A DNA stretch of 44,570 nucleotides, from the IMG/VR virus record IMGVR_UViG_2877973648_000004; one strand, written 5' to 3'. This document shows positions 1 through 44,570 of this stretch, piece by piece. Below the pieces are notes generated by a model. That model saw only the letters and a list, made by a program, of their open reading frames with translations, was not told where the DNA came from and did not search any database. Positions within the stretch are counted from its first letter, which is position 1. Each line of letters opens with the position of its first letter. This DNA is from a virus. Taxonomy: Duplodnaviria > Heunggongvirae > Uroviricota > Caudoviricetes. The position numbers and the translations under genes are program-made.

Positions 1-549
1 TCAGCTAGCTGGAAACTTTTTATACAGAGTTGAGAGCCCTACTCCATACGTTTTTGATACGCTTTGTCGTGATTCACCGGTTGCCATCCGCTCCCCCATT
101 TCCCGCCATTGCTCATCCGTGAACTTAGGCCTGCGACCACCAACTCGCCCTTTTGCCCTGGCTACGGCCAGCCCTGCTAAGGTACGTTCGCTATTAAGAT
201 CAGATTCATATTGTGCTGCGGAAAGGATGTTACGAAAGTTATAGCGGCCGCTGGCTGTTTTGAGATCCACGCCATCGGTAATACTGCGGAAGTTGATACC
301 CTTTTCCTGTAACTGCTGGAACATCAACAGCGCATGCAGAACGTTGCGGCCTATCCTGTCCAGCTTCCAGACCACCAGTTCATCCCCCGGCTGCATAGTG
401 GCGATGAGCCGTTTTAGAACCGGCCGATTCGATTTCCTCCCGCTGGCATGCTCTTCAAAAATTTTCTCACAACCCGCTGACTTGAGCGCCGTTAGTTGCA
501 ATTCAGTGTCCTGGTGGTTTGTTGATACTCGGGCATAACCGTAAATCAT
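1..549 (-). CDS. Serine-recombinase DNA invertase (Hin/Gin/Pin family)
   Basis: N-terminus MIYGYARVSTNHQ with catalytic-Ser context, resolvase/invertase-like length (182 aa), AGGAGA RBS before ATG at 549; sits beside an invertible tail-fibre segment. Confidence 0.88.
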   Translation of the reverse strand: MIYGYARVSTNHQDTELQLTALKSAGCEKIFEEHASGRKSNRPVLKRLIATMQPGDELVVWKLDRIGRNVLHALLMFQQLQEKGINFRSITDGVDLKTASGRYNFRNILSAAQYESDLNSERTLAGLAVARAKGRVGGRRPKFTDEQWREMGERMATGESRQSVSKTYGVGLSTLYKKFPAS

Positions 550-601
550 GGGATTTCTCCTGTTATAAAAACAGGAGAAACGGCGAAGCATCACCAGATT
601 T

Positions 602-955
602 TTGATGGTTATAAAAAAGGTTGGTTTGGGAGAAGCGGCAAAACGGAATGTGGGAACAGGGGAAAATCAGATACCTGATATGTCAGCTTATTCATCAGGA
701 TCTGGCTGGCAAAAATTGCCTGATGGTTCAATTGAACAGTGGGGAAGAATTAATTTCCCGACTAACGCCGCGGCGGTATCTACAAATGTGACTTTCACCA
801 TTCCTTTTACGCAGGAGCCAGACGTAGTGATTGTATATGACGGCGGTTTTGGTGGTGGGAATATGTGGGGCGCAACTAACTGGACGAAAACAGGTTTCGT
901 TGCTCATTGTAACTATGGCTTTGAAGGTGGAGCCTTCTACGCGAAAGGGCGTTAA
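602..955 (+). CDS. Alternative tail-fibre C-terminal cassette (silent in this orientation; fuses to the constant fibre N-terminus after inversion)
   Basis: ORF begins inside the crossover site (KKVGLGEAAK) with a TTG pseudo-start; Gly-rich fibre-tip-like sequence; followed by its own assembly gene. Confidence 0.55.
   Translation: MMVIKKVGLGEAAKRNVGTGENQIPDMSAYSSGSGWQKLPDGSIEQWGRINFPTNAAAVSTNVTFTIPFTQEPDVVIVYDGGFGGGNMWGATNWTKTGFVAHCNYGFEGGAFYAKGR
609..634. repeat. Invertase crossover site (left), hix/gix-like 26-bp imperfect palindrome
   Basis: ttataaaaaaggttggtttgggagaa; reverse complement shares the half-site TTCTCCCAAACC and central AA with the site at 2456-2481. Confidence 0.65.
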
Positions 956-957
956 TT

Positions 958-1398
958 ATGAAATATTTGTATGTTGATAATCTGGCGTACCCTTATGCCC
1001 TCCAGTCTGTTTACGCTGCAAAAGGCCAATGGCCAGAAGGAAAAGGCGTAGACATAGACGAAGCTATTTTCAGGGAATATTTCCATGACACGCCGCCCGA
1101 AGGTAAGCGCAGAATTACCGCAGGCGACGGAATGCCAGCTTGGGCAGATGTTCCTCCACCAACACGTGAAGAACAAATTGCATCAGCCGAAACTAAAAAG
1201 CAGCAATTGATTAACCAGGCCAACGAATACATCAACAGTAAACAATGGCCAGGTAAAGCATCAATTGGTCGTCTGAAAGGTGAGGAACTGGTGCAATATA
1301 ATTTGTGGCTGGATTATCTGGACGCACTGGAACTGGTCGATACTTCCGGTGCGCCAGATATTGAATGGCCTACGCCTCCGGCAGTTCAGGCCAGATGA
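958..1398 (+). CDS. Tail fibre assembly protein (alternative-orientation copy)
   Basis: ATG at 958 directly after the alternative fibre cassette; C-terminal DIEWPTPP motif paralogous to the minus-strand assembly protein (DVIWPELP). Confidence 0.65.
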   Translation: MKYLYVDNLAYPYALQSVYAAKGQWPEGKGVDIDEAIFREYFHDTPPEGKRRITAGDGMPAWADVPPPTREEQIASAETKKQQLINQANEYINSKQWPGKASIGRLKGEELVQYNLWLDYLDALELVDTSGAPDIEWPTPPAVQAR

Positions 1399-1972
1399 CG
1401 TCCGGCGCTGTGCTGGTATCTGTTGCCGTCACCGCGTCAATGTAATCCAGCACAGCGTTAAGTCGGGTGTTTTCTGGCTGCGTCAGCTTCCGCCCGGCCT
1501 GTAATTTCAGTTGAATCAGACTGATGGAAGCCATTGCTGCATTAATCAGTGACTGGCGCTGTGCTTCTGCCGCGTCTAGTGCGGCGCTATGCTGTGCCTC
1601 GGTATCCGTCACCCATTTCTCACCATCCCATTTATCGTATGGCGTTAATGGGGCGATAGTGGTTGTATTTTCAGGGTAATCACCCGGAACTGTGATTTCT
1701 TTGGTATCTCCCGTTTCGGTACTATAGACAACTTCACCGCGATGGTCTGGCACATATTCCCATGAATTTAAATCTACAGAGCGACAGATTGCATAACCAG
1801 CTTTATGTGTACCTGGTGCATCCAGACAGGAACATGCCGGGATACCGACGCCGACAGCGAGATATTCAGTTGATGTAGAAATATATTCCCGCGTTTCGCC
1901 ATCATAGTTATGTACGATGATTTCCCCATCATTTAAAGCGTAACCGTCTTTTCCCAAAATAGCCTGTTCCAT
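1370..1972 (-). CDS. Tail fibre assembly protein (expressed orientation)
   Basis: Immediately downstream of the fibre gene; shares the C-terminal motif with the 958-1398 product; 3' ends of the two assembly genes overlap convergently. Confidence 0.7.
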   Translation of the reverse strand: MEQAILGKDGYALNDGEIIVHNYDGETREYISTSTEYLAVGVGIPACSCLDAPGTHKAGYAICRSVDLNSWEYVPDHRGEVVYSTETGDTKEITVPGDYPENTTTIAPLTPYDKWDGEKWVTDTEAQHSAALDAAEAQRQSLINAAMASISLIQLKLQAGRKLTQPENTRLNAVLDYIDAVTATDTSTAPDVIWPELPEA

Positions 1973-2752
1973 TTATGCAGCCCTCACAATGTAGTTAAAT
2001 GCAATGTTTCGCGGGCTACCATCACCGGCGCCGGAACTGACATGATTGGTTCTATCCATTCGTTTACTGTCATTTGTTGTTCCACTCCCATCCTTCCACG
2101 AATACAATAACCCGCCATCGCCAATGCTCAACTGCACCGCAAATACGGATGAACCGGATGAATAAACATCTCCAGCCATGAGTGGGTTCCCTGTCCATCC
2201 ATGCATTTCATGGTTATGTTCAAGGATAGATGCTGCCTGACTTGAAAGCAGCAGTCTCGCGGAATCAACACCTCGCCCATCATCCCACCCGCGAATAAAC
2301 TCACCGCGCAAATCCGGTAATTTTAACTTTGGGTAAGCCTTTGCCAGTTTTGGGTACTCTTCGGCAGAAAAAGGTGCACCGTTGCATTTCAGCCAGCCTG
2401 TTGGTGGTGTGGCTGAAGGCCACGGAACAGGCACACCAACGGGTAACGCTGAGCCTTCTCCCAAACCAAGGTTTGTGAGAGCCGTAGAAATCGCCGCTGC
2501 ACCATCTGATTTGATATCGGCAAATGGGTTTGCACGGCTCAGTGTGAGTTTTTGAATGGCTTTTAAAACCTGAGTCATATCGTTAATGTCGAGCGCCAAT
2601 CCTGCTGACTCTACGATATGCGCTAACTCTTCCTGCATGGCATTAAACGCTGCTGCCCGCAGCCTCGTTGCGGCAATACCACCAGCAACACTTCCATCAG
2701 TATATTTGCCATCCTGCGTTGCAGTGGCTTCGACTTGCCCGATTCGGAGCAT
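1973..2752 (-). CDS. Tail fibre protein (constant N-terminus ~2470-2752 plus invertible variable C-terminus)
   Basis: Position after baseplate genes; crossover site falls ~95 codons into the ORF; Gly/Ser-rich C-terminal region. Confidence 0.75.
   Translation of the reverse strand: MLRIGQVEATATQDGKYTDGSVAGGIAATRLRAAAFNAMQEELAHIVESAGLALDINDMTQVLKAIQKLTLSRANPFADIKSDGAAAISTALTNLGLGEGSALPVGVPVPWPSATPPTGWLKCNGAPFSAEEYPKLAKAYPKLKLPDLRGEFIRGWDDGRGVDSARLLLSSQAASILEHNHEMHGWTGNPLMAGDVYSSGSSVFAVQLSIGDGGLLYSWKDGSGTTNDSKRMDRTNHVSSGAGDGSPRNIAFNYIVRAA
2456..2481. repeat. Invertase crossover site (right), inverted relative to 609-634
   Basis: ttctcccaaaccaaggtttgtgagag; lies inside the tail-fibre ORF at the GLGE codons, which are also encoded at the left site. 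Confidence 0.65.
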
Positions 2753-2803
2753 AGTTAATCCTCACTTAGTGTTAAGCGATAAAATCAGAGGGGGAAATAT
2801 CAG

Positions 2804-3397
2804 TTATGAATAATTGAAAATGATGTTCAGATGGGATGGGGCAATTTTGTTGATTGAACACTCCAGTTGTTTATTGCCCCACGATGCGAGCGGATCTCCG
2901 CAGTAGGACGCGCCAGCAAGCGAATACTTGATCGTTGTTTGTGGCGCATTTATCCGCCAGGTAAATGGCCACTCGTCACCGTTAAGCGCATCACCGCATA
3001 CTGACATGCCACTCATAGCGGGCCGGAACTGTGTGATAGTGATGGTATAACCAAGAGCTGCAGCCACCCGGATGTAATAATCGCGGTTCAGGCCGCCGGT
3101 GCTGATTAACTTTGCCACCACGGCGCGCTGGCGATCGCTGACGCCACCGGATTCACCAATCGCACAATCATCTGGTAACCCCAGAGAGCTTTCCCATTCT
3201 GACAACATTACCGTCGCTGTAGGGGGAAAAGCACCAGTAATCAGGCTTTGCGCATCGTTGTCAGAACGCTGAAACGCGCTGCCCAGTGCCCGTAATACCG
3301 CAGCCTGTACCGTTTTTTGCGATCTGGGCCACGCCCTGCCCGTCGGCAGCAACGCGCCAAGCGCACCGGCATAATCATTTTTTGAAAAGAGGCTCAT
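2804..3397 (-). CDS. Baseplate/tail protein (Mu gp48-like)
   Basis: 197 aa, between baseplate J-like gene and fibre gene; start overlaps the upstream gene end. Confidence 0.5.
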   Translation of the reverse strand: MSLFSKNDYAGALGALLPTGRAWPRSQKTVQAAVLRALGSAFQRSDNDAQSLITGAFPPTATVMLSEWESSLGLPDDCAIGESGGVSDRQRAVVAKLISTGGLNRDYYIRVAAALGYTITITQFRPAMSGMSVCGDALNGDEWPFTWRINAPQTTIKYSLAGASYCGDPLASWGNKQLECSINKIAPSHLNIIFNYS

Positions 3398-4536
3398 ACA
3401 AAATTCACCCCGCCAAGCACCGGAATTTCGCCAACAGCAAAGGTGATATTGGCCATCGGAGAGTTAAGGATATAGCCCGTCGTGCCACTAACACCGCCGA
3501 TACTCCCGTTAATATCAGAGAGGTAAACTTTCCCGGAACCATCAGGGTTAGCCTCATCAAAAAACAGCGCCGTCAGCGCGTCTTTTATACCCTGAACTGT
3601 GGTGCTGTCGGCATTTTTGATACCAGAGATTTCAATATTGATGACTTTCTTGATCGGGGAACATACGAAAACAATGGCAGTGTCTGTCTGCTGCGGATAG
3701 ATGTGGTCGGCGACAGCGAGCTGGTCTCCGGTGGCTTTAACAGCCCCCCAGTCCTCAAGTTGGGATATTCCATCGGTACCGACCGGAAACCCACCATTGA
3801 CATTCCGATCACACATGATATACACGCCAACGGTCCCGGCCCCGTTCAGACGCCGCTTTACCCACGCGCGGGTGACGCCCGAAACCTCAAGCGCCCATTT
3901 TTTATAATCGGCGTCGCTTCCACCCTGAGGCGGATTCTGCCATGCCAGCAAGCCACGACTGCGAAAGTCCTCTTCCGTTTCAATATCGGCTCCGCCGGTC
4001 GCAGCGGACAGTAACGTTACCTGTGGATCCACGCCAGCAATATTCGCGTCCAGGGTCATTATGGTCCCGGCATCAGCGTTACCGCGCGCGCCTCCACCCG
4101 TTACATCACTGGTAATATCCGGCAGGATGGCCGTCACCGCGACGATACCAAATCCATCTGCCTGAATTTTAAGATCTGCATCCGTCCGGTACTGGTATCC
4201 GTCCCCGCGGTTAATGATCGAGCCAACAGGGATAATACTGTCAACACTGCCACTAGCCTGTACCGCAGGCGACTTCGCCGCTGCAGCTGGTTTTCTGAAT
4301 ACCTGCTTAAGGGCCATCCACCCGGCGAGATACTCATCGGTAGAGGTAAACGGGTTTGTCTGCAGGGCAATATAGTCAAGGTAGGCGTAATGCAGATGCC
4401 CCATCCCCGCATCCATGTCAGCCAGTACCTTCAGGTTCGCGAAGCGCAGGAGCGCACCAACATCCTCAAGCTCCGCCTGCATAAATTTCCGGTTTCCGTC
4501 GCGGAGTTCGCTCAGCGTCGGTCGTTTAAACGGCAT
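3394..4536 (-). CDS. Baseplate J-like protein (Mu gp47-like)
   Basis: About 380 aa from internal ATG (MPFKRPTLSEL) immediately after the preceding stop; position in a Mu-like baseplate module. Confidence 0.65.
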   Translation of the reverse strand: MPFKRPTLSELRDGNRKFMQAELEDVGALLRFANLKVLADMDAGMGHLHYAYLDYIALQTNPFTSTDEYLAGWMALKQVFRKPAAAAKSPAVQASGSVDSIIPVGSIINRGDGYQYRTDADLKIQADGFGIVAVTAILPDITSDVTGGGARGNADAGTIMTLDANIAGVDPQVTLLSAATGGADIETEEDFRSRGLLAWQNPPQGGSDADYKKWALEVSGVTRAWVKRRLNGAGTVGVYIMCDRNVNGGFPVGTDGISQLEDWGAVKATGDQLAVADHIYPQQTDTAIVFVCSPIKKVINIEISGIKNADSTTVQGIKDALTALFFDEANPDGSGKVYLSDINGSIGGVSGTTGYILNSPMANITFAVGEIPVLGGVNFV

Positions 4537-4537
4537 A

Positions 4538-4975
4538 TTAACGTTGCTCCCATATCCAGTAAAACCTGAATTCCTGCCAGTCCTTCCCCGGTGCCTGATA
4601 GCGGATAATGAGATTGAGCCGGTCAGGCAGGACGATCCTGGCAACAGGAATAACCTCGCTGACAACGCCATCAACCTTTAACCAGTTGAGCGCTTCACTC
4701 GAGTATTCCTCCGCTTTTTTTGCTACATCCGGGGTCAGTTTTTTCCGCCGTAGCAGCCACAACCGGGATCCCAGTTGGGATTCCTCCCCAGAATCCCCCC
4801 ACCAGCCGCGGCGATCGCTATCCTCATAATCATCGTCAGCGCGCGCCAGCCTGTCAGTAAACAGGCTGTCCAGTATTGCAGTCTGTAAATCGTTCCCCGT
4901 GGTGAGTTCGCCCAGCCCTTTCTGCCAGTCAGCAAACATCTCATCCACATTCCAGAATGAAGCGATGTCACTCAT
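4538..4975 (-). CDS. Baseplate protein (Mu gp46 / gp25-like)
   Basis: 145 aa, between spike and J-like genes with overlapping stop/start. Confidence 0.55.
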   Translation of the reverse strand: MSDIASFWNVDEMFADWQKGLGELTTGNDLQTAILDSLFTDRLARADDDYEDSDRRGWWGDSGEESQLGSRLWLLRRKKLTPDVAKKAEEYSSEALNWLKVDGVVSEVIPVARIVLPDRLNLIIRYQAPGKDWQEFRFYWIWEQR

Positions 4976-5556
4976 GTCACCTGATCCTCTGTTTTTTGGC
5001 TGCGGATATTGTCATTGCCACTCTGGGCATTTTTAACCACATGATCATGGTCATTATGTGCATCCCGCAGCTCTTTCAGTGTTCGGGTATTGGTTTCACA
5101 GTTATCAACAATGTCACCCGTGCACCTCAGGATCGGGGTATTTGCAAGAATCCCCTGGCTGGCATTGATGGTCACGTTAGTGGCGTTATTGACCTCAACA
5201 TTCTGGCCCTTTGCATCCAGGAAGATCCCCTTCTCCGTCAGGAGAATATTAAGACCCCACTGGTTATACATGACCGTTTCGCCCGCTTTCAGGCCTGTAT
5301 GACGGAACCCCTGATGGTTGGACGCAATTACCACCGCGCTGGAACGATCACCGCCAATAAAAGCCAGAACCACGTCAGTCCCTGACGGCAGGCCGGATGA
5401 AAAACCAAATTCAGCCATCCGCGGTGCGCTGGCCACCTCCAGCGGAGTCTGGTACTGGATTGACTGCACCACCCCACCATCTTTCATAGCCGTGATCCGG
5501 CCAATCCCCAGCATGCCGGCGATCCTGGTCGCTGCATGTTTAAATAGTTGCTTCAT
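4972..5556 (-). CDS. Baseplate assembly/spike protein (gpV / Mu gp45-like)
   Basis: 194 aa, Gly-rich N-terminal beta region, conserved position after the hub gene. Confidence 0.6.
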   Translation of the reverse strand: MKQLFKHAATRIAGMLGIGRITAMKDGGVVQSIQYQTPLEVASAPRMAEFGFSSGLPSGTDVVLAFIGGDRSSAVVIASNHQGFRHTGLKAGETVMYNQWGLNILLTEKGIFLDAKGQNVEVNNATNVTINASQGILANTPILRCTGDIVDNCETNTRTLKELRDAHNDHDHVVKNAQSGNDNIRSQKTEDQVT

Positions 5557-6638
5557 GTATTGAATCCCGCCAGGTTCTGGTAGAAGGCATATGGCTGAAC
5601 GGCGAATGCTTCAGGCGGCATCAGCGTCATGCGTGCATGGGTGCCGTAGTCATCGCGCATATAGGTGACTTCTGCCAGTAGCAATTCAGTCTCCGGCAAC
5701 CGTAAGGTGGGAAGATCAACGGGGATCAATGTGTTTGGTTCCCACAGTTTCCCGTCTTTATCCCGCCAGGAATCGATGGTTACCGAGAGCTGTTTTGAAC
5801 GTCCGTACCGCCGGTTCATTTCCCAGTCGATCGCACTTTGTGCCTGTTGAGTAGCCATCAGGGTACTTTCCACAATCGATATATGTTTTCGGTACCGCAT
5901 ACGGGCGGCCTCCGGATCTCTCGCCGTTGCCAGAGTCACAGCGTCATAGGCCGTATCAGGCGAATACCCTGCAATTGGAGAAACGCTCATTGATACACCG
6001 ACATAATCTGAAAACCTGTCAGCCATCGATTTGCGGTAGTATGCCTGCTCGACATTTACCCCTTCGGCTATCCCACTCGCCGCACGACGTGTTCCCACCC
6101 GGGTCAGTAACAGGTTTCCATCGGGCTGATCGTAGTAAAGCAGAGCAGACCATCTGGCCACCCGATCGATGACTTCTTGCGGAGACTCACCCCAGTTCAG
6201 AGTGAACTGGGGTACCTTCACAAGTTCATCAACATCCGTGGTTACGGTGATGCCGTAGTAGGATGCCAGGCGAGAAGCAATTTCAAGTGCATTACTGGCA
6301 TTAATGACGTTGTTAGGCCACTCAGCTGAGCAATCCACCAGGTCCTGACATTTGCTCCTGCCCGTGGCGCGGACCTCATGGCGGGAGCGCGATAGTGCGG
6401 GTTCCCAGTCATCAACATATCCCGTCAGTGTCAGATCATCTCCGATACGAACTTCACAAGACATTCCCTCTTCAACGAGTTGACGATCTTCGTTGCCAGG
6501 GAAGTAATCCATTAGCCCAAGATCGAAATCAGAGGGAAAACGCTCAATACCCCGCGTTACCCGGACAGAATCCCACCCCTCGATGATTTTGCCGTCGACC
6601 GTCAAAGAAACAACATCCAGATCGCTGTCTGCATTCAT
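5553..6638 (-). CDS. Baseplate hub protein (Mu gp44 / P2 gpD-like)
   Basis: 361 aa; synteny between DNA-circulation-like and spike genes. Confidence 0.6.
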   Translation of the reverse strand: MNADSDLDVVSLTVDGKIIEGWDSVRVTRGIERFPSDFDLGLMDYFPGNEDRQLVEEGMSCEVRIGDDLTLTGYVDDWEPALSRSRHEVRATGRSKCQDLVDCSAEWPNNVINASNALEIASRLASYYGITVTTDVDELVKVPQFTLNWGESPQEVIDRVARWSALLYYDQPDGNLLLTRVGTRRAASGIAEGVNVEQAYYRKSMADRFSDYVGVSMSVSPIAGYSPDTAYDAVTLATARDPEAARMRYRKHISIVESTLMATQQAQSAIDWEMNRRYGRSKQLSVTIDSWRDKDGKLWEPNTLIPVDLPTLRLPETELLLAEVTYMRDDYGTHARMTLMPPEAFAVQPYAFYQNLAGFNT

Positions 6639-8038
6639 TGCCTCAGTACCTTCATGGTTGTCGGCATAAACGCCGGATGCGGTACGCGCGCTTCCTGTAC
6701 CAGTTCATCTGCACGGGTGGCATCCTGGTATAATCGGTTTGCCAGCGTCAGCGCCGGAAGCGGCTGAGCGGTAGTAACCTGCAGAAGCTCGCTCAGACCA
6801 GAAGCACGCTCACTCATCGTAGAAAGGAATGCCGATCTGACGGCGAGAAGCGCGTTATACATATCATCGTCCGCGCGGTCTCCAGCCAGAACCAGCGCCG
6901 TATCAAGTTGCACAGAAACTCGTTGAGTTAACTCTTCTGCCTCGTCTGTACTGGCTGGTCTGGAGTCCGCAGCGGCACTGGTCATGGCACCAGTACATAG
7001 CACAACAATCAGCGTGTTCATGGTCGCCGAAATCGCTTTGCTGCTGTCGGACTGCTGGTACTCCGTGCTGATTGAATTAGCCAGTTTTTCCAGCGCTGTG
7101 ATTCGGTCATTAACGCTGCCGGCGCTGTTAAGAATTGCGTTTACCACGTCGGCGACGCCCTGGACAAACTCATCAGGTGTGTTGGAGCTGCTAAGCTGGC
7201 TCGACCTGTCGGTAACATTTTTCCGGTCCATTACCGACTGGGCTGTTACCTTGTCAGCCAGTGCTCTCTCATCATCCACATCAGCAACTGACGATTTGCC
7301 AGCAACAGCAGAGGAACTACCGCCCACAGAGCCTTTACTGTAACGTCCGTACCGGGTATTCCCGAACGTGGAGTTCAGGACATTGCTGAGATTCGTGACC
7401 TGACTGATGGTGCTGTCAACCATGTTAGTCCAGAACGTGACCGTGCCTCTGATGGTGTTTATAGCCTGTGTGACACCGCGGATTTCACTCTTAACCCTGG
7501 CAATCGTGCTCAGCACAGCAGTGCTGACCAGTTTCAGATAGTTGGTTTTCACCGTGGCGCCTGCAACGGTACTGCCCGTGACAGCAAACACTTTAAGCCC
7601 TGATTCAATTGCCATCAGGGTAAATTCAAATACTCGCCCGTTCTCCATCGAACCGGAAATACGCAAACCATTCTCAGGGATGGAAACCGTTAATTCGCCC
7701 AGTGTCGGATGGACAAGCGTACCGCTACCTTTTTGTTCACAGGCTTCAATCAGTGACTGGCGCTGCGTGATAGCATCGCCGCCGCCGTAAACCTGGCTGT
7801 TCTGGATCAAGAAACCGCGAATAACAAATCGCCGTGTTGCCCGCCCGATATCCTCTATCCAGGCTGTATCACGGTAGGGATATTCATGTACCGCCTGGCG
7901 TCGGCCGTGGCTCCCTTCCTCAGCAACAATTGCAAATGGCACACCTCTGAATGAGCTGGGCCGTAACTGCCCCTGCCAGTCATCGCTGGTATCTCCCCCC
8001 AAAAGAGAAGTTATTGCGTCCTGGATAATTGACGGCAT
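6635..8038 (-). CDS. Mu gp43-like tail protein (DNA circulation protein family)
   Basis: About 467 aa; GGAGG RBS before ATG at about 8038 (track start 8041 is GTG); position after tape measure in a Mu-like tail. Confidence 0.55.
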   Translation of the reverse strand: MPSIIQDAITSLLGGDTSDDWQGQLRPSSFRGVPFAIVAEEGSHGRRQAVHEYPYRDTAWIEDIGRATRRFVIRGFLIQNSQVYGGGDAITQRQSLIEACEQKGSGTLVHPTLGELTVSIPENGLRISGSMENGRVFEFTLMAIESGLKVFAVTGSTVAGATVKTNYLKLVSTAVLSTIARVKSEIRGVTQAINTIRGTVTFWTNMVDSTISQVTNLSNVLNSTFGNTRYGRYSKGSVGGSSSAVAGKSSVADVDDERALADKVTAQSVMDRKNVTDRSSQLSSSNTPDEFVQGVADVVNAILNSAGSVNDRITALEKLANSISTEYQQSDSSKAISATMNTLIVVLCTGAMTSAAADSRPASTDEAEELTQRVSVQLDTALVLAGDRADDDMYNALLAVRSAFLSTMSERASGLSELLQVTTAQPLPALTLANRLYQDATRADELVQEARVPHPAFMPTTMKVLRQ

Positions 8039-8050
8039 CACGCCTCCGGA

Positions 8051-8078
8051 AATAAAAAAACCGCCATGTCGGCGGTTT
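8051..8078 (-). terminator. Intrinsic-terminator-like hairpin plus T-run inside the tail cluster
   Basis: Minus strand reads aaccgcc-gacat-ggcggtt followed by 7 T; lies between a small ORF and the start of the next tail gene. Confidence 0.4.
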
Positions 8079-8101
8079 ACATATGCACTGAAATGACTTA
8101 T

Positions 8102-8248
8102 CTATTTATCGCTGGATCCATTACGGTCAAGAGATTCGGCGATCCTGTAAAGATGCTCAGTCGCCTTGAATGAGTTCATTAGGAACTCATAAAGCACACG
8201 TAAAAGCAATGCACTTACCACCGATATCGTAATCGCCGTGAAATTCAT
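8102..8248 (-). CDS. Small hydrophobic protein (about 48 aa), possible moron in tail-cluster gap
   Basis: ATG at about 8248, predicted MNFTAITISVVSALLLRVLYEFLMNSFKA..., single TM-like helix; sits in a 340-bp gap unusual for a tail operon; no clear RBS. Confidence 0.25.
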   Translation of the reverse strand: MNFTAITISVVSALLLRVLYEFLMNSFKATEHLYRIAESLDRNGSSDK

Positions 8249-8381
8249 TGAGACAACAGAAAAAACGAGGTAAATGCCAATTACCAGGTAAACAAGCGCA
8301 AAAACCTTTGGAGTCTAAATGGCTTTTGCTCCAAAAACTTTTTCATTCATAACTTCTTCCTTAACGAAATGACGACAGTGA

Positions 8382-17035: not shown

Positions 17036-18669
17036 TTTTCCTCCGGTTCGGTAATGGTCTGGCTCGCAAACTGGTCAGCCTGTGCCCAGCTCGGAAGCGG
17101 TAATCCGCGTTTAAGACATGACTCAATTTCTCTCTGGCGCTGATCAAGCACTTCTTCCCAGTCTTCACCGACGTTTTCACCCACCTCAATCTCGAGGGTG
17201 GAAAGTCCGGCATCCAGACCAAGAATGGCGCCTTTTTTCTCTGCAACCGGATCCACCCAGCCGCGCCCTGGCCCCATCCAGCGCGCGCGAGAATACGCGG
17301 CTCTGGCGTCAACAAAATCAGGTGCGCCTGCGGGCAGGGGTAAATCCTCATTGTCGTGAACTTCTTCAACAAAGGCGGTGAGAATGGGCTGAGCGAAGCC
17401 GGTAGAAAAATCGTCCCGGCGGCGAGTCAGTGTTTTCCATGCCTCCAGCAACGAGGAGCGTGCAGAACTGTAGTTAACGTCAGACCAGTCCTGGGTGACC
17501 TGCTGTGGGGACAACCCTGTTCCTGAAGAAAAATTACGGAGAACAGCAGATTCGAAGACTTCAAAATTGCTGTAGGGCCGCGCCGCGTTAACCGTCGTGA
17601 TTTTCTCACCAGGATAAAGAATGGGCATTCGGGCACCATTCTGAAGTGTCAGACGCCGATCGTTATGGAACTCAACACGCCCGTCCTGATAAGTGCCTAA
17701 CTCCGACTCGTCATAGGTCTCGCCCAGGGCAGACTGAACCATCGCAGGGTCATAGGGTGACTCAATGTAAGCGGCAAATATGGCATTAAGAATTGCTGCC
17801 TCAAGCTCACTCTGGTCATACTTCACCAGCATTTTCAGACGCTGAATAACCGGAGTCAGGATGCCGTTACCGCGGTGCTGCGCGCCACGCTCATGATCAA
17901 AATCGTGAACCACATGCGGGCGGCCCCAGTCAGTTTCACGCGGGATACGCTGCCACGTCATGGTTTTAGCCCCGCTCCACCAGTCACCGATATGGGCCTC
18001 CCTGATGTGGTAAGCAACCGGCGCACCGTCCGCATCAATTTCAACGCCACCACGGACATTTGGCATATCGAAATTCTGCTGAGGATTACTGAGGCGGTCA
18101 GGATCGACAATCTGTACCGTGGTGGCGTAACGCCCTCTTCCGGGACCAAGCCTGTCAGTTCTGTACTGGAGAATGGCCAGAGCATCCCCGTCAATAAGCT
18201 TATGACGAAATCCCAGGCGTAACATCTGCGACACGGTGAGTTTTCGTTCAACATCACAATACCGGCCAGGATCGTTACTCCAGGTCCGCCAGTGCCCGTC
18301 CAGTGCTTTTCCGTACTCTTCCGCCCAGGACGCATCAAACGCCTTGTTTCCGGTGATCATTCTGAGAACACGGTAATCGGGTTTCATGATGGGGCGGAAG
18401 TTGGCACCAACCGCATTATCCAGCAGACGTGTGACCGCACCGTTTGCCCAGCCGTCATTACGGACCAGATCGCGTGCGCGGGACACGATGCGATCCCGGT
18501 AAATGTTAATTTCATTGTCCGGGGACCACAGCGCGGGTTGCCAGTTCGCCAGTTGATCGCTGAAAGAGTCAGCTGCGTCATAAGGTACGCGGCTCCCCCC
18601 CACCAGCATAGAGGGACGCTGCTGTCGCAACGGCTGCCCATCAGAGCCCAGTATCTGTACTTTATTCAT
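17032..18669 (-). CDS. Portal protein (lambda gpB-like)
   Basis: 545 aa; segment RARDLVRNDGWANGA resembles lambda B; conserved position. Confidence 0.8.
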   Translation of the reverse strand: MNKVQILGSDGQPLRQQRPSMLVGGSRVPYDAADSFSDQLANWQPALWSPDNEINIYRDRIVSRARDLVRNDGWANGAVTRLLDNAVGANFRPIMKPDYRVLRMITGNKAFDASWAEEYGKALDGHWRTWSNDPGRYCDVERKLTVSQMLRLGFRHKLIDGDALAILQYRTDRLGPGRGRYATTVQIVDPDRLSNPQQNFDMPNVRGGVEIDADGAPVAYHIREAHIGDWWSGAKTMTWQRIPRETDWGRPHVVHDFDHERGAQHRGNGILTPVIQRLKMLVKYDQSELEAAILNAIFAAYIESPYDPAMVQSALGETYDESELGTYQDGRVEFHNDRRLTLQNGARMPILYPGEKITTVNAARPYSNFEVFESAVLRNFSSGTGLSPQQVTQDWSDVNYSSARSSLLEAWKTLTRRRDDFSTGFAQPILTAFVEEVHDNEDLPLPAGAPDFVDARAAYSRARWMGPGRGWVDPVAEKKGAILGLDAGLSTLEIEVGENVGEDWEEVLDQRQREIESCLKRGLPLPSWAQADQFASQTITEPEEK

Positions 18670-18932
18670 CAGAATCTAAACCTCGCTGGTTTCCGGGGAC
18701 GAGAGATAATCCCCAGTTGCGCCTGCAGAAGTTGAATCAGGGCCAGCAGATCAGCCAGGGTGCTTTGCTGATAGGACACTGATCGCGTCCCGTCTCCCTG
18801 CGTATAGGAAAACGAAACACCGTGGCTCCCGGTTGCTAAATCAATGTACGCCTGCTGAGCTTTCGCAAGCGCATCCCTGAGCTGATCGTCAGTCATTGCG
18901 CCGGCAAGCAGGCTGGTGTTCCGGTTGAACAT
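18669..18932 (-). CDS. Head-tail joining protein (lambda gpW-like)
   Basis: 87 aa between terminase large subunit and portal, as for lambda W. Confidence 0.6.
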   Translation of the reverse strand: MFNRNTSLLAGAMTDDQLRDALAKAQQAYIDLATGSHGVSFSYTQGDGTRSVSYQQSTLADLLALIQLLQAQLGIISRPRKPARFRF

Positions 18933-18940
18933 GATTTTCC

Positions 18941-21070
18941 TTATTTCGGCAGGAGTTGCGATATTCGCTTACGTTTGACCGGCGCTGGTTCTTCAATAAC
19001 CGCACCCGGCAGCTCGTAATTGATTTTTTCTTCCTGTCCAACTGGCGCTGGCAGGAACTTATCCGGATCGGCTTCGAGGTTGGCGGCCCGGACGTTGAGT
19101 TTTAACCCCATATGTTTGAGACCGCACAGCGCGGCATAGCTGTAAACGAGGCAGTCAAGCGCTTCGTTAGCTCGTCCTGGTATTGCTTCCCAGATACTGT
19201 ACCGCTGCCCGGAAATGACTTTGTAAACCAGTCGCTCCGCCAGCAGCTGATTGAAGTACCCGAGATCGCGATCGTCAGGAAAATGCATATAACCCGCAGC
19301 GGCGGCGCCAGGTTTGGGTGGCTCAAGATGCAGGCGACCGCGTATCACGTCTTTCGCTGAGTTAACCCCCAGAATGACAGGGCGGAAACTGGCTTTGCTT
19401 TTCGATGATGGTCGTTTGGTCGGCCAGACAGGATTGCGTTTACCTCCCTGTGCAGACTCCCCCTTAATTGCCCAGACACGACGGCCAAGACGCTCTTTGG
19501 CGAATTCGTATACCTTCTGCGTATGGTGGCCACCGGAGTCCATGCACGTTGCCATGATATTCAGGCCGCGCCCGTCACCACGTCGCCAGATCTGTTTCAG
19601 GTATGCATCCAGTCGCTTCCAGGGTTCTTCCGTCTCAAGGTCACCATAAATAACGTCATGCGCGACCGACCACGATTCTTCATCTCTCCCCCAGCCGGTG
19701 ATCGTAATTTCGAAGCGATCGTCCTGGGTATCAACTCCAGCTGTTAACAATGCCACCCCGTCCGGAACGACGGCCGGAAATATTTCCCGGCGCGCCAGCA
19801 GAACATCAACAGGGAGCTGTTTCCCATGATTAGGTCGGTGCGGAAGCCCCATCTGGGTATTCCACCACGCCTGTTCCTTATCCGGATCGCCCTTCGCATC
19901 GATATATTTTTTCGCAATATCCGACGGCTTATCTTTTTGCCAGGGGCTGAAAAGCTTGGATGCCTGGTACCCCGCGTGGTGGTTATCGACTGCCTCCTTT
20001 CCACAGGAGGGGCAGATTGCGCGATAGACCGCATGCCGTTCCGACTCTGACCATTGCCAGACCTTTTCAACGCTGCCCTCGTCTGCCGCCCGCCAGGCAA
20101 GGTCATAATCCATCAGCGGTGAGTGCCGCTCCCCGCAGCACTCAAATGGGCGCGTCTGATGCCATCGAATAGTGTGCAGAGCTCTGAGGCGCTGTCCTTC
20201 GGACCAGCCACTACCACAGCATTCGCAATAGAGCATCGCCGATTTAGTCAGGTGTTTATCTCCCTCTTTCGGCCACTGAACGTGTTTGAAAAAGTCGGGG
20301 AACTGGCGGTGGCCACAGTGCGGGCAAACCACAGATGCCCGGCGCTGATCGGAGTCGGCGTAGCTGTCAGCAATGCGGCTCTCATCCTCCACCGTCGGCG
20401 AACAGGCGCGTACAGACAGCCAGGTCAGGCCAAATGTCGCTGTACGCTCTTCGGCCAGCGCAATTGGATCGCCTTCGCGGGTTATCGGGTACTTGTCCAC
20501 TTCATCCGCCAGCAGGACACGAATCGGACGACGCGCAAGGTTATCAGGGCTACCAGCACCCGCCAGCGCCAGAAATCCGCCAGTGAATGCCTTGTAAAGA
20601 ATGGTTTCTTTCGAGCTTTTCTGTTTCGAATCACCGATGATTTTACGCAGTACCGGCGTCACCCTTACCAGCGGGCTAATACGCTCTTTCGAAAACTGTT
20701 CAGCGGCTTCTTCTTTCGGCTGCAGCAGCAGTATCGGACAAGGATCGAGGTGGGCAAAATAGCCAAAAAGGTTTTCCAGCAGTGCTGTCTTCATCAACTG
20801 GGTACAGCACATTACAGTGATGATATGAACCCCGGACTCCGTCGCGGCAAGCATCGGTCCGCGGGCAATTTCTACCGTCGATGTTTCCCAGTTTCCCGAA
20901 GTGCTCCCAGCCTCTTTTGCCAGCTTACGATAGTCATCTGCCCACTGCGGCACACTGATACGCGGCGGGGGTGTCCAGCCTTTGCGGACGCTTAATTCAA
21001 GACGCTCAATCTTCTGCCGGGTTAAACTCTGGCTCTCCGAGGACTGAGATGTGTTTGTGGACATGTTCAA
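18941..21070 (-). CDS. Terminase large subunit (lambda gpA-like)
   Basis: 709 aa; motifs VVCPHCGH and NEALDC resemble lambda A; true start may be slightly downstream since it overlaps the small subunit by about 60 nt. Confidence 0.85.
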   Translation of the reverse strand: MNMSTNTSQSSESQSLTRQKIERLELSVRKGWTPPPRISVPQWADDYRKLAKEAGSTSGNWETSTVEIARGPMLAATESGVHIITVMCCTQLMKTALLENLFGYFAHLDPCPILLLQPKEEAAEQFSKERISPLVRVTPVLRKIIGDSKQKSSKETILYKAFTGGFLALAGAGSPDNLARRPIRVLLADEVDKYPITREGDPIALAEERTATFGLTWLSVRACSPTVEDESRIADSYADSDQRRASVVCPHCGHRQFPDFFKHVQWPKEGDKHLTKSAMLYCECCGSGWSEGQRLRALHTIRWHQTRPFECCGERHSPLMDYDLAWRAADEGSVEKVWQWSESERHAVYRAICPSCGKEAVDNHHAGYQASKLFSPWQKDKPSDIAKKYIDAKGDPDKEQAWWNTQMGLPHRPNHGKQLPVDVLLARREIFPAVVPDGVALLTAGVDTQDDRFEITITGWGRDEESWSVAHDVIYGDLETEEPWKRLDAYLKQIWRRGDGRGLNIMATCMDSGGHHTQKVYEFAKERLGRRVWAIKGESAQGGKRNPVWPTKRPSSKSKASFRPVILGVNSAKDVIRGRLHLEPPKPGAAAAGYMHFPDDRDLGYFNQLLAERLVYKVISGQRYSIWEAIPGRANEALDCLVYSYAALCGLKHMGLKLNVRAANLEADPDKFLPAPVGQEEKINYELPGAVIEEPAPVKRKRISQLLPK

Positions 21071-21575
21071 TCAGCACCTCTGTCATCCTGTCCGCCGGTA
21101 CATCCAGATCAGCAGCCATTAGCGGCGCCACCCTGGACGGCCAGTTAAGCCAGGCATCACGCTGTTGGCGAAAGGCGTTGAATAAAACCTCCTCGGCTGC
21201 TGTCAGCTCAATAAGCTGGCCGCTGTCTTTTTCATACTGCAGCTTTGCCTGCAGGGCCATGTAATTCTCGCGGATACGTCCCGCTTCCTCTCTCGAAAGA
21301 TCTGCCCCTTCAGTGAGCATTATCTGGCGGACAGTTTTATTGATTTCATCACCGTCATCATCGTTATCGCTAACGACGGGAGTTTTCTTTTTCTTCGCGT
21401 TCGAGGCGCGCGGGTCTTTGCCATCGCGGTTTTTCTTCAATGCCGCATCGCTGGCCTCTACGTCAATCAGGTCTCCGTCCATCACAATGAAGCGCCCGGC
21501 TTTAATCCACCGACCAATTGTTTTGCGATCCACACCTGAATGTTGTGCGTACTGACTCTGGTTCATCGTGGTCAT
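21006..21575 (-). CDS. Terminase small subunit (Nu1-like)
   Basis: 189 aa with N-terminal HTH-like segment; immediately downstream of a repeat array. Confidence 0.7.
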   Translation of the reverse strand: MTTMNQSQYAQHSGVDRKTIGRWIKAGRFIVMDGDLIDVEASDAALKKNRDGKDPRASNAKKKKTPVVSDNDDDGDEINKTVRQIMLTEGADLSREEAGRIRENYMALQAKLQYEKDSGQLIELTAAEEVLFNAFRQQRDAWLNWPSRVAPLMAADLDVPADRMTEVLIEHVHKHISVLGEPEFNPAED

Positions 21576-21723
21576 GGGACATCACCTGGGACATTTTCTG
21601 GGGTGGGACATTCGCCTGGGACATTTTTGCCATGTCCCACCAGAATGTCCCACTGGAATAAACTGGAATAGCCAGAGCTGGCGAGGTGTCCGTAATGATC
21701 GCCAGAGGTGGGACATGGGACAC
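21575..21723. repeat. cos-region-like array of 8-bp TGGGACAT repeats (putative small-terminase binding sites)
   Basis: About five direct copies of TGGGACAT, two inverted copies ATGTCCCA and a variant, directly upstream of the small terminase gene. Confidence 0.5.
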
Positions 21724-21812
21724 AAATCTGAAAGTTGTAGCTAGGAAAACACCGCGGCGCGCAATGCCCGTGCCTTACAAAAGGCTCAGGAAGGACCCAA
21801 AACCCCTGGGGG

Positions 21813-22454
21813 CTATCTGGCCGAGCTGATCGCCTCAGCAATCGCCTGGTGCAGCGCTGAGGGTAACAATGCGTTGACCATGGTGTTTGCCCTGTCCATA
21901 TAGCCGAGCGTTGGTTTGACTGGAAGCGCGTCTCCAAACCGAATGAGCAATTTTGGTGCAGGTTGCTTAATCTTGTCTCTGCGCGTGCCGTTCGGAGAAC
22001 GTTTTGCCCGTTTCTTCCCTTTTTTGATTTTCGGCTTTTTTCTCTGCCACACGGCATTCACGCCACCAACGTCACCAATAAATACGTTTGGCTTTGCTTT
22101 GAGCTGAGAGAGCTTATTACGCGGCAGGTTGCCGTATTTATTAAGCTTTATGTCTTTCGGATTAAGCAAAGCACCACCATTAAGCTTGTGCGCTCCGCCG
22201 AACTCGAAGGGTTCAAGGTAGCCAGCAGCAGTATCACGAACAAACACCTTCGCACGAAGGCTGTTTTTCCTGGCACCAACTGACCCTACCGATTTAACTG
22301 TAAAAGGTGTTGGATTATCCAGATTCCGCTCAAATGCTGTTTTTTGGGCCGCTTCTATCTGGCGAACCACTTTAGTCATAGCCTGGGCAGTCGCAAACGG
22401 TATTTGCTTCTGCAGCTGTCTTAACTGACTGGAAAGGTCCTTAAGCGTTGCCAT
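21813..22454 (-). CDS. Hypothetical protein (Lys-rich C-terminal half)
   Basis: 213 aa with AGGAGG RBS; located between the lysis cassette and the cos/terminase region. Confidence 0.45.
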   Translation of the reverse strand: MATLKDLSSQLRQLQKQIPFATAQAMTKVVRQIEAAQKTAFERNLDNPTPFTVKSVGSVGARKNSLRAKVFVRDTAAGYLEPFEFGGAHKLNGGALLNPKDIKLNKYGNLPRNKLSQLKAKPNVFIGDVGGVNAVWQRKKPKIKKGKKRAKRSPNGTRRDKIKQPAPKLLIRFGDALPVKPTLGYMDRANTMVNALLPSALHQAIAEAISSAR

Positions 22455-22507
22455 ATCATTGACCTCCTAGTTACAGTAATTAAGATCAGTTTGCTCATAA
22501 AGTTGAC

Positions 22508-22530
22508 AATAAAAAACCGCCCGTAGGCGG
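22508..22530 (-). terminator. Rho-independent terminator
   Basis: Minus strand ccgcc-tacg-ggcgg followed by ttttttatt, immediately after the stop of the 134-aa gene. Confidence 0.55.
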
Positions 22531-22935
22531 TTAGTCGAACATTTTATCAAGTTGCTTAGCAAGAGCTCGGTTAAACAGCTCCTTCGAAACTGTCATCAGC
22601 GTGCCCATACTGGCATCTTTGAATCCGGTTTTTAATGTTGCCCAAACCTCTTTGTTACGGAGAGCATCCAAGAAGTCATGCCCCATCGCGGTCAATCGCA
22701 AGGGCATTACAGCCCAGTGAGTCATTCCGTCTAAAGACTGAATAGCACCAAAGCCGGGCTCCCCATCACTCCTGATAATCAGCCCTCTATCCTCAAGCAA
22801 ACGCATATGAAACACAAATGTGTCAGTTTCACAATTGAACCCTAAATCATTTAATCGAATAATATCGGTATCAGGTGAATCCGATGCCTCGAAAGCCTCG
22901 AGCAAACCTTTAAGGTATTCTTGATCTATTTGCAT
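22531..22935 (-). CDS. Hypothetical protein (AT-rich moron after lysis cassette)
   Basis: 134 aa, GGAGGGG RBS, visibly lower GC than flanking genes, own terminator. Confidence 0.45.
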   Translation of the reverse strand: MQIDQEYLKGLLEAFEASDSPDTDIIRLNDLGFNCETDTFVFHMRLLEDRGLIIRSDGEPGFGAIQSLDGMTHWAVMPLRLTAMGHDFLDALRNKEVWATLKTGFKDASMGTLMTVSKELFNRALAKQLDKMFD

Positions 22936-22967
22936 AACCCCTCCGTATGTAAAAGGTTAATTTAACA

Positions 22968-23438
22968 TCAATTTAAGCACTGCTCTTTGATGTATTCCTG
23001 CAAATATCCAACCTGTTTCGTCACTGTGACGATTCGCTCTCTGAGGGTGAAATAATCCCGTTCAGCGGAGTCAGTAAGTCGGGGGCCGGTAACATCGCCC
23101 AGGCCGCCGGTGCTGGTCGCTCCGTTCGCGGGACATCTGGCGTTGACGTGCAGCCCACACTTGCCAGTGCGAACACAACGCTGCAAATCATCAAGCTGCT
23201 TTTTAGCATCAGCTAAGTCCTTCGTGTATTTGGCATCCAGCACCGCTGCATCACGCTGGCGGATCTGCATGTCTTTGATGGTGGCGTTCGCCTGGTTAAG
23301 ATTCTTAATGGCTTTATCGCGCTGGTCTTTGTAGGTGATGGCGTTGCCGCGGTAGTGGTTCACGAGGAGCGCCAGCACGCCGATTAACGCCACCACAATC
23401 AGTTGCAGCCAGTAACGCCTTAGCAGCGCGGTAATCAC
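22968..23438 (-). CDS. Rz-like i-spanin
   Basis: 156 aa, N-terminal TM helix, coiled-coil rest; follows endolysin with overlapping stop/start. Confidence 0.65.
   Translation of the reverse strand: MITALLRRYWLQLIVVALIGVLALLVNHYRGNAITYKDQRDKAIKNLNQANATIKDMQIRQRDAAVLDAKYTKDLADAKKQLDDLQRCVRTGKCGLHVNARCPANGATSTGGLGDVTGPRLTDSAERDYFTLRERIVTVTKQVGYLQEYIKEQCLN
23021..23209 (-). CDS. Rz1-like o-spanin embedded in Rz in +1 frame
   Basis: 62 aa with lipoprotein-like signal ending ...ALASVGC and Pro-rich mature part, nested inside Rz. Confidence 0.55.
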   Translation of the reverse strand: MLKSSLMICSVVFALASVGCTSTPDVPRTERPAPAAWAMLPAPDLLTPLNGIISPSESESSQ

Positions 23439-23875
23439 GACAGGAACAGAGCGCGCTCCGCCTCACGCCGACGGGTCAGCCCGTTCAGGACTTTGCCACC
23501 AGCTTTATTCCAGCGCAGGAACTCATCGGCAGCGCCAGCGTAATCACCGGCGTTGAGTTTTCGCAGAAGGGTCGATGTCGACAGTGACCGGGCGCCGAGG
23601 TTGTAAGTGAACGACACCAGAGCATCGAATTGCCCCTGAGTCAGGTCAACTTTGACCAGGCGGGACACGTCGTTTTCATAGCTGACCAGCCCGGTCTTCA
23701 GCAGGCGTTCTGCAGTTTCCTGCTTAATCATCATCCCGGCTCGGATCGGTTTGCCGTCGACAGGCTTGGTCCAGCCATAGCCGATCGTCCACACTCCGAC
23801 GCTGTCCTGATACGCGGTGAGCTTGCAGCCTTCGAACTGCTTGATCAGGGCAATGCCTTTATCACTGATTTGCAT
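23435..23875 (-). CDS. Endolysin (lysozyme-like)
   Basis: 146 aa with FEGCKLTAYQD and GYGWT motifs typical of phage lysozymes; between holin and Rz. Confidence 0.75.
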   Translation of the reverse strand: MQISDKGIALIKQFEGCKLTAYQDSVGVWTIGYGWTKPVDGKPIRAGMMIKQETAERLLKTGLVSYENDVSRLVKVDLTQGQFDALVSFTYNLGARSLSTSTLLRKLNAGDYAGAADEFLRWNKAGGKVLNGLTRRREAERALFLS

Positions 23876-24179
23876 TCTTCATCCCCGTCAGTCGTTCCCA
23901 GAAGTACGTCAGTGCCACGGAGCCCATCGCCCCGCTGATACCAGACGTAACCAGAATCATGTAAAGGCTCAGCCCACTTTCAACGCTGATCAGTCCACCA
24001 ATGAGACCGGTAAAGCCGGACACTGCAATTTGTGCCAGCGCGTTGATCCAGCTCCAGGTGGCTTTGTTCTGCTTAACGTCAATAAGGTATCGGACCAAGC
24101 CGCCCCAGCATGACAGAGCAAGGACAATCAGCCATGACACTCCGGCAATGCTTTCTTTATCTTGCATACGTTTAGCCAT
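23862..24179 (-). CDS. Holin (possible dual-start MAKRM)
   Basis: About 105 aa from GGAGG-ATG; three hydrophobic helices; overlaps the endolysin start. Confidence 0.65.
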   Translation of the reverse strand: MAKRMQDKESIAGVSWLIVLALSCWGGLVRYLIDVKQNKATWSWINALAQIAVSGFTGLIGGLISVESGLSLYMILVTSGISGAMGSVALTYFWERLTGMKNANQ

Positions 24180-24400
24180 ATCACCTCCGAAAGAACGGGG
24201 TGCTGTTTGTAGTAAGGGATCAGGCCCTCGGGACGATTTAACAAGAAGGCATGTCGATGATGGTTCCCGTGAGCCTGAAATAGAAAGCCCCAGCAAATGC
24301 CTAGGCTAAATGAGGTGCCAGATCATATATCTGGCCGTATAACCTTGCGTTTGGTATTATTAAATCGCCAAAAGTAACCCTTCAAACACAAGGATTTAAA

Positions 24401-24931
24401 ATGACAAAAAGGAAGTACCGATTTTATCATGCGGACAGGGGTAACTTGCTGAACCCTGACATGACAATAATCCCTGTAAATGGCCTCTCTTCATTTGGAA
24501 AGCATTATCTCTCCCGGATAAATAGTGGAAATATGAGCGACGTGCTAGACGAAAATGTACAAAGAGAGATGCTGTATGAAAATGTGCGGATGGAAAATTT
24601 CCCATCCCGCCCAAGCCGATTCTCGTGCCTTTTTGGTGCGAACTCCATTCCTGAAGCGGAAAGCTTCGCCAGAAAGATAATCCCGCAACCGACCACCCCA
24701 ATTAATATTTATGAAGTTTTTACTGAAAATTTTGTGATTCTCGATATGAATTGGATGGATTACATAACAACAGATTTCGGTAGTAGGGTTGAATATGCCC
24801 GGCAGTACTGGTATTCATCAATTACCCAGCACGCCCCACTTACCGGCGATAGGATGATACCAACCCTGGAAGTCCTGCTGCCGCTTCCCGTGGAAGTAGG
24901 CAAGCAAGTCAGTACTGTCGCTTTTGATTAA
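24401..24931 (+). CDS. Hypothetical cargo protein (AT-rich, opposite strand to the late operon)
   Basis: 176 aa, AAGGA RBS 7 nt before ATG, lower GC; between the Q/terminator region and the lysis genes. Confidence 0.5.
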   Translation: MTKRKYRFYHADRGNLLNPDMTIIPVNGLSSFGKHYLSRINSGNMSDVLDENVQREMLYENVRMENFPSRPSRFSCLFGANSIPEAESFARKIIPQPTTPINIYEVFTENFVILDMNWMDYITTDFGSRVEYARQYWYSSITQHAPLTGDRMIPTLEVLLPLPVEVGKQVSTVAFD

Positions 24932-25100
24932 TCTGACAGTTCTGCTCAGGGAAATGGGCCAAAGGTTTATGTAAAGTCCAAAGCACTTCGGAAAGGATAG
25001 CTTTATATAGCTCACCATCATTTGCATGATAGCGAAACCTTTCAGAAGGTGAGATTTCGAAAAGTACCTTTCCCTCATCTGAAACAATTCGGACTTTCAT
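24909..25100 (-). CDS. Small hypothetical protein convergent with the cargo gene
   Basis: 63 aa with GGAGGAAAG RBS; 3' end overlaps the 176-aa gene by about 23 nt. Confidence 0.35.
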   Translation of the reverse strand: MKVRIVSDEGKVLFEISPSERFRYHANDGELYKAILSEVLWTLHKPLAHFPEQNCQINQKRQY

Positions 25101-25451
25101 CTTTCCTCCAAATTAGAAGCTACTGATTCAGTTATTACTTACTCCAGATACGACAAAGCCCCACCATTTCTGGCAGGGCTAGATTATTAAGCTGTGTGTC
25201 GAAGTGACCACTCTTAACACGTTAAACTAAAAAATGCGGACCGCACTAGCATTTTTTTAATTATTTTTGCCTACTAACGACTGCATCCATCTCAAGGCGA
25301 ACATCCAGCATTGACAGACACCCCTCAATAAACCCTTCAGCAAGCAGCATTTCTATGCGTATCTGCTTTTCGCTTTTCTTCCGGTGCTTCGCCTTCTGCC
25401 GTTTTGAATACCGTAGAATATAATGCCCAACCAACAAATGATTGTCTGCGG

Positions 25452-25485
25452 CCGAAATAAAAAAGCCCGAGACAAGCGGGCAATA
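25452..25485 (-). terminator. Rho-independent terminator (candidate tR'-like), copy 1
   Basis: Minus strand gcccg-cttgtct-cgggc followed by ttttttattt. Confidence 0.5.
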
Positions 25486-25557
25486 TGGGGGTAAGGCAAT
25501 GCCGGCTCGTTGGCCGAAGGGTCCCAGGCAGTGGGTTCTGTGTGCGGCGTACCGCAA

Positions 25558-25592
25558 ATAAAAAAGCCCCGCACGATGGCGAGGCTTGGCAT
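25558..25592 (-). terminator. Rho-independent terminator, copy 2 (near-duplicate flank)
   Basis: Minus strand GC-rich stem followed by ttttttattt; same aaataaaaaagccc flank as copy 1. Confidence 0.45.
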
Positions 25593-25666
25593 TCATTCAT
25601 GTCACACACAACAACGGCAACATATACGATTTATTCTGCTCATTTGTTCATTGAAAAGCAAGCTCG

Positions 25667-26149
25667 TTATGAGGATTTTTTTGCAATTTTCCTCACATTT
25701 TCGCGATTGTTAAACGCATTTTGCAGCGGTTGGTACAAGCAGAACAGTGAGGCATTGATGATTTGCTTCACCTCTCTACGGATTGTCGAGATGCTTGGGT
25801 GTTTATACTGATTTCCGCCACGCGTCTTCATCAGGCGAGGCTTACTTACTGTATGCTGCCATGATGCAATTCGGATCTCGCTGGAGTTACAAACGTAGTA
25901 GGCGAAGACAACCCGCCAGGCATTTTCATCCACATTCTTCAGATAGTGACGAATGACAGCATCAATGAGCATCCCGTCATCATCACTACATACCGGTCGT
26001 GATGCTTGCTGGGGCTCAACGGTAGCCATGAATCTGGCAATCATGTTGATCATCGCTTTATCAATCTTGCCGGTCTGGCACCATGCGCCCCACAACTGGA
26101 GCCACTGGTCTACCCATTGATGCTGGTCGTTGGTTAATTCCAGTTTCAT
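25667..26149 (-). CDS. Late-gene antiterminator Q-like protein
   Basis: N-terminal 95 aa show LWGAWC...CSDDDGML...YYV pattern I recall from QuuD/P22 gp23-type Q proteins; located between nin genes and lysis genes. Confidence 0.55.
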   Translation of the reverse strand: MKLELTNDQHQWVDQWLQLWGAWCQTGKIDKAMINMIARFMATVEPQQASRPVCSDDDGMLIDAVIRHYLKNVDENAWRVVFAYYVCNSSEIRIASWQHTVSKPRLMKTRGGNQYKHPSISTIRREVKQIINASLFCLYQPLQNAFNNRENVRKIAKKSS

Positions 26150-26251
26150 TATGCGGCTTCCTTCTGTGGCTGGTTGGTTTTGGTCTGGCTGTGCTTTGCT
26201 ACTGGCGGCAGGCTGGCGCGCTTAACGCTTTCTGCCTGGTACTTTTCGAAA

Positions 26252-26452
26252 TCAGCTCTGGTCATGATTCCACCACTCCCGTGCTGACTTTCTGTATTCA
26301 GGGTTTTCTGTCTGACAGATAATTTCCGCTCGATCGCCGCTTATCAGCTCACGAGCTTTCGCATACAGCCTTTCTCTTTTAGAAAGCTGCGTCGTTTCAT
26401 ACCAGGTGCTGGCAACGAACTTTCTCGCTTCAACTGGAGTGAATGCCTTCAT
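26252..26452 (-). CDS. Hypothetical nin-region protein
   Basis: 66 aa, ATG overlapping the NinG stop. Confidence 0.4.
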   Translation of the reverse strand: MKAFTPVEARKFVASTWYETTQLSKRERLYAKARELISGDRAEIICQTENPEYRKSAREWWNHDQS

Positions 26453-27060
26453 GCTGCCTCCCGCTGTTTTAGTGCGCGAAGATCTGCCCTGGCTTTGGCG
26501 CGGATGCCATCGAGCTCTTCTCGGGTGTATCGGTGGGTTTCGTTGTTGGATTCCAGCGCCAGCACGCGCTCTTCTCCGATCAGTTCGACCAGAGCGGCAC
26601 GGTACGCCTCAATGTTCCCGGACTTGTGAACGTTGCAGGCGGAGCACTGGAGCCAGATATTGTCCGGATTAAAGCGAAGCTGTGGTGCGGCTGCCGTAGT
26701 CCGATAATGGCCAGCATGCCAGGCGAACGCCGTTTTAGTTCCGCAGGAAATACAGCCCCGCCCCTCCGCCAACTCCGTCTCGCGGCAAATGTCATTTACG
26801 GCACGCTGCGTCAGGTCAATCCAGTGCTTCAGCGGCTTAACTGCAGCTTTACGCTGGCGCCAGGCTGCACGTTCTTTCTTCTCAGTGGCGCGCTGCTTGG
26901 CAGACTCTTTGCGTTGTGCAGCCTCCCGGGCTTTTCTGGTCTGCTCTTTCCCGACGGCGCTGGCGCACTCATAACCGCAGACGGTCTGCGTGTCGCGTAC
27001 TGGATTGAACCACTGGCGGCATTCCTTGTTGGCGCACTTCCGGCGCGGTAACTTAGCCAT
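26449..27060 (-). CDS. ninG: NinG-like protein (Rap family)
   Basis: MAKLPRRKCANKECRQWF... and CISCGT...WHAGHYRTTAAAPQLRFNPDNI...HKSGN closely resemble lambda NinG. Confidence 0.8.
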   Translation of the reverse strand: MAKLPRRKCANKECRQWFNPVRDTQTVCGYECASAVGKEQTRKAREAAQRKESAKQRATEKKERAAWRQRKAAVKPLKHWIDLTQRAVNDICRETELAEGRGCISCGTKTAFAWHAGHYRTTAAAPQLRFNPDNIWLQCSACNVHKSGNIEAYRAALVELIGEERVLALESNNETHRYTREELDGIRAKARADLRALKQREAA

Positions 27061-27062
27061 AA

Positions 27063-27272
27063 TCACCCCCAGACCTTTTGTCGAAAGGTTCTTGGTGTAC
27101 GCGCCGGATGCTCGCATTCAGGCAATTTTGCGCTGATAGTCCAGGTGATGTTGTCGCGATTCAGGCTACGTTCTACCGTGGCGCCACGACGACGGTAACT
27201 GGCCACCAGCTCGTCGGCCTGATCGGTTGTGCATTCGTGATGGTGGAACCAGGAATATTTCATCGCCATCAC
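27063..27272 (-). CDS. Hypothetical nin-region protein
   Basis: 69 aa ORF abutting ninG. Confidence 0.35.
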   Translation of the reverse strand: MMAMKYSWFHHHECTTDQADELVASYRRRGATVERSLNRDNITWTISAKLPECEHPARTPRTFRQKVWG

Positions 27273-27868
27273 CCCGCAAAGCTCATGAGCTGCGATGCGG
27301 CGTTTTCCGCTTCACGCTGGTCCTTGAATGCCCGGGACAATACCCAGCGCCACAGAACATCGAGCGCGGCTTTGTACAGCTGCTGGAACTCGGTTTCGTC
27401 CATGTTGGCAAAGGCAATGCTGCGGGGGTGTTTGCGAAGGGTGCCGTCGGGAAGCTGTATGGCGTCGTAGTGGCCAGACTCGATGATCACCCATGCACGA
27501 TATGCGTCATAGGATTTGCAGATGCTGATACTACCGGCGCGCTTATCGGCGATACGGTCCAGATACTGCTCGGCAGCATCCAGCAGTGCGCCTTCGTTTC
27601 CACCAAATGCCGCGAGGAATTTAGCGTACCCGGTCACCAATTTACGTTCATTGGAAGAAATCGCCCCACCGGTGGGTTCCCAGTATTCAAACCCGAGATT
27701 CAGGAGCGCAAAGAAACGGCGATGGAATGCTGGATTCCTCACCTGACGAAATTCGGCTACCAATACGGCACCAAGTTTGATTTTTGATTGCAGAATATCG
27801 CTGGTCTCCGGCGTAGCGGGGATCAGAATTCCTGAGGACTGCTTAATGAGTTGTAGTTCGTGCGCCAT
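27269..27868 (-). CDS. Hypothetical nin-region protein
   Basis: 199 aa ORF in an operon-like array; no recognised motif. Confidence 0.45.
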   Translation of the reverse strand: MAHELQLIKQSSGILIPATPETSDILQSKIKLGAVLVAEFRQVRNPAFHRRFFALLNLGFEYWEPTGGAISSNERKLVTGYAKFLAAFGGNEGALLDAAEQYLDRIADKRAGSISICKSYDAYRAWVIIESGHYDAIQLPDGTLRKHPRSIAFANMDETEFQQLYKAALDVLWRWVLSRAFKDQREAENAASQLMSFAG

Positions 27869-27902
27869 GGTTTCTCTCCGTGGCGCAGTAGGTTACGGTT
27901 GT

Positions 27903-28151
27903 TCAGACCGTTGATTTCATATTATCAGAAGGTGGTGTTACCCGGTAGCCGAGACGGCGGATAAATTGCATAAAACCATTAGGAGTAAAGACCTCTTCAT
28001 CATCCAGCAAAGGCCGCATAGAAACCATGCCATTGACGCGATAAATTAGATGCCTGCCCGATGAAGGAAAGCTAAACACCACGCAGCCGTCAGACCTTCT
28101 TACAATGTCATACCAGTTGTCTTCTGACGTTTGCAAAGCTGAATCACTCAC
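27903..28151 (-). CDS. Small protein downstream of DinI-like gene (candidate antirepressor, speculative)
   Basis: 82 aa, GTG start with GGGAGA RBS; second gene of the LexA-box operon. Confidence 0.35.
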   Translation of the reverse strand: MSDSALQTSEDNWYDIVRRSDGCVVFSFPSSGRHLIYRVNGMVSMRPLLDDEEVFTPNGFMQFIRRLGYRVTPPSDNMKSTV

Positions 28152-28268
28152 ATTTATGTTCTCCCTTCGAGCGACTAACAGACGCGATTAAAGATTGTCG
28201 GCAGCAGCATCAGAGGGTTACGCAAATTGCGGTATTCTGAAAAATGCGCGCCAGCCTTAAGCGCAATT

Positions 28269-28502
28269 CTAATAAAACCAGTCGTCAGCGCTTTCCCAGG
28301 TATCCTGGAGGATTGATTCAATTTTCTTTTTATCGTCCTTGTCACCACCAAAAACACTTAACCCATCGGACCCAGCACGGCGGATTGTGAGCCTGCAATT
28401 GTCATAGTGATCATTCAGGCGCTTAAGCAGTTCTTTCTCCAGTGCTGGTACTGCGCCTTTAGGAAGTTCTTTCATGCGATCAATGGTTAATTCAACTTTC
28501 AT
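28269..28502 (-). CDS. dinI: DinI-like DNA-damage-inducible protein
   Basis: MKVELTI...ILQDTWESADDWFY closely matches E. coli DinI (C-terminal ETWESADDWF); GGAGG RBS. Confidence 0.8.
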   Translation of the reverse strand: MKVELTIDRMKELPKGAVPALEKELLKRLNDHYDNCRLTIRRAGSDGLSVFGGDKDDKKKIESILQDTWESADDWFY

Positions 28503-28520
28503 AATAGCCTCCATTGCATG

Positions 28521-28540
28521 TACTGTGTTTTTATACAGTA
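28521..28540. promoter_or_regulatory. LexA (SOS) box
   Basis: TACTGTGTTTTTATACAGTA matches CTGT-N8-ACAG with TA flanks, about 20 nt upstream of the dinI-like start. Confidence 0.7.
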
Positions 28541-28607
28541 TACCTATGCACGGAAATGATCAACGTTTTAAGAGCACAAATTGTTAATTTTCTGTCAGTA
28601 TTAAAAA

Positions 28608-28632
28608 AAGAAAACCCGCCGTAGCGGGTTGA
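28608..28632 (-). terminator. Rho-independent terminator
   Basis: Minus strand aacccgc-tacg-gcgggtt followed by T-rich tract. Confidence 0.45.
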
Positions 28633-28762
28633 ATTAGCAATGTTTTATTACGCCGCTATTTGTTTCTGCTGACAAAGCTCCGGCAAATTAGCACGCACCA
28701 GCGCCTCAGCGAGCGCTGGAGGCACAGCGTTACCACAGCGCGCTACCAGAAAGAAAAAACCC

Positions 28763-28790
28763 GCATATAGCGGGTTTATTACAAGCTTTG
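28763..28790 (-). terminator. Rho-independent terminator after the HTH/peptidase gene
   Basis: Minus strand aaacccgc-tatat-gcgggttt followed by ttttctttc, just 3' of the stop at 28793. Confidence 0.5.
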
Positions 28791-28792
28791 AG

Positions 28793-29896
28793 TCAAACCA
28801 GTTGAAGTAGATTTCTTGGATTTGACAGTGGGCGGTTTACCGAGAATAACTCCCTAACCAACTCCTGGCTTAAACCAGTTTTCATGAGAATGCTCATCCA
28901 TGTTGCATCATCCAGCATTTCAATCGCCTCAGCTAACATACTCGGTTCTTCCGGGCGAATAAATTCATCTCCTGGTTCAACTTTCGTATATCCTTTAGAG
29001 TTCAAATGCATATAACCTGTTCTTGCCTGCTCCTGCGTCAGCAGGCCTAGAGTTGTTGCTCGGTAAATGCACATTTTAAGACTAATCTTCCACCGAAGCT
29101 TAAACTCAACTAGGGCGTTCCAATCGAACTGTCTTCCTCGTATACGGGGAAACTCTTTAATAAAGGACAATCGAGGAACTAGCAACGCGCTTGAAAAACG
29201 ATCCGCTTGCGATTCAGTCACTTTATCTCCTGTGGTTATACCTTCGTGCATAACCAAGTGCCCCAATTCGTGACCTAAATCTGATCGGAATCTGCATATA
29301 CTCTTTTTGACGTTATTTCGGATGATTACTGGCCTGTTGTTATGAACAGTAAAAGCATCTACGCGGTCATCCACTCCTGTCACATGAGCAACAATAACCC
29401 CCAAACTCTCAGCCAGTTTGACCATTGAGGATATAGGTCCCAGCCCTAAGTTCCATGCTCTTCTGCAGTCTTCCGCTACACGTTCAATATCATTTGGAGT
29501 CAGCAATTCAGCACCGGGGTGCTCAGGTATGAAAACATCAGGAAACTCGATTTCTCCCTCAACGGCAGAGATTATAATGTTAAGAATCTCCGCCCTTGCC
29601 AGAACACTATTGGTTAATGTTTGGGTTCTCGATTTTTTACTCCGAAAATGGCAAACATCGCTTTCTAAAGCATATTTTCGTTCAGTAAATAGGAAATCAG
29701 ATTTAATCATCAGCGCAGATGAGATTAATTCTAACAACTGTTCTGATGGTTTAAACCCTTTTTCCAATTTGCTAACGAATTGTTTTGTTTTACCAATTTT
29801 CTCCGCTAACTCTTCGCAGGAGAGCCCAACAGCCATTCTGGCTAATTTGAGCTTATCCCCACGATACTCAGCAAAGTCATTCACTTGATGTTCCAT
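28793..29896 (-). CDS. Fused HTH (XRE-type) / ImmA-IrrE-like zinc metallopeptidase
   Basis: N-terminal HTH-like LSCEELAEKIGKTKQFVSKLEKG; HEXXH-type motif HELGHLVMH in the C-terminal half; AT-rich. Confidence 0.6.
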   Translation of the reverse strand: MEHQVNDFAEYRGDKLKLARMAVGLSCEELAEKIGKTKQFVSKLEKGFKPSEQLLELISSALMIKSDFLFTERKYALESDVCHFRSKKSRTQTLTNSVLARAEILNIIISAVEGEIEFPDVFIPEHPGAELLTPNDIERVAEDCRRAWNLGLGPISSMVKLAESLGVIVAHVTGVDDRVDAFTVHNNRPVIIRNNVKKSICRFRSDLGHELGHLVMHEGITTGDKVTESQADRFSSALLVPRLSFIKEFPRIRGRQFDWNALVEFKLRWKISLKMCIYRATTLGLLTQEQARTGYMHLNSKGYTKVEPGDEFIRPEEPSMLAEAIEMLDDATWMSILMKTGLSQELVRELFSVNRPLSNPRNLLQLV

Positions 29897-30527
29897 TACT
29901 GCTCACATCCAAATCTTGATCTTTTTTACGGCGGCGAAGAGAGGCTTTGCCAATCTCAGCTTCATCCGGAAGAGTGTTGGTATCAAGAGACATAAGCGGC
30001 GCTGAAGCAGTAGATTGGTGTGAAACCATACTGATCTGGGCACCATATGCGTTAAACCCAACTAAAGCCACTTCCCAGCGAGGCAATGTTGATTCCAGCT
30101 CGCCATCTTCTTCATCGGATAAAAATGGTTCGGCGATGATCCGCCATGTAATATCTTGCTCGGCTTCAGTTTCACCGAACAATGAAAGTTGCTCATGCTC
30201 CACCCTATTTCGAAGAAGGCGATGCTTCTTCTTCGGGTTATTAATGCAATCTTTGGAGAACTGCAGCGGCACTTTATTTAACGCAACCACATAATCCAGT
30301 CCCTTCGAAACCATTTCCAGACCCGGCAGTGTCCCTTCACTTTGAATCAAATGATTTCTGACCCAATCATAAGCCCTTACACCTTCGGACCAGTTACTGT
30401 CCAGTGTGTGTTTGTGGTAGTACAATTGCTCGAGTACATTAGCAATTTCCGCTAACAACTGACGAACATTGCTTTCAGCAAGGTAAGGCTGAAATTCCCA
30501 ACAAGGTGCTAACTGGTTGTCGCTCAT
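29877..30527 (-). CDS. Hypothetical protein, upstream partner of the HTH/peptidase gene
   Basis: 216 aa, overlaps the downstream gene by about 20 nt (operon); no recognised motif. Confidence 0.45.
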   Translation of the reverse strand: MSDNQLAPCWEFQPYLAESNVRQLLAEIANVLEQLYYHKHTLDSNWSEGVRAYDWVRNHLIQSEGTLPGLEMVSKGLDYVVALNKVPLQFSKDCINNPKKKHRLLRNRVEHEQLSLFGETEAEQDITWRIIAEPFLSDEEDGELESTLPRWEVALVGFNAYGAQISMVSHQSTASAPLMSLDTNTLPDEAEIGKASLRRRKKDQDLDVSSNGTSSE

Positions 30528-30730
30528 TTCAAGTTTCGCTTTTTTTGGAATTCGTAAACCATATATTTTCGCATTTTCTCGATTTTGTCAACCAAGCAAC
30601 CAAAATCATTTACCGAAAATGATGATTAGAAAGATCCCGCTCATGTCGCATGAGTTGATTGCTAAGCAACCAAATACAAGCCTGACTGAGCTAGGCAACC
30701 ATAGACTTGGTAATGCTACCTTTCAGACAT

Positions 30731-30760
30731 AAAAAACCTCTAACTTAGAGGCTTTTATTC
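30731..30760 (-). terminator. Hairpin terminator (bidirectional-looking)
   Basis: cctcta-actt-agagg with A/T runs on both sides, after the stop of the 106-aa gene. Confidence 0.4.
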
Positions 30761-30782
30761 GTTTGCTATTGGAGTTAAACAC

Positions 30783-31103
30783 TTAGCCGTTGATGTCGCC
30801 GTGTTCAATCATACCGAACCATTCAAATTGCCCAATCGAACGTAGCGCGCACTGTCTAATTTTTTCTGCCTCCTCCGAATACTCATTAAACCCGGGAATA
30901 AATTCAAAATTACAGCAGCAAGAGCCTGAATCATAGAAGACACTTTCAATACATTTTACAAGCCCAACTGAAGCTACATAGTAAGAAAAACGTAGCATTT
31001 GAGACAGTTCCATCGCAACTCCATGCCTACTGGTAAGCGGGATCCCGAAAGCCTCAATTCCATATTCATTCATTTGGCCTTTTTCAGGCATTATGTAAGA
31101 CAT
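30783..31103 (-). CDS. Hypothetical protein (Cys-cluster SGSCCC)
   Basis: 106 aa ORF with its own terminator. Confidence 0.4.
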   Translation of the reverse strand: MSYIMPEKGQMNEYGIEAFGIPLTSRHGVAMELSQMLRFSYYVASVGLVKCIESVFYDSGSCCCNFEFIPGFNEYSEEAEKIRQCALRSIGQFEWFGMIEHGDING

Positions 31104-31156
31104 AAGGACTCCTTATTATGTTCATAATGAATTAGGGTTCAATTATCCATAAGAGT

Positions 31157-31606
31157 CTACTTGATGTGCAGACGCGGCTCACCATCTTTCGGCTCAGGCC
31201 ATTCGCGCTGTTTGTTAACCGCCAACTTTTCTACCATCGCCAGGGTAATCTGCTCATCACTGATACCGGCACGACGTTGCGCATCCCATAACAGGAATTG
31301 CATGTCAGCCCATTCGGTAAGGTCACTTGGTTCAGCTGCCGCCTCGAGCGCTTCTTTGGAAAGGTGCTTCAGCGGACCAACTGGACCGACATCGCCGAAA
31401 GTAGCCTGTGACCATGTAGCATGCTCACGGCGTACTTGCTCACGGGCCATCGACTCCAGAACTCCATCAATCACCTTCACAGCATCAGCCATTGCGTAGC
31501 CGAGATTACCGCCGTCGCTTTGTGCTGCTGCGTTGCTGAGTATTTCGCGTATCTGGTGCAGGCGATCGAGTGATACATGACCGTGCGCCGGGTGGTTAGT
31601 TGTCAT
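31157..31606 (-). CDS. Hypothetical phage protein (possibly DUF550-like)
   Basis: 149 aa; family assignment from memory only. Confidence 0.4.
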   Translation of the reverse strand: MTTNHPAHGHVSLDRLHQIREILSNAAAQSDGGNLGYAMADAVKVIDGVLESMAREQVRREHATWSQATFGDVGPVGPLKHLSKEALEAAAEPSDLTEWADMQFLLWDAQRRAGISDEQITLAMVEKLAVNKQREWPEPKDGEPRLHIK

Positions 31607-31609
31607 GGG

Positions 31610-31813
31610 TTAGTCCGTCCAGTAAGTAAGTTCTTCCGCCAGGCGGTCATCTGCTTCGGCTTGGTTAGGGATATCAGCATCGGTTTCTATGCTGGCTCCG
31701 GCAAAATCACGAGCACAAGCTTTGCGGTGTTTACGATTGCCCATGCCCCATTCTGGATTTTTAAGCTCTTTGTTCCATGCCCGTAGCATGAGTTTCATTG
31801 GTGACTTTGACAT
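31610..31813 (-). CDS. Small hypothetical protein
   Basis: 67 aa ORF tightly packed in the early-right operon. Confidence 0.35.
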   Translation of the reverse strand: MSKSPMKLMLRAWNKELKNPEWGMGNRKHRKACARDFAGASIETDADIPNQAEADDRLAEELTYWTD

Positions 31814-31814
31814 C

Positions 31815-32360
31815 TCATTCCCCCTTCACGCCAATGCCAGCGGCGCGGTCAATGCGTTCAATTTCTGCCAGAATAAGAGCGCCAGCTTTTACCAAGTCGC
31901 AGCGTGCTCCTGATTGCTTCCACCAATCAGGCGACCACGGCCAATGTGCTGGAGTGGAGAAACCTTGGTTGTGCGCATGAATTGCGTAACAAGCCGCTGC
32001 ATCTGCTAATTCGCTATTTTGATATGCGTTGTCATGTTCAGGAGTCCATCCTTCAACCGACTGTTGCCGCTGACGTTCGGCTACCACATCCAGAATTGCT
32101 GGATTGAATGAACGCGCCTCCAGTTCTGCTATGCGCTTCTCTGCGGCTTCCAGCTCATCCAGCAGTGCCAGCACGGTGGCGGGGTTGGCTGCGGCGATAA
32201 ATGCAGCATCACGCGCTTCGTTTTCACTGAATACCATGGCTATTTGCTCATGGTTCACGCCGTCAGTGGAGTAAATCTCATCGTCGAACTCAACAGCCCA
32301 CCGGCCTTTCGTCGCCTTCTCCGCTGCTTCCCGTAATCCACGTTTGTCGATGTTGCTCAT
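31815..32360 (-). CDS. Ead/Ea22-like protein (putative)
   Basis: N-terminal LREAAEKATKGRW and AANPATVLALLDELEAAEKRIAELEA resemble the Ead/Ea22-like family as I recall it. Confidence 0.45.
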   Translation of the reverse strand: MSNIDKRGLREAAEKATKGRWAVEFDDEIYSTDGVNHEQIAMVFSENEARDAAFIAAANPATVLALLDELEAAEKRIAELEARSFNPAILDVVAERQRQQSVEGWTPEHDNAYQNSELADAAACYAIHAHNQGFSTPAHWPWSPDWWKQSGARCDLVKAGALILAEIERIDRAAGIGVKGE

Positions 32361-32554
32361 TGGGCGGCCTCCTCCATGGCTGGGTCTGCTGGTAAAGTCA
32401 TGTGCGGCACTTCAATCAGTTCTGCCCGAGCATCAGCCGTGTTAAGCGCCATTAATGCGACGATCCGCTTCTGCTCAGCATCCATTCGTAACGCTACTGT
32501 CTTGCCGTTCATATTGAAGAACACCGCAACGTTTTTGATATCTTCGATTTTCAT
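32357..32554 (-). CDS. Small hypothetical protein
   Basis: About 65 aa from MKIEDIKN, ATG overlapping the upstream stop. Confidence 0.35.
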   Translation of the reverse strand: MKIEDIKNVAVFFNMNGKTVALRMDAEQKRIVALMALNTADARAELIEVPHMTLPADPAMEEAAQ

Positions 32555-32895
32555 ACCCCTACCCTCCCCCAAACCATCAATACCCTTCTCATCGCCGCGC
32601 TGTTGCGGCACTCCTGGCAGATCACGTTTGTGTCCGTCCGCTGAATTAACTTCGACTTACCCTGCTTCATGCCAGGTATCGTGTCAGGGGCGAAGCGCAT
32701 TCCGTAGCTGGTCAGGCTGTAAAGGCGCTGGCCGTATTTTCCTTCGCAGCGGATCAGGCCGTCTGCCAGCAGCGTGCTCACCGTTCCGGATATCTTTTTG
32801 GTGTCCATGCCGATAAGCCCTGCCAGTTTGGCGTTGTTCAACCCTGGGTTGTTGCGCAGGGCTGCCAGCACCTGCTCACGGATTGTTATGTTCAT
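32551..32895 (-). CDS. Putative DNA-binding protein (winged-helix-like)
   Basis: About 114 aa from MNITIREQVLAAL; ATG adjacent to the P-like gene stop. Confidence 0.4.
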   Translation of the reverse strand: MNITIREQVLAALRNNPGLNNAKLAGLIGMDTKKISGTVSTLLADGLIRCEGKYGQRLYSLTSYGMRFAPDTIPGMKQGKSKLIQRTDTNVICQECRNSAAMRRVLMVWGRVGV

Positions 32896-32896
32896 G

Positions 32897-33586
32897 TCAC
32901 ACCATCCCGTTCGACTTGTTGCGGTTGTACTTGGCCAGCAGCAGCTGGATCGGCGTCGGCCCTTGCTCGGCAGCTGGTGCGGCAATAGCCCGGCGTACCG
33001 GCGGCACTGGCTTACCCTCGGTGACGCGCCTTTCCCACATGTCCAGCAGATCGCCTGCCTCGCGTGCCAGTTCACCATGCGTTAACTGGCGCTCGGTGCT
33101 GCGGTGGCGCAATTCTACGCAAATGTGGTACATGACCGGCTGCGACCATGGAAATTGCTCGCTGGAGATGAATTCGAACGAGCGGTTACGCCAGTCCCAG
33201 TATTCGGCGATCACCTGGTCAACGTTGACGCCCAGCGCGCCGCCGCTCTGCTTGCACCAGGCGACGAACTGGCCCGGCGACGGCAGGAATGGGCGCTCCT
33301 GGCGGCGGGCAATGCGCATGCCGGCATCGACCTGAGCCATGGTGTGGATCCCGTTCTCCTGAAACGCCAGCAGCCACTGACGGCGGAATTCGTTCAGGTC
33401 TTCCTGGGTGCGGAAGTTCGCCATGCTGGCCGGGAACGCGGCGCGCAGCTCGTTGAACAGCTTGTTGAATACCTGCGCCACCTGCTCGACCGGCGCGCAC
33501 TCCTGGTACTGCTCTGGCAGGTTATGGGCCATGCGGCTCATCTGCTCGCGGTCGTGGTTACGCATCTGCTCTGCAAGAGATTTCAT
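32897..33586 (-). CDS. Replication protein P-like (helicase loader)
   Basis: FPAS.ANF...RRQW.LAF.ENGI.TM.QV.AGMR.ARRQ.RPFLPSPGQFVAWC is near-colinear with lambda P. Confidence 0.8.
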   Translation of the reverse strand: MKSLAEQMRNHDREQMSRMAHNLPEQYQECAPVEQVAQVFNKLFNELRAAFPASMANFRTQEDLNEFRRQWLLAFQENGIHTMAQVDAGMRIARRQERPFLPSPGQFVAWCKQSGGALGVNVDQVIAEYWDWRNRSFEFISSEQFPWSQPVMYHICVELRHRSTERQLTHGELAREAGDLLDMWERRVTEGKPVPPVRRAIAAPAAEQGPTPIQLLLAKYNRNKSNGMV

Positions 33587-34491
33587 CGGATCACCCCATA
33601 GGCCCAGTCAGTGTTGTTGAAGTCCAGATCTGGCTTGACAGCGCGCTGCTCACCTCCGGCGTTACGCTGCATTGTCAGCTTGTCCCACTGCTTACGCAGG
33701 CTTTCGGGACTCAGGATGTTGGTCTGCCAGAAGTGGTGTTTGCTAGCCCAGTCATACAGCGCGCAGATGTCCTGGTGCGACCGGTTGTCTATCTGGCGCA
33801 TCAGGCGAACAGTGTTAGACCAGGAGGTCATGTCCGGGGCTTTGCAGGTTGGGTTAATCAGCTTCACCCTGGAGGAAATCCACTTAGCTGTCTCGAGGTC
33901 TTCAGCAGAGCCCCACTTCGCACCGGATGGTGTGTAGACCGCAGCTTCAGGATGAGTTGATAAAAATTTCTTCAGACGTGCGTCAGAGGATTCGTCAGAA
34001 TTCTCGGACGAAGATCTTTTAATACTGTTCTTGTTCTTGTATTGGGTGTCTACCGTTTTCGGGAAGGTTATTCCTGATTTCGGGAAGGATTTTCCCGTTT
34101 TCGGGAATTTTCTTCCCGTTTCCGGTTTGTCTAAAATCCATGCTGAAAGGTCAGTGTTTACACCGACGATTTTCATCATGCCCTGCTTCTGTGAAAAGAT
34201 GATTTTGCGTTCTGCGAGAGACTTAAGCGCGTCCGATACATGCGTATCGCTCAGGCCCGTAAGCTCGGCAATAACCGTATTTGTCACGCGGTCCTGTTTC
34301 TTGTTCCAGCCGTAGGTAAGCCAGATCACCGCCTCAAAACATTGCCATTCCCGGCCTGACAGTCTCAGGCGAGGCTTAAGCTGTTGGATCTCGTTAGCGA
34401 CCTTGGTATACCCGTTCGACAGGTCGGCCATACGACCTCCCGGTTGTTCGGTTTTATTTGGGAAATTGATTATTTCAGCGGTGTTTGACAT
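33583..34491 (-). CDS. Replication initiator O-like
   Basis: MSNTAEIINF...ADL..GY...TYGWNK..DR.T resembles lambda O N-terminus; iteron repeats inside the gene. Confidence 0.8.
   Translation of the reverse strand: MSNTAEIINFPNKTEQPGGRMADLSNGYTKVANEIQQLKPRLRLSGREWQCFEAVIWLTYGWNKKQDRVTNTVIAELTGLSDTHVSDALKSLAERKIIFSQKQGMMKIVGVNTDLSAWILDKPETGRKFPKTGKSFPKSGITFPKTVDTQYKNKNSIKRSSSENSDESSDARLKKFLSTHPEAAVYTPSGAKWGSAEDLETAKWISSRVKLINPTCKAPDMTSWSNTVRLMRQIDNRSHQDICALYDWASKHHFWQTNILSPESLRKQWDKLTMQRNAGGEQRAVKPDLDFNNTDWAYGVIR
34045..34135. repeat. Origin-like iterons inside the O gene
   Basis: Tandem TTTCGGGAA(GG)/TCCCGTTTTCGGGA repeats with an adjacent AT-rich tract (about 34011-34045). Confidence 0.6.
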
Positions 34492-34575
34492 ACTGTTCTC
34501 CGCAATTACGCACTGTTTTTGCACCTGAAAGCCGTTGGTGTTCGAGCACCGCGGCTTTCGCCATTTCTGAGCCCG

Positions 34576-35133
34576 TCATAGCGCACCACCCAGCATCGTT
34601 GTAACCATCGCCATAATGGGCGCCACAGAATCAGGTCCGTCCAGGTAGAGCTTGGCTACGATGCTCTCGCTGATTTCCTTCATCCGTTCGTGTCTGGGGG
34701 CTTTGAGGACGACAGCCTGTATCGCCTCAGCGTCTTCTTTCACCGACCTGGCGACACGAACCGCAAAGCAGTCGTGCTTAATCACGCGATCCCGGTACGC
34801 CAGCGGCAGAACCGAAATTATTACCGGCGCCAGCTGCTCGACGTTCGCCCGGTAGGCCGGTGATTTCTCGTGGTTGTCCAGCCAGCGAAACAGCTTCACG
34901 TTCCACACATCGGCGCTGCCGGTCATGTCAATGCTGTCAAGCTCGGCCTGTTCGGCAGCCTCTTTAATCGCCAGAGCGACCGCCACGCGGCCCTCTGCCG
35001 CCGCCCAGGCGCGGACGGCAGAACAGATAGCCCGGTGATCGACCGGCTGGCCTTCAGCCTCACTGTGTTGATACTGGAATTTCAGGTGCTCTGATGGCGC
35101 TCTGTTATTCTGTTGAAAAGAAAGTGTTTGCAT
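34576..35133 (-). CDS. Hypothetical early regulatory protein at the cII position
   Basis: 185 aa with AGGAG RBS, directly downstream of the Cro-like gene; no recognised motif. Confidence 0.4.
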   Translation of the reverse strand: MQTLSFQQNNRAPSEHLKFQYQHSEAEGQPVDHRAICSAVRAWAAAEGRVAVALAIKEAAEQAELDSIDMTGSADVWNVKLFRWLDNHEKSPAYRANVEQLAPVIISVLPLAYRDRVIKHDCFAVRVARSVKEDAEAIQAVVLKAPRHERMKEISESIVAKLYLDGPDSVAPIMAMVTTMLGGAL

Positions 35134-35144
35134 TGTCAGTGCTC

Positions 35145-35363
35145 CTACTTTGGTAATCCGTCAGTGGGATTTGGATAGAGATCAGGGCGCAGCTCGTGGG
35201 GGGTTACGCCTGTCATTTTGAAAATCGGGAAGATATAGCTTGGCGGGACGATCCCTTGGTCACGATTCTTCCAATGACTTACAGACATACTCGTCACACC
35301 AAGCGCGATGCTGAGCTTTCTGGCAGAGCCAGCGGCTTTAATTGCTTTATCGAGTGCGGACAT
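35145..35363 (-). CDS. Cro-like HTH regulator
   Basis: 72 aa, AGGAGAA RBS, HTH-like ARKLSIALGVTSMSVSHW, divergent from the repressor gene. Confidence 0.6.
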   Translation of the reverse strand: MSALDKAIKAAGSARKLSIALGVTSMSVSHWKNRDQGIVPPSYIFPIFKMTGVTPHELRPDLYPNPTDGLPK

Positions 35364-35465
35364 GTGCTTCTCCTGCTTATTGATAGCAGAAGTAAACCAC
35401 AGATTTATACTTTATGCAAACTTTGGATTTATTGCGTGCATAAACCAAATATTTACAATGACCAT
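35364..35465. promoter_or_regulatory. Immunity switch intergenic region (divergent promoters and operator-like inverted repeats)
   Basis: TTTATGCA...TGCATAAA inverted repeats; TTGCGT-16-TACAAT promoter-like element ending about 7 nt before the repressor ATG. Confidence 0.5.
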
Positions 35466-35849
35466 ATGAGAAAAGAAGAACCCAACCTCGTTCTGGTGGA
35501 GCGCCTTACTGAGATCACTGATCGCGGCGTTACCAAAGCAGACATGGCAAGAATAGCTGGAGTCACCCCTCAGGCCGTAAACGGCTGGTTCAAAAAAGGC
35601 GTGATTAGTAAGAAATCGGCACTGGCCATAGCCGACGCTGTTGGTATTTCTGTCGCCTGGCTACTCGGTGAAGACGTTGGGGAGAAAGACGGTCTCAAAC
35701 CGGACGAACAGCGTTTGCTCGAGCTCTACCGCCAGCTGCCAGAAGAAGAGCAACAGAACATGCTCCGCATCTTTTCGATACGTCTTAAGGAACTGGATGA
35801 GCTGTATGAGAAGTACATGAAGGGGCGGATTCGCTCGCAGGGGGACTGA
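35466..35849 (+). CDS. CI-like repressor, short HTH-only form (no LexA-like peptidase domain)
   Basis: 127 aa; HTH-like segment VTKADMARIAGVTPQAVNGWFKKG; too short to carry a peptidase domain. Confidence 0.65.
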   Translation: MRKEEPNLVLVERLTEITDRGVTKADMARIAGVTPQAVNGWFKKGVISKKSALAIADAVGISVAWLLGEDVGEKDGLKPDEQRLLELYRQLPEEEQQNMLRIFSIRLKELDELYEKYMKGRIRSQGD

Positions 35850-35990
35850 ATCGCTTTAGGTTTGTCCTGAATTTTTAGTTCCCATGAGACAATGATGTCT
35901 TTACTGGGGGGTGATTCCGCCATTTATGTTAGATTGAAAAAAACTATCAATTTAATTAATATTTATCACTACTACACGGGATGTTTTGCA

Positions 35991-37295
35991 ATGACAGCTG
36001 AGATTGTTGTAATAAATAATACTGGAATCGCCCTTGCTGCTGACTCTGCAGTCACCACAGAGCATAATAGATTAGTAAAAATAAATAATAGTGCGGAAAA
36101 ACTATTCGAACTATCTAAACACCATCCCGTGGGGATCATGATTTATAATAATGCGACACTGGGTGGCGCACCGTGGGAACTTATAATTAAATCCTATAGA
36201 AAACAATTGGGGAAAACTAGTTTCCCTACCATTAAAGAATATGTTAATGACTTTGTAAAATTCATCAATGGTAACTCAGACCTTATAACAAATGAAATGA
36301 GAGAGGCTTGCGTTATAAACCTTGTTGTTGATAACCTCAAAGGTTTGATGAGATACATTAATGATAATAATGTAGTAAACTATTTAACAATGAACCCCGC
36401 CGTTGAACTCGACAATGTTATTTTTCAAAACATAGTTAAGCAAGCCTTTGATTTAGAGATAGGAATCTTAAGGAATAATCTCTTTTTCGAAGGGTTTGAT
36501 ACAGAAGAGTTTAATGATGCTTTAGCATATATACAAGATTTAATATCGCCATACATTTCATCAATTATTGTTCTTGATAACTGTGAAAATATACAGCAAG
36601 AGCTTATGGAAAAAGTCATATTATATTCCACTTGTTTAATTTTCAAAGTCCATGCTAGTCGTACATATTCAGGGATTGTTATAACAGGTTATGGAGAGGA
36701 AGAATATTACCCTTCCATTTGCACTCTTCATATCTACGGCATTTTTAAAAACAAATTGATGATCCATAATATTGATGAGAAATCCCATAATGAGGTAACC
36801 AATATGGGGTTTGTTATACCATTTGCTCAAGAAGATGAAGTAGTAACTTTCATTGATGGGTGCAACCCTAACATCATTAATTTTAACAGAACTCTTACAG
36901 AGGAAGTTTTTGATCGGCTTAATCATTATGTTTCTAGCAATATTTTCCCTGCAATGAACAATGGAGTACTAGCCAATCACTTCTCCAGTGAAATTGAGGA
37001 ACTCAAAAACGTACTTTTACAAGATCACGATACTAAACTTGAAAGCTATATTGTTAATAACCATACAAATAAAATGATATCGATGTTGCAATCACTTGGG
37101 AAGGCAGATCTTGCGTATATGGCCGAATCATTAGTGAACATCACTGCATTCAAAAGAAAAGTATCACATGATTATGAAACTGTCGGTGGGCCTGTTGATG
37201 TCGCTGTGATATCAAAAGTTGATGGATTTGTTTGGGTAAATCGTAAACACTACTTCCCTAAAGAGCTAAACTCTAACTACTTTAATCGTCAATAA
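35991..37295 (+). CDS. Large AT-rich protein with N-terminal proteasome-beta/HslV-like Ntn-hydrolase domain
   Basis: Track ORF 35892-37295; from internal Met the sequence is M-TAEIVVINNTGIALAADSAVT...EKLFEL...VGIMIYNNATLGG, matching proteasome-beta Thr1/Gly11/Asp17/Lys~33 spacing; very low GC. Confidence 0.5.
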   Translation: MTAEIVVINNTGIALAADSAVTTEHNRLVKINNSAEKLFELSKHHPVGIMIYNNATLGGAPWELIIKSYRKQLGKTSFPTIKEYVNDFVKFINGNSDLITNEMREACVINLVVDNLKGLMRYINDNNVVNYLTMNPAVELDNVIFQNIVKQAFDLEIGILRNNLFFEGFDTEEFNDALAYIQDLISPYISSIIVLDNCENIQQELMEKVILYSTCLIFKVHASRTYSGIVITGYGEEEYYPSICTLHIYGIFKNKLMIHNIDEKSHNEVTNMGFVIPFAQEDEVVTFIDGCNPNIINFNRTLTEEVFDRLNHYVSSNIFPAMNNGVLANHFSSEIEELKNVLLQDHDTKLESYIVNNHTNKMISMLQSLGKADLAYMAESLVNITAFKRKVSHDYETVGGPVDVAVISKVDGFVWVNRKHYFPKELNSNYFNRQ

Positions 37296-37312
37296 CACAT
37301 AAGGAGATATTA

Positions 37313-37417
37313 ATGTCTATAAAGCAAGCTCTCAATAACGCTTATAAAATCATTGTAAATCAAAAATTTGGTAATAAAGAACAGCAGCACTCGCCGAAAG
37401 GATTTAACCAGCAGTAA
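37313..37417 (+). CDS. Small ORF (about 34 aa) downstream of the proteasome-like gene
   Basis: AAGGAGA RBS 6 nt before ATG; predicted MSIKQALNNAYKIIVNQKFGNKEQQHSPKGFNQQ; frame depends on homopolymer reading. Confidence 0.3.
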   Translation: MSIKQALNNAYKIIVNQKFGNKEQQHSPKGFNQQ

Positions 37418-37420
37418 TGA

Positions 37421-37450
37421 AAAAACCCGGCCACAGCGCCGGGTTTTTTA
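37421..37450 (+). terminator. Rho-independent terminator of the repressor operon
   Basis: cccggc-cacagc-gccggg followed by tttttt on the plus strand. Confidence 0.55.
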
Positions 37451-37602
37451 CACCCTCACCCACCATCTCAGCCGCCAACACCCAGCCACGAAGTCCCCGA
37501 TCTCGACCTTAGCGTCGGGATTTTTTTTGCCTGCGATTCTGCAGACGTGTCACAAAACCCAGCCACATAAACCTCAGATTTACAATTAACACCAACCTTA
37601 AG

Positions 37603-37631
37603 TTGACATATATATAAACCAGTGATTTAAT
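37603..37631 (+). promoter_or_regulatory. Sigma70-like promoter (candidate pL-equivalent)
   Basis: TTGACA, 17-nt spacer, TTTAAT on the plus strand, pointing into the recET-side early genes. Confidence 0.45.
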
Positions 37632-37784
37632 CTAACTCACCAAGACGCACCACGAACCACCCAGGCATGGAGCCCACGAAGTAGCCGTCCGGGGCATACG
37701 AAAACCGGAATGAGGTGGTGATATTAACGCGCAGTAGGTTTGAAACGTTCCGCCAGCCTGGCGACAAGGGCAAAGGAGATTGAG

Positions 37785-38054
37785 ATGAAAGGTAATACGA
37801 AGAAAACAGGAATGATCGGCTTTGGAGCGTGCTGGGCACGTAAATTCGATTCACGCCAAAAGCCAATGCAACTCCCGAGTTCGCGGTCGGATGGCGGGAA
37901 AGGATCAAACAGCCCTGAAGCAAAACACCATCGTCGCGCCCAGCAGAGATTCAACAAAACAGGCGGCATTCCTCGTGGCAAAGCCTACGTGAAAATGTAC
38001 CGCCTGGGATATCGCAGTGAGAGCCGAAAAGACCTTATGCGAGCGACTCAATAG
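37785..38054 (+). CDS. Basic hypothetical protein (first gene after the promoter)
   Basis: About 89 aa from AAGGAG-ATG (MKGNTKKTG); Arg/Lys-rich C-terminus; function unknown. Confidence 0.4.
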   Translation: MKGNTKKTGMIGFGACWARKFDSRQKPMQLPSSRSDGGKGSNSPEAKHHRRAQQRFNKTGGIPRGKAYVKMYRLGYRSESRKDLMRATQ

Positions 38055-38328
38055 GTTTCAGAGCTAACGGCTGATCATGTTCCGGCACATATCGCTCTTT
38101 GACGATAACTGCCAATTTTTGTTTAGCCACAGGGTCGTCTGTTGATGTAACGAGGCTGTTTATCTGTTCTGAAAGTGAAAACCATCCGTGTGTATCGCAA
38201 ACATAAACCACTGATGGAACTTCACGAATAGTTGGTGGATTTACTTTGATGTTAACCAACTGATTTGTCTGGTTAAAAGACAAAGCGCCTTCACCACAAA
38301 TAGGACATGGCTTAGTTACTGATTTCAT
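38035..38328 (-). CDS. Small zinc-ribbon-like protein
   Basis: 97 aa, AAGGAA RBS, CPIC...C.THG motif. Confidence 0.45.
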   Translation of the reverse strand: MKSVTKPCPICGEGALSFNQTNQLVNIKVNPPTIREVPSVVYVCDTHGWFSLSEQINSLVTSTDDPVAKQKLAVIVKERYVPEHDQPLALKPIESLA

Positions 38329-38414
38329 AGTTATTCCTTGCTGGCTGTGTGAGAACTACCAGCATACCACCGAGCCTGAAGTGGATAAAAGACAGGCATA
38401 ACAAGGAGATCAAT

Positions 38415-38531
38415 ATGATTGATTTTGCCAGAAGACCAACCCGGCAGCAGGCCGTAAAACTGAACTGGGCAGAAGTGTTTGTTCGCCGCCTCTGTTATCT
38501 GCTGGCACAGAAGGGGAATCCTGATGTGTAA
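38415..38531 (+). CDS. Small hypothetical protein
   Basis: About 38 aa, AAGGAGA RBS before ATG (MIDFARRPTRQQ). Confidence 0.35.
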   Translation: MIDFARRPTRQQAVKLNWAEVFVRRLCYLLAQKGNPDV

Positions 38532-38688
38532 CTCAAAGAAATGCGCGTACTGCCGCAAACCTATCGAGTCAGGGAAAGAAGTTAAAAACGTACTGCTCTT
38601 CATCAGCGGCGCCCAGCTGGCGCGCGAACAACGTGATTACTGTTCTGTGCGTTGCGCTTCGTACGACCAGATGGCCCACGAAGCCTAA
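38524..38688 (+). CDS. Small Cys-rich protein
   Basis: About 54 aa (MCNSKKCAYCRKP...YCSVRC); start overlaps the previous stop. Confidence 0.4.
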   Translation: MCNSKKCAYCRKPIESGKEVKNVLLFISGAQLAREQRDYCSVRCASYDQMAHEA

Positions 38689-38826
38689 CGTAAAACCCGC
38701 GCAAGGCGGGGTCTACGTCCGGTGCCACCGACCAAAGTTACACCGGAATTTATACCAAACCAAAAAACATCCAATGGGCGCTATCTCTGGCCCGGGGATT
38801 CTAACACTCAAAAAAGAGGATCTCAC

Positions 38827-41736
38827 ATGGAATTTTTCCATCTGATAAAAGCCAGTCAGAAGTCTGGCAAGAAAGATGCAGTGATTTGGTTCACTGCGAA
38901 AAGTGTAGCGCGCGCCAATCTCCAACTCGATGTGGCACTGGAAGAAGCCGGAATTGAAGAAACTGGCCGCGGTAAAGATTATGCCAAACCAATCCGCACC
39001 GATTTCCCGGTATATGACGACCTGCCGGAAGAAGGCGCAGTGGATTACACCTGGTGCAAACGCTACGAACTGCAGAACGATGACCGCACCTGGCTGCCAA
39101 AAGTCACAGCTGAAAACTCTGACGAGAAAACGGCTCAGACCGTTGATAGTCACATAACTACTGAGTCAACGCTGCCAGAAACCGCTGGCATCACGCTGGA
39201 CGAACACGACGACGACTCAACCCTCTACCCGGTAGTGCAGATGCCGTTTCGTAAGCAACTGCTTTCCCAGTTCACCGCCGACGAACTGCGCCACCACGTA
39301 ACCCGCGAAGAGTACGAAGCTATCGGCGCGCTGGAGATGGACACTGATAACAGTTACGTCCAGAACTTGCTGTTAGCTGCTGAGAACTGCCCGGACGTGA
39401 AGGGTTACGACACCAAAGACCTGTGGCGCTACACCGATGCCATTCGCAAAGTGTTCAGCCAGGACAAGCGTCACGAACTCGCGCTGGTACTCCGTTTCAC
39501 CAGAATGTGGGCGGCGACTGATTACATTGACCGTGGCATCCTGGCGCGTGAATGGGCTGCCGGTAATCACATCAGTAGTGTTCAGCGTACTGATTCCGGA
39601 ACCAATGCCAACGGCGGTTACGTCACTGACCGTGGACCTGATGCATACCATACCCTTGACACTCTCGATTTAGAGATTGCATGTGCCCTTCTGCCTATGG
39701 ACTTCAACCACTTCGAGATCCCGGGCAGCATTCTTCGTCGCGCTAAAGAAATCGTGACCAAAAAAGAAGAACCGTGGAAATCATGGAGCAGCATTCTGCG
39801 CAATCAACCCGGCGTTCTTGGCGTTAACCGCACAGCTATTTTTAACCTGATACGTATCGCGCCGGAAAATATTCATCTAACTCCTGTCGCTCACCTGGAG
39901 TTTGTTAACCGGACCATGACTGCTGCGTTTAATGCTGCTGTTGAGTTATTGCCATTGCATGAAGCTGAGCCCGCAACACAGGAAATTCCCCAACCTGAAA
40001 GTAAGGAGTCTCCACGCAAACCCTTCTGCACTCACGAAGAGAACCTGCAACGCGTACGTGAAGAAGAAGCACGCCGCCGCGCAGAGGAAGCGACAGCACA
40101 ACCACATAAAGCCGAACAAGAACTGGTTAAAAATGTCGGCAACGGAATATTCGATGTTACGGCTTTACTGCAGAACTCAGCAACTCATGGCACGAAACAG
40201 GCTACGGAAACCACCAGCAATGTGCAGGTTCAAGAAACTGTCAGTGATGAAAAAAATGTTGGTAATGAAATGCAGTCAGGCGAAAGCAGTCTGGAAACTG
40301 GTGAAGAGTCACATCCCGGCCAGCAGGCCGATGTAAACCAAAATACGGAATCTGTCGCTCAAAATAGCGATTCTGTAAACCAGACTGAACCAGTTTTGGC
40401 ACACGTCGAGCCAGAGGCGCAATCTGACGAACAAGCTGTTTTTTACCCCGATTACTTCGAGCCTGGGCGCTATGAAGGTCTGCCGAACGAGGTTTACCAC
40501 GCTGCCAACGGCATCAGTTCCACCCAGGTAAAAGATGCGCGCGTTTCGCTGATGTACTTCAATGCGCGCCACGTTGAGAAAACCATCGTCAAAGAGCGCT
40601 CCTCAGTGCTGGACATGGGAAACCTGGTACATGCGCTGGCGTTGCAGCCAGAACAGCTCGATGAAGAATTTAGCGTTGAACCCGTAATTCCGGAAGGTGC
40701 ATTTACCACCACGGCAACGATCCGCGCGTTTATTGATGAGTACAACGCCAGCCTGCCAGCGCAACTGAGCGCAGACGATATCAAAGCTTTGCTGGATGAA
40801 TACAACGCCACCCTGCCAGCGCTGGTGCCGCTGGGCGCTAGCCTGGATGAAACGGCGCAGAACTATATGGCGCTGCCAGCTGAATTCCAACGTATCGATG
40901 CAGATCAGAAGAAGACAGCAACAGCAATGAAGGCGTGCATCAAAGAGTACAACGCCACCCTGCCAGCGCAGATTAAAACCAGCGGCAGCCGCGACGCACT
41001 ACTCGAACAACTTGCGATTATCAATCCTGACCTGGTCGCGCAGGAAGCTCAGAAGCTGCAACCGCTGAAAGTCTCTGGCACGAAGGCCGATCTGATTCAG
41101 GCCGTAAAGGCAGTCAAACCAGATGCAGTGTTCGCCGACGAGCTGCTCGATGCGTGGCGCAACAACCCGGAAGGGAAAGTGCTGGTTACCCACCAGCAAC
41201 TTGCCACCGCGCAGGCAATTCAGTCAGCACTGCTCTCGCACCCGACCGCAGGCATGCTGCTAACCCACCCGAGCCGCGCCGTTGAGGTGAGCTACTTTGG
41301 CTTTGACGAGGAGACGGGACTGGAAGTTCGTGTGCGCCCTGACCTTGAGATCGACCTAGACGGCGTGCGTATCGGTGCTGACCTGAAAACCATCAGCATG
41401 TGGAATGTTAAGCAGGAAAGCCTGCGCGCCAGGCTACACCGGGAAATTATTGAACGTGATTATCACCTGAGCGCGGCTATGTACTGCGAAACCGCAGCGC
41501 TGGATCAGTTCTTCTGGATTTTCGTCAACAAAGACGAGAACTACCACTGGATCGCCATCATCGAGGCATCCGCTGAACTACTGGAGCTGGGTATGCTCGA
41601 GTACCGCAAAGCGATGCGCAATATCGCAACCGGATTCGACACAGGTGAATGGCCAGCGCCAATCACTGCTGACTACACCGACGAACTGAACGACTTCGAC
41701 CTGCGCCGCCTTGAAGCGCTGCGTACTCAGGCATAA
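38827..41736 (+). CDS. recE: RecE-like exonuclease VIII (putative)
   Basis: About 969 aa from AAGAGGA-ATG (MEFFHLIKAS), directly upstream of a RecT-like gene as in Rac; nuclease-like C-terminal region; internal 27-bp repeats. Confidence 0.55.
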   Translation: MEFFHLIKASQKSGKKDAVIWFTAKSVARANLQLDVALEEAGIEETGRGKDYAKPIRTDFPVYDDLPEEGAVDYTWCKRYELQNDDRTWLPKVTAENSDEKTAQTVDSHITTESTLPETAGITLDEHDDDSTLYPVVQMPFRKQLLSQFTADELRHHVTREEYEAIGALEMDTDNSYVQNLLLAAENCPDVKGYDTKDLWRYTDAIRKVFSQDKRHELALVLRFTRMWAATDYIDRGILAREWAAGNHISSVQRTDSGTNANGGYVTDRGPDAYHTLDTLDLEIACALLPMDFNHFEIPGSILRRAKEIVTKKEEPWKSWSSILRNQPGVLGVNRTAIFNLIRIAPENIHLTPVAHLEFVNRTMTAAFNAAVELLPLHEAEPATQEIPQPESKESPRKPFCTHEENLQRVREEEARRRAEEATAQPHKAEQELVKNVGNGIFDVTALLQNSATHGTKQATETTSNVQVQETVSDEKNVGNEMQSGESSLETGEESHPGQQADVNQNTESVAQNSDSVNQTEPVLAHVEPEAQSDEQAVFYPDYFEPGRYEGLPNEVYHAANGISSTQVKDARVSLMYFNARHVEKTIVKERSSVLDMGNLVHALALQPEQLDEEFSVEPVIPEGAFTTTATIRAFIDEYNASLPAQLSADDIKALLDEYNATLPALVPLGASLDETAQNYMALPAEFQRIDADQKKTATAMKACIKEYNATLPAQIKTSGSRDALLEQLAIINPDLVAQEAQKLQPLKVSGTKADLIQAVKAVKPDAVFADELLDAWRNNPEGKVLVTHQQLATAQAIQSALLSHPTAGMLLTHPSRAVEVSYFGFDEETGLEVRVRPDLEIDLDGVRIGADLKTISMWNVKQESLRARLHREIIERDYHLSAAMYCETAALDQFFWIFVNKDENYHWIAIIEASAELLELGMLEYRKAMRNIATGFDTGEWPAPITADYTDELNDFDLRRLEALRTQA

Positions 41737-41741
41737 GGGGA

Positions 41742-42848
41742 ATGATGATGGAAAACACGAATATCGTAACCGCTGAACAGCAGACTCCAAACACGATCTC
41801 AGCCAGCAATGCCATTTTCAACGTGCAGGCTTTAACCCAGCTTCAGTCTGTCGCCGGGTTGATGGCACAGGCAGCCGTAACGGTGCCTGAGCACCTCCGC
41901 GGCAATCCGGCAGACTGCATGGCCATCATCATGCAGGCGATGCAGTGGGGTATGAACCCTTACGCCGTGGCGCAAAAGACGCACCTGGTTAACGGTGTCC
42001 TGGGATACGAAGCGCAACTGGTTAATGCGGTGATCTCCAGCTCAAACGCCATCGTTGGCCGCTTTCACTATGAGTACGAGGGCGACTGGTCGAAATGTGC
42101 CAGCAGCCGCGAGATAACCATTAAAAAGCCTGCGAAAGGTGGCGGGACGTACGACAAGAAAGAAATGGTACGCGGTTGGGAAAGTGCTGATGAACAAGGA
42201 CTGTCGGTACGGGTAGGTGCCGTTATTCGCGGTGAAAGTGATATCACCTGGGGAGAGCCTGTTTTCCTCTCCAGCGTAATCACACGTAATTCTCCACTTT
42301 GGGTATCAAACCCGAAACAGCAGATCGCTTATCTGGCACTCAAATACTGGGCGCGCCTGTATTGCCCTGCAGTTGTTCTTGGTGTGTACACCCCTGATGA
42401 GATTGAACAGCGCACAGAAAAAGAGATCAACCCAACGCCGCAACGCGTTAGCCTGGCTGATATCTCAGGTGACACCGTCACAACCACGCAAAGCGCACAG
42501 GAATCGTCGGTAAATGTCGACTCTCTTGCCGATGATTTCCGCGAACGCATCGAATCTGCTCAGGACGTGGATAGCGCCAAATCGCTGCGTGCCGACATTG
42601 AAACGGCGAAAGCTACGCTGGGATCCGCACTATTCACCGAGCTGAAAAACAAAGCCGTAAAGCGTTATTACCTAGTGGATGCACGCAACAAGGTTGAGGA
42701 GGCTATTAAATCCCTGCCCCAGCCCGACGAGCCGCATGCATCCGAACGGTTCGCTGAAGCCGAGCGCATGCTTGCATCTTCAAAGCGTCACTTAGGCGAT
42801 GAACTGCACGATCAATTCAGCATCACCCTGGCGGATATGAAACCGTAA
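41742..42848 (+). CDS. recT: RecT-like single-strand annealing protein
   Basis: 368 aa; core resembles the RecT family by eye; paired with the recE-like gene. Confidence 0.6.
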   Translation: MMMENTNIVTAEQQTPNTISASNAIFNVQALTQLQSVAGLMAQAAVTVPEHLRGNPADCMAIIMQAMQWGMNPYAVAQKTHLVNGVLGYEAQLVNAVISSSNAIVGRFHYEYEGDWSKCASSREITIKKPAKGGGTYDKKEMVRGWESADEQGLSVRVGAVIRGESDITWGEPVFLSSVITRNSPLWVSNPKQQIAYLALKYWARLYCPAVVLGVYTPDEIEQRTEKEINPTPQRVSLADISGDTVTTTQSAQESSVNVDSLADDFRERIESAQDVDSAKSLRADIETAKATLGSALFTELKNKAVKRYYLVDARNKVEEAIKSLPQPDEPHASERFAEAERMLASSKRHLGDELHDQFSITLADMKP

Positions 42849-42867
42849 TACGTGGCCTGACGAGACC

Positions 42868-42885
42868 GGGAGGGGTAACCCTCCC
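42868..42885 (+). other. GC-rich perfect hairpin between recT and the downstream gene
   Basis: gggaggg-gtaa-ccctccc with no U-tract, immediately before AAGGAG-ATG of the next gene. Confidence 0.35.
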
Positions 42886-42898
42886 TCAAGGAGATTAT

Positions 42899-43141
42899 AT
42901 GCGACTGATCAATCGAGGAAGTAAGCAATCACCTTTAGCTCGCCAAGCATGCGACATCGCGCTGGCAGCTCACTTGCAAACATATGGCGACTATGGGCGA
43001 AGCAAGATGAAAGAGACTTATACGGTGAAGGTTGAAGGCGTGAAAGTCTGGGTGGAGGTGGTGAACCGAAAGGCGAGCTACGTGGCCACAGCGATGACCG
43101 GCATGCGCCGTCTCCGCTCCCTGCCCGGGCAGGTTGGTTGA
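42899..43141 (+). CDS. Hypothetical protein
   Basis: 80 aa, strong AAGGAG RBS. Confidence 0.45.
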   Translation: MRLINRGSKQSPLARQACDIALAAHLQTYGDYGRSKMKETYTVKVEGVKVWVEVVNRKASYVATAMTGMRRLRSLPGQVG

Positions 43142-43182
43142 AAAAGATTTTGAATGGCCCGAACGGGCAACTGGAGAGAGCT

Positions 43183-43380
43183 ATGGATGATATTTTGGTA
43201 ACGTCAGACCTGACCAGTCGCTACAAAATTTCACGCAAAACCCTTTGGTCATGGCAAAGTGCAGACACAATGCCTCGGGGCTTCGTATGCCCGTTCCCAC
43301 CCCCTGACTGGCCCGGCAACCCTAACCGCTGGCGCTCTGAGTCAATCAAAGAGTGGGAGGATAAAAAGAAGATAAATTAA
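43183..43380 (+). CDS. Excisionase-like HTH protein (AlpA/Xis-type, putative)
   Basis: About 65 aa from GGAGAGAG-ATG ([24 protein letters not shown]); convergent with and overlapping the integrase 3' end. Confidence 0.5.
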
Positions 43381-44570
43381 CTGAAGGGCTCTCCGATGAT
43401 CTCTTCAAGATGGCTCTGCCAAACGCGGAGCCAGTGTTTCTGATCATCGATATAGTCATGAAGGTTGTAATGCGCCATAACCCCCACCATCTGATGCCCG
43501 AGCAGCTTTTCAATTACGTGCGGCGGGCAACCTAACTCAGAGAGATTTGTGGCTATCGTCCGCCTCATATCATGAAGCGACCACTCTGCCATACCTGTTC
43601 CATTCCAAATAGAACGGGCGTAATTGGATGCCACAGGTGAATGAACGGGCGAATCTTTGATCCCGCCATCAATTTTACGTTGTGAAGTCACCAGGTGATT
43701 GGTGTTTATTTTCTTGAGGTGATTTCTGACCAGGTTAACGGCGGCGTCTGAGAGTCCCCTTCTAATATGTACCCGAGTTTTATAACTGCCCGCAGGCACG
43801 ACCCACTCATTATCATCCAATCGAAACCATGATCTCTCACTAAGTCGAATCTCAGCCGTACGGCATCCGGTAAGCATAATAAATTTCACCAGGAAAACGG
43901 ACTCTATCGACATATGGCTTTTCAACCACTGATAGATTTTGCGCAGATCGTCATCGTCCATCCTGCGAGTTCTCTTTTTAGGCTTTTGCCCGACATCAGA
44001 TGGCAGTAATCCCTCGAGTGGGTTTGAGGCGATCACACTTCTGTTAACGCAGAACCTAAACGCCCGTTTGCACAGCGAAAGCATGTAATGAGCCATCACC
44101 CTGCTTTCTATAGAATCGAAGACGTTGATCCAGTGCATTTTCGCTGTGTTATCGACTTTGACATTCTTCATCGGTTCGGCGATATGTTTCTCAAACACCT
44201 GGCGATAGTAATCGACTTTAACTAGCCCGTTAGCGATACAGTGCCTTTCAATCCAGTAATTGAACGCTTCGGCAACGGACATCGCTTCCTGTCGGGTCTG
44301 CTTATCCAGCTTCACCTGCTCTCGCGGATCCAGTCCCTCAGTTAACCAGTTTCTGAATTGTTGGCGACGCTCTCTTGCCTGGGTGATACTCATTGCAGGA
44401 TAATCACCAACATTGAGTTTTACCGCTTTACCGGCCCAGCGATACCGATAGAAAAATGATATTTTTCCGGCCTGGCTGATTCTGGCGTTGAGCCCGTGCG
44501 AATCAGAAATAATCTCGATATCATCTCTTTTCTTGCCGAGCGCCTTCCTGAGCTTTGTGTCGGTGATCAT
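43377..44570 (-). CDS. int: Tyrosine integrase (P4-like family)
   Basis: 397 aa; N-terminal DTKLRKA...ISDSHGL...YRYRW and C-terminal HDMRRT...LLGH...Y catalytic-region motifs; ATG is the last 3 bases of the window. Confidence 0.85.

Follow-up and report, generated by a model that had tools for sequence, protein, structure and literature searches.

A probable site-specific invertible tail-fibre switch adjoining a PinL-clade invertase in an Escherichia coli prophage

The stretch of DNA analysed here (the window, 44,570 nucleotides) appears to be a complete E. coli prophage of a myovirus with lambdoid regulation, with genes for terminase, portal, capsid, sheath, baseplate, Q antiterminator, replication and integrase. 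At one end of it lie a tail-fibre gene, a second fibre C-terminus on the opposite strand, a chaperone gene for each and a gene for a serine invertase (Table 1). The two genes upstream of the fibre encode baseplate proteins, with matches to the Pfam families Phage_Mu_Gp48 (1.2e-32) and Baseplate_J (8.1e-57) respectively, and the gene order here agrees with that of e14 ymfQ-stfP. For none of the six proteins at the locus did an NCBIfam family reach its cut-off, no close relative of the structural module was found among deposited phage genomes, and promoter and terminator scans gave scores no better than those of shuffled sequence.

Table 1. Features of the tail-fibre locus (positions are those of the window)
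Feature	Position	Strand	Basis
Serine DNA invertase, 182 aa, phi80 "PinL" clade; ATG 549-547, stop 3-1	1..549	-	Pfam, Gin alignment
Candidate proximal Fis-type site within the invertase gene (gene nt 22-36), GTATCAACAAACCAC	514..528	-	Codon-aligned comparison; Fis role putative
Hairpin, perfect 11-bp stem, 3' arm with the invertase Shine-Dalgarno AGGAG	554..580	-	Inverted-repeat scan, RNA fold
Silent alternative fibre C-terminus with gp53-like_C domain, predicted to join the constant part upon inversion	605..955	+	Pfam PF21882, 1.4e-08
Site L, invertase-proximal crossover, TTCTCCCAAACC AA CCTTTTTTATAA, core 621-622	609..634	-	Inverted repeat; natural-flip breakpoint 621-635
Invertible segment, 1845 bp between the two 2-bp cores	623..2467	.	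Block inversion in E. coli AREA_C483
Chaperone paired with the silent C-terminus, C-terminal half TfaP-like	958..1398	+	Pfam Caudo_TAP, 4.6e-30
Chaperone of the expressed orientation, TfaE-like tail-fibre assembly	1370..1972	-	Pfam Caudo_TAP, 5.7e-31
Expressed tail fibre, 259 aa; constant head residues 1-95 (2468-2752), variable part with tail-collar domain (1973-2467)	1973..2752	-	Pfam
Site R, crossover within the fibre gene, TTCTCCCAAACC AA GGTTTGTGAGAG, core 2468-2469	2456..2481	+	Inverted repeat; natural-flip breakpoint 2455-2469
Baseplate genes in the fibre operon, upstream: YmfQ/Mu gp48-like (2804-3397) and baseplate J/gp47-like (3394-4530)	2804..4530	-	Pfam

The two crossover sites form the longest inverted repeat within positions 1-3400 and have a perfect 15-bp repeat in common (621-635 against 2455-2469), so the repeats described in an earlier note, which was made from the letters alone, do align when they are read again. 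Both sites have a 12-2-12 anatomy, lie in inverted orientation and carry an AA core when read from the inner to the outer half; on the plus strand site L reads TTATAAAAAAGG TT GGTTTGGGAGAA. With up to one mismatch allowed, TTCTCCCAAACC is found at just these two places in the 44,570 bases, against an expectation of 0.19, and a count of two was reached in one of 100 shuffles. The note had described both sites as 26-bp imperfect palindromes, and whilst the coordinates and the orientation stand, as does the description of site R (10 of 12 positions symmetric), it does not suit site L, the outer half of which is a poor half-site with 6 of 12 positions symmetric and a start of CCTTT instead of GGTTT. 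Comparison with known invertase sites, which the note had put forward as a check, gave gap-free alignments of sites L and R to Mu/D108 gix, P1 cix and pix. Two quasi half-sites elsewhere in the window (38750-38763 and 38979-38992, with 2 mismatches, in direct orientation and within a RecE-like gene) were treated as chance because there is no second half-site there.

The inner half-site GGTTTGGGAGAA is read on the fibre strand as G-L-G-E, residues 96-99 of the fibre, and the same 12 bases on the plus strand are read as G-L-G-E in the frame of the silent ORF, so that both sites lie within GLGE codons as had been claimed; the 95 residues that precede this motif likewise agree with the claim of a constant part of about that length. 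When the segment was flipped in silico an unbroken 205-aa fusion was obtained, with the second chaperone gene starting 2 nt later, and each tip has its own Caudo_TAP chaperone, which bears out the proposal that inversion would exchange the fibre C-terminus together with its matched chaperone in frame. The collar domain of the expressed fibre occupies residues 106-153 (Pfam Collar, 9.1e-15), and its chaperone is 86.5% identical to e14 TfaE over 200 aa; the chaperone of the silent tip is 69% identical to e14 TfaP over residues 69-146.

Both orientations of the segment are found in nature across genomes and metagenomes, that is, between the strains and samples compared, with breakpoints within 621-635 and 2455-2469. 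The clearest flipped example is E. coli AREA_C483 (L005), which carries a near-identical prophage at the same tonB-yciI site: positions 1-635 are 100% identical to the window and 2455-6000 are 98.8% identical, both flanks being collinear, and 621-2469 is inverted as a block at 97.4% identity. In the annotation of that prophage the flipped fibre is an intact CDS of 205 aa, with the 146-aa chaperone next. Two metagenome contigs (L019 and L021) are also flipped, and the orientation of the window is shared by L001, L006, L018 and others, among them at least six other metagenome contigs. The earlier note held that its proposal would fail if no more than one orientation were ever seen in deep read data; the AREA_C483 prophage and the two contigs show the other one. 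We therefore consider it very probable that positions 1-2752 form, in an E. coli prophage, a tail-fibre switch that inverts by site-specific recombination as the G segment of Mu, the C segment of P1 and the P segment of e14 do.

The note had also called the segment invertase-driven, and the 182-aa protein encoded beside it is indeed a serine invertase with both expected domains (Pfam Resolvase, 3.7e-39, and HTH_7, 1.5e-09), the residues 1-181 of which align end to end and free of gaps with Gin (PDB 3UJ3/4M6F, E 1e-56), the catalytic Ser9 lying in RVSTN. A longer reading from GTG-594 was dropped in favour of ATG-549, which has AGGAG 8 nt upstream and agrees with the RefSeq annotation of the identical protein. 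The hairpin ahead of the gene corresponds to the "IR3" annotation in the phi80 record, similar hairpins precede other invertases, and the RNA fold of 535-640 on the minus strand has z = -5.4. The protein is 99.5% identical to the invertase of phage HK225 and the gene is 93.7% identical to phi80 pinL DNA, whereas identity to PinE, Gin and Cin is 52-55% (55% to e14 PinE). Judged from these protein alignments the enzyme is not a close orthologue of PinE, Gin or Cin and is to be placed in a separate clade; PinE, Gin, Cin and prophage invertases have helix-E and Fis-contact residues in common that it does not have. An N-terminal invertase module shared with L002-L004 was considered, as blastn matches begin at position 345 inside the gene, and was rejected: the proteins differ throughout, so that 345 is no mosaic joint and the alignment merely ran on.

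The e14 P segment, with pinE, stfP/stfE, tfaP/tfaE and pix, is the closest model for this arrangement, having the same order of ymfQ, fibre head, first tip, its tfa, convergent second tfa and second tip, and invertase, with an NLGLGE crossover after a head of about 95-100 aa and a 29-nt overlap between the convergent tfa genes, all as in the window. The published e14 crossover repeat is TTGGTTTGGGAGAAGG, and the inner half-site and core of the window, TTCTCCCAAACC AA, are identical to it (PMC12529663) and to both pix sites of K-12 e14; a pix-type crossover TTGGTTTGGGAGAAG(G) is present at both ends of the segment, with 15 of 16 and 16 of 16 matches to the published repeat. For e14, coexisting orientations have been shown by PCR, whole-genome sequencing and qPCR (PMC4272514, PMC12529663). 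The two elements differ in their fibre tips (the variable part of the expressed fibre is 51% identical to StfE, and identity to StfP is 28%) and in their state, e14 being a 15-kb remnant at icd whereas the window is an apparently complete 44-kb prophage with relatives at tonB-yciI.

In Mu/D108 (Gin, gix) and P1 (Cin, cix), as here, the invertase adjoins the segment from outside and each fibre tip has its own chaperone (S/U against S'/U'), and the Mu proteins gp47 and gp48 are resembled by the products of the upstream baseplate genes. The crossovers of D108 (NVGLQE) and P1 (YLGLRE) are in frame and of the same L-G-L-x-E kind as in the window, and an in-frame crossover within L-G-L-x-E/D was found in D108/Mu, P1, a P2-like prophage and four other genera. 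The core of sites L and R is cix-like, AA rather than the GA of gix, and the inner half-site differs at 3-4 positions; in Mu/D108, where the crossover falls at residue 171, and in P1 the constant part is far longer, and the D108 segment is about 3 kb against 1845 bp here. A P2-like E. coli prophage (L004) carries the same cassette (about 93% identity to window 345-2480), flanked by the same sites and crossing over in YLGLGE, but with a constant part of about 350 aa against 95 aa and a classical rather than a PinL-type invertase; at a P2-like prophage locus in E. coli inversion has been seen at the population level (PMC4272514). A short constant part and a GLGE crossover are, on the sequences compared, shared within the family and not special to the window. 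The Salmonella H segment (Hin, hix and a Fis enhancer), the system with the best-understood mechanism (PMC3798978, PMC4513852), likewise pairs a small serine invertase with 26-bp sites, yet it flips a promoter and has hin inside the segment, whereas here a coding segment would be flipped from outside. Finally, the siphoviruses phi80, HK225, mEp237 and mEpX1 have the same invertase as the window, together with the hairpin ("IR3") and the proximal site, and the invertase likewise adjoins the phi80-type attachment site at yciI. These phages have a single site and a pseudogene fragment, in contrast to the complete two-site segment of the window, and are therefore unable to invert.

By analogy with these systems, dimers of the invertase would bind both 26-bp sites and make staggered 2-bp cuts at the AA/TT cores, after which one pair of half-sites would rotate through 180 degrees before religation. 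Inverted sites with an asymmetric core would make inversion of the 1845 bp between them the outcome. The late operon, read in the order baseplate J, YmfQ and fibre, would in either orientation provide the promoter, the start codon and the first 95 residues, the last presumably being the part that attaches to the baseplate. The orientation in the window would yield the collar-domain tip with the TfaE-like chaperone and the flipped orientation the gp53-like tip with the TfaP-like chaperone, so that a lysogen population would shed virions of two receptor specificities. The sites, reading frames and gene content, the homology to Gin and to the e14 sites and the two natural orientations are direct observations, whereas the action of the local enzyme, the recombination chemistry, the change of receptor and any Fis control are inferred.

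That the segment inverts need not mean that the neighbouring gene inverts it. Natural flips are no proof of the action of the window invertase, because a segment of this kind can also be flipped in trans by a different Pin-type invertase of that cell (PMC12529663); it is quite unlikely, to our reading, that another resident member of the Pin family (PinE, PinQ or a P2-like Hin/Fin) is the flipping enzyme here and that the local gene is inactive or otherwise used. PinQ does flip the e14 P segment across prophages (PMC12529663), and classical Pin enzymes ought to recognise the sites described here, which match those of e14 exactly over the inner half-site and core; in addition the same invertase stands beside a single remnant site in phi80 and HK225, and the local enzyme does not have the equivalents of Hin Q151, R154 and L155. 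However, it has an intact catalytic domain that can be aligned with Gin over its full length, it belongs to a clade whose members, in at least 120 protein clusters, are conserved at 79% identity or more and do not vary in helix E, and members of that clade adjoin paired inverted sites in other genera. Furthermore, the two flipped examples in which the invertase flank is present (L005 and L021) both carry the invertase of the window type. The local enzyme is probably the one that flips the segment.

It may also be asked whom the switch serves. A role mainly for the lysogenic host, in which a fibre-derived protein made in one orientation masks outer-membrane receptors and blocks superinfection, has a precedent in e14, where the homologous inversion makes StfE2, which blocks adsorption of T2 (PMC12529663), and the silent copy in the window does form a short separate ORF that might start at TTG 602 or ATG 605. 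A promoter-like site was looked for upstream of that ORF, however, and none was found, and unlike e14 the element looks like a complete prophage, for which an ordinary host-range function is therefore available; a mainly host-serving switch seems unlikely, and the two roles can coexist. A third alternative, a frozen relic in which past recombination joined tail-fibre cassettes into a mosaic and the repeats are now inactive, we regard as highly improbable. The same cassette does occur in unrelated phage backgrounds with similarity that stops at the edge of the site, and a decayed version exists in phi80, but none of the five ORFs is broken, each of the two fusions keeps its frame, and near-identical prophages differ by a clean inversion alone with breakpoints in the 15-bp repeat. 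RecA-dependent homologous recombination needs far more than 15 bp.

The part of the locus that departs from the classical systems is the invertase itself. In Hin, Gln151, Arg154 and Leu155 on helix 1 of the DNA-binding domain form the Fis-contact triad, described as "uniquely conserved among DNA invertases", and mutating them nearly abolishes Fis-activated inversion (PMC3798978); helix-E residues Phe105 and Met109, and also His107 and Leu112, lock the inactive dimer (PMC4513852). The window enzyme differs from Hin at all seven positions. Glu, Glu and Arg stand in place of the triad, whereas PinE, Gin, Cin and three prophage invertases have Q, R and L there, and Asn, Ile, Arg and Ala stand at the positions of Phe105, Met109, His107 and Leu112, with Phe106 retained, whereas Gin and Cin keep the F/H/M residues of helix E. 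The helix-E pattern is invariant in 120 members of the PinL clade, which spans Enterobacterales and includes invertases of Erwinia, Morganella and Kluyvera that also adjoin a pair of inverted sites, and the triad varies among the 120 clusters (QRL, ERL, EER, QAL, QKM, LRE and others).

In Hin/Gin/Cin/Pin systems a recombinational enhancer with a proximal and a distal Fis site lies in the 5' part of the invertase gene, and inversion depends on Fis and on negative supercoiling. In the window the candidate proximal site GTATCAACAAACCAC aligns with GT[AG]TCAACAAATGAC of pinE and gin and keeps the G and C at +/-7, positions that are important in Fis sites (PMC4784862). At the distal position (gene nt 71-85) the G...C pair is present in 7 of 7 classical genes, whereas nt 71 is C and not G in 13 of 13 PinL-clade genes, and the clade does not have C at nt 85 throughout, the window having A there. 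Identity at synonymous codons in the 13 PinL-clade genes is 0.56-0.66 over codons 1-24 against 0.43 overall, and there is one such peak of conservation in the clade (codons 1-24) against two in the classical genes, both samples being small. The positions compared follow the Fis sites of hin and gin, and the spacer agrees with the "ATTTA and TAATG" quoted in PMC3798978. We put forward only tentatively that the regulatory apparatus of this widespread, uncharacterised clade has been remodelled in the triad, the helix-E lock and the distal Fis site, which would be absent, and that the clade may invert DNA without a canonical Fis-bound enhancer or through another control element. If this were true, the PinL clade would be the natural counterpart of the laboratory "hyperactive" mutants of Hin and Gin.

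Tail-fibre switches are long familiar from Mu, P1 and e14 and are found routinely in E. coli genomes, so no new principle is seen here; the design of the e14 P segment is old knowledge, to which the window adds another case, and the poorly studied invertase is its sole unusual part. The same cassette occurs between the same sites in e14-like, P2-like and other prophages, and the sites therefore double as joints at which receptor-binding modules are exchanged between unrelated phages. The prophage is also an intact and probably inducible relative of the decayed e14, in which host-range switching and the receptor masking lately proposed for e14 fibre chimeras could be tested with real virions. 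Finally, the departure of the PinL clade from Hin, Gin and Cin at the residues of Fis activation poses a concrete question on the control of serine invertases, one that can be put to the test.

The gene order along the minus strand is baseplate J, the YmfQ/Mu-gp48-like protein, the fibre, its chaperone and, beyond the segment, the recombinase. When read outwards from within the segment, the invertase-proximal crossover site (site L) and the one inside the expressed fibre gene (site R) alike give TTCTCCCAAACC-AA-(outer half), and therefore they are inverted and have a common perfect 15-bp repeat (621-635 against 2455-2469), and no inverted repeat in the first 3.4 kb of the window is longer than this pair. 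The positions and inverted orientation proposed in an earlier note are thus borne out by the plus-strand reading, whereas its description of both sites as palindromes holds for site R (10/12 positions symmetric) but only poorly for site L (6/12). No further copy of the half-site with at most one mismatch was found in the 44.6 kb, against a chance expectation of 0.19.

Coordinates of the crossover sites and neighbouring genes in the window
Feature	Position	Strand	Remark
Serine recombinase, 182 aa	1-549	-	Resolvase and HTH_7 domains; outside segment
Start-less fibre C-terminus	605-955	+	gp53-like domain; within segment
Site L	609-634		plus-strand reading TTATAAAAAAGG TT GGTTTGGGAGAA
Second chaperone	958-1398	+	within segment
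Caudo_TAP chaperone, 200 aa	1370-1972	-	
Fibre, 259 aa	1973-2752	-	tail-collar domain
Site R	2456-2481		plus-strand reading TTCTCCCAAACC AA GGTTTGTGAGAG
YmfQ/Mu-gp48-like protein	2804-3397	-	
Baseplate J	3394-4530	-	

In either fibre frame the inner half-site GGTTTGGGAGAA reads G-L-G-E, as had been claimed, and it is preceded by 95 residues in the expressed fibre, in agreement with the constant head of about that length. When the segment is flipped in silico, a 205-aa fusion stays open and the second chaperone begins 2 bases past its stop, which confirms that the fibre C-terminus and its matched chaperone could be swapped in frame. Two more near-matches to the 14-mer of half-site and core (38750-38763 and 38979-38992, 2 mismatches each, direct orientation) lie 229 bp apart at the start of a RecE-like gene; a second half-site is absent from both and they are therefore probably due to chance. 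The 3' ends of the convergent chaperone genes have 29 nt in common (1370-1398), exactly as in tfaP and tfaE of e14, and the conserved C-terminal motif of the two chaperones, LDY[LI]DA, produces an 18-nt inverted repeat astride the overlap (1308-1325 / 1434-1451).

Both orientations occur in nature, across strains and samples rather than in one culture, which settles the question of whether only one exists. The flipped junction was constructed and searched against 5,426 complete E. coli genomes, giving a full-length match in E. coli AREA_C483, where 1-635 (100%) and 2455-6000 (98.8%) are collinear with the window and 621-2469 is inverted (97.4%); the breakpoints therefore lie within the 15-bp repeat. 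RefSeq annotates the 205-aa fusion and a 146-aa chaperone in this flipped prophage as intact genes. It resides at tonB-yciI, as does the prophage of strain PCP06171, whose segment is oriented as in the window and whose invertase, YmfQ and baseplate-J protein have the same accessions. A metagenome scan with the constant-side site returned 12 contigs, two flipped (L019 and L021) and at least six in the window's orientation; L021 also has the same invertase flank (99.8%), and metagenome contig L018, in the window's orientation, is 99.96% identical to window 1-5329.

The cryptic prophage e14 of K-12 shares this gene order, and its sites, TTCTCCCAAACC AA CGTTTATGAAAA and TTCTCCCAAACC AA GGTTTTCGAGAG, agree fully with the window's in inner half and core. 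The window sites match the published e14 crossover repeat TTGGTTTGGGAGAAGG (PMC12529663) at 15/16 and 16/16 positions, and in e14 both orientations coexist in clonal cultures as seen by sequencing, PCR and qPCR (PMC4272514; PMC12529663). Gap-free alignment was also obtained with gix (D108/Mu) and cix (P1). The crossover is in frame and within the same motif in every system examined, being NVGLQE in D108, YLGLRE in P1, YLGLGE in a P2-like prophage, NLGLGE in e14 and the window, and DLGLGD or YLGLGE in Erwinia, Morganella, Citrobacter and Pseudocitrobacter; the GLGE crossover and short head are thus family traits. The finding is correct, but the system is classical in kind.

A cassette ~93% identical to window 345-2480 is present in e14-like prophages and a P2-like prophage with a 514-aa fibre (L002, L003 and L004), and in every case similarity extends no further than the outer edge of site R; the crossover site is thus also a joint for module exchange between unrelated phages. 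Window 683-1124 is unrelated to 3683-4148 of L001, a relative in the same orientation, though the prophages are otherwise 98-99% identical; the region swapped comprises the distal silent fibre tip and the beginning of its chaperone, so that the silent cassette changes more rapidly than the DNA around it.

The remainder of the window is apparently a complete lambdoid-regulated myovirus prophage, with a Mu-like baseplate, sheath, lambda-type capsid, portal and terminase, together with Q, NinG, an O-like replication protein, RecE/RecT and, at the far end, an integrase. Among 50,697 deposited phage genomes there is no close relative of window 4000-28000 (head, tail and lysis module; at most 6% covered); nevertheless, the same prophage type is found in complete E. 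coli genomes. The regulatory region encodes a 367-aa protein (28793-29896, minus strand) with an N-terminal HTH_3 and an IrrE/ImmA-type M78 peptidase domain in a single polypeptide. Position 1 is exactly the invertase stop codon and the window ends within the integrase gene (43377-44570). In relatives (L001, L005 and L011) the invertase end lies directly against yciI/tonB, where phi80 and HK225 have their attachment site, and this invertase-att end is thus common to the myovirus prophage and those siphoviruses.

On the observed sites, reading frames, homology and natural flips, the standard reading of an invertible segment is the best supported. Dimers of the invertase would bind both sites and make 2-bp staggered cuts at the AA/TT cores, followed by subunit rotation by 180 degrees and religation, with the asymmetry of the core enforcing inversion. 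The late operon would provide promoter, start codon and 95-residue head, one orientation giving a collar-type tip with a TfaE-like chaperone and the other a gp53-like tip with a TfaP-like chaperone, with a predicted change of receptor.

The acting enzyme is presumably the local one, although flipping may be done in trans by another resident Pin enzyme, as is documented for PinQ on the e14 segment (PMC12529663); conservation and genomic context of the PinL clade, the phi80 pinL-type invertases that include this enzyme, argue that the local one works. Besides host-range switching, the main benefit may be host defence via receptor masking, as claimed for e14 StfE2 (PMC12529663), but the window's prophage, unlike the e14 remnant, has genes for a full virion. 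That the arrangement may be a frozen relic is contradicted by the clean inversions between near-identical prophages.

Against the Gin crystal structures the invertase of this invertible segment aligns without gaps, with the catalytic serine in place, yet it shares just 52-56% identity with PinE, Gin, Cin and P2-type enzymes. Much closer are the invertase of phage HK225 (99.5% protein identity) and phi80 pinL (93.7% DNA identity); next to this invertase those siphoviruses retain only one site and a pseudogene fragment. The PinL clade comprises at least 120 protein clusters (at least 79% identity) across Enterobacterales, and in Erwinia, Morganella and Kluyvera two inverted sites lie beside its gene. 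The invertase of phage mEpX1 (L012 5001-5549) is a mosaic, classical Pin/Gin type in residues 1-65 and identical to the PinL type in 66-183, with the joint immediately past a conserved VVWKLDR motif. Shortly before the ATG of the window's invertase gene (549), positions 554-580 (minus strand) form a perfect 11-bp stem, TTTCTCCTGTT / AACAGGAGAAA, with a 5-nt loop; its 3' arm includes the Shine-Dalgarno sequence, and the phi80 annotation names it only 'IR3'. Hairpins of other sequence but the same position and Shine-Dalgarno pairing precede e14 pinE and two prophage invertases, which suggests translational throttling of invertase synthesis.

Phe105 and Met109 keep the Hin dimer locked in its inactive state, and about half of the substitutions at these residues are active without Fis, F105N surpassing the wild type in inversion rate in vivo (PMC4513852). 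The window's invertase has Asn and Ile there, both invariant in 120/120 PinL-clade clusters, helix E reading N-F-R-x-I-x-x-A-x-x-Y against F-F-H-x-M-x-x-L-x-x-M. The Fis contact patch of Hin (Gln151, Arg154, Leu155), 'uniquely conserved' among invertases (PMC3798978), is Glu, Glu and Arg in the window and variable within the clade. A proximal Fis-type 15-mer is retained in the 5' part of the invertase gene. The candidate distal Fis position (gene nt 71-85) is bounded by G...C in 7/7 classical genes; nt 71 is C, not G, in 13/13 PinL-clade genes, nt 85 is A in the window with C not uniform across the clade, and the G...C core is absent from these 13 genes. Synonymous-codon identity has, in small samples, one peak in the PinL clade (codons 1-24) and two in classical genes. 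The altered Fis sites and synonymous peaks are only a lead, because the samples are small and the placement of Fis sites in these genes is in part our assumption. It is conceivable, if rather doubtful, that the PinL clade has a non-canonical, possibly Fis-independent, control; of the whole system, only this divergent invertase clade might be unexpected to a specialist.

Follow-up and report, generated by a model that had tools for sequence, protein, structure and literature searches.

An amber-interrupted DUF4282-like gene, probably a moron-type cargo, at the tape-measure junction of an Escherichia coli lambdoid prophage

The gap between the tape-measure protein (TMP) gene and the next tail gene of an E. 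coli lambdoid prophage most likely holds a pseudogenised cargo of the moron type, lodged at a hot spot that immediately precedes a resident element predicted to be an intrinsic terminator. We assign this reading a probability of roughly 0.65. The stretch of DNA analyzed here, hereafter the window, is the 44,570-nt IMG/VR record IMGVR_UViG_2877973648_000004. We propose that the junction is built of two layers. A resident layer of ~65 bp, composed of the terminator hairpin and its U-run followed by the ribosome-binding site (RBS) of the downstream N-like gene, would be found with or without cargo. A cargo layer of ~276–300 bp and of low GC-content would lie between the TMP stop codon and the terminator. 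The cargo, a gene encoding a small DUF4282-like membrane protein, would have been disabled by a TGG to TAG change at its codon 12, both here and in the majority of E. coli carriers, and the cassette would represent a decaying moron.

The window encodes the integrase, CI/Cro and Q antiterminator (27158–27850) of a lambdoid prophage of E. coli. Its head genes (terminase, portal, protease and capsid) are lambda-like and its tail is Mu-like and contractile. The preliminary description of this sequence had referred to a Mu-like cluster, which is accurate for the tail, but the phage is lambdoid overall. In this region, all genes are encoded on the minus strand. The TMP ORF ends with the stop codon TGA 8384–8382 and the next gene, a Mu-N-like DNA-circularization gene that opens the baseplate block, starts either at ATG 8038 (RefSeq annotation) or at GTG 8041 (ORF listing), which leaves a gap of 340 or 343 bp, respectively. 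The gap that had been noticed between these two genes is therefore present. Based on RefSeq CDS coordinates, which agree with the ORFs of the window over the first 16 kb, it is the widest intergenic gap of the head/tail operon. Its GC-content is also low relative to the flanking regions (respectively, 0.39–0.44 and 0.52–0.56). The features of the junction are listed in Table 1.

Table 1. Features of the TMP–N junction in the window (positions are those of the whole window)
Feature	Positions	Strand	Evidence
DUF4282-like small membrane-protein gene, 82 codons, W12amber pseudogene in the window	8102..8350	-	Translation, intact homologues, phrog_12129 and DUF4282 matches
Shine-Dalgarno AAGGAAG, 5 nt upstream of ATG 8350	8356..8362	-	Sequence; same in all close haplotypes
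In-frame TAG, codon 12	8315..8317	-	Other alleles TGG, CTA/TCG, TAT
T5 run	8300..8304	-	T6 allele known in Enterobacter cloacae complex
48-aa ORF, residues 35–82 of the 82-aa protein (TM2 and C-terminal helix)	8102..8248	-	ORF listing
Sigma-70 promoter-like match ATGATA-17-TATAAT, in TMP 3' end	8424..8452	-	10/12 consensus match; codons VNDKGE..TYN
Tape-measure protein gene (TMP), 619 aa	8382..10241	-	phrog_2276, E 3e-156; lytic-transglycosylase-like segment
DNA circularization/baseplate hub gene, Mu gp43 N-like	6635..8038	-	PF07157 (DNA_circ_N), E 2.8e-30; phrog_184, E 2e-85; RefSeq annotation
Shine-Dalgarno GGAGG of the N-like gene	8043..8047	-	Sequence; conserved column block in alignment of relatives
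Direct repeat GTCATTTC (8 bp), left copy	8366..8373	-	Repeat search, spacing 276
Direct repeat GTCATTTC (8 bp), right copy	8090..8097	-	Repeat search
Intrinsic-terminator-like element: stem AAACCGCC/GGCGGTTT 8078–8058, loop GACAT (5 nt), T7 8060–8054, then ATT	8051..8078	-	Sequence, folding, relatives

The interrupted gene and its protein family

A possible 48-aa ORF with a single transmembrane (TM) segment had been described in the gap. This ORF exists, but it constitutes only the 3' part of an 82-codon, two-TM gene that is broken by an amber codon. Indeed, the hydrophobic coding sequence continues 5' of the 48-aa ORF in the same frame, back to TAG 8317–8315, and ATG 8350 is found eleven codons upstream of this TAG. 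The translation of the 82-codon frame is MNEKVFGAKAI*TPKVFALVYLVIGIYLVFSVVSMNF...DK, with MNEKVFGAKAI*TPKVF at its start. An uninterrupted reading frame is absent from the window because of the TAG at codon 12. Judging from this sequence, the gene is knocked out in the window, where its product would be a peptide of at most 11 aa.

We analyzed the predicted properties of the 82-aa protein. The AlphaFold2 model presents a two-helix hairpin (helices 3–34 and 37–77; pLDDT 79), and the hydropathy peaks over residues 16–34 and 37–58 are in line with two TM segments. The protein is predicted to form a helical hairpin in the inner membrane, with both termini probably in the cytoplasm. Searching the model against the PDB with Foldseek returned generic TM-hairpin matches alone (E > 3), the NCBIfam search of the protein returned only noise, and no family of the PADLOC-DB defence models was matched at E ≤ 10.

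Intact homologues of 79–83 aa were identified by protein search in Enterobacter, E. coli, Citrobacter and Edwardsiella, as well as in metagenomes. Pairwise dN/dS among these intact members ranges from 0.09 to 0.23, with dS being saturated. The protein presents a full-length match to phrog_12129 (E 6.2e-11; residues 6–77 correspond to profile positions 2–77 of 79). Matches to DUF4282 (PF14110) were found in all 18 aligned family members (E ≤ 0.01; best 2e-10), although the window-type protein scores 20.9–22.1 bits against this family, which is below the Pfam gathering threshold of 27 bits. In the other direction, a profile search started from the phage clade reaches annotated DUF4282 proteins. 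An exhaustive profile search yielded 314 clusters at 50% identity, and the prophage clade represents a single one of these clusters. The prophage proteins and DUF4282/PHROG 12129 have in common a length of ~80 aa, a two-helix hairpin and the motifs FG..K.I.TPKI and LR.L.E...SFK..E.L.RIAE. They differ in their context: the phage clade is bound to the prophage TMP–N junction, whereas the distant DUF4282 members are found in chromosomal, non-phage contexts. These profile matches suggest that the prophage proteins form a diverged lineage within Pfam DUF4282, a family of two-helix membrane hairpins. We found no mention of DUF4282 in the literature searched.

The resident hairpin and the cargo slot

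The preliminary description had reported a hairpin followed by seven T's next to the RBS of the next tail gene, and this element was indeed recovered (8078–8054): the T7 run is followed by 6 nt (ATTTCC) and then by GGAGG 8047–8043. The hairpin is the top-ranked terminator-like site in positions 1–20000 of the window. It consists of 8–9 pairs plus T7, with a stem-loop energy of about -12 kcal/mol, and it is located 24 nt past the stop codon of the 82-codon frame.

We then compared this junction across phages. A hairpin with a T-run was found directly before the RBS of the N gene in all 66 IMG/VR relatives with a resolvable junction, irrespective of the presence of a cargo. The 24 distinct variants of the junction all fold, with energies of -10.7 to -21.1 kcal/mol. 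Covariation computed on the fixed alignment is weak (both sides changed in only two pairs), as close relatives mostly share the stem sequence; we therefore base the case for conservation on the fact that each variant folds by itself. Hairpins are also found at the same junction in phiNP, BZS1, ST64B and SfV, with different stem sequences. This comparison of sequences indicates that the hairpin is a resident part of the TMP–N junction in this group of phages and not a part of the insertion. A transcriptional attenuator or terminator, as had been proposed, would therefore belong to the phage group and not to the inserted segment.

In lambdoid late transcription, Q-modified polymerase passes intrinsic terminators. 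We infer from this property that the hairpin would be read through during lytic growth. The predicted terminator would then shield the baseplate and fibre genes, as unmodified transcription would be stopped before reaching them, including transcription arising in an inserted cargo.

The segment upstream of the hairpin is optional. Among the 66 IMG/VR relatives of the N gene, 28 lack a cargo, 28 carry the DUF4282-like gene and 10 carry another cargo. The gap of the 28 cargo-less relatives measures 43–66 nt. Comparison with related prophages, as had been suggested, also revealed a gap of 64–68 nt in E. coli AW1.7, OW1E2 and ES8, whose N genes are near-identical, versus 340 nt in the window; these 64–68 nt correspond to the same hairpin, T-run and RBS. 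The 340-bp insertion initially described is therefore an optional segment in near-identical prophages, but only ~276–300 bp of it are inserted relative to the cargo-less relatives, with the hairpin, T-run and RBS being resident. This segment is optional and is followed by a hairpin, rather than being a conserved non-coding spacer lacking a termination signal.

The inserts of the 10 relatives with another cargo are 556–856 nt long. Together with a tandem cargo of Edwardsiella tarda, these present a GC-content of 0.36–0.39 and encode signal-peptide or TM proteins with no family match. Overall, at least five other unrelated envelope-protein cargos were found in the slot upstream of the hairpin. 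A pair of 8-bp direct repeats (GTCATTTC) surrounds a 276-bp unit in the window, and a single GTCATT is present at the corresponding site in cargo-less relatives. This is suggestive of an insertion or a deletion at this position, but we estimate that chance alone would yield about 1.5 such repeats in 450 bp. Given this estimate, we did not retain the repeat as proof of an insertion mechanism.

The TMP gene itself is mosaic among relatives, as judged from blocks of identity. In E. coli relatives, the last ~100–250 bp of the TMP gene recombine together with the cassette. Some cargo-less relatives possess the same TMP C-terminal peptide as the window (...GRITTAMNY), which indicates that the cassette is not obligatorily tied to one TMP end.

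These patterns bear on an alternative in which the gene would be a late-expressed, optional accessory of the tape-measure or DNA-injection apparatus. It would be co-transcribed with the tail genes and would act in the membrane of the infected cell during lytic growth, rather than being a moron expressed from the prophage. The position of the gene is consistent with this scenario: in Enterobacter, Citrobacter, Edwardsiella and metagenomic prophages, all the loci fetched present a homologue flanked by TMP and DNA_circ_N, down to 56–59% amino-acid identity. The homologue of Edwardsiella phage GF-2 (33% identity) is located directly after a TMP-like lytic tail protein and begins right at the TMP stop, a layout suggestive of late expression together with the tail genes. 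The joint movement of the cassette with the 3' end of TMP in E. coli relatives and the lack of a convincing promoter of its own (see below) also point in this direction. However, the gene is missing from 38 of the 66 close relatives with otherwise identical N genes, which implies that it is dispensable for tail function. In addition, the same slot accepts unrelated signal-peptide or TM cargos, the low GC-content and the chromosomal DUF4282 relatives indicate an acquired cargo, and the TMP C-terminus is shared with cargo-less relatives. We consider this alternative unlikely.

Expression from the repressed prophage is a defining trait of a moron. A single sigma-70 promoter-like match (8452–8424) is no more than a candidate promoter of the cargo: the match can be accounted for by TMP codons and has no consistent counterpart in three diverged loci (L014, L017 and L020), where consensus scans found no promoter-like site before the homologous genes. 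Promoter-like sites are no more frequent in the window than in shuffled sequences, and the cargo-less relatives present TATAAC at the position of this match. A published study of lysogeny transcriptomics reports nothing on the TMP–N junction (PMC7067206).

Alleles at codon 12

We further analyzed the distribution of alleles at codon 12. Among 33 complete E. coli genomes with the junction, 22 carry the cassette, with TAG in 21 and TAT in one. The codon could be retrieved by pattern match in 30 IMG/VR contigs, of which 26 present TAG, three TAT and one TGG. The diverged intact homologues encode Trp (TGG) in seven cases, Leu in two and Ser in one (CTA/TCG) at this position. A single transition is sufficient to convert TGG into TAG. 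The genome with the TAT allele (Tyr), E. coli NCTC9040, is annotated in RefSeq with an 82-aa hypothetical protein (WP_023157309.1), and no gene is annotated at the gap in the 21 other E. coli carriers. TAT descends from TAG and not from TGG, since the derived N59/S79 background is common to the TAT and TAG alleles. TAT occurs on two flanking backgrounds and TAG on several TMP backgrounds.

Another derived allele was observed in the Enterobacter cloacae complex (19 contigs examined), in which the T5 run is extended to T6. In this allele, ATG 8346 is joined to the main frame and the TAG is skipped. The resulting product loses the conserved N-terminal motif FG..K.I.TPK, including the invariant Pro14-Lys15. 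We also considered a programmed frameshift leading from the frame of ATG 8346 to the main frame in the window, but, on inspection by eye, G_TTT_TTG is not a canonical slippery heptamer and this candidate was discarded.

The simplest reading of these data is that a nonsense mutation recently knocked the gene out and was then carried along as a successful prophage lineage expanded. The frame located 3' of the TAG remains open in almost all TAG haplotypes, and these haplotypes are nearly identical. The dominance of TAG combined with an open downstream frame could mean that the allele is very young, or that it is not simply dead. The latter possibility would imply that low read-through of UAG, or the TAT and T6 derivatives, provide a low or switchable level of protein, and that selection keeps the amber allele since full expression would be costly in E. 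coli. The high frequency of TAG in E. coli carriers and IMG/VR contigs, its presence on several TMP backgrounds, its open downstream frame and the existence of two alleles that regain a long ORF from the TAG background (TAT, and T6 with its alternative ATG) are in agreement with this idea. On the other side, the near-identity of the haplotypes means that the open frame may reflect youth alone. Four changes were observed within the ORFs of the TAG alleles (codon 27 Y/F/C, T64S, stop83Q and T5 to T6), all of them non-synonymous or disruptive and none synonymous; the Tyr, Phe and Cys variants of codon 27 all arise at one nucleotide (8271). Moreover, N59 stands in place of a conserved S/T, the T6 product lacks the invariant residues of the TPK motif, and the window presents no evident read-through signal and encodes neither a suppressor tRNA nor any other tRNA gene. 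An amber allele that is still functional therefore appears improbable to us.

Another alternative is that the functional product would be the stand-alone 48-aa protein with a single TM segment (8248–8102). The ORF does exist and was called as a gene on 16 contigs. Against this, no Shine-Dalgarno was found in the sequence before ATG 8248 and the corresponding Met35 is not conserved (homologues present F, E, S or V). Conservation and a strong RBS instead define the 82-codon gene, whose hydrophobic coding sequence extends upstream to the TAG, which makes a 48-aa product very improbable. Finally, the entire segment could be devoid of any gene and correspond to a regulatory, non-coding spacer or to a small RNA (attenuator). 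This view would fit the missing RefSeq annotation in 21 of the 22 E. coli carriers and a weak, sub-threshold Rfam match to AaHKsRNA82 over the hairpin (29 versus 51 bits), but it is barely credible, as relatives possess an intact ORF with dN/dS of ~0.1–0.2 and protein-family matches, the Rfam scan of positions 7900–8600 identified no family at gathering score, and shuffled sequences fold as well as the 81-nt stretch that covers the ORF 3' end, the hairpin and the N start (z = -1.0).

Comparison with known phages and implications

A pseudogenised moron-type cargo thus remains our preferred reading, and we compared it to the systems that it resembles. Morons are characterized by extra DNA, deviating GC-content, a terminator and chromosomal relatives (PMC3594210). 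The cassette constitutes extra DNA that is missing from close relatives (64–68 versus 340 nt), and its base composition deviates (gap GC 0.39–0.44; other cargos 0.36–0.39). A predicted factor-independent terminator is found downstream, but this element also occurs in the relatives that lack a cargo and did not arrive with the gene. The small moron that had been suggested initially is therefore consistent with an optional, low-GC segment with a strong RBS, a terminator-like hairpin after it and chromosomal DUF4282 relatives; it is, however, a pseudogene, and the terminator is not its own.

A close parallel is gene 15 of phage HK97, which was reportedly treated as a moron and an exclusion gene by Juhala et al. 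in 2000 and by Cumby et al. in 2012. Both genes encode a small inner-membrane protein, are located in a lambdoid tail operon and adjoin the tape-measure gene. Both present their own RBS, a deviating GC-content and chromosomal, non-phage relatives. In both cases, the small TM ORF is followed by a hairpin, and the hairpin-T8 of HK97 abuts the next tail gene in the HK97 record. The product of this gene, gp15, is a YebO-like superinfection-exclusion moron protein for which promoter-driven expression from the prophage and an exclusion phenotype were demonstrated (PMC3594210). There are also clear differences: gp15 has one TM segment and its gene is upstream of the TMP gene, whereas the window protein has two and is encoded downstream. 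In addition, the window gene is broken, and the predicted terminator of the window predates the cargo. Homology between the two proteins was rejected (hhalign probability of 6.2% over 24 columns).

The window resembles phages of the SfV/ST64B/phiNP type in its general organization. The head genes of these phages are lambdoid or lambda-like and their contractile tail is Mu-like. They share the tail gene order (sheath, tube, chaperone, TMP, N, P, gp45, gp46 and gp47) and present a GC-rich hairpin with a T-run between TMP and N. The cultured phages examined differ from the window in that they contain a terminator spacer of 33–45 nt with no cargo, and their N proteins are 40–68% identical to that of the window. 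The tail and baseplate genes of phage Mu are homologous and follow the same order (gp42 Y/gp43 N), but the Y–N gap of Mu is only 4 nt, with neither hairpin nor cargo. The late genes of Mu are expressed from C-activated promoters and not through Q antitermination.

By analogy with HK97 gp15, the intact protein may act in superinfection exclusion: located in the cytoplasmic membrane of a lysogen or of an infected cell, it would block the entry of related phage genomes. This reading is based on the fact that a small inner-membrane protein is encoded beside the tape-measure gene, in a slot where envelope proteins accumulate. We regard such a function as possible, if somewhat doubtful, and it is moot in the window, since the gene is truncated at codon 12. 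A more far-reaching version is conceivable, in which the conserved TMP–N terminator of SfV-like phages would be a docking site that repeatedly captures envelope cargos. The DUF4282-like cargo would then be a new superinfection-exclusion family directed against tape-measure-mediated DNA entry, and it would be toggled off (W12amber) and on (TAG to TAT, T6) by selection and not by drift. We consider this version rather speculative and improbable.

All the elements described here are of known kinds: a moron, the DUF4282/phrog_12129 family and a terminator inside a late operon under Q antitermination, and the finding is within the established moron paradigm. It nevertheless corrects the annotation of these prophages, as the "empty" gap of 21 of the 22 cassette-bearing complete E. 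coli genomes corresponds to a recognisable, nonsense-inactivated gene. It also provides DUF4282 and phrog_12129 with a phage context, just after the tape-measure gene. The natural on and off alleles of this gene (TGG, TAT and TAG, and also T6) make a phage-entry phenotype of DUF4282 testable. Finally, the predicted intra-operon terminator of SfV/ST64B/phiNP-type phages flags a recurrent cargo site, which helps to find genes of lysogenic conversion or exclusion.

Cargo genes between the tape-measure and N genes

The interval between the tape-measure gene and N, the Mu-N-like DNA-circularization gene, carries a tandem pair of cargos in an Edwardsiella tarda prophage (locus L054), in which a gene for a 188-aa signal-peptide protein without a family match precedes the DUF4282-like gene, with the usual terminator-like hairpin after both. 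Four further unrelated low-GC cargos were found in the same slot upstream of N in IMG/VR relatives (L087, L091, L096 and L100). Their products are signal-peptide proteins of 244 aa, ~190 aa and ~165 aa and a two-TM protein of 133 aa, and two of these four cargos match PHROGs of unknown function (31333 and 22446). At the next gene junction of this tail cluster, that between the N-like sb17 and the P-like sb18, Salmonella phage ST64B presents an unannotated 323-nt gap, which may represent another cargo or decay site.

Variation in the small membrane-protein gene and its neighbors

Among otherwise near-identical haplotypes, a single nucleotide in codon 27 of the small DUF4282-like gene (position 8271) is tri-allelic, the codon reading TAC, TTC or TGC (Tyr, Phe or Cys). 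The record of E. coli NCTC9040 (NZ_LR134247.1), whose allele of this gene is intact, contains two places matching the junction query. Its assembly quality is uncertain because the tape-measure gene is split in two and gp46 is frameshifted; compensating frameshifts were also observed in P0007, an older version of the NCTC9040 small protein.

Across E. coli relatives the tape-measure gene shows strong mosaicism, stretches of 100% identity being interspersed with others at 60-75%. Residues 393-525 of its product form a lytic-transglycosylase/endolysin-like segment (phrog_873, E = 2.6e-41), and the tape-measure proteins of diverged relatives match Pfam SLT. The segment adjoining this gene probably extends the chaperone by a frameshift, analogous to lambda G/GT or P2 E/E'. 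At the corresponding position, two Enterobacter loci (L010 and L011) have a called ORF of 44 aa.

Methyltransferases and the tail-fiber end

The prophage encodes three DNA methyltransferases: one of unspecified type, one cytosine-specific and one N6-adenine. At the edge of the window, a recombinase-family gene adjoins the opposed tail-fiber C-terminal and assembly genes, and positions 1-2752 resemble a Gin/Cin-type invertible host-range segment.

Coordinates of the features discussed (in the window unless a locus is named)
Feature	Coordinates	Strand	Remark
Recombinase-family gene	1-554	minus	incomplete, cut by window edge
Tail-fiber C-terminal and assembly genes	602-1398; 1370-2752	plus; minus	opposed orientations
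Tape-measure gene	8382-10241	minus	
Candidate chaperone extension	10242-10382		
DNA methyltransferase genes	24335-25387; 29637-31574; 31567-32901		
Tandem cargos, E. tarda prophage	L054 4277-5381		
sb17/sb18 gap, ST64B	L133 3503-3825

Follow-up and report, generated by a model that had tools for sequence, protein, structure and literature searches.

Lambda-like cos phages have three documented packaging specificities, those of lambda, 21 and N15, a range that Feiss and colleagues described as surprisingly little diversity (PMC4669245). Within the cos site, cosQ is a highly conserved element of 7 bp (PMC4669245), and cosB has in lambda the order R3-I1-R2-R1, where R3, at bp 50–65, and R1 share one orientation and R2 has the opposite one; N15-type cosBs are simple and lack I1, and the R3 of N15 is found at bp 48–60 (PMC9026076). 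Lambda and 21 have in common cosQ, cosN and the C-terminal, TerL-binding part of the small terminase, TerS; their cosB sequences and their TerS N-terminal domains are different (PMC9026076, PMC4669245).

The cos site is also used by satellites. The cos PICIs of Escherichia coli (EcCICFT073 and its relatives) carry a helper-like cosQ–cosN and are packaged by cos phages. Those of the Rpp type are without the R repeats of the phage, and their Rpp protein redirects TerS (PMC9026076). For the phage group studied here, the cohesive end is already published: in Serratia phage vB_SspM_BZS1, PhageTerm analysis of virion reads and PCR across the prophage cos gave a 12-nt 5′ overhang, GCATTGCGCGCC (PMC7556043). 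The same paper remarks on a 213/214-aa gene upstream of cos and describes no cosB (PMC7556043).

Here we analyse an array of short repeats upstream of the terminase genes of an E. coli prophage, in a stretch of 44,570 bp that we call the window. A sequence-only reading of this DNA had put the array forward as a candidate cosB, and our analysis supports that proposal. We conclude that the array (21575–21723) is very probably a lambda-type cosB made up of putative TerS sites, because it adjoins a cosQ–cosN block, has the geometry of lambda cosB, consists of conserved 8-mers whose sequence co-varies with TerS, and recurs in satellites that have no terminase.

A repeat array upstream of terS

The window is 100% identical to a prophage of E. 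coli strain AREA_C483, and the prophage genes lie on the minus strand. Its early region is lambdoid (RecET, repressor, O/P-type replication, NinG and Q) and is followed by a lysis cassette, a DUF2513 gene and a gene for a 213-aa protein (PHROG 1924), which stands immediately upstream of cos in every relative. An intergenic region of 237 bp (21576–21812), in which an Rfam scan found nothing meaningful, separates this gene from terS (21006–21575, minus strand), which encodes a small terminase of 189 aa (PHROG 57, E 4.6e-36). The terS gene lies directly upstream of, and overlaps, terL (18941–21070, minus strand), which encodes a gpA-type large terminase with ATPase and nuclease domains (PF05876, 2.8e-64; PF20454, 2.2e-78). 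Downstream of the terminases are lambda-like head genes, for gpW, a portal, an S49 protease and decoration and major capsid proteins, and then those for a Mu-like contractile tail, which is unlike that of lambda. In RefSeq the small terminase is labelled ‘hypothetical protein’, as are nearly all of the 120 homologues listed, and cos is without annotation.

Seven exact copies of TGGGACAT occur on the two strands of the 44,570 bp, all of them inside 21575–21716; dinucleotide shuffles of the whole window contained 1.49 copies on average and at most 6, and 0 of 100 reached seven. Five copies are on the plus strand, beginning at 21575, 21587, 21604, 21617 and 21709, and two are on the minus strand, at 21632–21639 and 21645–21652. 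This bears out the earlier count of about five direct and two inverted 8-mers within 150 bp, to which we add an eighth, near-identical site: TGGGACAC at 21716–21723, the sole additional one-mismatch copy in the array region, which forms an overlapping doublet with the copy at 21709. Outside the array region, one-mismatch matches to TGGGACAT are at chance level (36 found, 34 expected). The first copy (21575–21582), which was said to overlap the start codon of terS, does so by one base, the A of the ATG (minus strand, 21575). A repeat search made with no prior word recovered the 8-mer family together with a 22-nt inverted repeat, whose arms (21603–21624 and 21632–21653) lie 7 nt apart, so that four sites, the inverted pair and the direct copies at 21604 and 21617, make up a single palindromic unit.

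Predicted cosQ and cosN beside the array

We aligned the cos region of the window to the circularised cos of lambda. The alignment contains an identical GGGTCCT, a GC-rich core and a T-rich linker that can be aligned with lambda bp 13–45. The GGGTCCT of the window (21792–21798, minus strand) is invariant in 70 relatives and corresponds to lambda 48473–48479, the heptamer that we take to be cosQ. The linker, GCGGTGTTTTCCTAGCTACAACTTTCAGATTT (21724–21755, minus strand), is conserved and would connect cosN to cosB; this block is common to phages whose repeat words differ.

The published cohesive end of BZS1, GCATTGCGCGCC, is found once in the window, at 21767→21756 on the minus strand, where it is preceded by ...GTAAGGCACGG and has the same flanking context as in BZS1. 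The GenBank record of BZS1 (MT843275) is linear, begins with GCATTGCGCGCC, annotated at 1–12 as ‘cosL; left cohesive end’, and finishes with ...GGGTCCTTCCCTGCACTTTTGTAAAGCACGG. On the basis of this identity, with a phage whose TerL is just 48% identical, we predict that cosN of the prophage is GCATTGCGCGCC (21756–21767, minus strand), with a 12-nt 5′ overhang and nicks at 21768/21767 on the sense strand and at 21756/21755 on the other strand; we therefore number the site from window position 21767 as bp 1. The predicted top-strand nick follows GGGTCCT by 24 nt, compared with 23 nt in lambda, and the predicted cosN lies 33 bp beyond the end of the array. The sequence-only reading had expected cosN beside binding elements upstream of terS. 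A lambda-type cosQ–cosN does adjoin the array, but cosN itself, at 21756–21767, falls outside the interval of 21575–21723 that had been given for the array.

Two overhangs guessed from lambda, GGCATTGCGCGC and GGGCATTGCGCG, were off by 1–2 nt and are superseded by the BZS1 data. Two metagenome contigs, L071 and L096, start at CCGCGTTG, 2 nt inside the cohesive end; their far end is also common to both and a known SNP adjoins the start, so an assembly-graph artefact is possible. The start of a third contig (L031) at ACGGGC was rejected as a physical end, being a storage-chunk boundary: two other records (L047 and L151) belong to a single contig stored in chunks. No consistent ends emerged from a set of 41 contigs from metagenomes and two from Logan.

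The array has the geometry of lambda cosB

On the minus strand, cos would be read as cosQ (21798→21792), cosN (21767→21756), linker, cosB and terS, and the order cosQ, cosN, cosB, terS, terL is that of lambda. On this sense strand the sites read ATGTCCCA. The array opens with a direct doublet, GTGTCCCATGTCCCA (21709–21723, minus strand), whose two copies are offset by 7 bp (bp 45–52 and 52–59); it is invariant in relatives and is the equivalent of R3. A spacer of 56 bp follows (21653–21708), conserved in length and variable in sequence, apart from a conserved GATC, and with a twofold repeat of TATTCCAGT adjoining the first inverted site. The inverted copies, with ATGTCCCA on the plus strand, are at 21645–21652 (bp 116–123) and 21632–21639 (bp 129–136), 13 bp apart, and constitute an R2-like inverted doublet. 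An A-tract, GGCAAAA on the sense strand (21625–21631, minus strand), marks the centre of a four-site palindrome and is kept as an A5–7 tract in distant relatives. Beyond it lie four direct copies on the minus strand, at 21617–21624 (bp 144–151), 21604–21611 (bp 157–164), 21587–21594 (bp 174–181) and 21575–21582 (bp 186–193), with spacings of 13, 17 and 12 bp. Between the last two is the Shine–Dalgarno sequence AGGTGA (21582–21587), which opens on the final base of the third copy; the fourth finishes on the A of the terS start codon.

Measured from the predicted cohesive end, the sites are thus direct at bp 45–59, inverted at bp 116–136 and direct at bp 144–193, which matches the R3/R2/R1 arrangement. 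The start codon of terS lies at bp 193, that of lambda Nu1 at bp 191. Both systems place the first TerS site (putative in the window) about 45–50 bp from the end and have the direct/inverted/direct orientation, an identical cosQ heptamer, a 12-nt 5′ cohesive end (predicted in the window) and a gpA-type TerL. They differ in the sites themselves: lambda has three R sequences of 16 bp, whereas the window has eight sites with a core of 8–9 bp, arranged in doublets and a quartet, and the repeat word of lambda is wholly unlike that of the window. The cohesive ends differ as well (GGGCGGCGACCT in lambda, GCATTGCGCGCC predicted in the window).

Lambda cosB also contains the IHF site I1, whereas the window is without a recognisable I1. 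The IHF consensus WATCAANNNNTTR, sought at eight or more of nine positions, was absent from the array of the window and from those of eight relatives, and the same search recovered lambda I1 at bp 79 as a control. An IHF hairpin in the style of lambda is therefore not supported.

The closest cultured relatives are BZS1, which comes first by TerL, and Citrobacter phage phiNP; both have the cosQ–cosN block in common with the window. In BZS1 the 213/214-aa gene likewise precedes cos, and the 12-nt overhang is identical to the 12-mer of the window. The cosB of these two phages is short, with three copies of the GGTAACAG type and, in BZS1, a terS ATG at bp 75; in this it resembles the simple cosB of N15. 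Their TerS is about 33% identical to that of the window.

The sites are conserved amid variable spacers

Six E. coli relatives with 83–87% identity keep every copy of the repeat, whereas the spacer is scrambled. In an alignment of 70 distinct relatives, drawn from genomes, IMG/VR and metagenomes, the motif columns had a conservation of 0.99 (48 of 63 invariant), compared with 0.77 for the other columns of the array (10 of 86 invariant); the corresponding Mann–Whitney P value of 4e-17 is only indicative, because the 70 sequences are related. At greater distance, relatives from Salmonella diarizonae, from Serratia and Yersinia and from one unassigned contig have a TerS that is 57–71% identical and spacers that cannot be aligned; they nevertheless keep the word and the layout, with 5–10 copies, a doublet near bp 45–60 and a central A-tract. 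These comparisons support the view that the 8-mers are under selective conservation.

The copy number does vary by duplication of units: one relative (L096) has one more 13-bp unit than another (L071), and a third (L176) has five tandem copies. Such events would be expected if the repeats played no part in packaging and were replication iterons or by-products of slippage or duplication. We consider this scarcely credible, given that the sites are strongly conserved while the spacers vary, that word and layout persist at 57–71% TerS identity and that different words build the same architecture (see below); as for iterons, the replication genes of the prophage, of the lambda O/P type, lie elsewhere.

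A predicted winged helix-turn-helix at the N terminus of TerS

An AlphaFold2 model of TerS, built from an alignment of 24 sequences, begins with a short strand, followed by a helix at residues 6–13, a helix at 17–26, a beta wing at 32–38 and a helix at 39–50; the pLDDT of this N-terminal part is about 77. Beyond residue 50 it has a disordered linker of basic and acidic residues and then a helical C-terminal half. The N-terminal 50 or so residues are therefore predicted by the model to be a winged helix-turn-helix with the recognition helix RKTIGRWIKA; in lambda gpNu1, the recognition helix spans residues 17–24 and the wing residues 31–39 (PMC9026076). The C-terminal 70 or so residues, which are common to phages of other repeat classes, presumably bind TerL.

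The best Foldseek matches to the model were Xis, the TerS DNA-binding domains 7LWR and 7LW0, BldC, RacA and lambda gpNu1 (1J9I), with probabilities of 0.77–0.98 and all with E values above 0.1; for 1J9I the TM score was 0.58 on the target and the rmsd 2.7 Å. Xis and BldC bind arrays of direct repeats cooperatively, and the likeness to them may point, as a lead only, to a higher-order complex on the inverted doublet and the direct quartet.

At the level of sequence, similarity to Nu1 is weak. No Pfam family matched TerS up to an E value of 10, apart from sub-threshold HTH models, whereas lambda Nu1, as a control, matched PF07471 at 2.5e-100; an hhalign comparison of TerS with lambda Nu1 was weak (E 0.0035, probability 9%, residues 4–61), and a search of PDB sequences returned only spurious matches to RecA and ATPases. 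The description of the gene as Nu1-like accordingly holds for architecture and position, with its predicted winged helix-turn-helix, its PHROG 57 assignment and its place adjoining a gpA-type terL; it does not extend to the Pfam family Phage_Nu1, to which lambda Nu1 belongs and the TerS of the window does not.

The repeat word changes with the N terminus of TerS

With the cosQ–cosN block as a probe, we collected 12 loci from GTDB genomes and 113 stretches from IMG/VR, in addition to E. coli genomes, in which 65 of 5,426 complete genomes matched. Across 99 distinct cos regions with a common cosQ–cosN, the dominant repeat word corresponded without exception to the type of TerS N terminus. The word TGGGACAT (70 regions, a number that takes in satellite copies without terS and one divergent TerS that retains RKTISRWIKAG) goes with the N terminus MTTMNQSQYAQHSGVDRKTIGRWIKAG... 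and the motif ..DRKTIGRWIKAG; GGTAACAG (23 regions) goes with MNQSDFARLHGVSRKTVTMWKSRG... and ..SRKTVTMWKSRG; TTCACAC (3 regions) with ...SGMSRRSFYNWESKQG... and ..SRRSFYNWESKQ; and TTGACAC (1 region) with ...AGMSRQALYNWESHEG... and ..SRQALYNWESHE. A fifth word, TTTACAC, is found on an island and on an IMG/VR contig (L196). In all classes the first copies are at bp ~45–65 and inverted copies occupy the middle of the array, and the GGTAACAG array likewise finishes on the ATG. The array adjoins the 5′ end of terS, so part of this co-variation could reflect linkage and not function.

A comparison of the window with a near-identical E. coli prophage that uses GGTAACAG (L008) localizes the change. 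The two DNAs are 97–100% identical from the 213-aa gene through cosN to 21742, only 28–60% identical from ~21735 to ~21211, and 85–97% identical again from 21210. Within TerS, identity is complete over the C-terminal 70 or so residues but only 52% over the first 44 aligned ones. The pattern known from lambda and 21 is repeated here as a swapped cassette of about 520 bp, which holds the array and, as its sole coding sequence, TerS residues 1 to ~120; no other phage protein therefore explains the change of word. Conversely, four GGTAACAG phages (L013, L022, BZS1 and phiNP) have unrelated TerS C termini and the same N-terminal type.

The same comparison bears on the idea that cos is organized by some other protein, for example a host factor or the 213-aa protein, and that this protein and not TerS occupies the sites. 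The position of the 213-aa gene, always directly upstream of cos in relatives, would suit this idea, and with no IHF site found another architectural factor is conceivable. The 213-aa gene, however, is 97–100% identical in the window and in L008 despite their different words, and a host factor cannot account for four or five words in phages of the same hosts. Because the cassette swap changes only TerS coding sequence, we regard a binder other than TerS as improbable, and favour TerS as the protein that would read the sites.

Terminase-less islands carry the array

Two islands of about 17 kb, of the integrase–primase kind, carry cosQ–cosN and some 8–10 copies of TGGGACAT/ATGTCCCA with no gene behind them. 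They occupy different chromosomal sites: in E. coli EC12 the island is flanked by nfeF and a tRNA-Ile gene, in 2015C-4136CT1 by rcnR and thiM. Each has genes for an integrase, a small HTH protein, an Icd-like protein, DUF4222, a primase, SSB, ProQ and PerC, and in the RefSeq annotation neither has a capsid or terminase gene. The version of the array found on the islands also occurs in two IMG/VR phages (L162 and L176), where it stands before a divergent TerS and, in L176, is followed by TerL and portal genes. The island sequence matches that of the phage up to the ribosome-binding site of terS and then diverges; judged from this match, the island array is a copy of a phage array. That islands without a terminase keep exactly cosQ, cosN and the array is as expected of a packaging signal.

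In their gene content the two islands (L014 and L015) fit a cos-type, PICI-like satellite, with an integrase, a regulator, a primase and a helper-type cos. They resemble Rpp-type PICIs in their helper-like cosQ–cosN, but unlike them carry a helper-type repeat array, and no plausible rpp-like open reading frame lies behind the satellite array. One island has a pair of cos sites, one with TTTACAC and the other with TGGGACAT, and could use helpers of two specificities.

The islands also speak against a purely regulatory role, in which the repeats would be operators of a transcriptional regulator, of the late genes or of terS, with no part in packaging. Arrays of short repeats upstream of genes are typical of operators, and here one site overlaps the start codon of terS and another its ribosome-binding site. 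However, the satellites keep the array where no gene follows; the intergenic region 21576–21812 contains no sigma-70-like promoter on either strand, and the late genes lie downstream of the Q antiterminator and depend on it, as in lambda. Moreover, the distance from array to cosN is fixed in all classes, and the TerS N terminus is the only phage-encoded sequence that changes with the word. We therefore judge the operator explanation to be very improbable.

Discussion

The kind of element described here is textbook; what is new, as predicted from sequence comparison, is that the TGGGACAT array is a further specificity class of lambda-type cosB, and its layout of eight sites without IHF is unusual. 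In the library searched, no paper pairs TGGGACAT with a terminase. At the nucleotide level, no near match was found in cultured phages, with phiNP the only match in the distant mode, and a search of plasmids returned the cos block only, in two Klebsiella variicola plasmids.

By analogy with lambda, we propose that the winged helix-turn-helix of TerS (residues ~1–50, with the helix at 17–26) would bind the 8-bp sites during late growth. From the doublet at bp 45–59, TerS would place TerL on cosN at a distance of 45 bp, so that the staggered nicks are made accurately, while TerS oligomers on the inverted doublet (R2) and the direct quartet (R1) could fold or wrap about 150 bp into an initiation complex that would stay on that end of the DNA during translocation. 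Bending of the DNA would take place without IHF, perhaps by means of the conserved A-tract. We infer that packaging specificity would be set by the repeat word together with the TerS N terminus, with cosQ, cosN and the C-terminal domain of TerS common to sister phages that use other words.

It is quite possible, though somewhat short of probable, that the unit of about 520 bp, comprising the array and the N-terminal domain of TerS, is swapped between phages whose cosQ, cosN, TerS C terminus and TerL form a constant scaffold, giving at least four or five mutually exclusive specificities, and that the satellites copy the cosB word of their helper directly instead of encoding an Rpp-type redirecting protein. 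Where lambda and 21 offer a pair, this group has at least four words on one scaffold (TGGGACAT, GGTAACAG, TTCACAC and TTGACAC), with TTTACAC as a fifth, all known from sequence alone.

For annotation, the finding provides a rule: GGGTCCT, 24 nt, GCATTGCGCGCC and a repeat array would mark the genome ends of these widespread enterobacterial prophages. Mimicry of cosB by the satellites suggests a second route of piracy, independent of Rpp. If the cassette reading is true, the four or five specificities of this group exceed the three documented for all lambda-like phages. Its members supply, as a natural series, four or five pairs of TerS and cosB with short, defined words on one conserved cosQ–cosN–TerL scaffold. 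Such a series would be well suited to asking how a winged helix-turn-helix small terminase reads DNA, what number and geometry of sites are needed where there is no IHF site, and how packaging specificity evolves by exchange of cassettes.

Genes that flank the prophage cos

In RefSeq the product of the small terminase gene terS (21006-21575, minus strand) is a 'hypothetical protein', a label that almost every database entry shares, and the protein matched no Pfam family; the widespread enterobacterial TerS family to which it belongs is effectively unannotated. The gene on the other side of cos (21813-22454, minus strand) encodes a 213-amino-acid protein that is assigned to PHROG 1924 ('minor tail protein'), has a very basic C-terminal half and found no match in Pfam. 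All relatives, the Serratia and Yersinia phages among them, have this gene directly upstream of cos, a position on which the authors describing Serratia phage BZS1 likewise remarked (PMC7556043). Between this gene and a DUF2513 gene, within the presumed late transcription unit, lies a hairpin that resembles a terminator: AACCGCCTACGGGCGGTT with a T-run after it (22515-22532, minus strand).

The candidate cosB varies among relatives

Within the array, the Dam site GATC at 21695-21698 is conserved in the E. coli-type relatives although the rest of the spacer is variable, and a sense-strand direct repeat, TATTCCAGT, present twice at 21652-21670, adjoins the first inverted site. A 'short' form of cosB carries three copies of GGTAACAG, with the terS ATG at about bp 75 from the predicted cohesive end. 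It occurs in the related loci L013 (2560-2900) and L022, in phage BZS1 (L209, 1-140) and in Citrobacter phage phiNP (L208, 700-810), and resembles the simple cosB of N15. In L013 and L022, extra GGTAACA copies run on into the terS coding region, in which they encode linker Gly-Asn repeats.

Two whole metagenome contigs, L071 and L096 (IMG/VR 3300030500_000031 and _000032), both open with CCGCGTTG, a start that falls 2 nt within the predicted cohesive end. They share the base at the distal end as well, and differ in the inverted block, where one of the two has an additional 13-bp repeat unit. Their common start could be either a physical end or an artefact of the assembly graph.

The cos block is found on plasmids, a prophage remnant and islands

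Two large conjugative plasmids of Klebsiella variicola carry the cosQ-cosN block at 95% identity over 64 bp (NZ_CP103421.1, 86969-87032; NZ_CP063404.1, 330490-330553). In E. coli HS (L003, NC_009800 2078964-2082324), a cos-terS-terL module abuts a truncated integrase beside a tRNA-Ser gene. This prophage lacks the early region and is therefore a remnant.

The cosQ-cosN block, together with a TGGGACAT array, is present on two islands of about 17 kb that encode an integrase, a primase and PerC and occupy different E. coli chromosomal sites. On the EC12 island (L014) it spans 18901-19170 (2500-2770 of the cos stretch L009), and on the 2015C-4136CT1 island (L015) about 2840-3117 on the opposite strand (2500-2760 of L011). 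This island version was found in only 4 of 5426 complete E. coli genomes. About 180 bp past the array, L009 has three exact copies of TTGCGGGTTA at 21-bp spacing (2941-2992), also present in L011; the triplet may serve the satellite as an origin or be a further binding site.

The EC12 island has a further cos block in the same orientation, 5.3 kb away and with a different repeat word: six copies of TTTACAC followed by a 49-amino-acid open reading frame (13617-13900). This TTTACAC cos also occurs on an IMG/VR contig (L196). The pair of blocks may make the island a satellite of dual specificity, or the island may be a tandem composite. Neither island carries terminase genes, capsid genes or an rpp-like open reading frame, and both appear to be cos satellites that rely on a copy of the helper's cosB rather than on an Rpp protein.

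Follow-up and report, generated by a model that had tools for sequence, protein, structure and literature searches.

A DUF2513 gene is swappable cargo between the spanin and packaging genes in the late operon of an Escherichia coli prophage

A lambdoid-type E. coli prophage carries, in its late operon, a 134-aa gene of the uncharacterised DUF2513 family as swappable accessory cargo behind the spanin genes and ahead of the packaging genes. The gene lies in a 44,570-nt Caudoviricetes sequence (IMG/VR record IMGVR_UViG_2877973648_000004), which was analysed over its whole length and is called the window here. The region is 100% identical to the chromosome of E. coli AREA_C483 (NZ_CP123310.1), where RefSeq labels the gene 'DUF2513 domain-containing protein' (WP_001165319.1). 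Early and lysis genes of this prophage are lambdoid, its terminase and portal genes resemble those of lambda, and its tail is contractile. So far, the gene counts as an ordinary, already annotated DUF gene in an accessory slot of a known type. For its role we favour, tentatively and with somewhat less than even confidence, a reading in which this exchangeable late-operon cargo encodes a small, acidic, non-enzymatic winged-helix binder that would act in conflict between phage and host or between phages.

The DUF2513 gene and its family

The coding sequence is the sole open reading frame of at least 40 aa over its span on either strand, and it follows directly after Rz/Rz1, as an earlier note on this DNA had stated (Table 1). 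A complete lysis cassette on the same strand precedes it, and the 213-aa gene, terS and terL follow. The GGAGG core of the ribosome-binding site is 4 nt from the ATG, in keeping with the strong site that the note had described. The lower GC content that it had suspected held up on calculation: the gene has 44.2% GC compared with 50.9% for the whole window and 54.1%, 57.6% and 55.4% for Rz, lysozyme and terL. The dip is moderate, at about 1.2 sd or the 12th percentile of 405-bp windows. GC3 is 45% in the DUF2513 gene compared with 58–69% in Rz, lysozyme and the two terminase genes terS and terL. It is a real gene, and strong purifying selection shows in the comparison with the Citrobacter orthologue (dN 0.066, dS about 2.1, dN/dS 0.03).

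Table 1. Features of the DUF2513 cassette and its flanks in the window, and copies of the 41-nt palindrome at other loci.
Feature	Coordinates	Strand	Remarks
terL	18941-21070	minus	after the 213-aa gene, with terS
terS	21006-21575	minus	after the 213-aa gene
213-aa gene	21813..22454	minus	downstream anchor of the slot; PHROG 1924; no Pfam match
Intrinsic terminator	22505..22532	minus	overlaps the TAA stop of the DUF2513 gene; 7-bp stem, 5 G-C pairs, loop TACG, U-tract
DUF2513 coding sequence	22531..22935	minus	134 aa; ATG start, TAA stop
Exchangeable cassette	22534..22967	minus	434 bp; 32-nt leader plus coding sequence; homology edges
Shine-Dalgarno GGAGGGG	22938..22944 (22944->22938)	minus	read from the sequence
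TGTTAAATT	22959..22967 (22967->22959)	minus	extended -10 type, without -35, weak; sole promoter-like feature in the 32-nt leader
Rz i-spanin	22968-23438	minus	upstream anchor of the slot; Pfam Phage_lysis, E 3.5e-38
Rz1	23021-23209	minus	ORF with lipobox, embedded in Rz
Lysozyme	23435-23875	minus	
LydA-type holin	23862-24296	minus	
Palindrome copy, locus L006	5925-5965		
Palindrome copy, locus L022 (phi80)	3300-3340		
Palindrome copies, locus L120	9011-9052 and 9363-9404		

The earlier note had recognised no motif in the protein, and here a profile search gave a different answer. The protein matched Pfam DUF2513 (PF10711) with 41.1 bits, above the gathering cutoff of 29.6 (E 2.5e-10), and residues 5–110 aligned to model positions 4–99 of 100. 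PHROG 585 (function unknown) matched over residues 1–131 with an E value of 3.4e-28. By these profile matches the protein is a member of the uncharacterised DUF2513 family, in agreement with the RefSeq annotation. DUF2513 was the sole Pfam family reported at E <= 0.1, with no MarR, PadR or envelope family among the results. The protein matched no model in PADLOC-DB v2 at E <= 0.1 and no NCBIfam model, and sequence and profile searches of the PDB returned nothing meaningful. The homology to a conserved morphogenesis protein that would have spoken against the note's view of the gene was not found. A literature search for DUF2513/PF10711 returned one irrelevant paper, and one for the related YjcQ family (PF09639) returned nothing on family function. 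The likeness to DUF2513/PHROG 585 and YjcQ lies in a full-length profile match, a size of about 130–140 aa and the common motif FH..L..D...PLRLT..GH.F, and the structural neighbours in BFVD are YjcQ-like. The protein shows no structural difference from the DUF2513 family; membership itself explains little.

An exchangeable cassette after the Rz gene

Matches to Enterobacter phages with the same Rz end at position 22971, approximately at the Rz stop codon. On the other side, the match to the prophage of E. coli MLI104K1 covers only 22455–22533, that is, the intergenic region and the terminator up to the DUF2513 stop. Because homology ends at these two stop codons, we delimited the variable cassette by them. 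In its place, MLI104K1 has a KilA-N gene and two small ORFs, and strain 2022CK-00450 has two small ORFs; both have the same 213-aa gene, terS and terL as the window. The comparison thus shows that the DUF2513 gene is dispensable, since sibling prophages hold other genes instead, and it bears out the earlier note's view of an accessory slot, which lies between lysis and packaging genes. The DUF2513 allele is present in 22/5426 complete E. coli genomes.

Promoter, terminator and upstream palindrome

The ATG of the DUF2513 gene follows the Rz stop at a distance of only 32 nt, and TGTTAAATT stands 23 nt 5' of this ATG. Crude consensus scans found no sigma-70-like site 5' of the gene in the window, nor 5' of its homologues in Klebsiella and E. 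coli. A relaxed scan returned only TGTTAAATT and a weak site inside Rz, at a frequency no higher than in shuffled sequences; a weak promoter could escape consensus scans of this kind. The scans thus gave no credible promoter of its own, and the gene is probably carried by the Q-dependent late transcript here. In this prophage it would ride the Q-antiterminated transcript together with the lysis genes.

Sigma-70-like matches also occur on the plus strand, where three of them (9 of 12 positions) overlap at 22430–22486. From the intergenic region and the start of the 213-aa gene they are directed rightwards and read into the DUF2513 cassette in antisense. They may reflect AT-richness alone.

The stem of the intrinsic terminator, AACCGCC-TACG-GGCGGTT at 22532->22515, is followed by TTTTTTATT, and its RNA has a predicted folding energy of −13.9 kcal/mol (z = −2.96 relative to shuffles). 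In an alignment of four prophages, the terminator sequence ACCGCCT(A/C)CGGGCGGTTTTTT is kept in MLI104K1, in 2022CK-00450 and in one unrelated prophage. Because it is nearly base-for-base common to prophages with other cargo, the alignment identifies the terminator as a boundary feature of the slot. The earlier note was right that an intrinsic terminator closes the gene, with which it even overlaps, but not that this terminator is the gene's own. It would stop only polymerase that is not antiterminated.

Upstream of many DUF2513 homologues we found a conserved 41-nt imperfect palindrome, GGCATTACAGCAGGCATTCACTGAGTGCCTGTGATAATGCT, and the element upstream of homologues in other phages contains TGTGATAAT. 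The palindrome core was detected in at least 120 contigs of enterobacterial phages, as well as in phi80, a phage without DUF2513; the window contains no copy. Right after the palindrome the sequence diverges into at least 57 unrelated first-ORF families. Among them are HNH, which stands for an empty slot, DUF551, pol III theta and a BamE-like domain and, as judged by N-termini, putative lipoproteins and membrane proteins, a ParB_N protein, Lar and DUF2513. The palindrome RNA has a predicted folding energy of −24.7 kcal/mol (z = −5.4), and its variants preserve the pairing by compensatory and wobble substitutions. The core is flipped in some copies, and at some loci two copies flank a small ORF. 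No Rfam family matches the palindrome, and none matches at the cassette in the window or in related loci. The palindrome could be a promoter with an operator, an RNA element or a recombination anchor; the divergence behind it shows that it is the upstream edge of a general, hypervariable cargo slot. We considered the palindrome together with the extended −10 as an autoregulated promoter of the cassette and rejected this, given the unrelated cargo families, the phi80 copy and the missing copy in the window. The palindrome therefore provides no argument for autoregulation by DUF2513.

These results bear on the suggestion that the gene is a classic lysogenic-conversion moron, transcribed from its own promoter in the lysogen, ended by the terminator and giving the host a phenotype such as phage exclusion. 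We regard this as unlikely. The gene is like the lambda bor and lom morons (Hendrix-Juhala definition) in being an extra gene of the late region with deviating GC content, a terminator and presence/absence polymorphism. It differs from them in having no detectable promoter of its own, so that it shows only half of the promoter-and-terminator pair that characterises a classic moron. The extended −10-like TGTTAAATT upstream of the ATG has no −35 in a leader that leaves little room before Rz, promoter matches are not above chance, and the conserved TGTGATAAT element, which might supply a promoter before homologues in other phages, is missing from the window. The accessory slot and lower GC fit a moron, as do the terminator, the presence in the same prophage of RosmerTA, another AT-rich defence cargo, and the distant homologues outside phages; but the terminator is common to other cargo. 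Unlike bor and lom, the window gene abuts Rz and is co-oriented with it, and co-orientation with the late genes is the rule at related loci (see below). The N-terminus, MQIDQEYLKGLLEAFEASDS, is acidic, and the sequence has no signal peptide, hydrophobic segment, lipobox or transmembrane segment, so the product is predicted to be cytoplasmic and not an envelope protein of the Bor, Lom or Sie type. Lambda has bor-type morons in this slot, as the note had pointed out; a serum-resistance lipoprotein of the Bor type is excluded here on the absence of a signal peptide and lipobox. The orientation also differs from that of bor.

Predicted fold and charge of the protein

The AlphaFold model of the protein (39 homologues) has a pLDDT of 91.4 and a pTM of 0.83. 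In it, three helices are followed by a long wing of four strands, and three more helices form the C-terminal part. The predicted fold is therefore a MarR/PadR-like winged helix-turn-helix with three additional C-terminal helices. MarR, PadR and HxlR regulators dominate the fold matches; identity to the MarR/PadR regulators is 10–20% and only the core aligns. N-terminal helix-turn-helix domains of abortive-infection and toxin-antitoxin proteins often autoregulate.

The fold and this precedent would suit a MarR/PadR-like DNA-binding transcription factor for phage late genes or host genes, a role that we consider quite unlikely. The protein has a pI of 4.77 and a net charge of −8, and the winged-helix part has a pI of 4.3 and a net charge of −9 (family median pI 5.2). 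The stretch just before the recognition helix is likewise acidic, and its residues are variable. Because of this overall acidity and these residues, the protein appears to be a poor candidate for a classical operator-binding repressor; the surface charge is judged from the sequence, and acidity is not a strict bar to DNA binding. The window protein differs from the MarR/PadR regulators in its predicted acidic surface and in that the analysis found no cognate operator; the palindrome that precedes homologues stands before many unrelated cargo families as well and does not occur in the window. No conserved target gene adjoins.

Position of the gene in other phages and genomes

For the best 80 related loci in IMG/VR, we inspected 3.5 kb on either side of the gene, looking for recognisable lysis genes upstream and packaging genes downstream. 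Seventy-three of these 80 (about 91%) hold the gene in the lysis-to-packaging slot: 60 show both sets of genes in this order and on the gene's own strand, and a further 13 fit the arrangement. All 73 slot-resident loci are co-oriented with the late genes, and an integrase adjoins the gene in only 2 of the 80. The homologues from Klebsiella (71% identity) and E. coli (60%) come after quite different lysis cassettes and before HNH, Terminase_4 and TerL, and each is then followed by a terminator of unrelated sequence. Klebsiella phage ST846-OXA48phi9.2 has a homologue at the equivalent position. In total, the DUF2513 gene is found with at least three types of terminase that are unrelated to one another and with several lysis cassettes. 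Exceptions to the slot are a homologue in phage Chlobot that adjoins xis and int, and another that adjoins ImmA/ImmR.

An exhaustive profile search identified 365 relatives of the DUF2513 protein, nearly all of them standalone proteins of about 135 aa, from many phyla. No conserved neighbour or partner gene was found in 58 genomes from many phyla. Many distant standalone homologues lie among housekeeping genes, surroundings that fit a cellular role as well. A lysis or DNA-packaging helper, working as a functional part of the late operon, would account for the common position and orientation of the best 80 viral loci but is improbable, given near-identical prophages without the gene, the rarity of the allele among E. 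coli genomes, the variety of terminases and lysis cassettes, and homologues beside an integrase, in a defence island and at non-phage chromosomal sites.

Effector fusions and defence neighbours

Some relatives are fusions, in which the entire DUF2513 module of ∼130 aa is N-terminal to effector domains. Fusions to the TIR-like domain PF10137 form at least seven clusters from independent metagenomes, and one of these fusions (P0126) is 46% identical to the window protein over residues 1–131. Other fusions have TIR_2 or AbiJ_NTD4 with DUF4062. All these effector fusions come from environmental metagenomes, not from Enterobacterales. PF10137 is joined to thousands of different N-termini, as expected if these are swappable sensor domains, and a 2026 preprint presents DUF4062 as an NADase with an immune function. 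The N-terminal 130 residues of single-chain abortive-infection proteins with PF10137, TIR_2 or DUF4062 are homologous to the full-length window protein, which itself is without any effector domain.

In a handful of about 55 loci, the homologue adjoins restriction-modification, Shosta or PD-Lambda-3 genes. At one locus (L023, 1057–5402), a 39%-identical homologue ends a tight same-strand row of CBASS type, in the order SAVED effector, CD-NTase (CBASS), 69-aa ORF, 328-aa ORF and DUF2513, and a SocA/Panacea-type gene adjoins.

In phi80, the equivalent slot contains the defence gene taiEcA, which is on the opposite strand and expressed in the lysogen, and the counter-defence gene atiEcA, which is co-oriented with the Q-dependent late operon (PMC11364771). 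The DUF2513 gene has in common with this pair the slot upstream of the packaging module and, with AtiEcA, the small size and late-operon orientation; unlike the Tai/Ati pair, the 434-bp cassette in the window holds one ORF and no divergent partner. Membership in the Tai/Ati system was rejected, as tblastn against the phi80 slot gave no match to any slot gene.

Proposed role

If the protein is a small winged-helix binder with a role in conflict, the reading that we favour, it would bind a macromolecule, which may be a protein, of phage or host, or a nucleic acid of an unusual kind, and would not work as a classical operator-binding repressor. The effector fusions, the defence-type surroundings of some homologues and the phi80 pair in the equivalent slot speak for a role in conflict. 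One option is counter-defence: while the prophage itself goes through lytic growth, the protein would mask or sequester a signal of infection. A second option is that it sequesters a component of a competing phage, which would be defence. Late-expressed counter-defence or self-protection is slightly more likely than defence expressed in the lysogen, because the gene has late-operon orientation and apparently lacks its own promoter. A defence role retains some weight because there are non-phage homologues and because the prophage has other AT-rich defence cargo.

A more specific version of this proposal, suggested by the fusions and in our view unlikely, is that DUF2513 is an infection-sensing or trigger-binding module that bacteria fuse to NADase effectors (TIR-like, DUF4062) to build abortive-infection proteins and that temperate enterobacterial phages carry in the late operon as an effector-less decoy. 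Such a decoy would mask the trigger, or poison such sensors, while phage structural proteins are made. If true, this would define a new family of non-enzymatic counter-defence proteins. The module that the gene product has in common with the presumed sensing end of NADase immune proteins offers a handle on what those proteins sense. The family is widespread and its position in enterobacterial prophages is very constant. The small soluble protein is easy to test and is a candidate for the short list of prophage late-operon cargo with a possible protective role for phage or host in conflict.

Other genes of the prophage

Two overlapping AT-rich genes on the minus strand (28793–30527, in a region of about 42–45% GC) match the RosmerTA defence system, with RmrA of 367 aa (E 1.6e-106) and RmrT of 216 aa (E 2.4e-26). 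RefSeq labels them only as 'helix-turn-helix domain-containing protein' and 'hypothetical protein'. A 467-aa ORF on the plus strand (35892–37295) falls where the window is richest in AT (33.5% GC in 36001–37000) and adjoins the repressor-type helix-turn-helix gene. This ORF has no PADLOC or PDB sequence match, and its position is typical of prophage-borne defence genes.

The 213-aa gene downstream of the cassette belongs to PHROG 1924 ('minor tail protein') and has no PADLOC or NCBIfam match, as with Pfam. Its presence varies: it is absent from about a dozen E. coli prophages that have the same terS, and a distant copy is found in Yersinia phage vB_YpM_39. On the other side of the lysis genes, the opposite strand encodes a DUF2441/PHROG 5663 protein of 176 aa (24401–24931, plus strand, 44% GC), placed between the holin and the region of the Q antiterminator. 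The gene resembles a moron in reverse orientation, and its copy in the MLI104K1 prophage is 99% identical. In the RefSeq annotation, a truncated pseudogene of the Q antiterminator stands beside an intact Q gene (25261–25446 and 25667–26149, minus strand). Between Q and the lysis genes there is a strong terminator-like hairpin at 25481->25465, which may be tR'.

What the first reader, a model, noticed from the sequence alone, without database searches (positions are those of the whole stretch)
25261..25670. Q-gene mosaic: C-terminal remnant and duplicated terminators downstream of Q
The Q-like ORF has a recognisable N-terminal core but a divergent 60-aa tail. About 300 bp downstream, the last ~45 codons of track ORF 25261-25596 read ...IRIEMLLAEGFIEGCLSMLDVRLEMDAVV, which I recall as resembling a Q C-terminus. 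In between are two similar hairpin/T-run terminators. This suggests past recombination replacing one Q allele with another.
Basis: partly seen in the sequence, partly recalled or inferred. Interest (0 to 1): 0.4.

Follow-up and report, generated by a model that had tools for sequence, protein, structure and literature searches.

The report
Leftover Q gene fragment in prophage
Downstream of this prophage's working late-gene switch (Q) lies the dead back half of a second, different Q gene, an ordinary recombination scar that is already marked as a pseudogene in RefSeq.

Summary
The window matches a prophage of E. coli AREA_C483 at 100% identity, with late genes on the minus strand. ORF 25667-26149 is a complete phage-21-type Q antiterminator. 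Its "divergent tail" is the normal Q21 C-terminus, not a mosaic.

About 230 bp downstream, 25261-25446 encodes the last ~60 residues of a different, QuuD-like Q (Pfam PF06530, E 5.5e-13). It is 88% identical in DNA to intact 138-aa Q genes elsewhere. It lacks the first ~68 codons and any start codon, and PGAP already calls it a pseudogene.

Two intrinsic terminators do lie in between, but they are not duplicates. T1 is the terminator (tR') of the resident Q module. T2 closes a conserved trailer that follows the phage tRNA slot in at least 120 phage contigs, and its stem shows compensatory changes.

The joint sits at a 7-nt microhomology (25442-25436). The same joint occurs behind three different upstream modules, so it is one old illegitimate recombination event. 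The fragment still carries its own downstream regulatory block and terminator.

Verdict: a routine lambdoid mosaic scar. The recombination interpretation is essentially right. The "mosaic Q" and "duplicated terminators" readings are not. Interest is low.

The parts
25667..26149 (-). Intact resident Q antiterminator gene, phage-21 (Q21) type, 160 aa
   Evidence: PDB 6P18/6JNX Q21, E 1.3e-46, aligned end to end. PHROG 943, E 3.5e-70. 94% nt identity to phage HK639 Q. Annotated as an intact CDS, WP_137503659.1.
25590..25715 (-). Region that must hold the late promoter pR', the Q-loading site and the start of the leader of the resident Q module; exact start site not mapped
   Evidence: Nearly invariant among HK639, GN25 and 2021CK-01361. 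By inspection: TTGCTT (25661-25656), 17-nt spacer, CAGAAT (25638-25633), with adjacent direct 8-mers AATGAACA/AATGAGCA (25652-25637) in the spacer. The consensus scan instead picks TTAACA-16-GAAAAT at 25713-25686. Inference only.
25555..25587 (-). T1: intrinsic terminator tR' of the resident Q module (9-bp stem plus U-run)
   Evidence: -16.1 kcal/mol. Annotated 'terminator' at the homologous place in HK639. Covered by a sub-threshold Rfam isrJ match at 25563-25635 (28.3 bits against a gathering score of 37).
25455..25538 (-). Conserved 'tRNA-slot trailer' ending in terminator T2 (stem 25481-25465, U-run to 25455); the tRNA slot upstream of it is empty in this window
   Evidence: The 17-mer at 25528-25512 is found in at least 120 IMG/VR contigs. 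tRNA-Thr or tRNA-Met genes abut the trailer in 36 of 131 loci. No tRNA is found in the window. The T2 stem has 4 pairs with compensatory double changes.
25436..25442 (-). Recombination joint: 7-nt microhomology ATCAYTT between the post-T2 flank (L007/L051 type) and codon ~69 of the old Q gene
   Evidence: Three-way comparison of the window with L007, L051, L063 and intact-Q L025. BLAST end points are 25436 (L004, L005, L007) and 25442 (L025).
25261..25446 (-). Q pseudogene fragment: the 3' ~60 codons of a 138-aa QuuD-like Q (parent residues ~69-127), with no N-terminal half and no start codon
   Evidence: Pfam PF06530 profile 67-118, E 5.5e-13. tblastn against the intact L025 Q covers residues 67-127 at 90% identity. 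Alignment with intact Qs. PGAP pseudogene.
25185..25260 (-). Conserved block that follows this Q type everywhere; the first part (to 25227) corresponds to the parent's last codons, and the rest is the presumed orphan late promoter/Q-loading region
   Evidence: Near-invariant across 6-8 relatives with intact or broken Q. DNA similarity of all distant Q relatives runs through the stop codon to 25187. Its function is inferred.
25150..25180 (-). Orphan terminator of the lost Q module (10-bp stem 25180-25157, weak U-tract)
   Evidence: -17.4 kcal/mol. A hairpin is kept with different sequences in all relatives, and 2 pairs show double changes. It marks the boundary between the Q-remnant block and the moron block.
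24259..25161 (.). Moron block: unannotated 63-aa ORF (24909-25100, minus) and DUF2441 gene (24401-24931, plus), ending in hairpin T4 (24307-24286, minus)
   Evidence: The same block sits directly behind the terminator of a different (269/277-aa) Q, without any Q fragment, in L034/L035 (90%) and L157 (99%). Pfam DUF2441. T4 fold.
23862..24296 (-). Start of the lysis cassette (LydA-type holin); target of the late transcript
   Evidence: Pfam PF16083. In G3/10 and CX21 the trailer/T2 is joined directly to this holin module.

Best explanation
This is a recombination scar in the Q-to-lysis region of a lambdoid (Enterobacter/E. coli type) prophage.

Working late switch:
- The resident phage-21-type Q gene lies at 25667-26149, on the minus strand.
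- It is followed by its own late promoter and leader, and by terminator T1.
- Next comes a widely conserved trailer that normally follows phage tRNA genes and ends in a second terminator, T2. The tRNA slot is empty here.

The joint:
- At 25442-25436 the sequence jumps, through a 7-nt microhomology, into codon ~69 of a different 138-aa QuuD-like Q gene.
- An ancestor therefore carried that Q. An incoming Q21-type module (Q + pR' + T1 + trailer/T2) replaced everything up to the middle of it by one illegitimate crossover.
- Later, homologous exchange within the conserved trailer placed other Q modules in front of the same scar.

What remains:
- The leftover half-gene has no start codon and no N-terminal domain, so it is a pseudogene.
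- Its downstream regulatory block and terminator survive as an orphan cassette.
- During induction, RNA polymerase modified by the resident Q must read through T1, T2, the orphan terminator and T4 to reach the holin.

Shown: the homologies, the joint, its recurrence, and the terminator hairpins with their covariation.
Inferred: the direction and order of events, the promoter positions, and the read-through.
For: - Resident Q: full-length Q21 homology and contiguous 94% identity to HK639 Q plus terminator.
- Fragment as Q C-terminus: Pfam and PHROG matches. Intact 138-aa parents L024/L025 match at 88% nt from 25442/25436 to 25155/25173.
- Recency: divergence from L025 is mostly at third codon positions (12 of 18 differences). 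Little decay has therefore occurred since truncation.
- Single event: the identical joint ('...FFISAADNHLLVGHY...') lies behind three upstream contexts. These are Q21-type plus T1 (window, L020/L031, L030/L032, L155), a 229-aa Q plus tRNA-Asn/Thr (MLI104K1), and a third context (L017/L033/L156).
- Trailer/T2 as an independent conserved unit.
- Usual arrangement: other prophages join T2 directly to the same holin (G3/10, CX21).
- Annotation: PGAP pseudogene.
- General Q cassette architecture (Q gene, PR', sigma-dependent pause element, terminator, late genes): bioRxiv 10.1101/651190.
Against: - No genome was found that carries the postulated parent arrangement (intact QuuD-like Q plus the same moron plus this holin). 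Genome-contig scans found nothing, and IMG/VR and metagenome scans gave none.
- The moron block occurs at 99% identity behind another Q without the fragment (L157). The order of events (Q replacement first, or moron acquisition first) is therefore unresolved.
- Neither promoter has been mapped. The consensus scan does not pick the promoter I favour for the resident module.
- Read-through of four terminators is assumed from what is known about Q. It is not shown here.
Confidence: 0.85

Rival explanations
1. The Q fragment was not left behind in place. It came in as the leading edge of an imported cassette (Q 3' end + orphan regulatory block + moron) that was inserted between T2 and the holin of a G3/10-like prophage.
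For: G3/10 and CX21 have T2 joined directly to the same holin. The fragment and the moron are always linked wherever the fragment occurs. A terminator-like sequence with a similar tail flanks both ends (T2 and T4).
Against: This needs two non-homologous joints instead of one. The T4-to-holin joint is a common conserved linker also seen in L035 with another lysis module. The post-T2 flank in the window (GGCCGCAGACAATCATTT) is of the L007 type, not the G3/10 type, so the recipient was not G3/10-like.
Confidence: 0.2
2. The two terminators arose by tandem duplication of one terminator.
For: An exact 14-nt repeat, AAATAAAAAAGCCC, spaced 101 nt apart.
Against: The identity is limited to part of the 3' stem arm plus the T-run. 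The rest of the stems, the loops and the flanks differ. In relatives the T2 stem is CCTGGC/GCCAGG, CCCGGC/GCCGGG or GCCAGC/GCTGGC, with tails that no longer match T1. T2 occurs behind tRNA genes and other Q types without T1.
Confidence: 0.04
3. The 111-aa ORF (or a shorter product of the fragment) is a real gene, encoding a stand-alone Q C-terminal domain that modulates antitermination.
For: The frame is open for 111 codons from an ATG at 25596. The fragment has diverged from intact alleles mostly at third codon positions.
Against: The first 50 codons run through two terminators and a non-coding trailer. In MLI104K1 the frame is closed by TGA at the start of the trailer, and in L017/L033 there is no upstream ATG. 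There is no ribosome-binding site before 25596. The third-position bias is explained by divergence between alleles before truncation. Other independent truncations and frameshifts of this Q type exist (L010, L014, L018, L019), as expected for decay.
Confidence: 0.03
4. The orphan block (25260-25150) is still an active transcription unit. It would make a short, terminated RNA, like lambda 6S, StxS or Gifsy-1 IsrK. It could also be switched to read-through by a cognate QuuD-like Q supplied by another phage. This reading is not exclusive of the best explanation.
For: The block is near-invariant across relatives while the coding part varies. 25220-25150 folds into two hairpins with z = -3.7, and 0 of 200 shuffles fold as well. 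The terminator hairpin is maintained by different sequences. Short pR'-type RNAs with regulatory roles are documented (IsrK: PMC4825925).
Against: No convincing -35/-10 pair is conserved. The only consensus hit (TGGTCA-16-AATAAT, 25210-25183) is absent from more distant relatives and would start inside the hairpin. The U-tract is poor (UUUGUCG). The source genome holds no second QuuD-like Q detectable at the DNA level. There are no expression data.
Confidence: 0.2

Closest known systems
Phage 21 Q and its PR'21 cassette (PDB 6P18, 6JNX; bioRxiv 10.1101/651190)
   Same: The resident Q aligns with Q21 over its whole length, including the C-terminal 60 residues. It belongs to the same Pfam family, PF06530. 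It is followed by a short leader and a strong intrinsic terminator.
   Different: The sequence has clearly diverged from Q21 (E 1.3e-46, aligned end to end; no percent identity computed). The promoter and Q-binding element were not compared, because the PR'21 sequence is only in that paper's figures. Activity has not been tested.
Phage HK639 Q region (HM208537, Q gene plus annotated terminators)
   Same: 94% nt identity from the Q gene through T1, which is annotated there as a terminator. HK639 also has several terminators between Q and the lysis genes.
   Different: HK639 diverges immediately after T1. It has no trailer/T2 of this type and no Q fragment.
Mosaic joints of lambdoid phages (pervasive mosaicism of HK97/HK022/lambda-type genomes; my own knowledge of Juhala et al. 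2000 and Hendrix et al. 1999) and heterogeneity of the Q-stx 'pR' region' (PMC6266700)
   Same: Modules are exchanged at conserved linkers. An occasional illegitimate joint inside a gene leaves a gene fragment. The Q-to-lysis interval is a known hot spot for tRNAs and morons.
   Different: Nothing is different in kind. This is one more instance, here with a joint mapped to a 7-nt interval and three upstream partners.
E. coli K-12 DLP12 QuuD, Stx-phage 1720a-02 and SfIV type Q (about 120-138 aa, PF06530)
   Same: The fragment is 67-73% identical to the C-termini of the 1720a-02 and SfIV Qs and 73% to Stx-phage Qs. DNA similarity continues about 75 nt past the stop codon. The resemblance to DLP12 QuuD rests on my memory of its sequence only and was not tested.
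   Different: Only the last ~60 codons are present. The closest intact alleles are in IMG/VR contigs (L024/L025, 88% nt).
Gifsy-1 antQ-isrK-orf45-anrP-isrJ locus (PMC4825925) and lambda 6S RNA
   Same: A Q gene is followed by a short terminated leader RNA, then a moron, then another short-RNA unit before the lysis genes. The T1 leader gives a weak isrJ-like Rfam match. A 13-mer of the orphan block is also present in the lambda pR' leader.
   Different: The isrJ match is below the gathering score. No expression data exist for this prophage. Gifsy-1 AntQ was not compared here.

Membership tests
Q21/Q933W-family antiterminator (Pfam PF06530): resident Q, 25667-26149 | Sequence homology over the full length to a characterised member (Q21), including the C-terminal region | tested here: met
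   phmmer against PDB: 6P18/6JNX, E 1.3e-46, residues 2-156 vs 5-159 of 162. PHROG 943 positions 5-161/165. Pfam PF06530, E 1.4e-21.
Q21/Q933W-family antiterminator (Pfam PF06530): resident Q, 25667-26149 | Gene position between the nin region and the lysis cassette | tested here: met
   NinG and DUF1367 lie upstream; holin, lysozyme and Rz lie downstream.
Q21/Q933W-family antiterminator (Pfam PF06530): resident Q, 25667-26149 | Followed by a promoter with a Q-binding element and sigma-dependent pause element, then an intrinsic terminator | tested here: inconclusive
   The terminator T1 is clear. The promoter, the direct 8-mers and a -10-like TATATG are seen only by inspection of a conserved region. 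The consensus scan prefers another site.
Q21/Q933W-family antiterminator (Pfam PF06530): resident Q, 25667-26149 | Terminator read-through activity dependent on its own loading site | not testable with these tools
   Needs in vitro transcription or reporter assays.
Pseudogene fragment of a QuuD-like Q (PF06530): 25261-25446 | Significant homology to the C-terminal part of the family | tested here: met
   Pfam profile 67-118/118, E 5.5e-13. PHROG 79 positions 97-154/156. 16 invariant columns shared with intact Qs.
Pseudogene fragment of a QuuD-like Q (PF06530): 25261-25446 | N-terminal half and start codon missing | tested here: met
   tblastn with the intact 138-aa Q finds only residues 67-127. 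Upstream lie the trailer and T2. The frame is closed or lacks an ATG in relatives.
Pseudogene fragment of a QuuD-like Q (PF06530): 25261-25446 | Intact full-length copies of the same allele type exist elsewhere | tested here: met
   L024 and L025 carry 138-aa ORFs, 88% nt identical over 265-288 nt.
Intrinsic (Rho-independent) terminators: T1, T2, orphan hairpin | G+C-rich hairpin followed by a U-run on the transcribed strand | tested here: met
   T1 has 9 bp and UUUUUUAUUU. T2 has 5 bp (6 bp in relatives) and UUUUUUAUUU. The orphan hairpin has 10 bp but a weak UUUGU tract.
Intrinsic (Rho-independent) terminators: T1, T2, orphan hairpin | Hairpin maintained by compensatory changes in relatives | tested here: met
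   T2: 4 of 5 pairs have double changes across 38 sequences. Orphan hairpin: 2 pairs with double changes, and a hairpin is present in all 8 sequences. T1 never varies, so it is uninformative.
Intrinsic (Rho-independent) terminators: T1, T2, orphan hairpin | Termination in the absence of Q and read-through in its presence | not testable with these tools
   Needs Term-seq or reporter assays.
Tandem duplication (the 'duplicated terminators' reading) | Similarity extends over the whole unit (stem, loop, flanks), and single-copy relatives exist | tested here: not met
   Only a 14-nt identity. The T2 alleles in relatives do not resemble T1. T2 occurs independently of T1.
Rfam isrJ (RF01393) | Score at or above the family gathering threshold | tested here: not met
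   28.3 bits against a gathering score of 37, E 0.021, at 25563-25635(-). Nothing in the whole window reaches any gathering score.

The most novel reading that the evidence does not exclude
The stretch between Q and the holin may not be mere spacer plus scar. It may hold up to three small terminated RNA units.

1. The Q21-type pR' leader ending at T1. It gives a weak isrJ-like match and has a GU-rich single-stranded run.
2. The ~85-nt trailer ending at T2. Its body is almost invariant in at least 120 phage contigs while its terminator stem covaries, and it directly follows phage tRNA genes. It could be a processed, 3'-trailer-derived sRNA.
3. The orphan leader of the lost Q. It could additionally act as an entry port through which a QuuD-like Q from another phage switches on this prophage's moron and lysis genes.
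Probability: 0.12. Interest if true: 0.45.

Novelty: already known. Interest (0 to 1): 0.15.

Why it matters
It matters little on its own. It is a clean, precisely mapped example of how lambdoid prophages swap their late-gene switch:
- one illegitimate crossover at a 7-nt microhomology,
- followed by repeated homologous exchange in a conserved linker.

It also shows that a gene caller's 111-aa ORF here is an artefact.

It has some practical value for annotation. The resident Q is a normal Q21-type protein, the second 'Q' is dead, and the terminators belong to separate modules.

The side observations could be worth a transcriptomic look. These are the conserved tRNA-slot trailer, the orphan leader cassette and the unannotated 63-aa gene. 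Short RNAs from exactly this position in other prophages (StxS, from my own knowledge; IsrK, PMC4825925) have turned out to be regulators.

Tried and rejected
Searches for the parental arrangement:
- Two scans of GTDB species genomes, one with the DUF2441 protein and one with a degenerate pattern for the fragment, found nothing.
- The word-indexed protein search with the 61-aa fragment returned only five short proteins (50-87 aa). The two whose context was examined (P0004/L010, P0005/L014) are other broken copies; the other three sit on contigs too short to tell.
- The metagenome scan found only copies of arrangements already seen, plus L157.
- The parent (intact QuuD-like Q + this moron + this holin) was therefore not found.

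Literature:
- A search for quuD gave nothing.
- A search for truncated or mosaic Q gave nothing specific.
- The Q21 structure paper does not give the PR'21 or Q-binding-element sequence in its text. I could not test my guess that AATGAACA/AATGAGCA is the Q-binding direct repeat.

Sequence and family searches:
- Phage 21 itself is not close enough in DNA to be found in the phage collection.
- Rfam gave no family at gathering score anywhere in the window.
- PADLOC gave nothing for the moron proteins.

Structure and promoters:
- Folding the trailer alone gave no significant structure beyond T2 (z = -1.2).
- I could not fix a promoter for either leader from sequence.
- The hairpin at 25247-25233 is weak (6 pairs, 3 of them G-C). 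It lies inside what is coding sequence in the intact parent, so I do not count it as a terminator.
Full report
**Source and orientation**

The 1.1 kb around the finding is 100% identical to a prophage in the chromosome of E. coli AREA_C483 (NZ_CP123310). The same sequence occurs in IMG/VR and gut-metagenome contigs, so it is not an assembly artefact. Late genes run on the minus strand in this order:
- NinG (26449-27117)
- two small ORFs
- Q (25667-26149)
- the region in question
- a DUF2441 gene on the opposite strand (24401-24931)
- LydA-type holin, lysozyme and Rz/Rz1 (from 24296 downward)

**The resident Q**

Pfam's Phage_antitermQ profile matches only residues 11-100 of the 160-aa ORF (profile 2-90 of 118).
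- The whole protein aligns with the crystallised Q of phage 21 (6P18/6JNX), residues 2-156 against 5-159, E 1.3e-46. The tail is well conserved: PSISTIRREVKQIINASLFCLYQPLQNAFNNRENVRKIA against PSLATCRREVDEILNASLFMIYPVLDSAFKNRKRVEKIK.
- PHROG 943 covers it end to end.
- At the DNA level, the gene plus the next ~110 nt is one contiguous 94% match to phage HK639.

So the resident Q is a normal, complete Q21-type protein, not a mosaic. It stops six codons earlier than its closest relatives (160 vs 166 aa). The cause is a run of seven A instead of six at 25676-25682. This lies beyond the part ordered in the Q21 structures.

**The fragment**

Residues 51-102 of ORF 25261-25596 match the end of the same Pfam profile (67-118, E 5.5e-13) and PHROG 79 (97-154 of 156).
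- A degenerate DNA pattern for EGFIEGCLSML pulled 16 IMG/VR contigs. Two of them (L024, L025) carry intact 138-aa Q genes of this allele type.
- Those genes are 88% identical in DNA to the window from 25442/25436 down to 25155/25173.
- tblastn with the intact protein finds only residues 67-127 in the window.
- Of 18 nucleotide differences from L025 in 150 nt, 12 are at third codon positions. Most of the divergence therefore predates inactivation.
- RefSeq already annotates 25261-25446 as an incomplete Q-family pseudogene lacking its N-terminus.
- The long 111-aa ORF is an artefact. Its first 50 codons cross two terminators. In MLI104K1 the frame is closed by TGA, and in L017/L033 there is no upstream ATG.
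- Both Qs belong to Pfam PF06530, the Q21/Q933W family (bioRxiv 10.1101/651190). They represent different branches with different C-terminal regions (PHROG 943 versus 79).

**The two terminators**

T1 (stem 25587-25564, -16 kcal/mol, UUUUUUAUUU) directly follows the conserved leader of the Q21-type module. It is annotated as a terminator in HK639.

T2 (stem 25481-25465) belongs to something else. A 17-mer from the sequence between T1 and T2 occurs in at least 120 IMG/VR contigs.
- In these contigs an ~85-nt unit is conserved. Its body, (G/A)AACCCACTnCCTGGGACCCTTCGGCCAnnGAGCCGnCATTGCCTTACCC, is almost invariant.
- It is followed by a hairpin whose stem exists in at least six allelic forms, including GCCCGC/GCGGGC, CCTGGC/GCCAGG, CCCGGC/GCCGGG, GCCAGC/GCTGGC and GCTCGC/GCGAGC.
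- Four of its five predicted pairs show double compensatory changes.
- In 36 of 131 loci a tRNA gene (Thr or Met, often preceded by Asn, Gly, Phe or Arg) ends right at the start of this unit. In others a different Q's terminator does.

The unit is therefore the trailer of the phage tRNA slot, and the slot is empty in this window (no tRNA). T1 and T2 share only an exact 14-mer, which is part of the 3' stem arm plus the T-run. The duplication idea is rejected.

**The joint**

After T2 the window continues with CGGCCGCAGACAATCATTT. This is the flank found in the L007/L051/L063 type of prophage, where it runs on into a different lysis cassette. The window then switches to GTTGGTTGGGCATTATATTCT, which is codons 70 onward of the L025-type Q.
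- The two parents share ATCAYTT at the switch point, so the crossover lies within 25442-25436.
- The same joint is present behind three different upstream arrangements. These are the Q21-type module, a 229-aa Q with tRNA-Asn and tRNA-Thr (E. coli MLI104K1), and a third context (L017/L033/L156).
- That pattern fits one old illegitimate event followed by homologous exchange within the conserved trailer.
- Only 2 of 5,426 complete E. coli genomes carry the fragment. About 100 carry the trailer. The nearest named phages with the trailer infect Enterobacter.

**What came with the fragment**

DNA similarity to every QuuD-like relative, including Stx-phage Qs at 74%, runs through the stop codon for another ~75 nt and ends at 25187.
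- Among close relatives, GCTAGTGCGGTCCGCATTTTTTAGTTTAACGTGTTAAGAGTGGTCACTTCGACACA is essentially invariant.
- It is followed by a hairpin that is kept with different sequences (window AGCCCTGCCA...TGGTGGGGCT at 25180-25157).
- I take this to be the late promoter, Q-loading region and terminator of the lost Q, now orphaned.
- I could not identify its promoter with confidence. The only consensus hit (25210-25183) is not conserved.
- In L025 the Q ORF runs on to 25227, so the weak hairpin at 25247-25233 is inside former coding sequence.
- The segment 25220-25150 folds unusually well (z = -3.7).
- A 13-mer, TGGTCACTTCGAC, is shared with the lambda pR' leader.

**Beyond the orphan terminator**

From 25161 to 24259 lies a separate block: a 63-aa ORF, the DUF2441 gene and hairpin T4.
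- This block occurs at 90-99% identity directly behind the terminator of a 269/277-aa Q, without any Q fragment, in L034, L035 and L157.
- The block boundaries coincide with terminator T-runs and short conserved linkers.
- The whole Q-to-holin interval is thus a chain of five modules. The Q fragment marks the only joint that falls inside a gene.

**Mechanism**

From what is established for Q proteins (bioRxiv 10.1101/651190), the resident Q should load at its own promoter-proximal site and carry RNA polymerase through T1, T2, the orphan hairpin and T4 to the holin. Without Q, transcription should stop at T1. This is inference. Nothing here measures transcription. The fragment itself should be inert.

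**Which history?**

In-place replacement needs one illegitimate joint. The rival, import of fragment plus moron into a G3/10-like T2-holin junction, needs two. The rival also conflicts with the L007-type flank that precedes the joint. I could not find the postulated parent, so the rival keeps about 0.2.

**Verdict**

- The recombination interpretation is essentially right.
- The 'mosaic Q' and 'duplicated terminators' parts are wrong.
- The feature is an ordinary, already annotated scar of lambdoid mosaicism. Interest is low.

The only leads with some novelty are the conserved tRNA-slot trailer, the orphan leader cassette and the small unannotated gene. All of them need transcript data.

Noticed in passing
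window 24909-25100 (-): Unannotated 63-aa ORF with a strong ribosome-binding site (GGAGGAAAG-ATG). It is convergent with the DUF2441 gene and overlaps its 3' end. Against the L035 copy it has 9 nt differences, 7 of them at third codon positions, and only 2 aa changes, so it is probably a real gene. It has no Pfam, PHROG or PADLOC hit.
   Followed up: partly
window 25455-25538 (-): An ~85-nt 'tRNA-slot trailer'. Its body is almost invariant and its terminator stem covaries. It is present in at least 120 IMG/VR contigs and about 100 E. coli genomes. It starts exactly at the 3' end of phage tRNA-Thr or tRNA-Met genes in 36 of 131 loci. No Rfam family matches it. It could be a module-boundary linker or a trailer-derived small RNA.
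   Followed up: partly
window 25563-25635 (-): The leader plus T1 of the Q21-type module gives a sub-threshold match to the Salmonella sRNA family isrJ (28.3 bits against a gathering score of 37). In Gifsy-1, isrJ lies downstream of antQ-isrK-orf45-anrP (PMC4825925), so isrJ may itself be a Q21-type late-leader cassette. The leader contains a GU-rich run, GUUGCCGUUGUUGUGUGUG.
   Followed up: partly
window 25198-25210 (-); L154 (lambda) 44659-44671: The 13-mer TGGTCACTTCGAC of the orphan block is also present in the lambda pR' (6S) leader. The sequence after the orphan hairpin (CGTATCTGGAG) resembles what follows the 13-mer in lambda (GTATCGTCTGGAA).
   Followed up: no
window 25676-25682: A run of seven A, against six in close relatives, shifts the last codons of the resident Q. 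It ends ...KIAKKSS (160 aa) instead of ...KIAKNPHNALAFQ (166 aa). This could be a real variant or a homopolymer sequencing error.
   Followed up: no
window 24167-24180 (-): The holin has two in-frame starts, MAKRMQDK..., a holin/antiholin dual-start motif as in lambda S. PGAP uses the second ATG.
   Followed up: no
L010 2785-3129; L014 218-343; L018; L019: Other independent truncated or frameshifted copies of the same QuuD-like Q type occur in unrelated contexts. One example sits next to int/xis in a decayed prophage (L010). Decay of this Q is therefore recurrent.
   Followed up: partly
window 24286-24307, 25157-25180, 25564-25587 (-); L001 2318-2352: T1, the orphan hairpin, T4 and the terminator of the 229-aa Q in MLI104K1 all have the form AGCC(T/C)..G.CA....G..GGGGCTTT. 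T4 and T1 are 71% identical over 24 nt. They may be one family of tR' terminators left by successive Q modules.
   Followed up: no

Follow-up and report, generated by a model that had tools for sequence, protein, structure and literature searches.

A probable Gifsy-type, LexA-controlled antirepressor switch in an mEp237-like lambdoid prophage of Escherichia coli

The short repressors of the Salmonella Gifsy prophages are not cleaved when these prophages are induced (Lemire, Figueroa-Bossi & Bossi, PLoS Genet 2011; PMC3121763). In each case a LexA box preceded by a terminator adjoins a dinI homologue downstream of the replication genes, and the operon that follows has the order dinI, antirepressor, irsA (PMC3121763). 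The minimal segment needed for induction, found between dinI and irsA, codes for a small protein that starts at a non-canonical codon. The product (GftA, GfoA or GfhA) binds to the repressor and dislodges it from DNA, and GfoA and GfhA each inactivate both GfoR and GfhR, whereas a non-polar deletion of irsA is without effect on induction (PMC3121763). The dinI boxes of Salmonella Gifsy-1 and Gifsy-2 lie 19 bp from the ATG, have heterology indices of 4.55 and 3.92, and gave 23- and 14-fold induction with nalidixic acid, respectively (PMC8072944). A gfoA::mCherry reporter is responsive to ciprofloxacin (PMC12626290).

Two further systems have parts in common with the Gifsy switch. The cryptic prophage Qin of E. 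coli K-12 encodes Rem, an 83-aa antirepressor found by PSI-BLAST from GfoA, which relieves repression by the short, non-cleavable helix-turn-helix (HTH) repressor DicA; the condition that induces Rem is stated as not known (PMC10448788). Coliphage 186 encodes Tum, a LexA-controlled antirepressor that binds its repressor and blocks operator binding.

We compared these systems with a locus in the window, by which we mean the whole 44.6-kb stretch of DNA that was analysed. By its sequence the entire window is a chromosomal prophage of E. coli, and E. coli strain ET881 matches it at 99.4% over 11 kb. Positions 27800-28700 share 99.2% identity with coliphage mEp237 and about 86% with Salmonella phage SEN34; the similarity of Gifsy-1 and Gifsy-2 within the same segment comprises the end of dinI, the spacer behind it and the start of the DUF1367 gene. 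On the minus strand the operon is ordered as LexA box, dinI, an 82-aa open reading frame with a GTG start and irsA/DUF1367, with a terminator preceding the box (Table 1), and the anatomical points of the published Gifsy module (PMC3121763) were each found in the window. An earlier note on this DNA had described a near-consensus LexA box ahead of a dinI-like gene and an 82-aa gene, some 7 kb from a short repressor. All of these elements are located where it had placed them, and the distance between box and repressor was measured as about 6.9 kb. We conclude that the locus is very probably a Gifsy-type induction switch of an E. coli lambdoid prophage that is mEp237-like in this region. It represents an already described system, a GfoA/GfoR orthologue in an E. 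coli prophage, of a switch known since 2011 for Salmonella Gifsy. The anatomy of the locus, its orthology with GfoA/GfoR, the lack of an S24 domain, and how far the parts are conserved and occur together were obtained directly, as described below.

Table 1 Features of the operon and of the repressor region, in coordinates of the window
Feature	Position	Strand	Evidence or remark
DUF1367/irsA homologue, 199 aa, operon gene 3	27269-27868	-	Pfam DUF1367 E 2.5e-91
GfoA-type antirepressor gene, 82 aa, GTG start	27903-28151	-	phrog_340; between dinI and irsA
dinI-antirepressor spacer, 117 nt	28152..28268	-	weak terminator-like hairpin 28247-28265; antirepressor GGGAG Shine-Dalgarno
dinI homologue, 77 aa, operon gene 1	28269-28502	-	Pfam DinI E 8e-26; phrog_189; PGAP 'DinI family protein'
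LexA (SOS) box TACTGTGTTTTTATACAGTA	28521-28540	.	18 nt upstream of dinI ATG
Putative sigma-70 promoter	28535..28563	-	-10 overlaps LexA box; inferred by analogy with Gifsy
Rho-independent terminator AACCCGCTACGGCGGGTT + T-run	28603..28630	-	terminator scan; hairpin 28630-28613
YdaT/CII-position gene	34576-35133	-	Pfam YdaT_toxin 1.5e-17; PGAP name
YdaS/Cro-like gene	35145-35363	-	Pfam YdaS_toxin 1.4e-13; PGAP name
Divergent control region	35364..35465	.	between cro-like and repressor genes; repeat search
GfoR-type repressor, 127 aa	35466-35849	+	N-terminal HTH (HTH_3) + C-terminal helical part; without peptidase domain

The box, TACTGTGTTTTTATACAGTA, matches the LexA consensus TACTGTATATATATACAGTA at 17 of 20 positions. 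Its half-sites, TACTGT and ACAGTA with eight nucleotides between them, are perfect, and the three mismatches all fall within the AT-rich centre. It is the sole site within three mismatches of the consensus in the 44.6-kb window, and no such site occurred in any of 100 shuffled versions of the window that preserve dinucleotide content. The window contains 24 CTG-N10-CAG sites, among which the runner-up to the box has five mismatches and is intragenic. An equivalent box is located 15-20 nt before the dinI ATG in nine related phage loci.

Based on conservation and on analogy with Gifsy, we assigned a putative promoter that overlaps the box. Its -35 hexamer would be TTGATC (28563-28558) and its -10 hexamer either TATACT (28542-28537, with a 15-nt spacer) or TACTGT (28540-28535, with a 17-nt spacer). 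These hexamers are weak, and a scan of the box region with the sigma-70 consensus retrieved no strong promoter. In an alignment of the upstream regions, the TTG of the -35 hexamer and TATACTGT are invariant across 10 phage loci. The terminator scan identified two intrinsic terminators on the operon strand, shortly before the box. Terminators precede all Gifsy LexA boxes (PMC3121763), and a terminator hairpin is kept upstream of the box in mEp237, Gifsy-2, SEN34, Chris1, SPN3UB and the Klebsiella phages. The terminator listed in Table 1 is predicted to shield the LexA-controlled promoter from upstream transcription.

The earlier note implied that dinI starts at ATG 28514. We consider ATG 28502 the likelier start because it is preceded by a Shine-Dalgarno sequence (GGAGG-N5) and because the same start is used in the mEp237, Gifsy and PGAP annotations. 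The spacer between dinI and the 82-aa open reading frame is about 90% conserved with Gifsy-2 at the DNA level, although the antirepressor genes downstream of it differ. RNA folding of the spacer gave no significant overall structure (z 0.09), so as a whole it is not a structured RNA element, and an Rfam search of positions 27000-29000 retrieved nothing near threshold. At the other end, 34 nt separate the 82-aa open reading frame from the DUF1367 gene, which is homologous to Gifsy-2 STM1020, at the position called irsA (PMC3121763).

The 82-aa protein has no match in Pfam. To compare it with GfoA, and the repressor with GfoR, we deduced the ends of the Gifsy-1 proteins by translating the primers given in PMC3121763 (le175 and le163 for GfoA), so that the comparison covers 8 + 13 terminal residues of the antirepressor and 13 of the repressor. 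At the N-terminus, GfoA reads MSNSALQK and the window protein MSDSALQT, with six of eight residues identical. The C-terminal segments, RRLGYRVTPPSDI in GfoA and RRLGYRVTPPSDNMKSTV in the window, are identical at 12 of 13 residues, and the 40-nt primer used to tag gfoA matches the window DNA at 36 nt. GfoA ends in ...PPSDI, and the window protein carries a 9-residue C-terminal tail that is absent from GfoA; with one base fewer after GAT, the window would read GAT ATA TGA and end like the shorter GfoA. The window protein has 91% identity to Salmonella proteins beginning MSNSALQK. By position and by sequence, the 82-aa open reading frame is thus the orthologue of GfoA, a proven antirepressor.

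An AlphaFold model of the 82-aa protein consists of five strands and a C-terminal helix with moderate confidence (pLDDT 68.5). The model yields no structural clue to the mode of binding, because Foldseek found no match to it in the PDB below E 0.6; a PDB sequence search with the protein retrieved chance matches only.

The earlier note had argued that the repressor is too short to carry an autocleavage domain, and this was borne out. PGAP places its start at GTG 35436, 10 codons before the start used in Table 1, which gives 137 aa; at either 127 or 137 aa the protein is therefore too short for an S24 domain. HTH_3 is its only Pfam domain, and the best 120 of 945 homologues of the repressor likewise all have HTH_3 only. 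The C-terminus, EKYMKGRIRSQGD, is identical to that of GfoR, EKYMKGRIRTRED, at 10 of 13 residues, whereas the N-termini differ (MRKEEPN in the window, MKEKTHQ in GfoR). The closest Salmonella repressors are 92-93% identical to the window repressor and end in ...RIRTHRE, compared with ...RIRTRED in GfoR. The alignment between DicA and the window repressor runs from end to end, at 28% identity (E 3e-12). A PDB sequence search with the repressor gave spurious matches to polyubiquitin. By these sequence relationships the repressor belongs to the short GfoR/GfhR/DicA group. Within the divergent control region, TAAACCACAGATTTA (35393-35407) and TAAACCAAATATTTA (35441-35455) are candidate operators for it, and the repressor would keep the early rightward genes at 34576..35363 silent.

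Directly after the repressor gene lies an AT-rich gene for a 434-aa protein, the model of which has a proteasome-beta/Anbu fold (pLDDT 85.5). Its Met-Thr N-terminus is invariant, and its relatives sit in accessory-gene slots of other prophages.

The earlier note had proposed an SOS-induced antirepressor mechanism with the 82-aa product as the candidate antirepressor. The published Gifsy mechanism, the positional and sequence orthology with GfoA and the presence of a repressor of the GfoR/GfhR/DicA group all support this proposal. The mechanism is presumed to be the same as that of GfoA/GfoR; control by LexA, binding to the repressor and its release from DNA are carried over by analogy from work on the orthologues in Salmonella. 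In a lysogen, host LexA bound to the box that overlaps the -10 hexamer would keep the dinI/gfoA-like/irsA operon silent, the upstream terminator would stop read-through into the operon, and the 127-aa HTH repressor, encoded about 7 kb away, would keep the early promoters shut. Upon DNA damage RecA would become active, LexA would cleave itself and the operon would be transcribed. The 82-aa protein would then build up, at a level probably held low by its non-AUG start and perhaps by the weak hairpin after dinI. It would bind the repressor, in an A2B2 complex in the Gifsy case, and strip it from the operators, and the early operons on the cro side and on the recE side would thereby be switched on. 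Inactivation by binding would therefore be reversible in principle.

The locus most resembles GfoA/GfoR of Gifsy-1 and GfhA/GfhR of Gifsy-3 in S. Typhimurium ATCC14028, which have the same operon layout outside the immunity region. The termini of the antirepressor are nearly identical to those of GfoA, and the repressor is likewise a short HTH protein with the same C-terminal sequence. The window differs from GfoA/GfoR in its E. coli host, its mEp237-like backbone and the 9-residue tail of the antirepressor, and, unlike the GfoA/GfoR loci, it has a RosmerTA cassette inserted just upstream. The start codon of the antirepressor gene is GTG in the window and TTG in Salmonella phage SEN34. The N-terminus and HTH of the window repressor are unlike those of GfoR, which implies a different immunity specificity.

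Gifsy-2 encodes GftA and GftR (= GtgR) at the same position and in the same LexA-dinI-antirepressor-irsA operon as the window. GftA is similar in size to the window protein (73 aa) and also has a GUG start. The two proteins belong to different PHROG families (340 for the window protein, 4847 for GftA), and BLASTP of GftA, taken from the Gifsy-2 record, against the 82-aa protein gave no real match; the link to Gifsy is drawn from synteny and from the primer-derived termini of GfoA. Comparison of GftA with the window family by hhalign gave a marginal similarity (P 7e-4, probability 26%) with 50 columns in register. GtgR itself is only about 33% similar to GfoR (PMC3121763).

Other antirepressor systems are more distant. 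Rem and DicA resemble the window pair in the size of the antirepressor and in the short, non-cleavable HTH repressor, but rem of K-12 is not preceded by dinI, and hhalign detected no similarity between Rem and the GfoA-family profile (E 0.15 over 20 columns). As in the window, Tum of coliphage 186 and the split tum/dinI of PSP3 and Fels-2 link a LexA-controlled antirepressor to a DinI module. The order differs: 186 has a single fusion of antirepressor and DinI (146 aa), PSP3 has the antirepressor ahead of dinI, and the window has dinI ahead of the antirepressor. Phages 186, PSP3 and Fels-2 are P2-like, with repressors unrelated to that of the window, and a tblastn search of 50,697 phage records with the 82-aa protein matched no P2/186-type phage. 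The lambda CI, P22 C2 and LexA type likewise has a lysogeny switch triggered by SOS, and the N-terminal HTH of the window repressor is related to that of CI; unlike these proteins, the window repressor has no S24 peptidase domain.

The same collection of 50,697 phage records was used to evaluate the co-occurrence of antirepressor and repressor. By tblastn, a homologue of the 82-aa protein was found in 17 records and a homologue of the repressor in 39, and 15 of the 17 have both. The homologue follows directly after dinI in eight of the nine other phage loci examined (SEN34, Klebsiella ST974-OXA48phi18.2 and ST846-OXA48phi9.1, PHB10, Citrobacter Chris1, SPN3UB, Kp4865-4 and Aeromonas pAEv1818); the only examined locus without this arrangement is a weak match in Elizabethkingia. 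A box of the TACTGT-N8-ACAGT type was found 15-20 nt before the dinI ATG in all seven of the eight loci for which upstream sequence is available, the record of ST846-OXA48phi9.1 being left out of this count as it begins at dinI. The box of pAEv1818 has the variant ACCAGT. The antirepressor of mEp237 is 98.8% identical to the window protein and is paired with a GfhR-like repressor, gp39, in which the two start contexts and the C-terminus are those of GfhR. This pairing fits the published cross-reactivity of GfoA and GfhA.

Comparison of the window repressor with gp39 of mEp237 shows that the two parts of the protein are unequally conserved, with 56% identity over the N-terminal 69 residues and 84% over the C-terminal 58 residues. 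Across nine phages, the identity of the antirepressor to the window protein is correlated with the identity of the repressor C-terminal part (Spearman 0.77, p 0.016) and more weakly with that of the N-terminal part (0.50, p 0.17). There are two types of antirepressor and two types of repressor C-terminal part, and the one tracks the other in all nine phages. Klebsiella phage Kp4865-4 is a natural chimera in this respect: its N-terminal HTH half is window-like (72%), and its C-terminal part and its antirepressor are both of the Chris1/pAEv1818 type. We tentatively suggest, at somewhat less than even confidence, that the antirepressor recognizes the conserved C-terminal helical part of the repressor (residues about 70-127, ...LLELYRQLPEEEQQNMLRIFSIRLKELDELYEKYM...) and not the variable HTH. 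Given the small sample and the shared descent of the phages, we regard this as a lead and not as proof; we infer it as a small new point of analysis. If true, the C-terminal part would be an exchangeable 'induction-signal receiver', which would decide which prophages of a polylysogen fire together independently of immunity specificity, and the threshold would be governed by the conserved spacer between dinI and the antirepressor gene, with the weak terminator it contains.

The antirepressor and repressor of the window are probably a cognate pair, for which the support is indirect. The LexA-box operon might be merely an SOS accessory, consisting of a RecA-modulating DinI and two passengers, with an 82-aa protein that does not act on the prophage's own repressor. 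The prophage would then be induced by another route or in trans, as Gifsy-2 is by FsoA of Fels-1. Non-cognate pairs do exist, in that GtgR of Gifsy-2 is insensitive to GfoA (PMC3121763), and the N-terminal half of the window repressor shares only 56% identity with its counterpart in mEp237, a phage with the same antirepressor. Against this, the C-terminal part is the one that is 84% identical to mEp237, and 10 of its last 13 residues are shared with GfoR. The consistent pairing of antirepressor type with repressor C-terminal type in nine of nine phages and the near-complete co-occurrence in the phage collection (15 of 17) also argue for an antirepressor that acts on the repressor it accompanies, and GfoA is able to act across the heteroimmune GfoR and GfhR (PMC3121763). 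Thus, we consider it unlikely that the operon is an accessory alone.

Two further routes to induction are less probable still. One is cleavage of the repressor after damage by the product of the gene at 28793-29896, which combines an HTH with an M78 (ImmA/IrrE-like) metalloprotease domain, in the manner of ImmA acting on ImmR in ICEBs1 and some Bacillus phages. This gene is directly upstream of the LexA-box operon and its domains are recognized by Pfam (Peptidase_M78, E 1.3e-10, and HTH_3). However, PADLOC matches it to RmrA, the RosmerTA antitoxin, at E 1.6e-106, and matches the overlapping upstream gene to the toxin RmrT at 2.4e-26. It encodes the sole M78 protein of the window, is located about 5.6 kb from the repressor and not adjacent to it, and is separated from the LexA promoter by two terminators. 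The M78 cassette is moreover absent from mEp237, Gifsy-1/2 and SEN34, all of which retain the dinI-antirepressor module. We rejected the M78 gene as an ImmA-type repressor protease on the RosmerTA match, and give this route a very low probability. The other is the lambdoid default, in which RecA would stimulate the repressor, or another CI-like repressor overlooked in the prophage, to cleave itself. We found nothing in its favour. The repressor, of 127-137 aa, has an HTH only, and the Gifsy repressors of this group are uncleaved on induction (PMC3121763). A cryptic S24 domain in the repressor had been raised in the earlier note as evidence that would count against an antirepressor mechanism; it was searched for with Pfam and in six frames, and both searches were negative. 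The six-frame search covered 558 segments of the whole window, and neither phmmer, queried with LexA and with two S24 prophage repressors, nor a small S24 HMM built from these proteins gave a match at E<=10. A self-cleaving repressor was rejected on the basis of the HTH_3-only content and this search, and of the explanations considered we regard it as the most improbable.

As an observation in its own right, the RosmerTA defence/toxin-antitoxin cassette looks like inserted cargo, and a methyltransferase remnant lies beside it.

Although the finding leaves current understanding unchanged, it indicates, by orthology, that Gifsy-type induction, in which LexA controls a small antirepressor, is also at work in a group of E. 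coli prophages, which should be inducible by SOS even though they lack a cleavable repressor. Because the antirepressors are active across immunity groups, prophages that share a host cell and the same C-terminal type of repressor may be induced together. At an identity of at least 95%, the module occurs in 51 of 5,426 complete E. coli genomes, with a single copy in each. The antirepressor gene could receive a name: it is labelled 'hypothetical protein' in all ten genomes listed and in ET881.

A gene whose predicted product resembles proteasome subunits follows the prophage repressor on the same strand, its start lying 43 nt past the repressor's stop codon (see the table for coordinates). The gene is AT-rich, with a GC content of 31-39% vs ~50% in neighbouring DNA. 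No match was found in Pfam or PADLOC, and the product has >6,450 homologues, which are labelled 'hypothetical'. Residues M1-T2, D18, K30 and K37 are invariant. Based on an AlphaFold model (pLDDT 85.5), Foldseek retrieved proteasome beta subunits and Anbu (probability 1.0, E 3e-4), relative to which the modelled fold carries two long helical insertions. In Klebsiella prophages, relatives of the gene are located 3' of S24-type CI repressors, and in Enterobacter prophages they lie between Q and the holin; both slots are typical of cargo or defence genes. The gene may be a member of a 'PMI' cluster from Fuchs et al. 2021 (PMC8665760). It also contains the second-best LexA-like site of the window, in which the CTGT-N8-ACAG core is perfect and five positions mismatch the 20-mer consensus. 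This site may be a chance occurrence because the surrounding region is AT-rich.

Coordinates and attributes of features in the prophage window
Feature	Position	Strand	Details
Proteasome-like gene	35892-37295	+	likely true start 35991
Second-best LexA-like site	36579-36598		AACTGTGAAAATATACAGCA; within proteasome-like gene
Two 15-nt repeats	within 35393-35458		TAAACCACAGATTTA and TAAACCAAATATTTA; cro/repressor intergenic region
RosmerTA cassette	28793-30527	-	PADLOC
RmrT	29877-30527	-	216 aa; PADLOC 2.4e-26
RmrA	28793-29896	-	367 aa; HTH plus M78; 1.6e-106
dinI-antirepressor spacer	28152-28268	-	117 nt

The RosmerTA cassette, in which the rmrT and rmrA reading frames overlap, is an insertion with the early-gene region on one side and the LexA-box operon on the other. 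At the equivalent position coliphage mEp237 encodes a DNA methyltransferase instead, and a methyltransferase remnant is annotated by PGAP at ~28648-28746 of the window.

Within the LexA-box operon, the spacer that separates dinI from the antirepressor gene is ~90% conserved with those of the Salmonella prophage Gifsy-2, the Salmonella phage SEN34 and mEp237. In Gifsy-2 it precedes the gene for the antirepressor GftA, which looks unrelated to the antirepressor gene of the window. Phages with the other antirepressor type, that of Chris1, pAEv1818 and Kp4865-4, have a short spacer of ~45 nt. The spacer could be a leaky attenuator that fixes the DinI:antirepressor ratio, or else a recombination joint. 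Its 5' end carries a weak hairpin that resembles a terminator and has a T-run after it (28265-28247); the overall RNA fold of the 117 nt is not significant.

The repeats between cro and the repressor gene are 48 nt apart. A TACAAT hexamer ends 7 nt 5' of the repressor ATG (35466), which lacks a Shine-Dalgarno sequence. One might speculate that the repressor mRNA is leaderless, as is that of lambda cI from PRM, which the hexamer spacing and the missing Shine-Dalgarno would fit.

A tandem pair of paralogues of the type of GfoR and GfhR (repressors of Gifsy-1 and Gifsy-3) is present in mEp237 (11343-12222), where the C-terminal motif RLKELDELYAKYM occurs in both gp39 (155 aa) and gp38 (130 aa); SEN34 likewise has two HTH genes side by side. 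In Klebsiella phage Kp4865-4, the N-terminal HTH half of the repressor shares 72% identity with the window repressor, and both the C-terminal half and the partner antirepressor belong to the Chris1/pAEv1818 type. This repressor looks like a natural chimera.

Follow-up and report, generated by a model that had tools for sequence, protein, structure and literature searches.

An Escherichia coli lambdoid prophage with a probable Vmi480/Vmi470-type RosmerTA toxin-antitoxin module in its nin region

A two-gene cassette on the minus strand of the 44,570-nucleotide stretch of DNA analysed here (the window) is very probably a RosmerTA toxin-antitoxin/anti-phage module of the Vmi480/Vmi470 subfamily, and its sequence points to autonomous cargo that an E. 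coli lambdoid prophage carries within its nin region. Modules of this kind are already catalogued, and this one is not new. In the window, a 367-aa protein with the architecture of RmrA is encoded next to, and in the same orientation as, a 216-aa protein catalogued as RmrT, and the pairing of the two is conserved. The sequence-only reading that preceded this analysis had proposed a cargo operon in which an HTH-peptidase controls a toxin or defence partner; the RosmerTA architecture agrees with that proposal, and both proteins matched Rosmer models in HMM and PADLOC searches. A cargo slot of the prophage nin region would then carry a self-contained RosmerTA module. The practical value of the assignment lies in the annotation of genes which RefSeq leaves generic, and the conserved tandem operator-like units of the leader offer a concrete handle on regulation.

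The rmrT gene (29877..30527, minus strand) precedes rmrA (28793..29896, minus strand). The two ORFs overlap by 20 nt, the ATG of rmrA lying at 29896 and the stop codon of rmrT at 29877, and the cassette is AT-rich (GC content of 43.7% versus 50.9% in the window), both as first described. On one side of it lie the replication genes O/P (32897-34491) and on the other ninB/ninG/Q (25629-27868), for which reason the original description of a nin-like region is correct; the host element is an E. coli lambdoid prophage. The terminators said to flank the two genes were also recovered. That at the end of the rmrTA operon (28757..28777, minus strand; 8-bp stem with five GC pairs and a T-run; -12.8 kcal/mol) comes directly 3' of the stop codon of the 367-aa ORF, with the terminator scan giving a second hairpin and T-run at 28630-28613 (minus strand). 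The upstream one is the intrinsic terminator of a 106-aa gene (30731..30756, minus strand; hairpin and UUUUUU; -12.5 kcal/mol, z = -4.45); it is bidirectional, being flagged on the plus strand too, and insulates the cassette against read-through. The 106-aa ORF itself was considered as a member of the system and rejected, since hokD takes its place in related cassettes and it possesses its own terminator. A methyltransferase pseudogene remnant (28648-28746) is present in the slot of the cassette, and a DinI homologue is encoded just downstream. CI-like and Cro-like regulators belonging to the prophage itself are encoded at 35145-35849, the repressor being 5.5 kb from the cassette. A search of Rfam identified no RNA family at any position in the window.

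The 216-aa protein had been described as lacking any recognised motif, and it indeed has no Pfam or NCBIfam match; a structure prediction made for it gave no fold match. It is nevertheless matched by the PADLOC RmrT model PDLC03929 (2.4e-26, residues 7-207) and by phrog_5786 (6.8e-82), and no structural or housekeeping family was found for it. Computed properties describe an acidic (pI 4.9), soluble protein without a transmembrane segment. BLASTP against Vmi480 (P0187, which bears the name 671076.VMD_06480 and also matches PDLC03929) showed 25% identity over 173 aa (E 7e-17), and hhalign of the two gave a probability of 98.2% (E 2.7e-14, 178 columns). By these alignments RmrT is a full-length homologue of the toxin Vmi480. 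PDLC03929 was matched by all 85 aligned members of the family, whose invariant residues are all present in the window protein. A profile of these 85 sequences found nothing below E 0.27 among PDB sequences, and Pfam scans over all members returned only two isolated chance matches. Truncated RmrT fragments occur in databases.

The fusion of an XRE-type HTH to an ImmA/IrrE-type domain with an HEXXH motif, as put forward in the sequence-only reading, is supported for the 367-aa protein by matches to Pfam HTH_3 (residues 16-62, 3.2e-9) and Peptidase_M78/IrrE (PF06114; residues 176-280, 1.3e-10, 41.5 bits where the cutoff is 22). The predicted HTH occupies residues about 13-70 (window 29687-29860, minus strand) and the Zn-peptidase domain residues 176-280 (29057-29371, minus strand), within which the HEXXH motif reads HELGH (residues 209-213; 29258-29272, minus strand). 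The linker joining the two domains contains an invariant CHFRS motif (residues 82-86), and a helical region follows at the C-terminus. His209, Glu210, His213 and the downstream Glu228 are invariant in ten diverse partner homologues, which places the predicted peptidase domain in the ImmA/IrrE (MEROPS M78) type, and the family profile reaches the solved structure of the protease CapP (7t5t, 5.8e-5). The PADLOC model RmrA PDLC03943 matches the protein at 1.6e-106, as do 13 other RmrA models. The experimentally verified RmrA of E. coli OLC-716 aligns with it over 301 aa at 29% identity (E 3e-35), and the Vmi470-type antitoxin of a Vibrio fluvialis locus (L022) is 47% identical to it (E 3e-122). 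Residues 11-354 match the NCBIfam spr1629 family repressor/antitoxin model (NF052239) with 157.1 bits (E 6.8e-46), below the equivalog cutoff of 335 bits, so that the protein is classed as a homologue, not an equivalog, of the spr1629 (RipB) family. RmrA is probably the antitoxin of the pair, and a probable autorepressor.

In every related locus checked, an RmrT-family gene is followed by a gene for an HTH and M78 protein of about 361-384 aa. A contig scan of genomes yielded four of the loci compared, and most of the others were reached through exact-protein look-ups. The pairing spans Enterobacterales, Aeromonas, Vibrio, Photobacterium, Pseudomonas and Pseudovibrio, in contexts which vary from the nin region and the Q-holin slot to a Mu-like prophage and genomic islands; as judged from these loci, toxin and antitoxin move as a two-gene unit between prophages and islands. 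This exact allele is rare, occurring in 5 of 5426 E. coli genomes, and a close variant is found at the same place in about 5% of complete E. coli genomes, including prophages of the O55:H7 lineage. When the cassette was compared by megablast with 50,697 phage genomes, only its DinI end was recovered, in phage mEp237. As tblastn found no homologue of RmrT among these sequenced phage genomes, carriage seems to be limited to prophages and islands; among plasmids, two E. coli matches at 85% and one marginal match were obtained. In RefSeq the toxin is a 'hypothetical protein', and its partner is called either 'ImmA/IrrE family metallo-endopeptidase' or 'helix-turn-helix domain-containing protein'.

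The leader of rmrT contains a tandem unit of about 33 nt (GTTGAC-N14-GCGAAA) which overlaps the predicted promoter and is, by comparison of related loci, the conserved element of this region. Unit 1 (30562..30593, minus strand; GGTTGACAAAATCGAGAAAATGCGAAAATATA) combines the core promoter and a putative RmrA operator, with a -35 hexamer TTGACA (30591-30586), a 17-nt spacer and a -10 hexamer AAATAT (30568-30563). The promoter was missed by a consensus scan because its -10 fits at just three of six positions. Unit 1 is conserved near base for base in loci of E. coli, Proteus, Xenorhabdus, Serratia, Yersinia and Limnobaculum, in which RmrT is only 47-85% identical. Unit 2 (30529..30560, minus strand; GGTTTACGAATTCCAAAAAAAGCGAAACTTGA) is a copy 33 nt further downstream which extends over the predicted start of transcription and the 5' UTR as far as the start codon; the two form a direct-repeat family (D2; 79% identity, 33-nt spacing), and unit 2 is also present in related loci. 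The 3' blocks of the two units covary within loci (permutation p about 1e-4), and matches to the bipartite pattern number three within 136 nt of the leader against five in the rest of 89 kb. The tandem unit is probably the RmrA operator. The -10 is weak, and the tandem GTTGAC units could instead represent tandem promoters.

Repeated AGCAACCAAA-like elements in this leader had earlier been suggested as operators. The repeats are real, the AAGCAACCAAA form, an 11-mer, occurring in exactly two identical copies in the window, both in the leader and 70 bp apart (30594-30604 and 30664-30674). Their role as conserved operators was rejected, as they are missing from E. coli cassettes of about 80% identity, in which the tandem promoter unit is conserved instead. 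The proximal copy abuts unit 1. The distal copy is contained in unit 0 (30646..30671, minus strand; GGTTGC-N15-ATGCGA, fitting the pattern GGTTK-N15-17-GCGA), a diverged upstream copy of the unit that is not conserved in the 80%-identical cassettes. At 30690..30706 (minus strand) the 5' block recurs a third time in degenerate form (ATGGTTGCC; family D1, 82% identical to the reference copy), without a 3' block to match it. By their sequence, the AGCAACCAAA repeats are peripheral, diverged extra copies of the 5' block of the tandem unit.

In the lysogen, the operon would be transcribed from its own sigma-70 promoter (TTGACA-17-AAATAT), shielded on both sides by terminators, with rmrT and then rmrA translated in a coupled manner through their 20-nt overlap. 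RmrT would be a soluble, growth-arresting toxin neutralised by RmrA, as is the case for the homologous pairs Vmi480/Vmi470 and RipA/RipB. The XRE HTH of RmrA may bind the tandem 33-nt units over the -35, the -10 and the transcript start, repressing its own operon, which is suggested by the conservation of these units and their covariation within loci. Neutralisation would require the Zn-peptidase and, as in relatives, host ClpXP; RmrA is probably a protease-type antitoxin that processes RmrT or passes it on for degradation, rather than acting by sequestration alone, although no evidence for cleavage of RmrT by RmrA was found. Infection by another phage would upset this balance and free RmrT, the infection would be aborted and the lysogen population protected. 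A more detailed version is offered tentatively. In it, protease-type RmrA with ClpXP would keep a soluble toxin of novel fold at a low level, rather than binding it stoichiometrically, and phased, bipartite tandem operators (GTTGAC-N14-GCGAAA, one every 33 bp) would let RmrA sense how much of itself is present; a phage that blocked the protease or ClpXP would set the system off, and the RmrT family, with its conserved constellation of Asp43, Glu110 and Trp128-Arg129, would possess a new toxic activity.

A pure addiction module, in which post-segregational killing stabilises the prophage or island and no anti-phage protection is given, is an unlikely account of the cassette. In its favour, Vmi480/Vmi470, from a mobilisable genomic island, was described as a toxin-antitoxin pair, not as a defence system (PMC4671572), the homologous pair of an E. 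coli E101 prophage was found only through its toxicity upon repression of clpP, and for RmrT proteins of the PDLC03929 family no published defence phenotype was found. In E. coli OLC-716 and in Gordonia phage Kita, however, systems built on the same RmrA scaffold do defend against phages, the Kita toxin being from another RmrT family. Defence genes also often adjoin related cassettes, such as SIR2 with hokD (L003) or a reverse transcriptase and AAA ATPase pair (L022), and stabilisation and defence are not mutually exclusive roles.

The M78 peptidase of the ImmA/IrrE/CapP type, the invariant CHFRS between HTH and peptidase and the DinI homologue downstream would also suit a switch like ImmR/ImmA or CapH/CapP, in which a DNA-damage or ssDNA signal causes the HTH-peptidase to cleave itself or the prophage repressor, controlling prophage induction or a neighbouring gene, with the 216-aa protein as a regulated effector or accessory and not a toxin. 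Such a switch is highly improbable, as HTH and peptidase form one fused protein and the cassette contains no separate small HTH repressor gene, the two-gene unit moves among unrelated prophage positions and non-phage islands, the prophage has CI-like and Cro-like regulators of its own, and the homologue Vmi480 is directly lethal (PMC4671572). Least probable of all is a decayed remnant whose ORFs are no longer expressed or active, to which the methyltransferase pseudogene in the same slot, the truncated RmrT fragments in databases and the rarity of the exact allele might point, as both ORFs are full length with every family-invariant residue, and the conserved promoter block and terminators are intact.

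The preferred reading, a RosmerTA module, has its closest characterised relative in Vmi480/Vmi470 of the Vibrio mimicus island MGIVmi1. Vmi480 expressed alone is lethal in E. coli and vmi470 alone could not be deleted, from which its authors concluded that the two constitute a toxin-antitoxin module with Vmi470 as the neutraliser (Luo et al. 2015, PMC4671572); vmi480 serves as a counter-selection marker in pLP11/pLP12. The window pair shares with it the toxin family (PDLC03929), the toxin-first order and the antitoxin type, and the leader of the V. fluvialis locus encoding a Vmi470-like protein likewise has tandem GTTGAC/GTTTAC units. The pairs differ in toxin length (216 aa with a longer acidic/basic tail in the window, 198 aa in Vmi480, at 25% identity), in gene spacing (an overlap of 20 nt against a gap of 5 bp) and in carrier (a lambdoid prophage against a mobilisable genomic island). 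Defence has been verified for RosmerTA of E. coli OLC-716, of which a deletion of rmrA was unobtainable (Millman et al. 2022, bioRxiv 10.1101/2022.05.11.491447). In this system too the toxin gene comes first in an operon of two, and RmrA is about 370 aa long with an XRE HTH and Zn-peptidase, whereas its RmrT (239 aa, PDLC03935) has no detectable similarity to that of the window (hhalign probability 0.2%); this toxin belongs to an unrelated family, and the verified defence phenotype is that of its own toxin type only.

The relatives which tie neutralisation to ClpX/ClpP are two further Rosmer-type pairs. The E101 pair (E101_02645/02644) is 33% and 42% identical to Vmi480 and Vmi470, respectively, and makes clpP essential; the family membership of its toxin rests on the 33% identity stated by its authors. 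The pneumococcal pair RipA/RipB (Spr1630/Spr1629; Streptococcus pneumoniae), to whose spr1629 model RmrA is homologous over its full length, requires ClpX, the relationship of ClpX to RipB having been left open by the PLoS Genetics study, and RipA targets the DnaN sliding clamp. ImmR/ImmA of ICEBs1, DdrO/IrrE of Deinococcus and the CBASS-associated CapH/CapP also share an M78 HEXXH peptidase and an XRE-type HTH partner. In these systems genes are de-repressed when the protease cleaves the HTH repressor, a protein of its own, whereas the predicted RmrA of the window unites HTH and protease in one polypeptide and is paired with a toxin.

The two-gene cassette is a RosmerTA toxin-antitoxin system of the type of Vmi480/Vmi470, a toxin and antitoxin pair of Vibrio mimicus. 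It is already catalogued: existing defence-system models detect it outright, so the system is a known one. PADLOC matched the 216-aa protein to a model of the toxin RmrT (PDLC03929, 2.4e-26) and the 367-aa protein to one of the antitoxin RmrA (PDLC03943, 1.6e-106) as well as to thirteen further RmrA models, with CapP and CapH models matching the latter more weakly. These HMM and PADLOC searches had been proposed in the sequence-only reading, and its suggestion of a cargo operon in which an HTH/ImmA-IrrE-like regulator controls a toxin or defence partner is supported.

The genes rmrT (29877..30527) and rmrA (28793..29896) both lie on the minus strand, overlap by 20 nt and have a GC content of 43.7%, compared with 50.9% for the window. 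An intrinsic terminator follows the rmrA stop codon (28777-28757, minus strand), while a hairpin with a U-run (30756-30731, minus strand) closes the preceding 106-aa gene. The cassette is bracketed by the O/P replication genes on one side and ninB/ninG/Q on the other. The overlapping, AT-rich gene pair, its flanking terminators and its nin-region location had all been described from the sequence and were confirmed. The window itself corresponds to a complete Rac-like lambdoid prophage inserted beside tonB-yciI, and four complete E. coli chromosomes match its region 28500-31150 at 100% identity; phage mEp237 possesses the same backbone without the cassette. Between two minus-strand terminators lies what is left of a C5 DNA methyltransferase gene, its C-terminal part (28648-28746, minus strand, ...GNAVPPALAEALV..., a RefSeq pseudogene), and mEp237 retains a longer methyltransferase fragment in the same slot. 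The remnant indicates that the slot is a variable cargo site, and it resembles a scar left by earlier cargo.

The AT-rich 106-aa ORF upstream (30783-31103, minus strand), which has its own terminator, matches phrog_29216 (1.3e-75) and had no match in Pfam, NCBIfam or PADLOC. It was rejected as part of the cassette, being unlinked to it in other genomes. Elsewhere in the prophage, a 467-aa ORF of approximately 33% GC (35892-37295, plus strand) is located directly downstream of the CI-like repressor (35436-35849) and shares its strand, in a slot resembling that of rexAB or sieB. It had no Pfam or PADLOC match. It is a candidate exclusion or defence gene expressed in the lysogen, and is possibly more novel than the Rosmer cassette.

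Pfam analysis placed HTH_3 at residues 16-62 of RmrA and Peptidase_M78/IrrE at residues 176-280, the latter scoring 41.5 bits where the cutoff is 22 and containing HELGH at residues 209-213, in agreement with the HTH fused to a HEXXH peptidase recognised from the sequence. Residues H209, E210, H213 and E228, the last within TExQAxxFxSA, are invariant in ten diverse partner RmrA proteins. The NCBIfam model 'spr1629 family repressor/antitoxin' gave 157 bits, under its equivalog cutoff of 335, and the RmrA family profile reached the solved CapP protease (7t5t, 5.8e-5). No paper resolving the mechanism of RmrA was found in the literature. Between the HTH and the peptidase is the motif CHFRS (residues 82-86; 29641-29655, minus strand), invariant in 10/10 aligned homologues, with VSFRA in its place in the RmrA of the verified RosmerTA of E. 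coli OLC-716. This motif may serve for processing or docking.

As the sequence-only reading had noted, RmrT has no recognised motif (no Pfam or NCBIfam match), though it does match phrog_5786 (6.8e-82). Searching 1.84 billion cluster representatives with a profile returned ninety relatives, most of about 200 aa, the named members belonging to the Enterobacterales, Aeromonas, Vibrio, Photobacterium, Pseudomonas and Pseudovibrio. All 85 of those aligned match PDLC03929, and a Pfam scan showed no credible domain in any. A subgroup reached via a Vibrio fluvialis relative contains 671076.VMD_06480, which is Vmi480 of V. mimicus VM573. Its match to PDLC03929 (2.2e-34), its BLASTP hit to RmrT (E 7e-17) and its alignment with the RmrT family profile (hhalign probability 98.2%, 178 columns) tie Vmi480 to RmrT. 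The protein is acidic (pI 4.9) with no transmembrane segment, and its best-conserved residues are D43, W46, G49, P87, E110, Q113, W128 and R129. A confident AlphaFold2 model (pLDDT 84.5, pTM 0.75, 85-sequence alignment) predicts a helical hairpin and three strands, followed by two short helices, three further strands and a charged tail that is disordered; Foldseek searches with this model found nothing significant in the PDB (best E 0.14, TM 0.14) or among viral structures.

In every related locus examined, an HTH+M78 gene (approximately 361-384 aa) lies directly 3' of the RmrT-family gene, in most cases with an overlap or a gap of no more than 5 nt. In about 280 E. coli genomes an 80% identical cassette occupies the nin region, next to hokD. 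Prophages of Serratia and Limnobaculum carry theirs between Q and the holin gene, a Mu-like Aeromonas prophage has it between mor and the lysis genes, and further copies lie in islands of Vibrio, Photobacterium, Yersinia, Pseudomonas and Pseudovibrio. This constant pairing in varied contexts marks the pair as a mobile two-gene unit. By tblastn, no RmrT homologue of this family was found in 50,697 INPHARED phage genome records, despite the family being common in prophages and having its own PHROG.

In the prophage of E. coli O55:H7 DEC5D (L003, 7883-9369), the 80%-identical cassette lies between hokD and a SIR2-family gene, in a nin region with several toxin or defence genes in series. In a V. 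fluvialis island (L022, 7883-11111), a Vmi480-type cassette adjoins genes for a reverse transcriptase (RVT_1) and an SMC/AAA ATPase as well as a small gene, in a retron- or DRT-like arrangement with an integrase alongside; together these are a small defence island. A Limnobaculum prophage with the cassette encodes, just past the lysis genes, a 78-aa protein with an Acb2/Tad1 hairpin domain (L012, 8273-8509; anti-CBASS/anti-Thoeris sponge family).

Of the leader repeats proposed as operators, AAGCAACCAAA is real, with exactly two copies in the window, both in the leader, and a degenerate third, but it is absent from the 80%-identical cassettes and so is not a conserved element. Conservation lies in the block GGTTGACAAAA-N5-GAAAATGCGAAAATATA, which begins at a perfect -35 element and is nearly unaltered in Proteus and Xenorhabdus, though RmrT is only about 50% identical there. 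Leaders of about twelve loci consist of two or three units in tandem that repeat every 31-34 nt and have the consensus GTT(G/T)AC-N14-(A/T)GC(G/A)xA. In the rmrTA leader, unit 1 (30593-30562) overlaps the promoter TTGACA-17-AAATAT, unit 2 (30560-30529) spans the predicted transcript start and 5' UTR, and a diverged unit 0 (30671-30646) includes the distal AAGCAACCAAA repeat. The pattern GGTTK-N15-17-GCGA occurs three times in the 136-nt leader versus five times over the other 89 kb, counting both strands, a count that is partly post hoc, the pattern being derived from units 1 and 2. The 3' block differs by clade (GCGAAA in enterics, CCGAA in Aeromonas, TGCAC in Pseudomonas, GCATA in Vibrio) and agrees between units at a mean of 5.6/8 positions within a locus versus 4.3/8 across loci (permutation p ~1e-4), as expected of operators read by a co-evolving HTH. 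We infer that RmrA autorepresses through the tandem units; alternatively, these could be tandem promoters or the product of a recent duplication. In this reading the cassette would be autoregulated, neutralisation of RmrT would be assisted by the protease together with ClpXP, and infection may release the toxin. Interest remains in the fold and target of RmrT and in the conserved operator-like architecture.

RmrA shares 47% identity (E 3e-122) with the antitoxin encoded in the Vmi480-type locus of V. fluvialis. Vmi480 expressed alone kills E. coli, vmi470 (362 aa, HTH and Zn-peptidase) could not be deleted alone, and deletion and expression experiments led the authors to conclude that the two form a toxin-antitoxin module (PMC4671572). 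Nor could the antitoxin be deleted in the Rosmer systems of OLC-716 and S. pneumoniae. In E. coli E101, which has a toxin 33% identical to Vmi480, neutralisation depends on ClpP; in S. pneumoniae the factor needed is ClpX, which overexpression of RipB bypasses. Rosmer systems that carry other toxins have shown a defence phenotype. In the RosmerTA of OLC-716, which was verified by experiment (Millman), RmrA has 29% identity to that of the window (E 3e-35), whereas RmrT belongs to family PDLC03935 and shows no similarity to the window's RmrT, in keeping with the diversity reported for Rosmer toxins (PMC10440598). The RmrT of phage Kita differs again in being membrane-depolarising, unlike the acidic protein without a transmembrane segment encoded here.

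Follow-up and report, generated by a model that had tools for sequence, protein, structure and literature searches.

Position and gene content of the locus

The window analysed here is the complete 44,570-nt stretch of IMG/VR virus record IMGVR_UViG_2877973648_000004 (Caudoviricetes). Downstream of its CI-like repressor gene, on the same strand, it carries a gene for a predicted proteasome-family protease, which is followed by a small gene for a basic micro-protein and by a terminator. The features of the locus are as follows.

35436..35849, + strand: prophage repressor, HTH_3/CI-type, without S24 peptidase domain
35840..37419, no strand: variable slot for cargo in Rac-like prophages, occupied in the window by an AT-rich cassette
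35934..35962, + strand: sigma-70-like promoter candidate, TTGAAA-17-TAATAT, 9/12 consensus matches (consensus match only)
35991..37295, + strand: protease gene, predicted 434-aa proteasome-family N-terminal-threonine hydrolase
37301..37307, + strand: Shine-Dalgarno sequence AAGGAGA of the micro-protein gene, read from the sequence, 5 nt before the ATG
37313..37417, + strand: micro-protein gene, 34 aa, basic and hydrophilic, translation MSIKQALNNAYKIIVNQKFGNKEQQHSPKGFNQQ
37421..37449, + strand: intrinsic terminator of the bidirectional type, AAAAAACCCGGC-CACAGC-GCCGGGTTTTTT, closing the repressor operon

The repressor matched HTH_3 (E 1.5e-6) and Phage_CI_repr (8e-4) in Pfam and transcriptional regulator or repressor families in PHROGs. 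Its start is GTG 35436 in RefSeq; the alternative start ATG 35466 would give a protein of 127 aa. In the RefSeq sequence NZ_CP100890 the repressor gene is divergent from the YdaS/YdaT genes. An earlier note on this DNA had placed the protease gene directly 3′ of the repressor, in a slot of the repressor operon equivalent to that of rexAB, and both statements hold true: the two genes are separated by a gap of 142 nt, and sister prophages have different cargo at the same place. In lambda this slot is occupied by rexAB, and in Rac it adjoins sieB. In BLASTN comparisons with two sister prophages, L095 and L096, homology stopped at 35821-35839 and restarted at 37420 or 37512, and between these homologous flanks L095 and L096 carry unrelated genes. 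As the cargo of the sister prophages in this slot matched no known defence family, the slot is not a proven defence hotspot.

The cassette consisting of the protease and micro-protein genes has a GC content of 33.9% compared to 51.5% in the rest of the window, in agreement with the low GC content previously ascribed to the protease gene. The promoter candidate is located within the cassette, 5′ of the protease start. The operon indeed ends in a terminator, as had been proposed, since a strong hairpin is formed at 37421-37449 (RNA fold: dG -18.9 kcal/mol, z -4.67, 0 of 200 shuffled sequences folding as well), though this terminator is, judged from the alignments, a feature of the prophage backbone and not a part of the cassette: it is common to L096, which carries different cargo, and homology resumes at 37420. 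Rfam and tRNA scans of the window gave no match.

The protease had been described as an ORF of 434-467 aa. The ORF itself was confirmed, with coordinates 35892-37295 (+) in the longest reading, but the longer start was not. Sequence comparisons place the start at ATG 35991, giving a protein of 434 aa: positions 1-427 of the profile phrog_5990 aligned with residues 1-434 of the protease (PHROGs profile comparison), and 246 of 263 relatives have MT as their first residues. Most of the 17 relatives with another N-terminus have either a mis-called upstream start, with MTAE lying internally, or a TTG/GVG-type start codon (LTAE/VTAE-type), and in two of the 17 the N-terminus is missing. An Enterobacter annotation of the same protease cluster also has 434 aa. 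The 467-aa reading, which would add a 33-residue propeptide, was rejected because the relatives lack this extension; the promoter candidate lies inside these 33 mis-called codons.

Fold, catalytic residues and helical insertions of the protease

The protease is named hypothetical in every source. It matched no family in Pfam or NCBIfam, and in PHROGs only a family of unknown function was found. The top match in a profile search of the PDB was the C-terminal GGxIDVAVIxKxDG motif of the Thermoplasma beta subunit, which remained below the threshold, and the only match among the BFVD viral structures was a generic viral proteasome beta. In the structure model the protease has the four-layer alpha-beta-beta-alpha fold of proteasome subunits, which makes it a predicted Ntn-hydrolase of the proteasome-beta/HslV type, as the earlier note had suggested from an alignment. 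The protein is predicted to act as a peptide-bond hydrolase or transpeptidase.

Residues M1, T2, D18, and K37 were invariant across 40 homologues. D18 corresponds to Asp17 after removal of the methionine, and K37, located within the motif EKLF that corresponds to KKLF of Thermoplasma beta, is the equivalent of Lys33; this register was established by comparing the protease with the Thermoplasma beta sequence by eye. Thr1, Asp17, and Lys33 of the previously proposed active-site pattern were thus found at the expected places, whereas Gly11 is no feature of the family. The position of the oxyanion-hole residue Gly47 is occupied by Asn53 in the window protein and by Gly in the family consensus (MVYGxG). 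This exchange may be tolerated because the function is carried by the backbone NH. As the protease has no propeptide, Thr1 would become the N-terminal residue once the initiator methionine is removed, a situation known from E. coli HslV. An N-terminal threonine after Met removal is supported by the invariant T2 and by the MT start of 246 of the 263 relatives, and the removal itself, by methionine aminopeptidase, would be expected because the second residue is small.

The catalytic core comprises residues 1-95, 223-292, and 369-434 and is split by two helical insertions at residues ~96-222 and ~293-368. The protein had been thought to carry about 230 further residues of unknown function in addition to the core; in the model secondary structure these are the two insertions, which lie inside the fold. 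The elements of the model are, by residue:

4-53: S1-S5
62-94: H1/H2
101-218: extra helices (insertion 1, after H1/H2)
227-277: S6-S9
281-289: H3
293-368: helical hairpin (insertion 2, between H3 and H4)
371-392: H4, followed by S10 and S11

The S3/S4 region is modelled with low confidence as a short loop (residues 22-34). The insertions are hypervariable, with a majority-residue fraction of 0.33 vs ~0.8 in the core, and when used as separate queries they did not match any PDB sequence. Both would occupy sites that are turned, in a 20S proteasome, towards the cavity of the ring and the interface between rings, and a classical barrel is therefore unlikely for this protease. The hypervariable insertions probably represent a specificity or sensor module.

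The micro-protein partner and the distribution of the pair

The earlier note had mentioned a short downstream ORF with a strong ribosome-binding site as a possible partner of the protease, and this proposal gained in strength. The ribosome-binding site is the AAGGAGA at 37301-37307. A small ORF follows the protease gene in all 66 distinct downstream regions, and an ATG combined with a Shine-Dalgarno sequence was present in 53 of the 66 loci, compared to 1.8% of shuffled sequences and 1 of 66 reverse complements. Substitutions in the small ORF are of the coding type, being biased to the third codon position (e.g., 229/180/409 by codon position). The small ORF was also found after the protease gene in every distant homologue examined, namely in loci of Enterococcus, Ruegeria, Rhizobium, Streptococcus, and Porphyromonas, and the arrangement is kept across Proteobacteria, Firmicutes, and Bacteroidetes. 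These comparisons strongly support the 34-aa ORF as a real partner of the protease, a constant companion that was previously unremarked.

The partner peptides contain 15% lysine and have a mean net charge of +4.6 and a GRAVY value of -0.91; the Rhizobium partner is acidic, not basic. They have neither a signal sequence nor a conserved C-terminus. The offset between the protease gene and the micro-protein start ranges from -29 to +29 nt, and the second gene is translationally coupled to the first, its product being a lysine-rich and probably disordered peptide of 34-67 aa. The peptide has a short aromatic motif that resembles hydrophobic-K/R/D-F/Y-x-P/N. The conserved synteny suggests that peptide and protease interact, and the peptide would then be a ligand of the protease and function as pseudo-substrate, inhibitor, or adaptor. 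Divergence of the peptides was correlated with divergence of the insertions and with that of the core to the same extent (Spearman 0.43 for both), which does not discriminate between these two parts of the protease.

Clustering at 50% identity resolved the protease family (E <= 1e-30) into 3,406 clusters. Its hosts include Enterobacterales, Vibrio, Stenotrophomonas, Rhizobium, Ruegeria, Streptococcus, Enterococcus, and Porphyromonas, and members also occur in phages and satellites. Neighbourhoods were analysed for 41 non-redundant loci, in which the proteases are <90% identical, with 150 nearest-neighbour proteins. The main neighbours were Q antiterminators (12), holins and lysins, HTH repressors (10), S24 repressors (6), and satellite primases (3). 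In only 13 of the 41 loci is the pair co-directional with both flanking genes, and in 11 to 15 it runs opposite to both. Carriers of the pair include a P4-like satellite, Streptococcus satellites, and a filamentous prophage, where it lies at the end. In a Providencia phage and a Proteus prophage it lies on the lytic strand, flanked on one side by the lysis cassette and on the other by the gene for a Q antiterminator or a methylase, and in a Porphyromonas phage it is located within the head-gene block. On plasmids the pair is rare (10 of 72,556 records); one locus, on a Rhizobium plasmid, has a multiubiquitin/ThiF operon in its vicinity, an anecdotal observation.

By its genomic positions the pair is mobile, and elsewhere it is found in classic moron positions, its usual slots being those next to a repressor and those from Q to the lysis genes. 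It has the sequence hallmarks of a prophage moron or lysogenic-conversion cassette, i.e., a distinct GC content, variable slots, an orientation of its own, a promoter-like site, and a terminator. The copy in the window is best regarded as a two-gene moron that moves horizontally and has been inserted into the repressor operon of a Rac-like prophage. The family, which is large, can now be assigned to the accessory genes of prophages, filamentous phages, and phage satellites, and the slots that hold it are often ones expressed in the lysogen.

Possible roles of the pair and comparison with known systems

The location of the pair in the repressor operon suggests that it is expressed in the lysogen, where transcripts starting at the repressor promoter would extend into it; a promoter of its own may contribute. 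From this genomic position the pair may plausibly act in defence. Satellite and prophage cargo hotspots are reportedly reservoirs of anti-phage systems, as described by Rousset et al. We tentatively favour, while giving it somewhat less than an even chance, that the pair acts in superinfection exclusion or abortive infection through a protease whose activity is gated by the micro-protein. Its first gene encodes a predicted proteasome-family threonine hydrolase, in which Thr1, Asp17, and Lys33 stand in the canonical register. An incoming phage would be recognised by the variable helical module or would trigger the loss of a labile micro-protein, and the protease would then cut a phage protein or an essential host protein. 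The Asn at the Gly47 position, the acidic partner in Rhizobium, and the loci co-directional with lytic genes speak against this proposal. In its more far-reaching form, the pair would be the first immune system against phages to be based on a proteasome-family threonine protease, a stand-alone enzyme of the PMI type (see below) whose insertions sense or select phage targets, whose active site is gated by the micro-protein, and which has been spread across phyla by prophages and satellites; we consider this possible but less likely than not.

Searches against defence collections gave the following results. None of the families in PADLOC-DB v2.0.0 (2023 library) matched the protease at E <= 1, and no proteasome-family or Ntn enzyme was among the matching PADLOC models. 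Matches among the 150 neighbour proteins of the 41 loci were mainly to methyltransferase models, each with a member count of 1, together with isolated single matches to C3a212, mad2, and PDC-S69. As hardly any known defence family apart from methyltransferases occurs among these neighbours, there is no defence-island signal. A characterised anti-phage system built on a proteasome-like or Ntn enzyme was found neither in PADLOC nor in the literature searched, in line with the earlier note. That note had called the locus a candidate for an undescribed system; this is valid in so far as no defence counterpart was found, but proteasome homologues with insertions of this kind have been catalogued as PMI-3/PMI-4 (PMC8665760).

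Four other explanations were considered. The pair might be a toxin-antitoxin or addiction module, with the protease as toxin and the micro-protein as labile antitoxin, or the reverse, which stabilises a mobile element and for which defence would be incidental. Such a module would have the architecture seen here, a tight unit of two coupled genes with start offsets of -29 to +29 nt, a partner that is always present, a restriction to mobile elements, and fast evolution of both genes together. Against it, no toxin-antitoxin family in PADLOC, Pfam, or NCBIfam was matched, the pair is scarce on plasmids, where addiction modules thrive, and the hypervariable insertions suggest diverse external targets rather than one fixed cellular target. 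We regard this explanation as unlikely.

A benefit for the phage during lytic growth was judged improbable, too. Here the protease would degrade or process host proteins, e.g., defence factors, or phage proteins, and would serve as a counter-defence or takeover factor. The 13 of 41 loci co-directional with both neighbours, for example those in the Q-holin interval or the head-gene block, are compatible with a role in the lytic cycle, and this holds true for the lytic-strand positions before the lysis cassette in the Providencia phage and the Proteus prophage and for the Porphyromonas phage. The window copy, however, lies in the repressor operon and would be expressed in the lysogen, the pair is antisense to late transcription in 11 to 15 of the 41 loci, and it is also carried by satellites, which run no lytic programme of their own.

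Slightly less likely still is peptide processing or ligation similar to that of connectase, in which the micro-protein would be a substrate, cut at its aromatic motif to a mature peptide or attached as a tag. Neither the S3/S4 insertion of connectase nor its loss of H1/H2 is seen in the protease, the peptides have no signal sequence or conserved C-terminus, and no target or export gene is linked. If the protease were a peptide-specific processing or ligating enzyme, it might be of use in biotechnology, as is connectase. Cleavage of the adjacent repressor leading to prophage induction, comparable to the cleavage of ImmR by ImmA, was suggested by the location immediately 3′ of an HTH-only repressor without a LexA-type S24 self-cleavage domain and by the frequency of repressor-type HTH genes among the neighbours (10 of 150), but it is very improbable. 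It was rejected since the protease gene is entirely lacking in sister prophages that have this same repressor and since most homologues are far from repressors (in lysis, tail, and head regions or near satellite primases). In addition, six of the neighbouring repressors already have S24 domains.

If the favoured role in phage defence is correct, proteasome-type threonine proteolysis would be a new catalytic class in bacterial immunity and would recall the part that the proteasome plays in the antiviral defence of eukaryotes. Non-barrel homologues of the proteasome are almost entirely unexplored. In a catalogue obtained by sequence analysis, which contains 22 new families of proteasome homologues without a functional clue for any of them, PMI-3 and PMI-4 are listed as homologues with multiple insertions, with no function assigned and no informative genomic context or co-occurring gene reported (Fuchs, Alva and Lupas 2021, Bioinformatics 37:4694; PMC8665760). 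PMI-4 is represented by HDY66466.1, comprises 501 nr90 sequences, and is abundant in many bacterial phyla and recorded in phages (PMC8665760). Judged by the described architecture and distribution, the protease most probably belongs to the PMI-4 group. Both have a proteasome-like core with Thr1/Asp17/Lys33 and no propeptide, a long insertion after H1/H2 and, in the model secondary structure of the protease, a second one between H3 and H4, and both are spread over many bacterial phyla and present in phages. They differ in size, the present family being much larger, with 3,406 clusters at 50% identity. Since the authors of the catalogue reported no genomic context, the micro-protein partner and the location in moron or immunity slots are additions to what is known of PMI-4.

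The 20S proteasome beta subunit, HslV, Anbu, and BPH share the fold with the protease and differ from it in three respects: its ~200 residues of helical insertions would clash with ring or double-ring assembly, no AAA+ partner such as HslU is encoded near its gene among the neighbours in the 41 loci, and its gene is mobile cargo of phages and satellites instead of a housekeeping gene. HslV in particular is compact (~175 aa), assembles into double hexameric rings, and has its gene together with that of HslU, in contrast to the protease. Connectase, an archaeal peptide ligase found only in methanogens, has a two-helix lid between S3 and S4 and no H1/H2, and its substrate is not encoded alongside, whereas the protease keeps H1/H2 and has its insertions elsewhere. 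RexAB of lambda and SieB of Rac, lambda, and P22 occupy the same niche as the pair, being repressor-linked lysogen cargo that ends at the operon terminator; they have no relation to it in sequence or fold, and RexB and SieB are membrane proteins, whereas the pair is predicted to be soluble and enzymatic. Immunity by regulated proteolysis is a concept which the proposed role would share with the Lit metalloprotease, CRISPR-associated Lon/CalpL, CHAT/Craspase, and gasdermin-activating proteases, all of which differ from the protease in catalytic class and fold.

The cassette in the repressor operon

The proteasome-like open reading frame (ORF) of the window, here called the protease, is a real ORF with a far lower GC content than the prophage, as the earlier note had stated: 33.9% for the ORF and its cassette vs 51.5% in the rest of the window. 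Also as claimed there, it follows a CI-like repressor gene on the same strand, the distance being 142 nt. The locus comprises the following features:

35436 or 35466 to 35849, + strand: small HTH_3/CI-type repressor (Pfam HTH_3, E = 1.5e-6)
35892-37295, + strand: protease ORF as listed; the true start lies inside it, at 35991
35934-35962: promoter-like TTGAAA-17-TAATAT, a consensus match only, inside the spurious N-terminal extension
37313-37417, + strand: micro-protein ORF of 34 codons between protease and terminator, with AAGGAGA ahead of its start
37421-37449: strong A-tract/U-tract hairpin terminator (dG -18.9 kcal/mol, z -4.67)

In a 99%-identical E. coli chromosome, RefSeq annotates the region as a Rac-like prophage with genes for O/P-like replication proteins, YdaE, RecE, RecT, and an integrase, and with YdaS/YdaT-like genes divergent from the repressor. 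The intergenic region that separates the repressor from the divergent YdaS-like gene contains a direct repeat with a spacing of 48 bp (35393-35407, TAAACCACAGATTTA; 35441-35455, TAAACCAAATATTTA), whose copies are candidate operator sites.

The flanks of the cassette are common to sister Rac-like prophages, in which homology stops at 35821-35839 and restarts at 37420 or 37512, the gap between holding unrelated genes. The cassette therefore fills a variable cargo slot within the repressor operon, in agreement with the rexAB-equivalent position proposed earlier. As homology restarts at 37420, the terminator is part of the prophage backbone; the gene is indeed followed by a strong hairpin, but this does not belong to the cassette. 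Of 5,426 complete E. coli genomes, 13 carried the full cassette with high DNA identity, in each case on the chromosome. In two sister prophages of E. coli (locus L095, 2048-2830; locus L096, 1970-3352) the slot contained other uncharacterized cargo, namely, 84-aa and 173-aa coiled-coil proteins in one and an extra HTH protein with 101-aa and 211-aa proteins in the other; none of it showed a convincing match to known defense families.

Two further observations concern the window. Another terminator-like hairpin, with eight T after it (37499-37522), is located 50 nt past the first terminator, within a stretch of ~430 nt without an annotated gene ahead of kil/ydaE-like genes, and this region had no match in Rfam. 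On the minus strand, a gene for an ImmA/IrrE-family metallopeptidase (367-aa ORF) overlaps a 216-aa ORF (28793-30527) in another AT-rich stretch (GC 0.39-0.46 over 28000-31000), which looks like more accessory prophage cargo.

Start site, fold, and active site of the protease

RefSeq/PGAP and many GenBank records give the protease 32 to 33 additional N-terminal residues (466-467 aa; 35892-35990). However, phrog_5990 matches the 434-aa form end to end, the N terminus is MTAE in 39/39 aligned homologues and starts with MT in 246 of 263 relatives (most of the remaining 17 start with TTG/GTG or contain MTAE internally), and Enterobacter members of the same 90% cluster are annotated at 434 aa. Translation therefore starts with Met-Thr at ATG 35991, and the 467-aa reading was rejected as a mis-call. 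Of the 434 to 467 aa suggested previously, only the lower value holds, and Thr indeed follows the initiator Met directly. As judged from the sequence, the mis-annotated extension conceals the predicted N-terminal nucleophile.

No Pfam, NCBIfam, or PADLOC model matched the protease, and no solved relative covering its full length was found. An AlphaFold2 model based on 40 homologues was confident (pLDDT 85.9, pTM 0.80). With Met removed, the first 21 residues align without a gap to the Thermoplasma beta subunit (T1, D/E17, V20, T21), "EKLF" aligns with "KKLF" at Lys33, and the C-terminal "VGGPxDVAVISKxDGF" aligns with "SGGMIDVAVITRKDGY". M1, T2, D18, and K37 are invariant in the aligned homologues. 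The protease was shown to have the fold of the proteasome family, a complete Thr1/Asp17/Lys33 set, and no propeptide, and it is very likely an active Thr hydrolase or transpeptidase. Of the proteasome-beta/HslV pattern proposed earlier, Thr1, Asp17, and the Lys near 33 were found. The Gly47-equivalent position is Asn in the window protein but Gly in the family consensus.

The earlier picture of a core followed by ~230 further residues could not be maintained. In the secondary-structure map of the model, four helices are inserted after H1/H2 (~residues 96-222) and H3 is separated from H4 by a long hairpin of helices (~residues 293-368); since both predicted insertions lie within the fold, the map rules out an appended domain. 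Sequence is hypervariable in the insertions (majority-residue fraction 0.33-0.34) and highly conserved in the N- and C-terminal core blocks (0.78-0.83), with 0.57 in the middle block.

The micro-protein and the distribution of the pair

In all 92 loci with the protease, a small same-strand ORF starts between -33 and +42 nt from the protease stop. All 66 distinct downstream regions contain an ORF with a length of 28 codons or more, 53 of them with ATG plus a Shine-Dalgarno (SD) match; with the same criteria, shuffled sequences gave 33% (any start) and 1.8% (ATG plus SD), and reverse complements 29/66 and 1/66. Substitutions by codon position were 229/180/409 and 66/49/171 within length-matched groups. 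The ORF was called in several records by independent gene callers and depositors and also occurs beside distant protease homologues (27-32% identity) of Enterococcus, Ruegeria, and Rhizobium. The earlier suspicion that this short ORF with a strong ribosome binding site encodes a partner is thus well supported. Comparison of the loci showed the micro-protein to be an obligate companion of the protease and translationally coupled to it, and it is very likely a functional partner.

The micro-proteins (34-67 aa, 15% Lys, mean net charge +4.6) are very hydrophilic (GRAVY -0.91), had no match in Pfam, and are nearly unalignable across clades. They have in common a short motif, hydrophobic-K/R/D-F/Y-(F)-x-P/N (for example, NQKFG in the window and VLKFNES in Enterococcus, as well as AAKFP, QKKFNPS, and KDFF), and many carry a second aromatic motif close to the C terminus.

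The protease family is large: clustering at 50% identity gave 6,086 clusters for a cutoff of E ≤ 1e-3 and 3,406 for E ≤ 1e-30. Nearest neighbors in 41 non-redundant loci were Q antiterminators (12), HTH repressors (10), DUF968 (7), S24 repressors (6), YdaT (4), satellite primases (3), and holins and lysins. In only 13 of these loci does the pair share its direction with both neighbors; in at least 11, both neighbors run on the opposite strand. Plasmids seldom carry the pair (10/72,556 records). Its locations include:

Providencia phage, Proteus prophage: between Q or methylase and lysis genes
Klebsiella prophage, Stenotrophomonas phage: adjoining the holin, opposite strand
Pectobacterium: tail region
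Serratia: after the primase of a P4-like element
Streptococcus satellites: 3' end
Vibrio: end of a filamentous prophage
Porphyromonas phage: head block

The pair was shown to form a cassette that is mobile, foreign in composition, and located in moron slots, in the window within the repressor operon.

Three neighborhoods contain additional genes. In Pectobacterium prophages (L087, 9584-17131; L088, 9585-17287) the gene directly 3' of the pair encodes a giant protein (2,500-2,800 aa) that has MuF_C and LPD domains and belongs to the phage-borne polymorphic-toxin type. In Vibrio vulnificus (L097, 1-5297) the pair closes a Zot-encoding filamentous prophage downstream of a protein with a weak PLDc_2 domain and of a 107-aa ORF; the micro-protein gene and the protease stop overlap by 8 nt. 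On Rhizobium gallicum plasmid pRgalIE4872c (L103, 5671-7221) a distant homologue (30% identity, MTAE start) with a 67-aa downstream ORF has, at a distance of ~1.4 kb, an operon whose annotations read "multiubiquitin domain-containing protein" and "ThiF family adenylyltransferase"; this proximity of ubiquitin-like conjugation genes may be a coincidence or reflect a defense-island neighborhood.

Possible function and relation to known proteasome homologues

In the proposed mechanism, methionine excision would expose Thr1, as in E. coli HslV, and the protease would act outside a barrel on specific targets picked by its variable helical module. The micro-protein would bind it as pseudo-substrate, inhibitor, or adaptor, and the pair, produced in the lysogen, would mediate exclusion or abortive infection through proteolysis. 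This full defense scenario is a tentative candidate, somewhat short of an even chance. Counted against it are the missing PADLOC match, the near absence of known defense families, methyltransferases aside, among 150 neighboring proteins, and the uncharacterized nature of the alternative slot cargo. A sizeable minority of loci is co-directional with lytic genes, which also argues against defense. A role in the lytic cycle or in counter-defense is unlikely, and an addiction or toxin-antitoxin unit is similarly improbable. A connectase-like enzyme processing or ligating peptides, with the micro-protein as substrate, appears slightly more doubtful. An induction protease cleaving the repressor is highly improbable and is contradicted by the sister prophages, which keep the same repressor without the protease gene. 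The pair is nonetheless clearly delimited and widely distributed, and as a candidate it lends itself to easy testing.

Every database source calls the protein "hypothetical," and the literature searched contained no characterized system in which a proteasome-like or Ntn enzyme acts against phages, in line with the earlier proposal of a candidate for an undescribed system. The family itself, however, is probably already listed as an uncharacterized proteasome homologue, so that present evidence does not make it new in a categorical sense. In 2021, Fuchs, Alva and Lupas (PMC8665760) listed 22 new proteasome-homologue families and found no genomic context or co-occurrence hinting at function. Among their "proteasome homologues with multiple insertions," PMI-3 and PMI-4 have insertions at two sites, which, the authors argued, should block ring and double-ring assembly; PMI-4 is abundant, occurs in many phyla, and was recorded in phages. 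The window protease has exactly the same two insertion sites, and its family is very probably PMI-4, as it matches the published description of this group.
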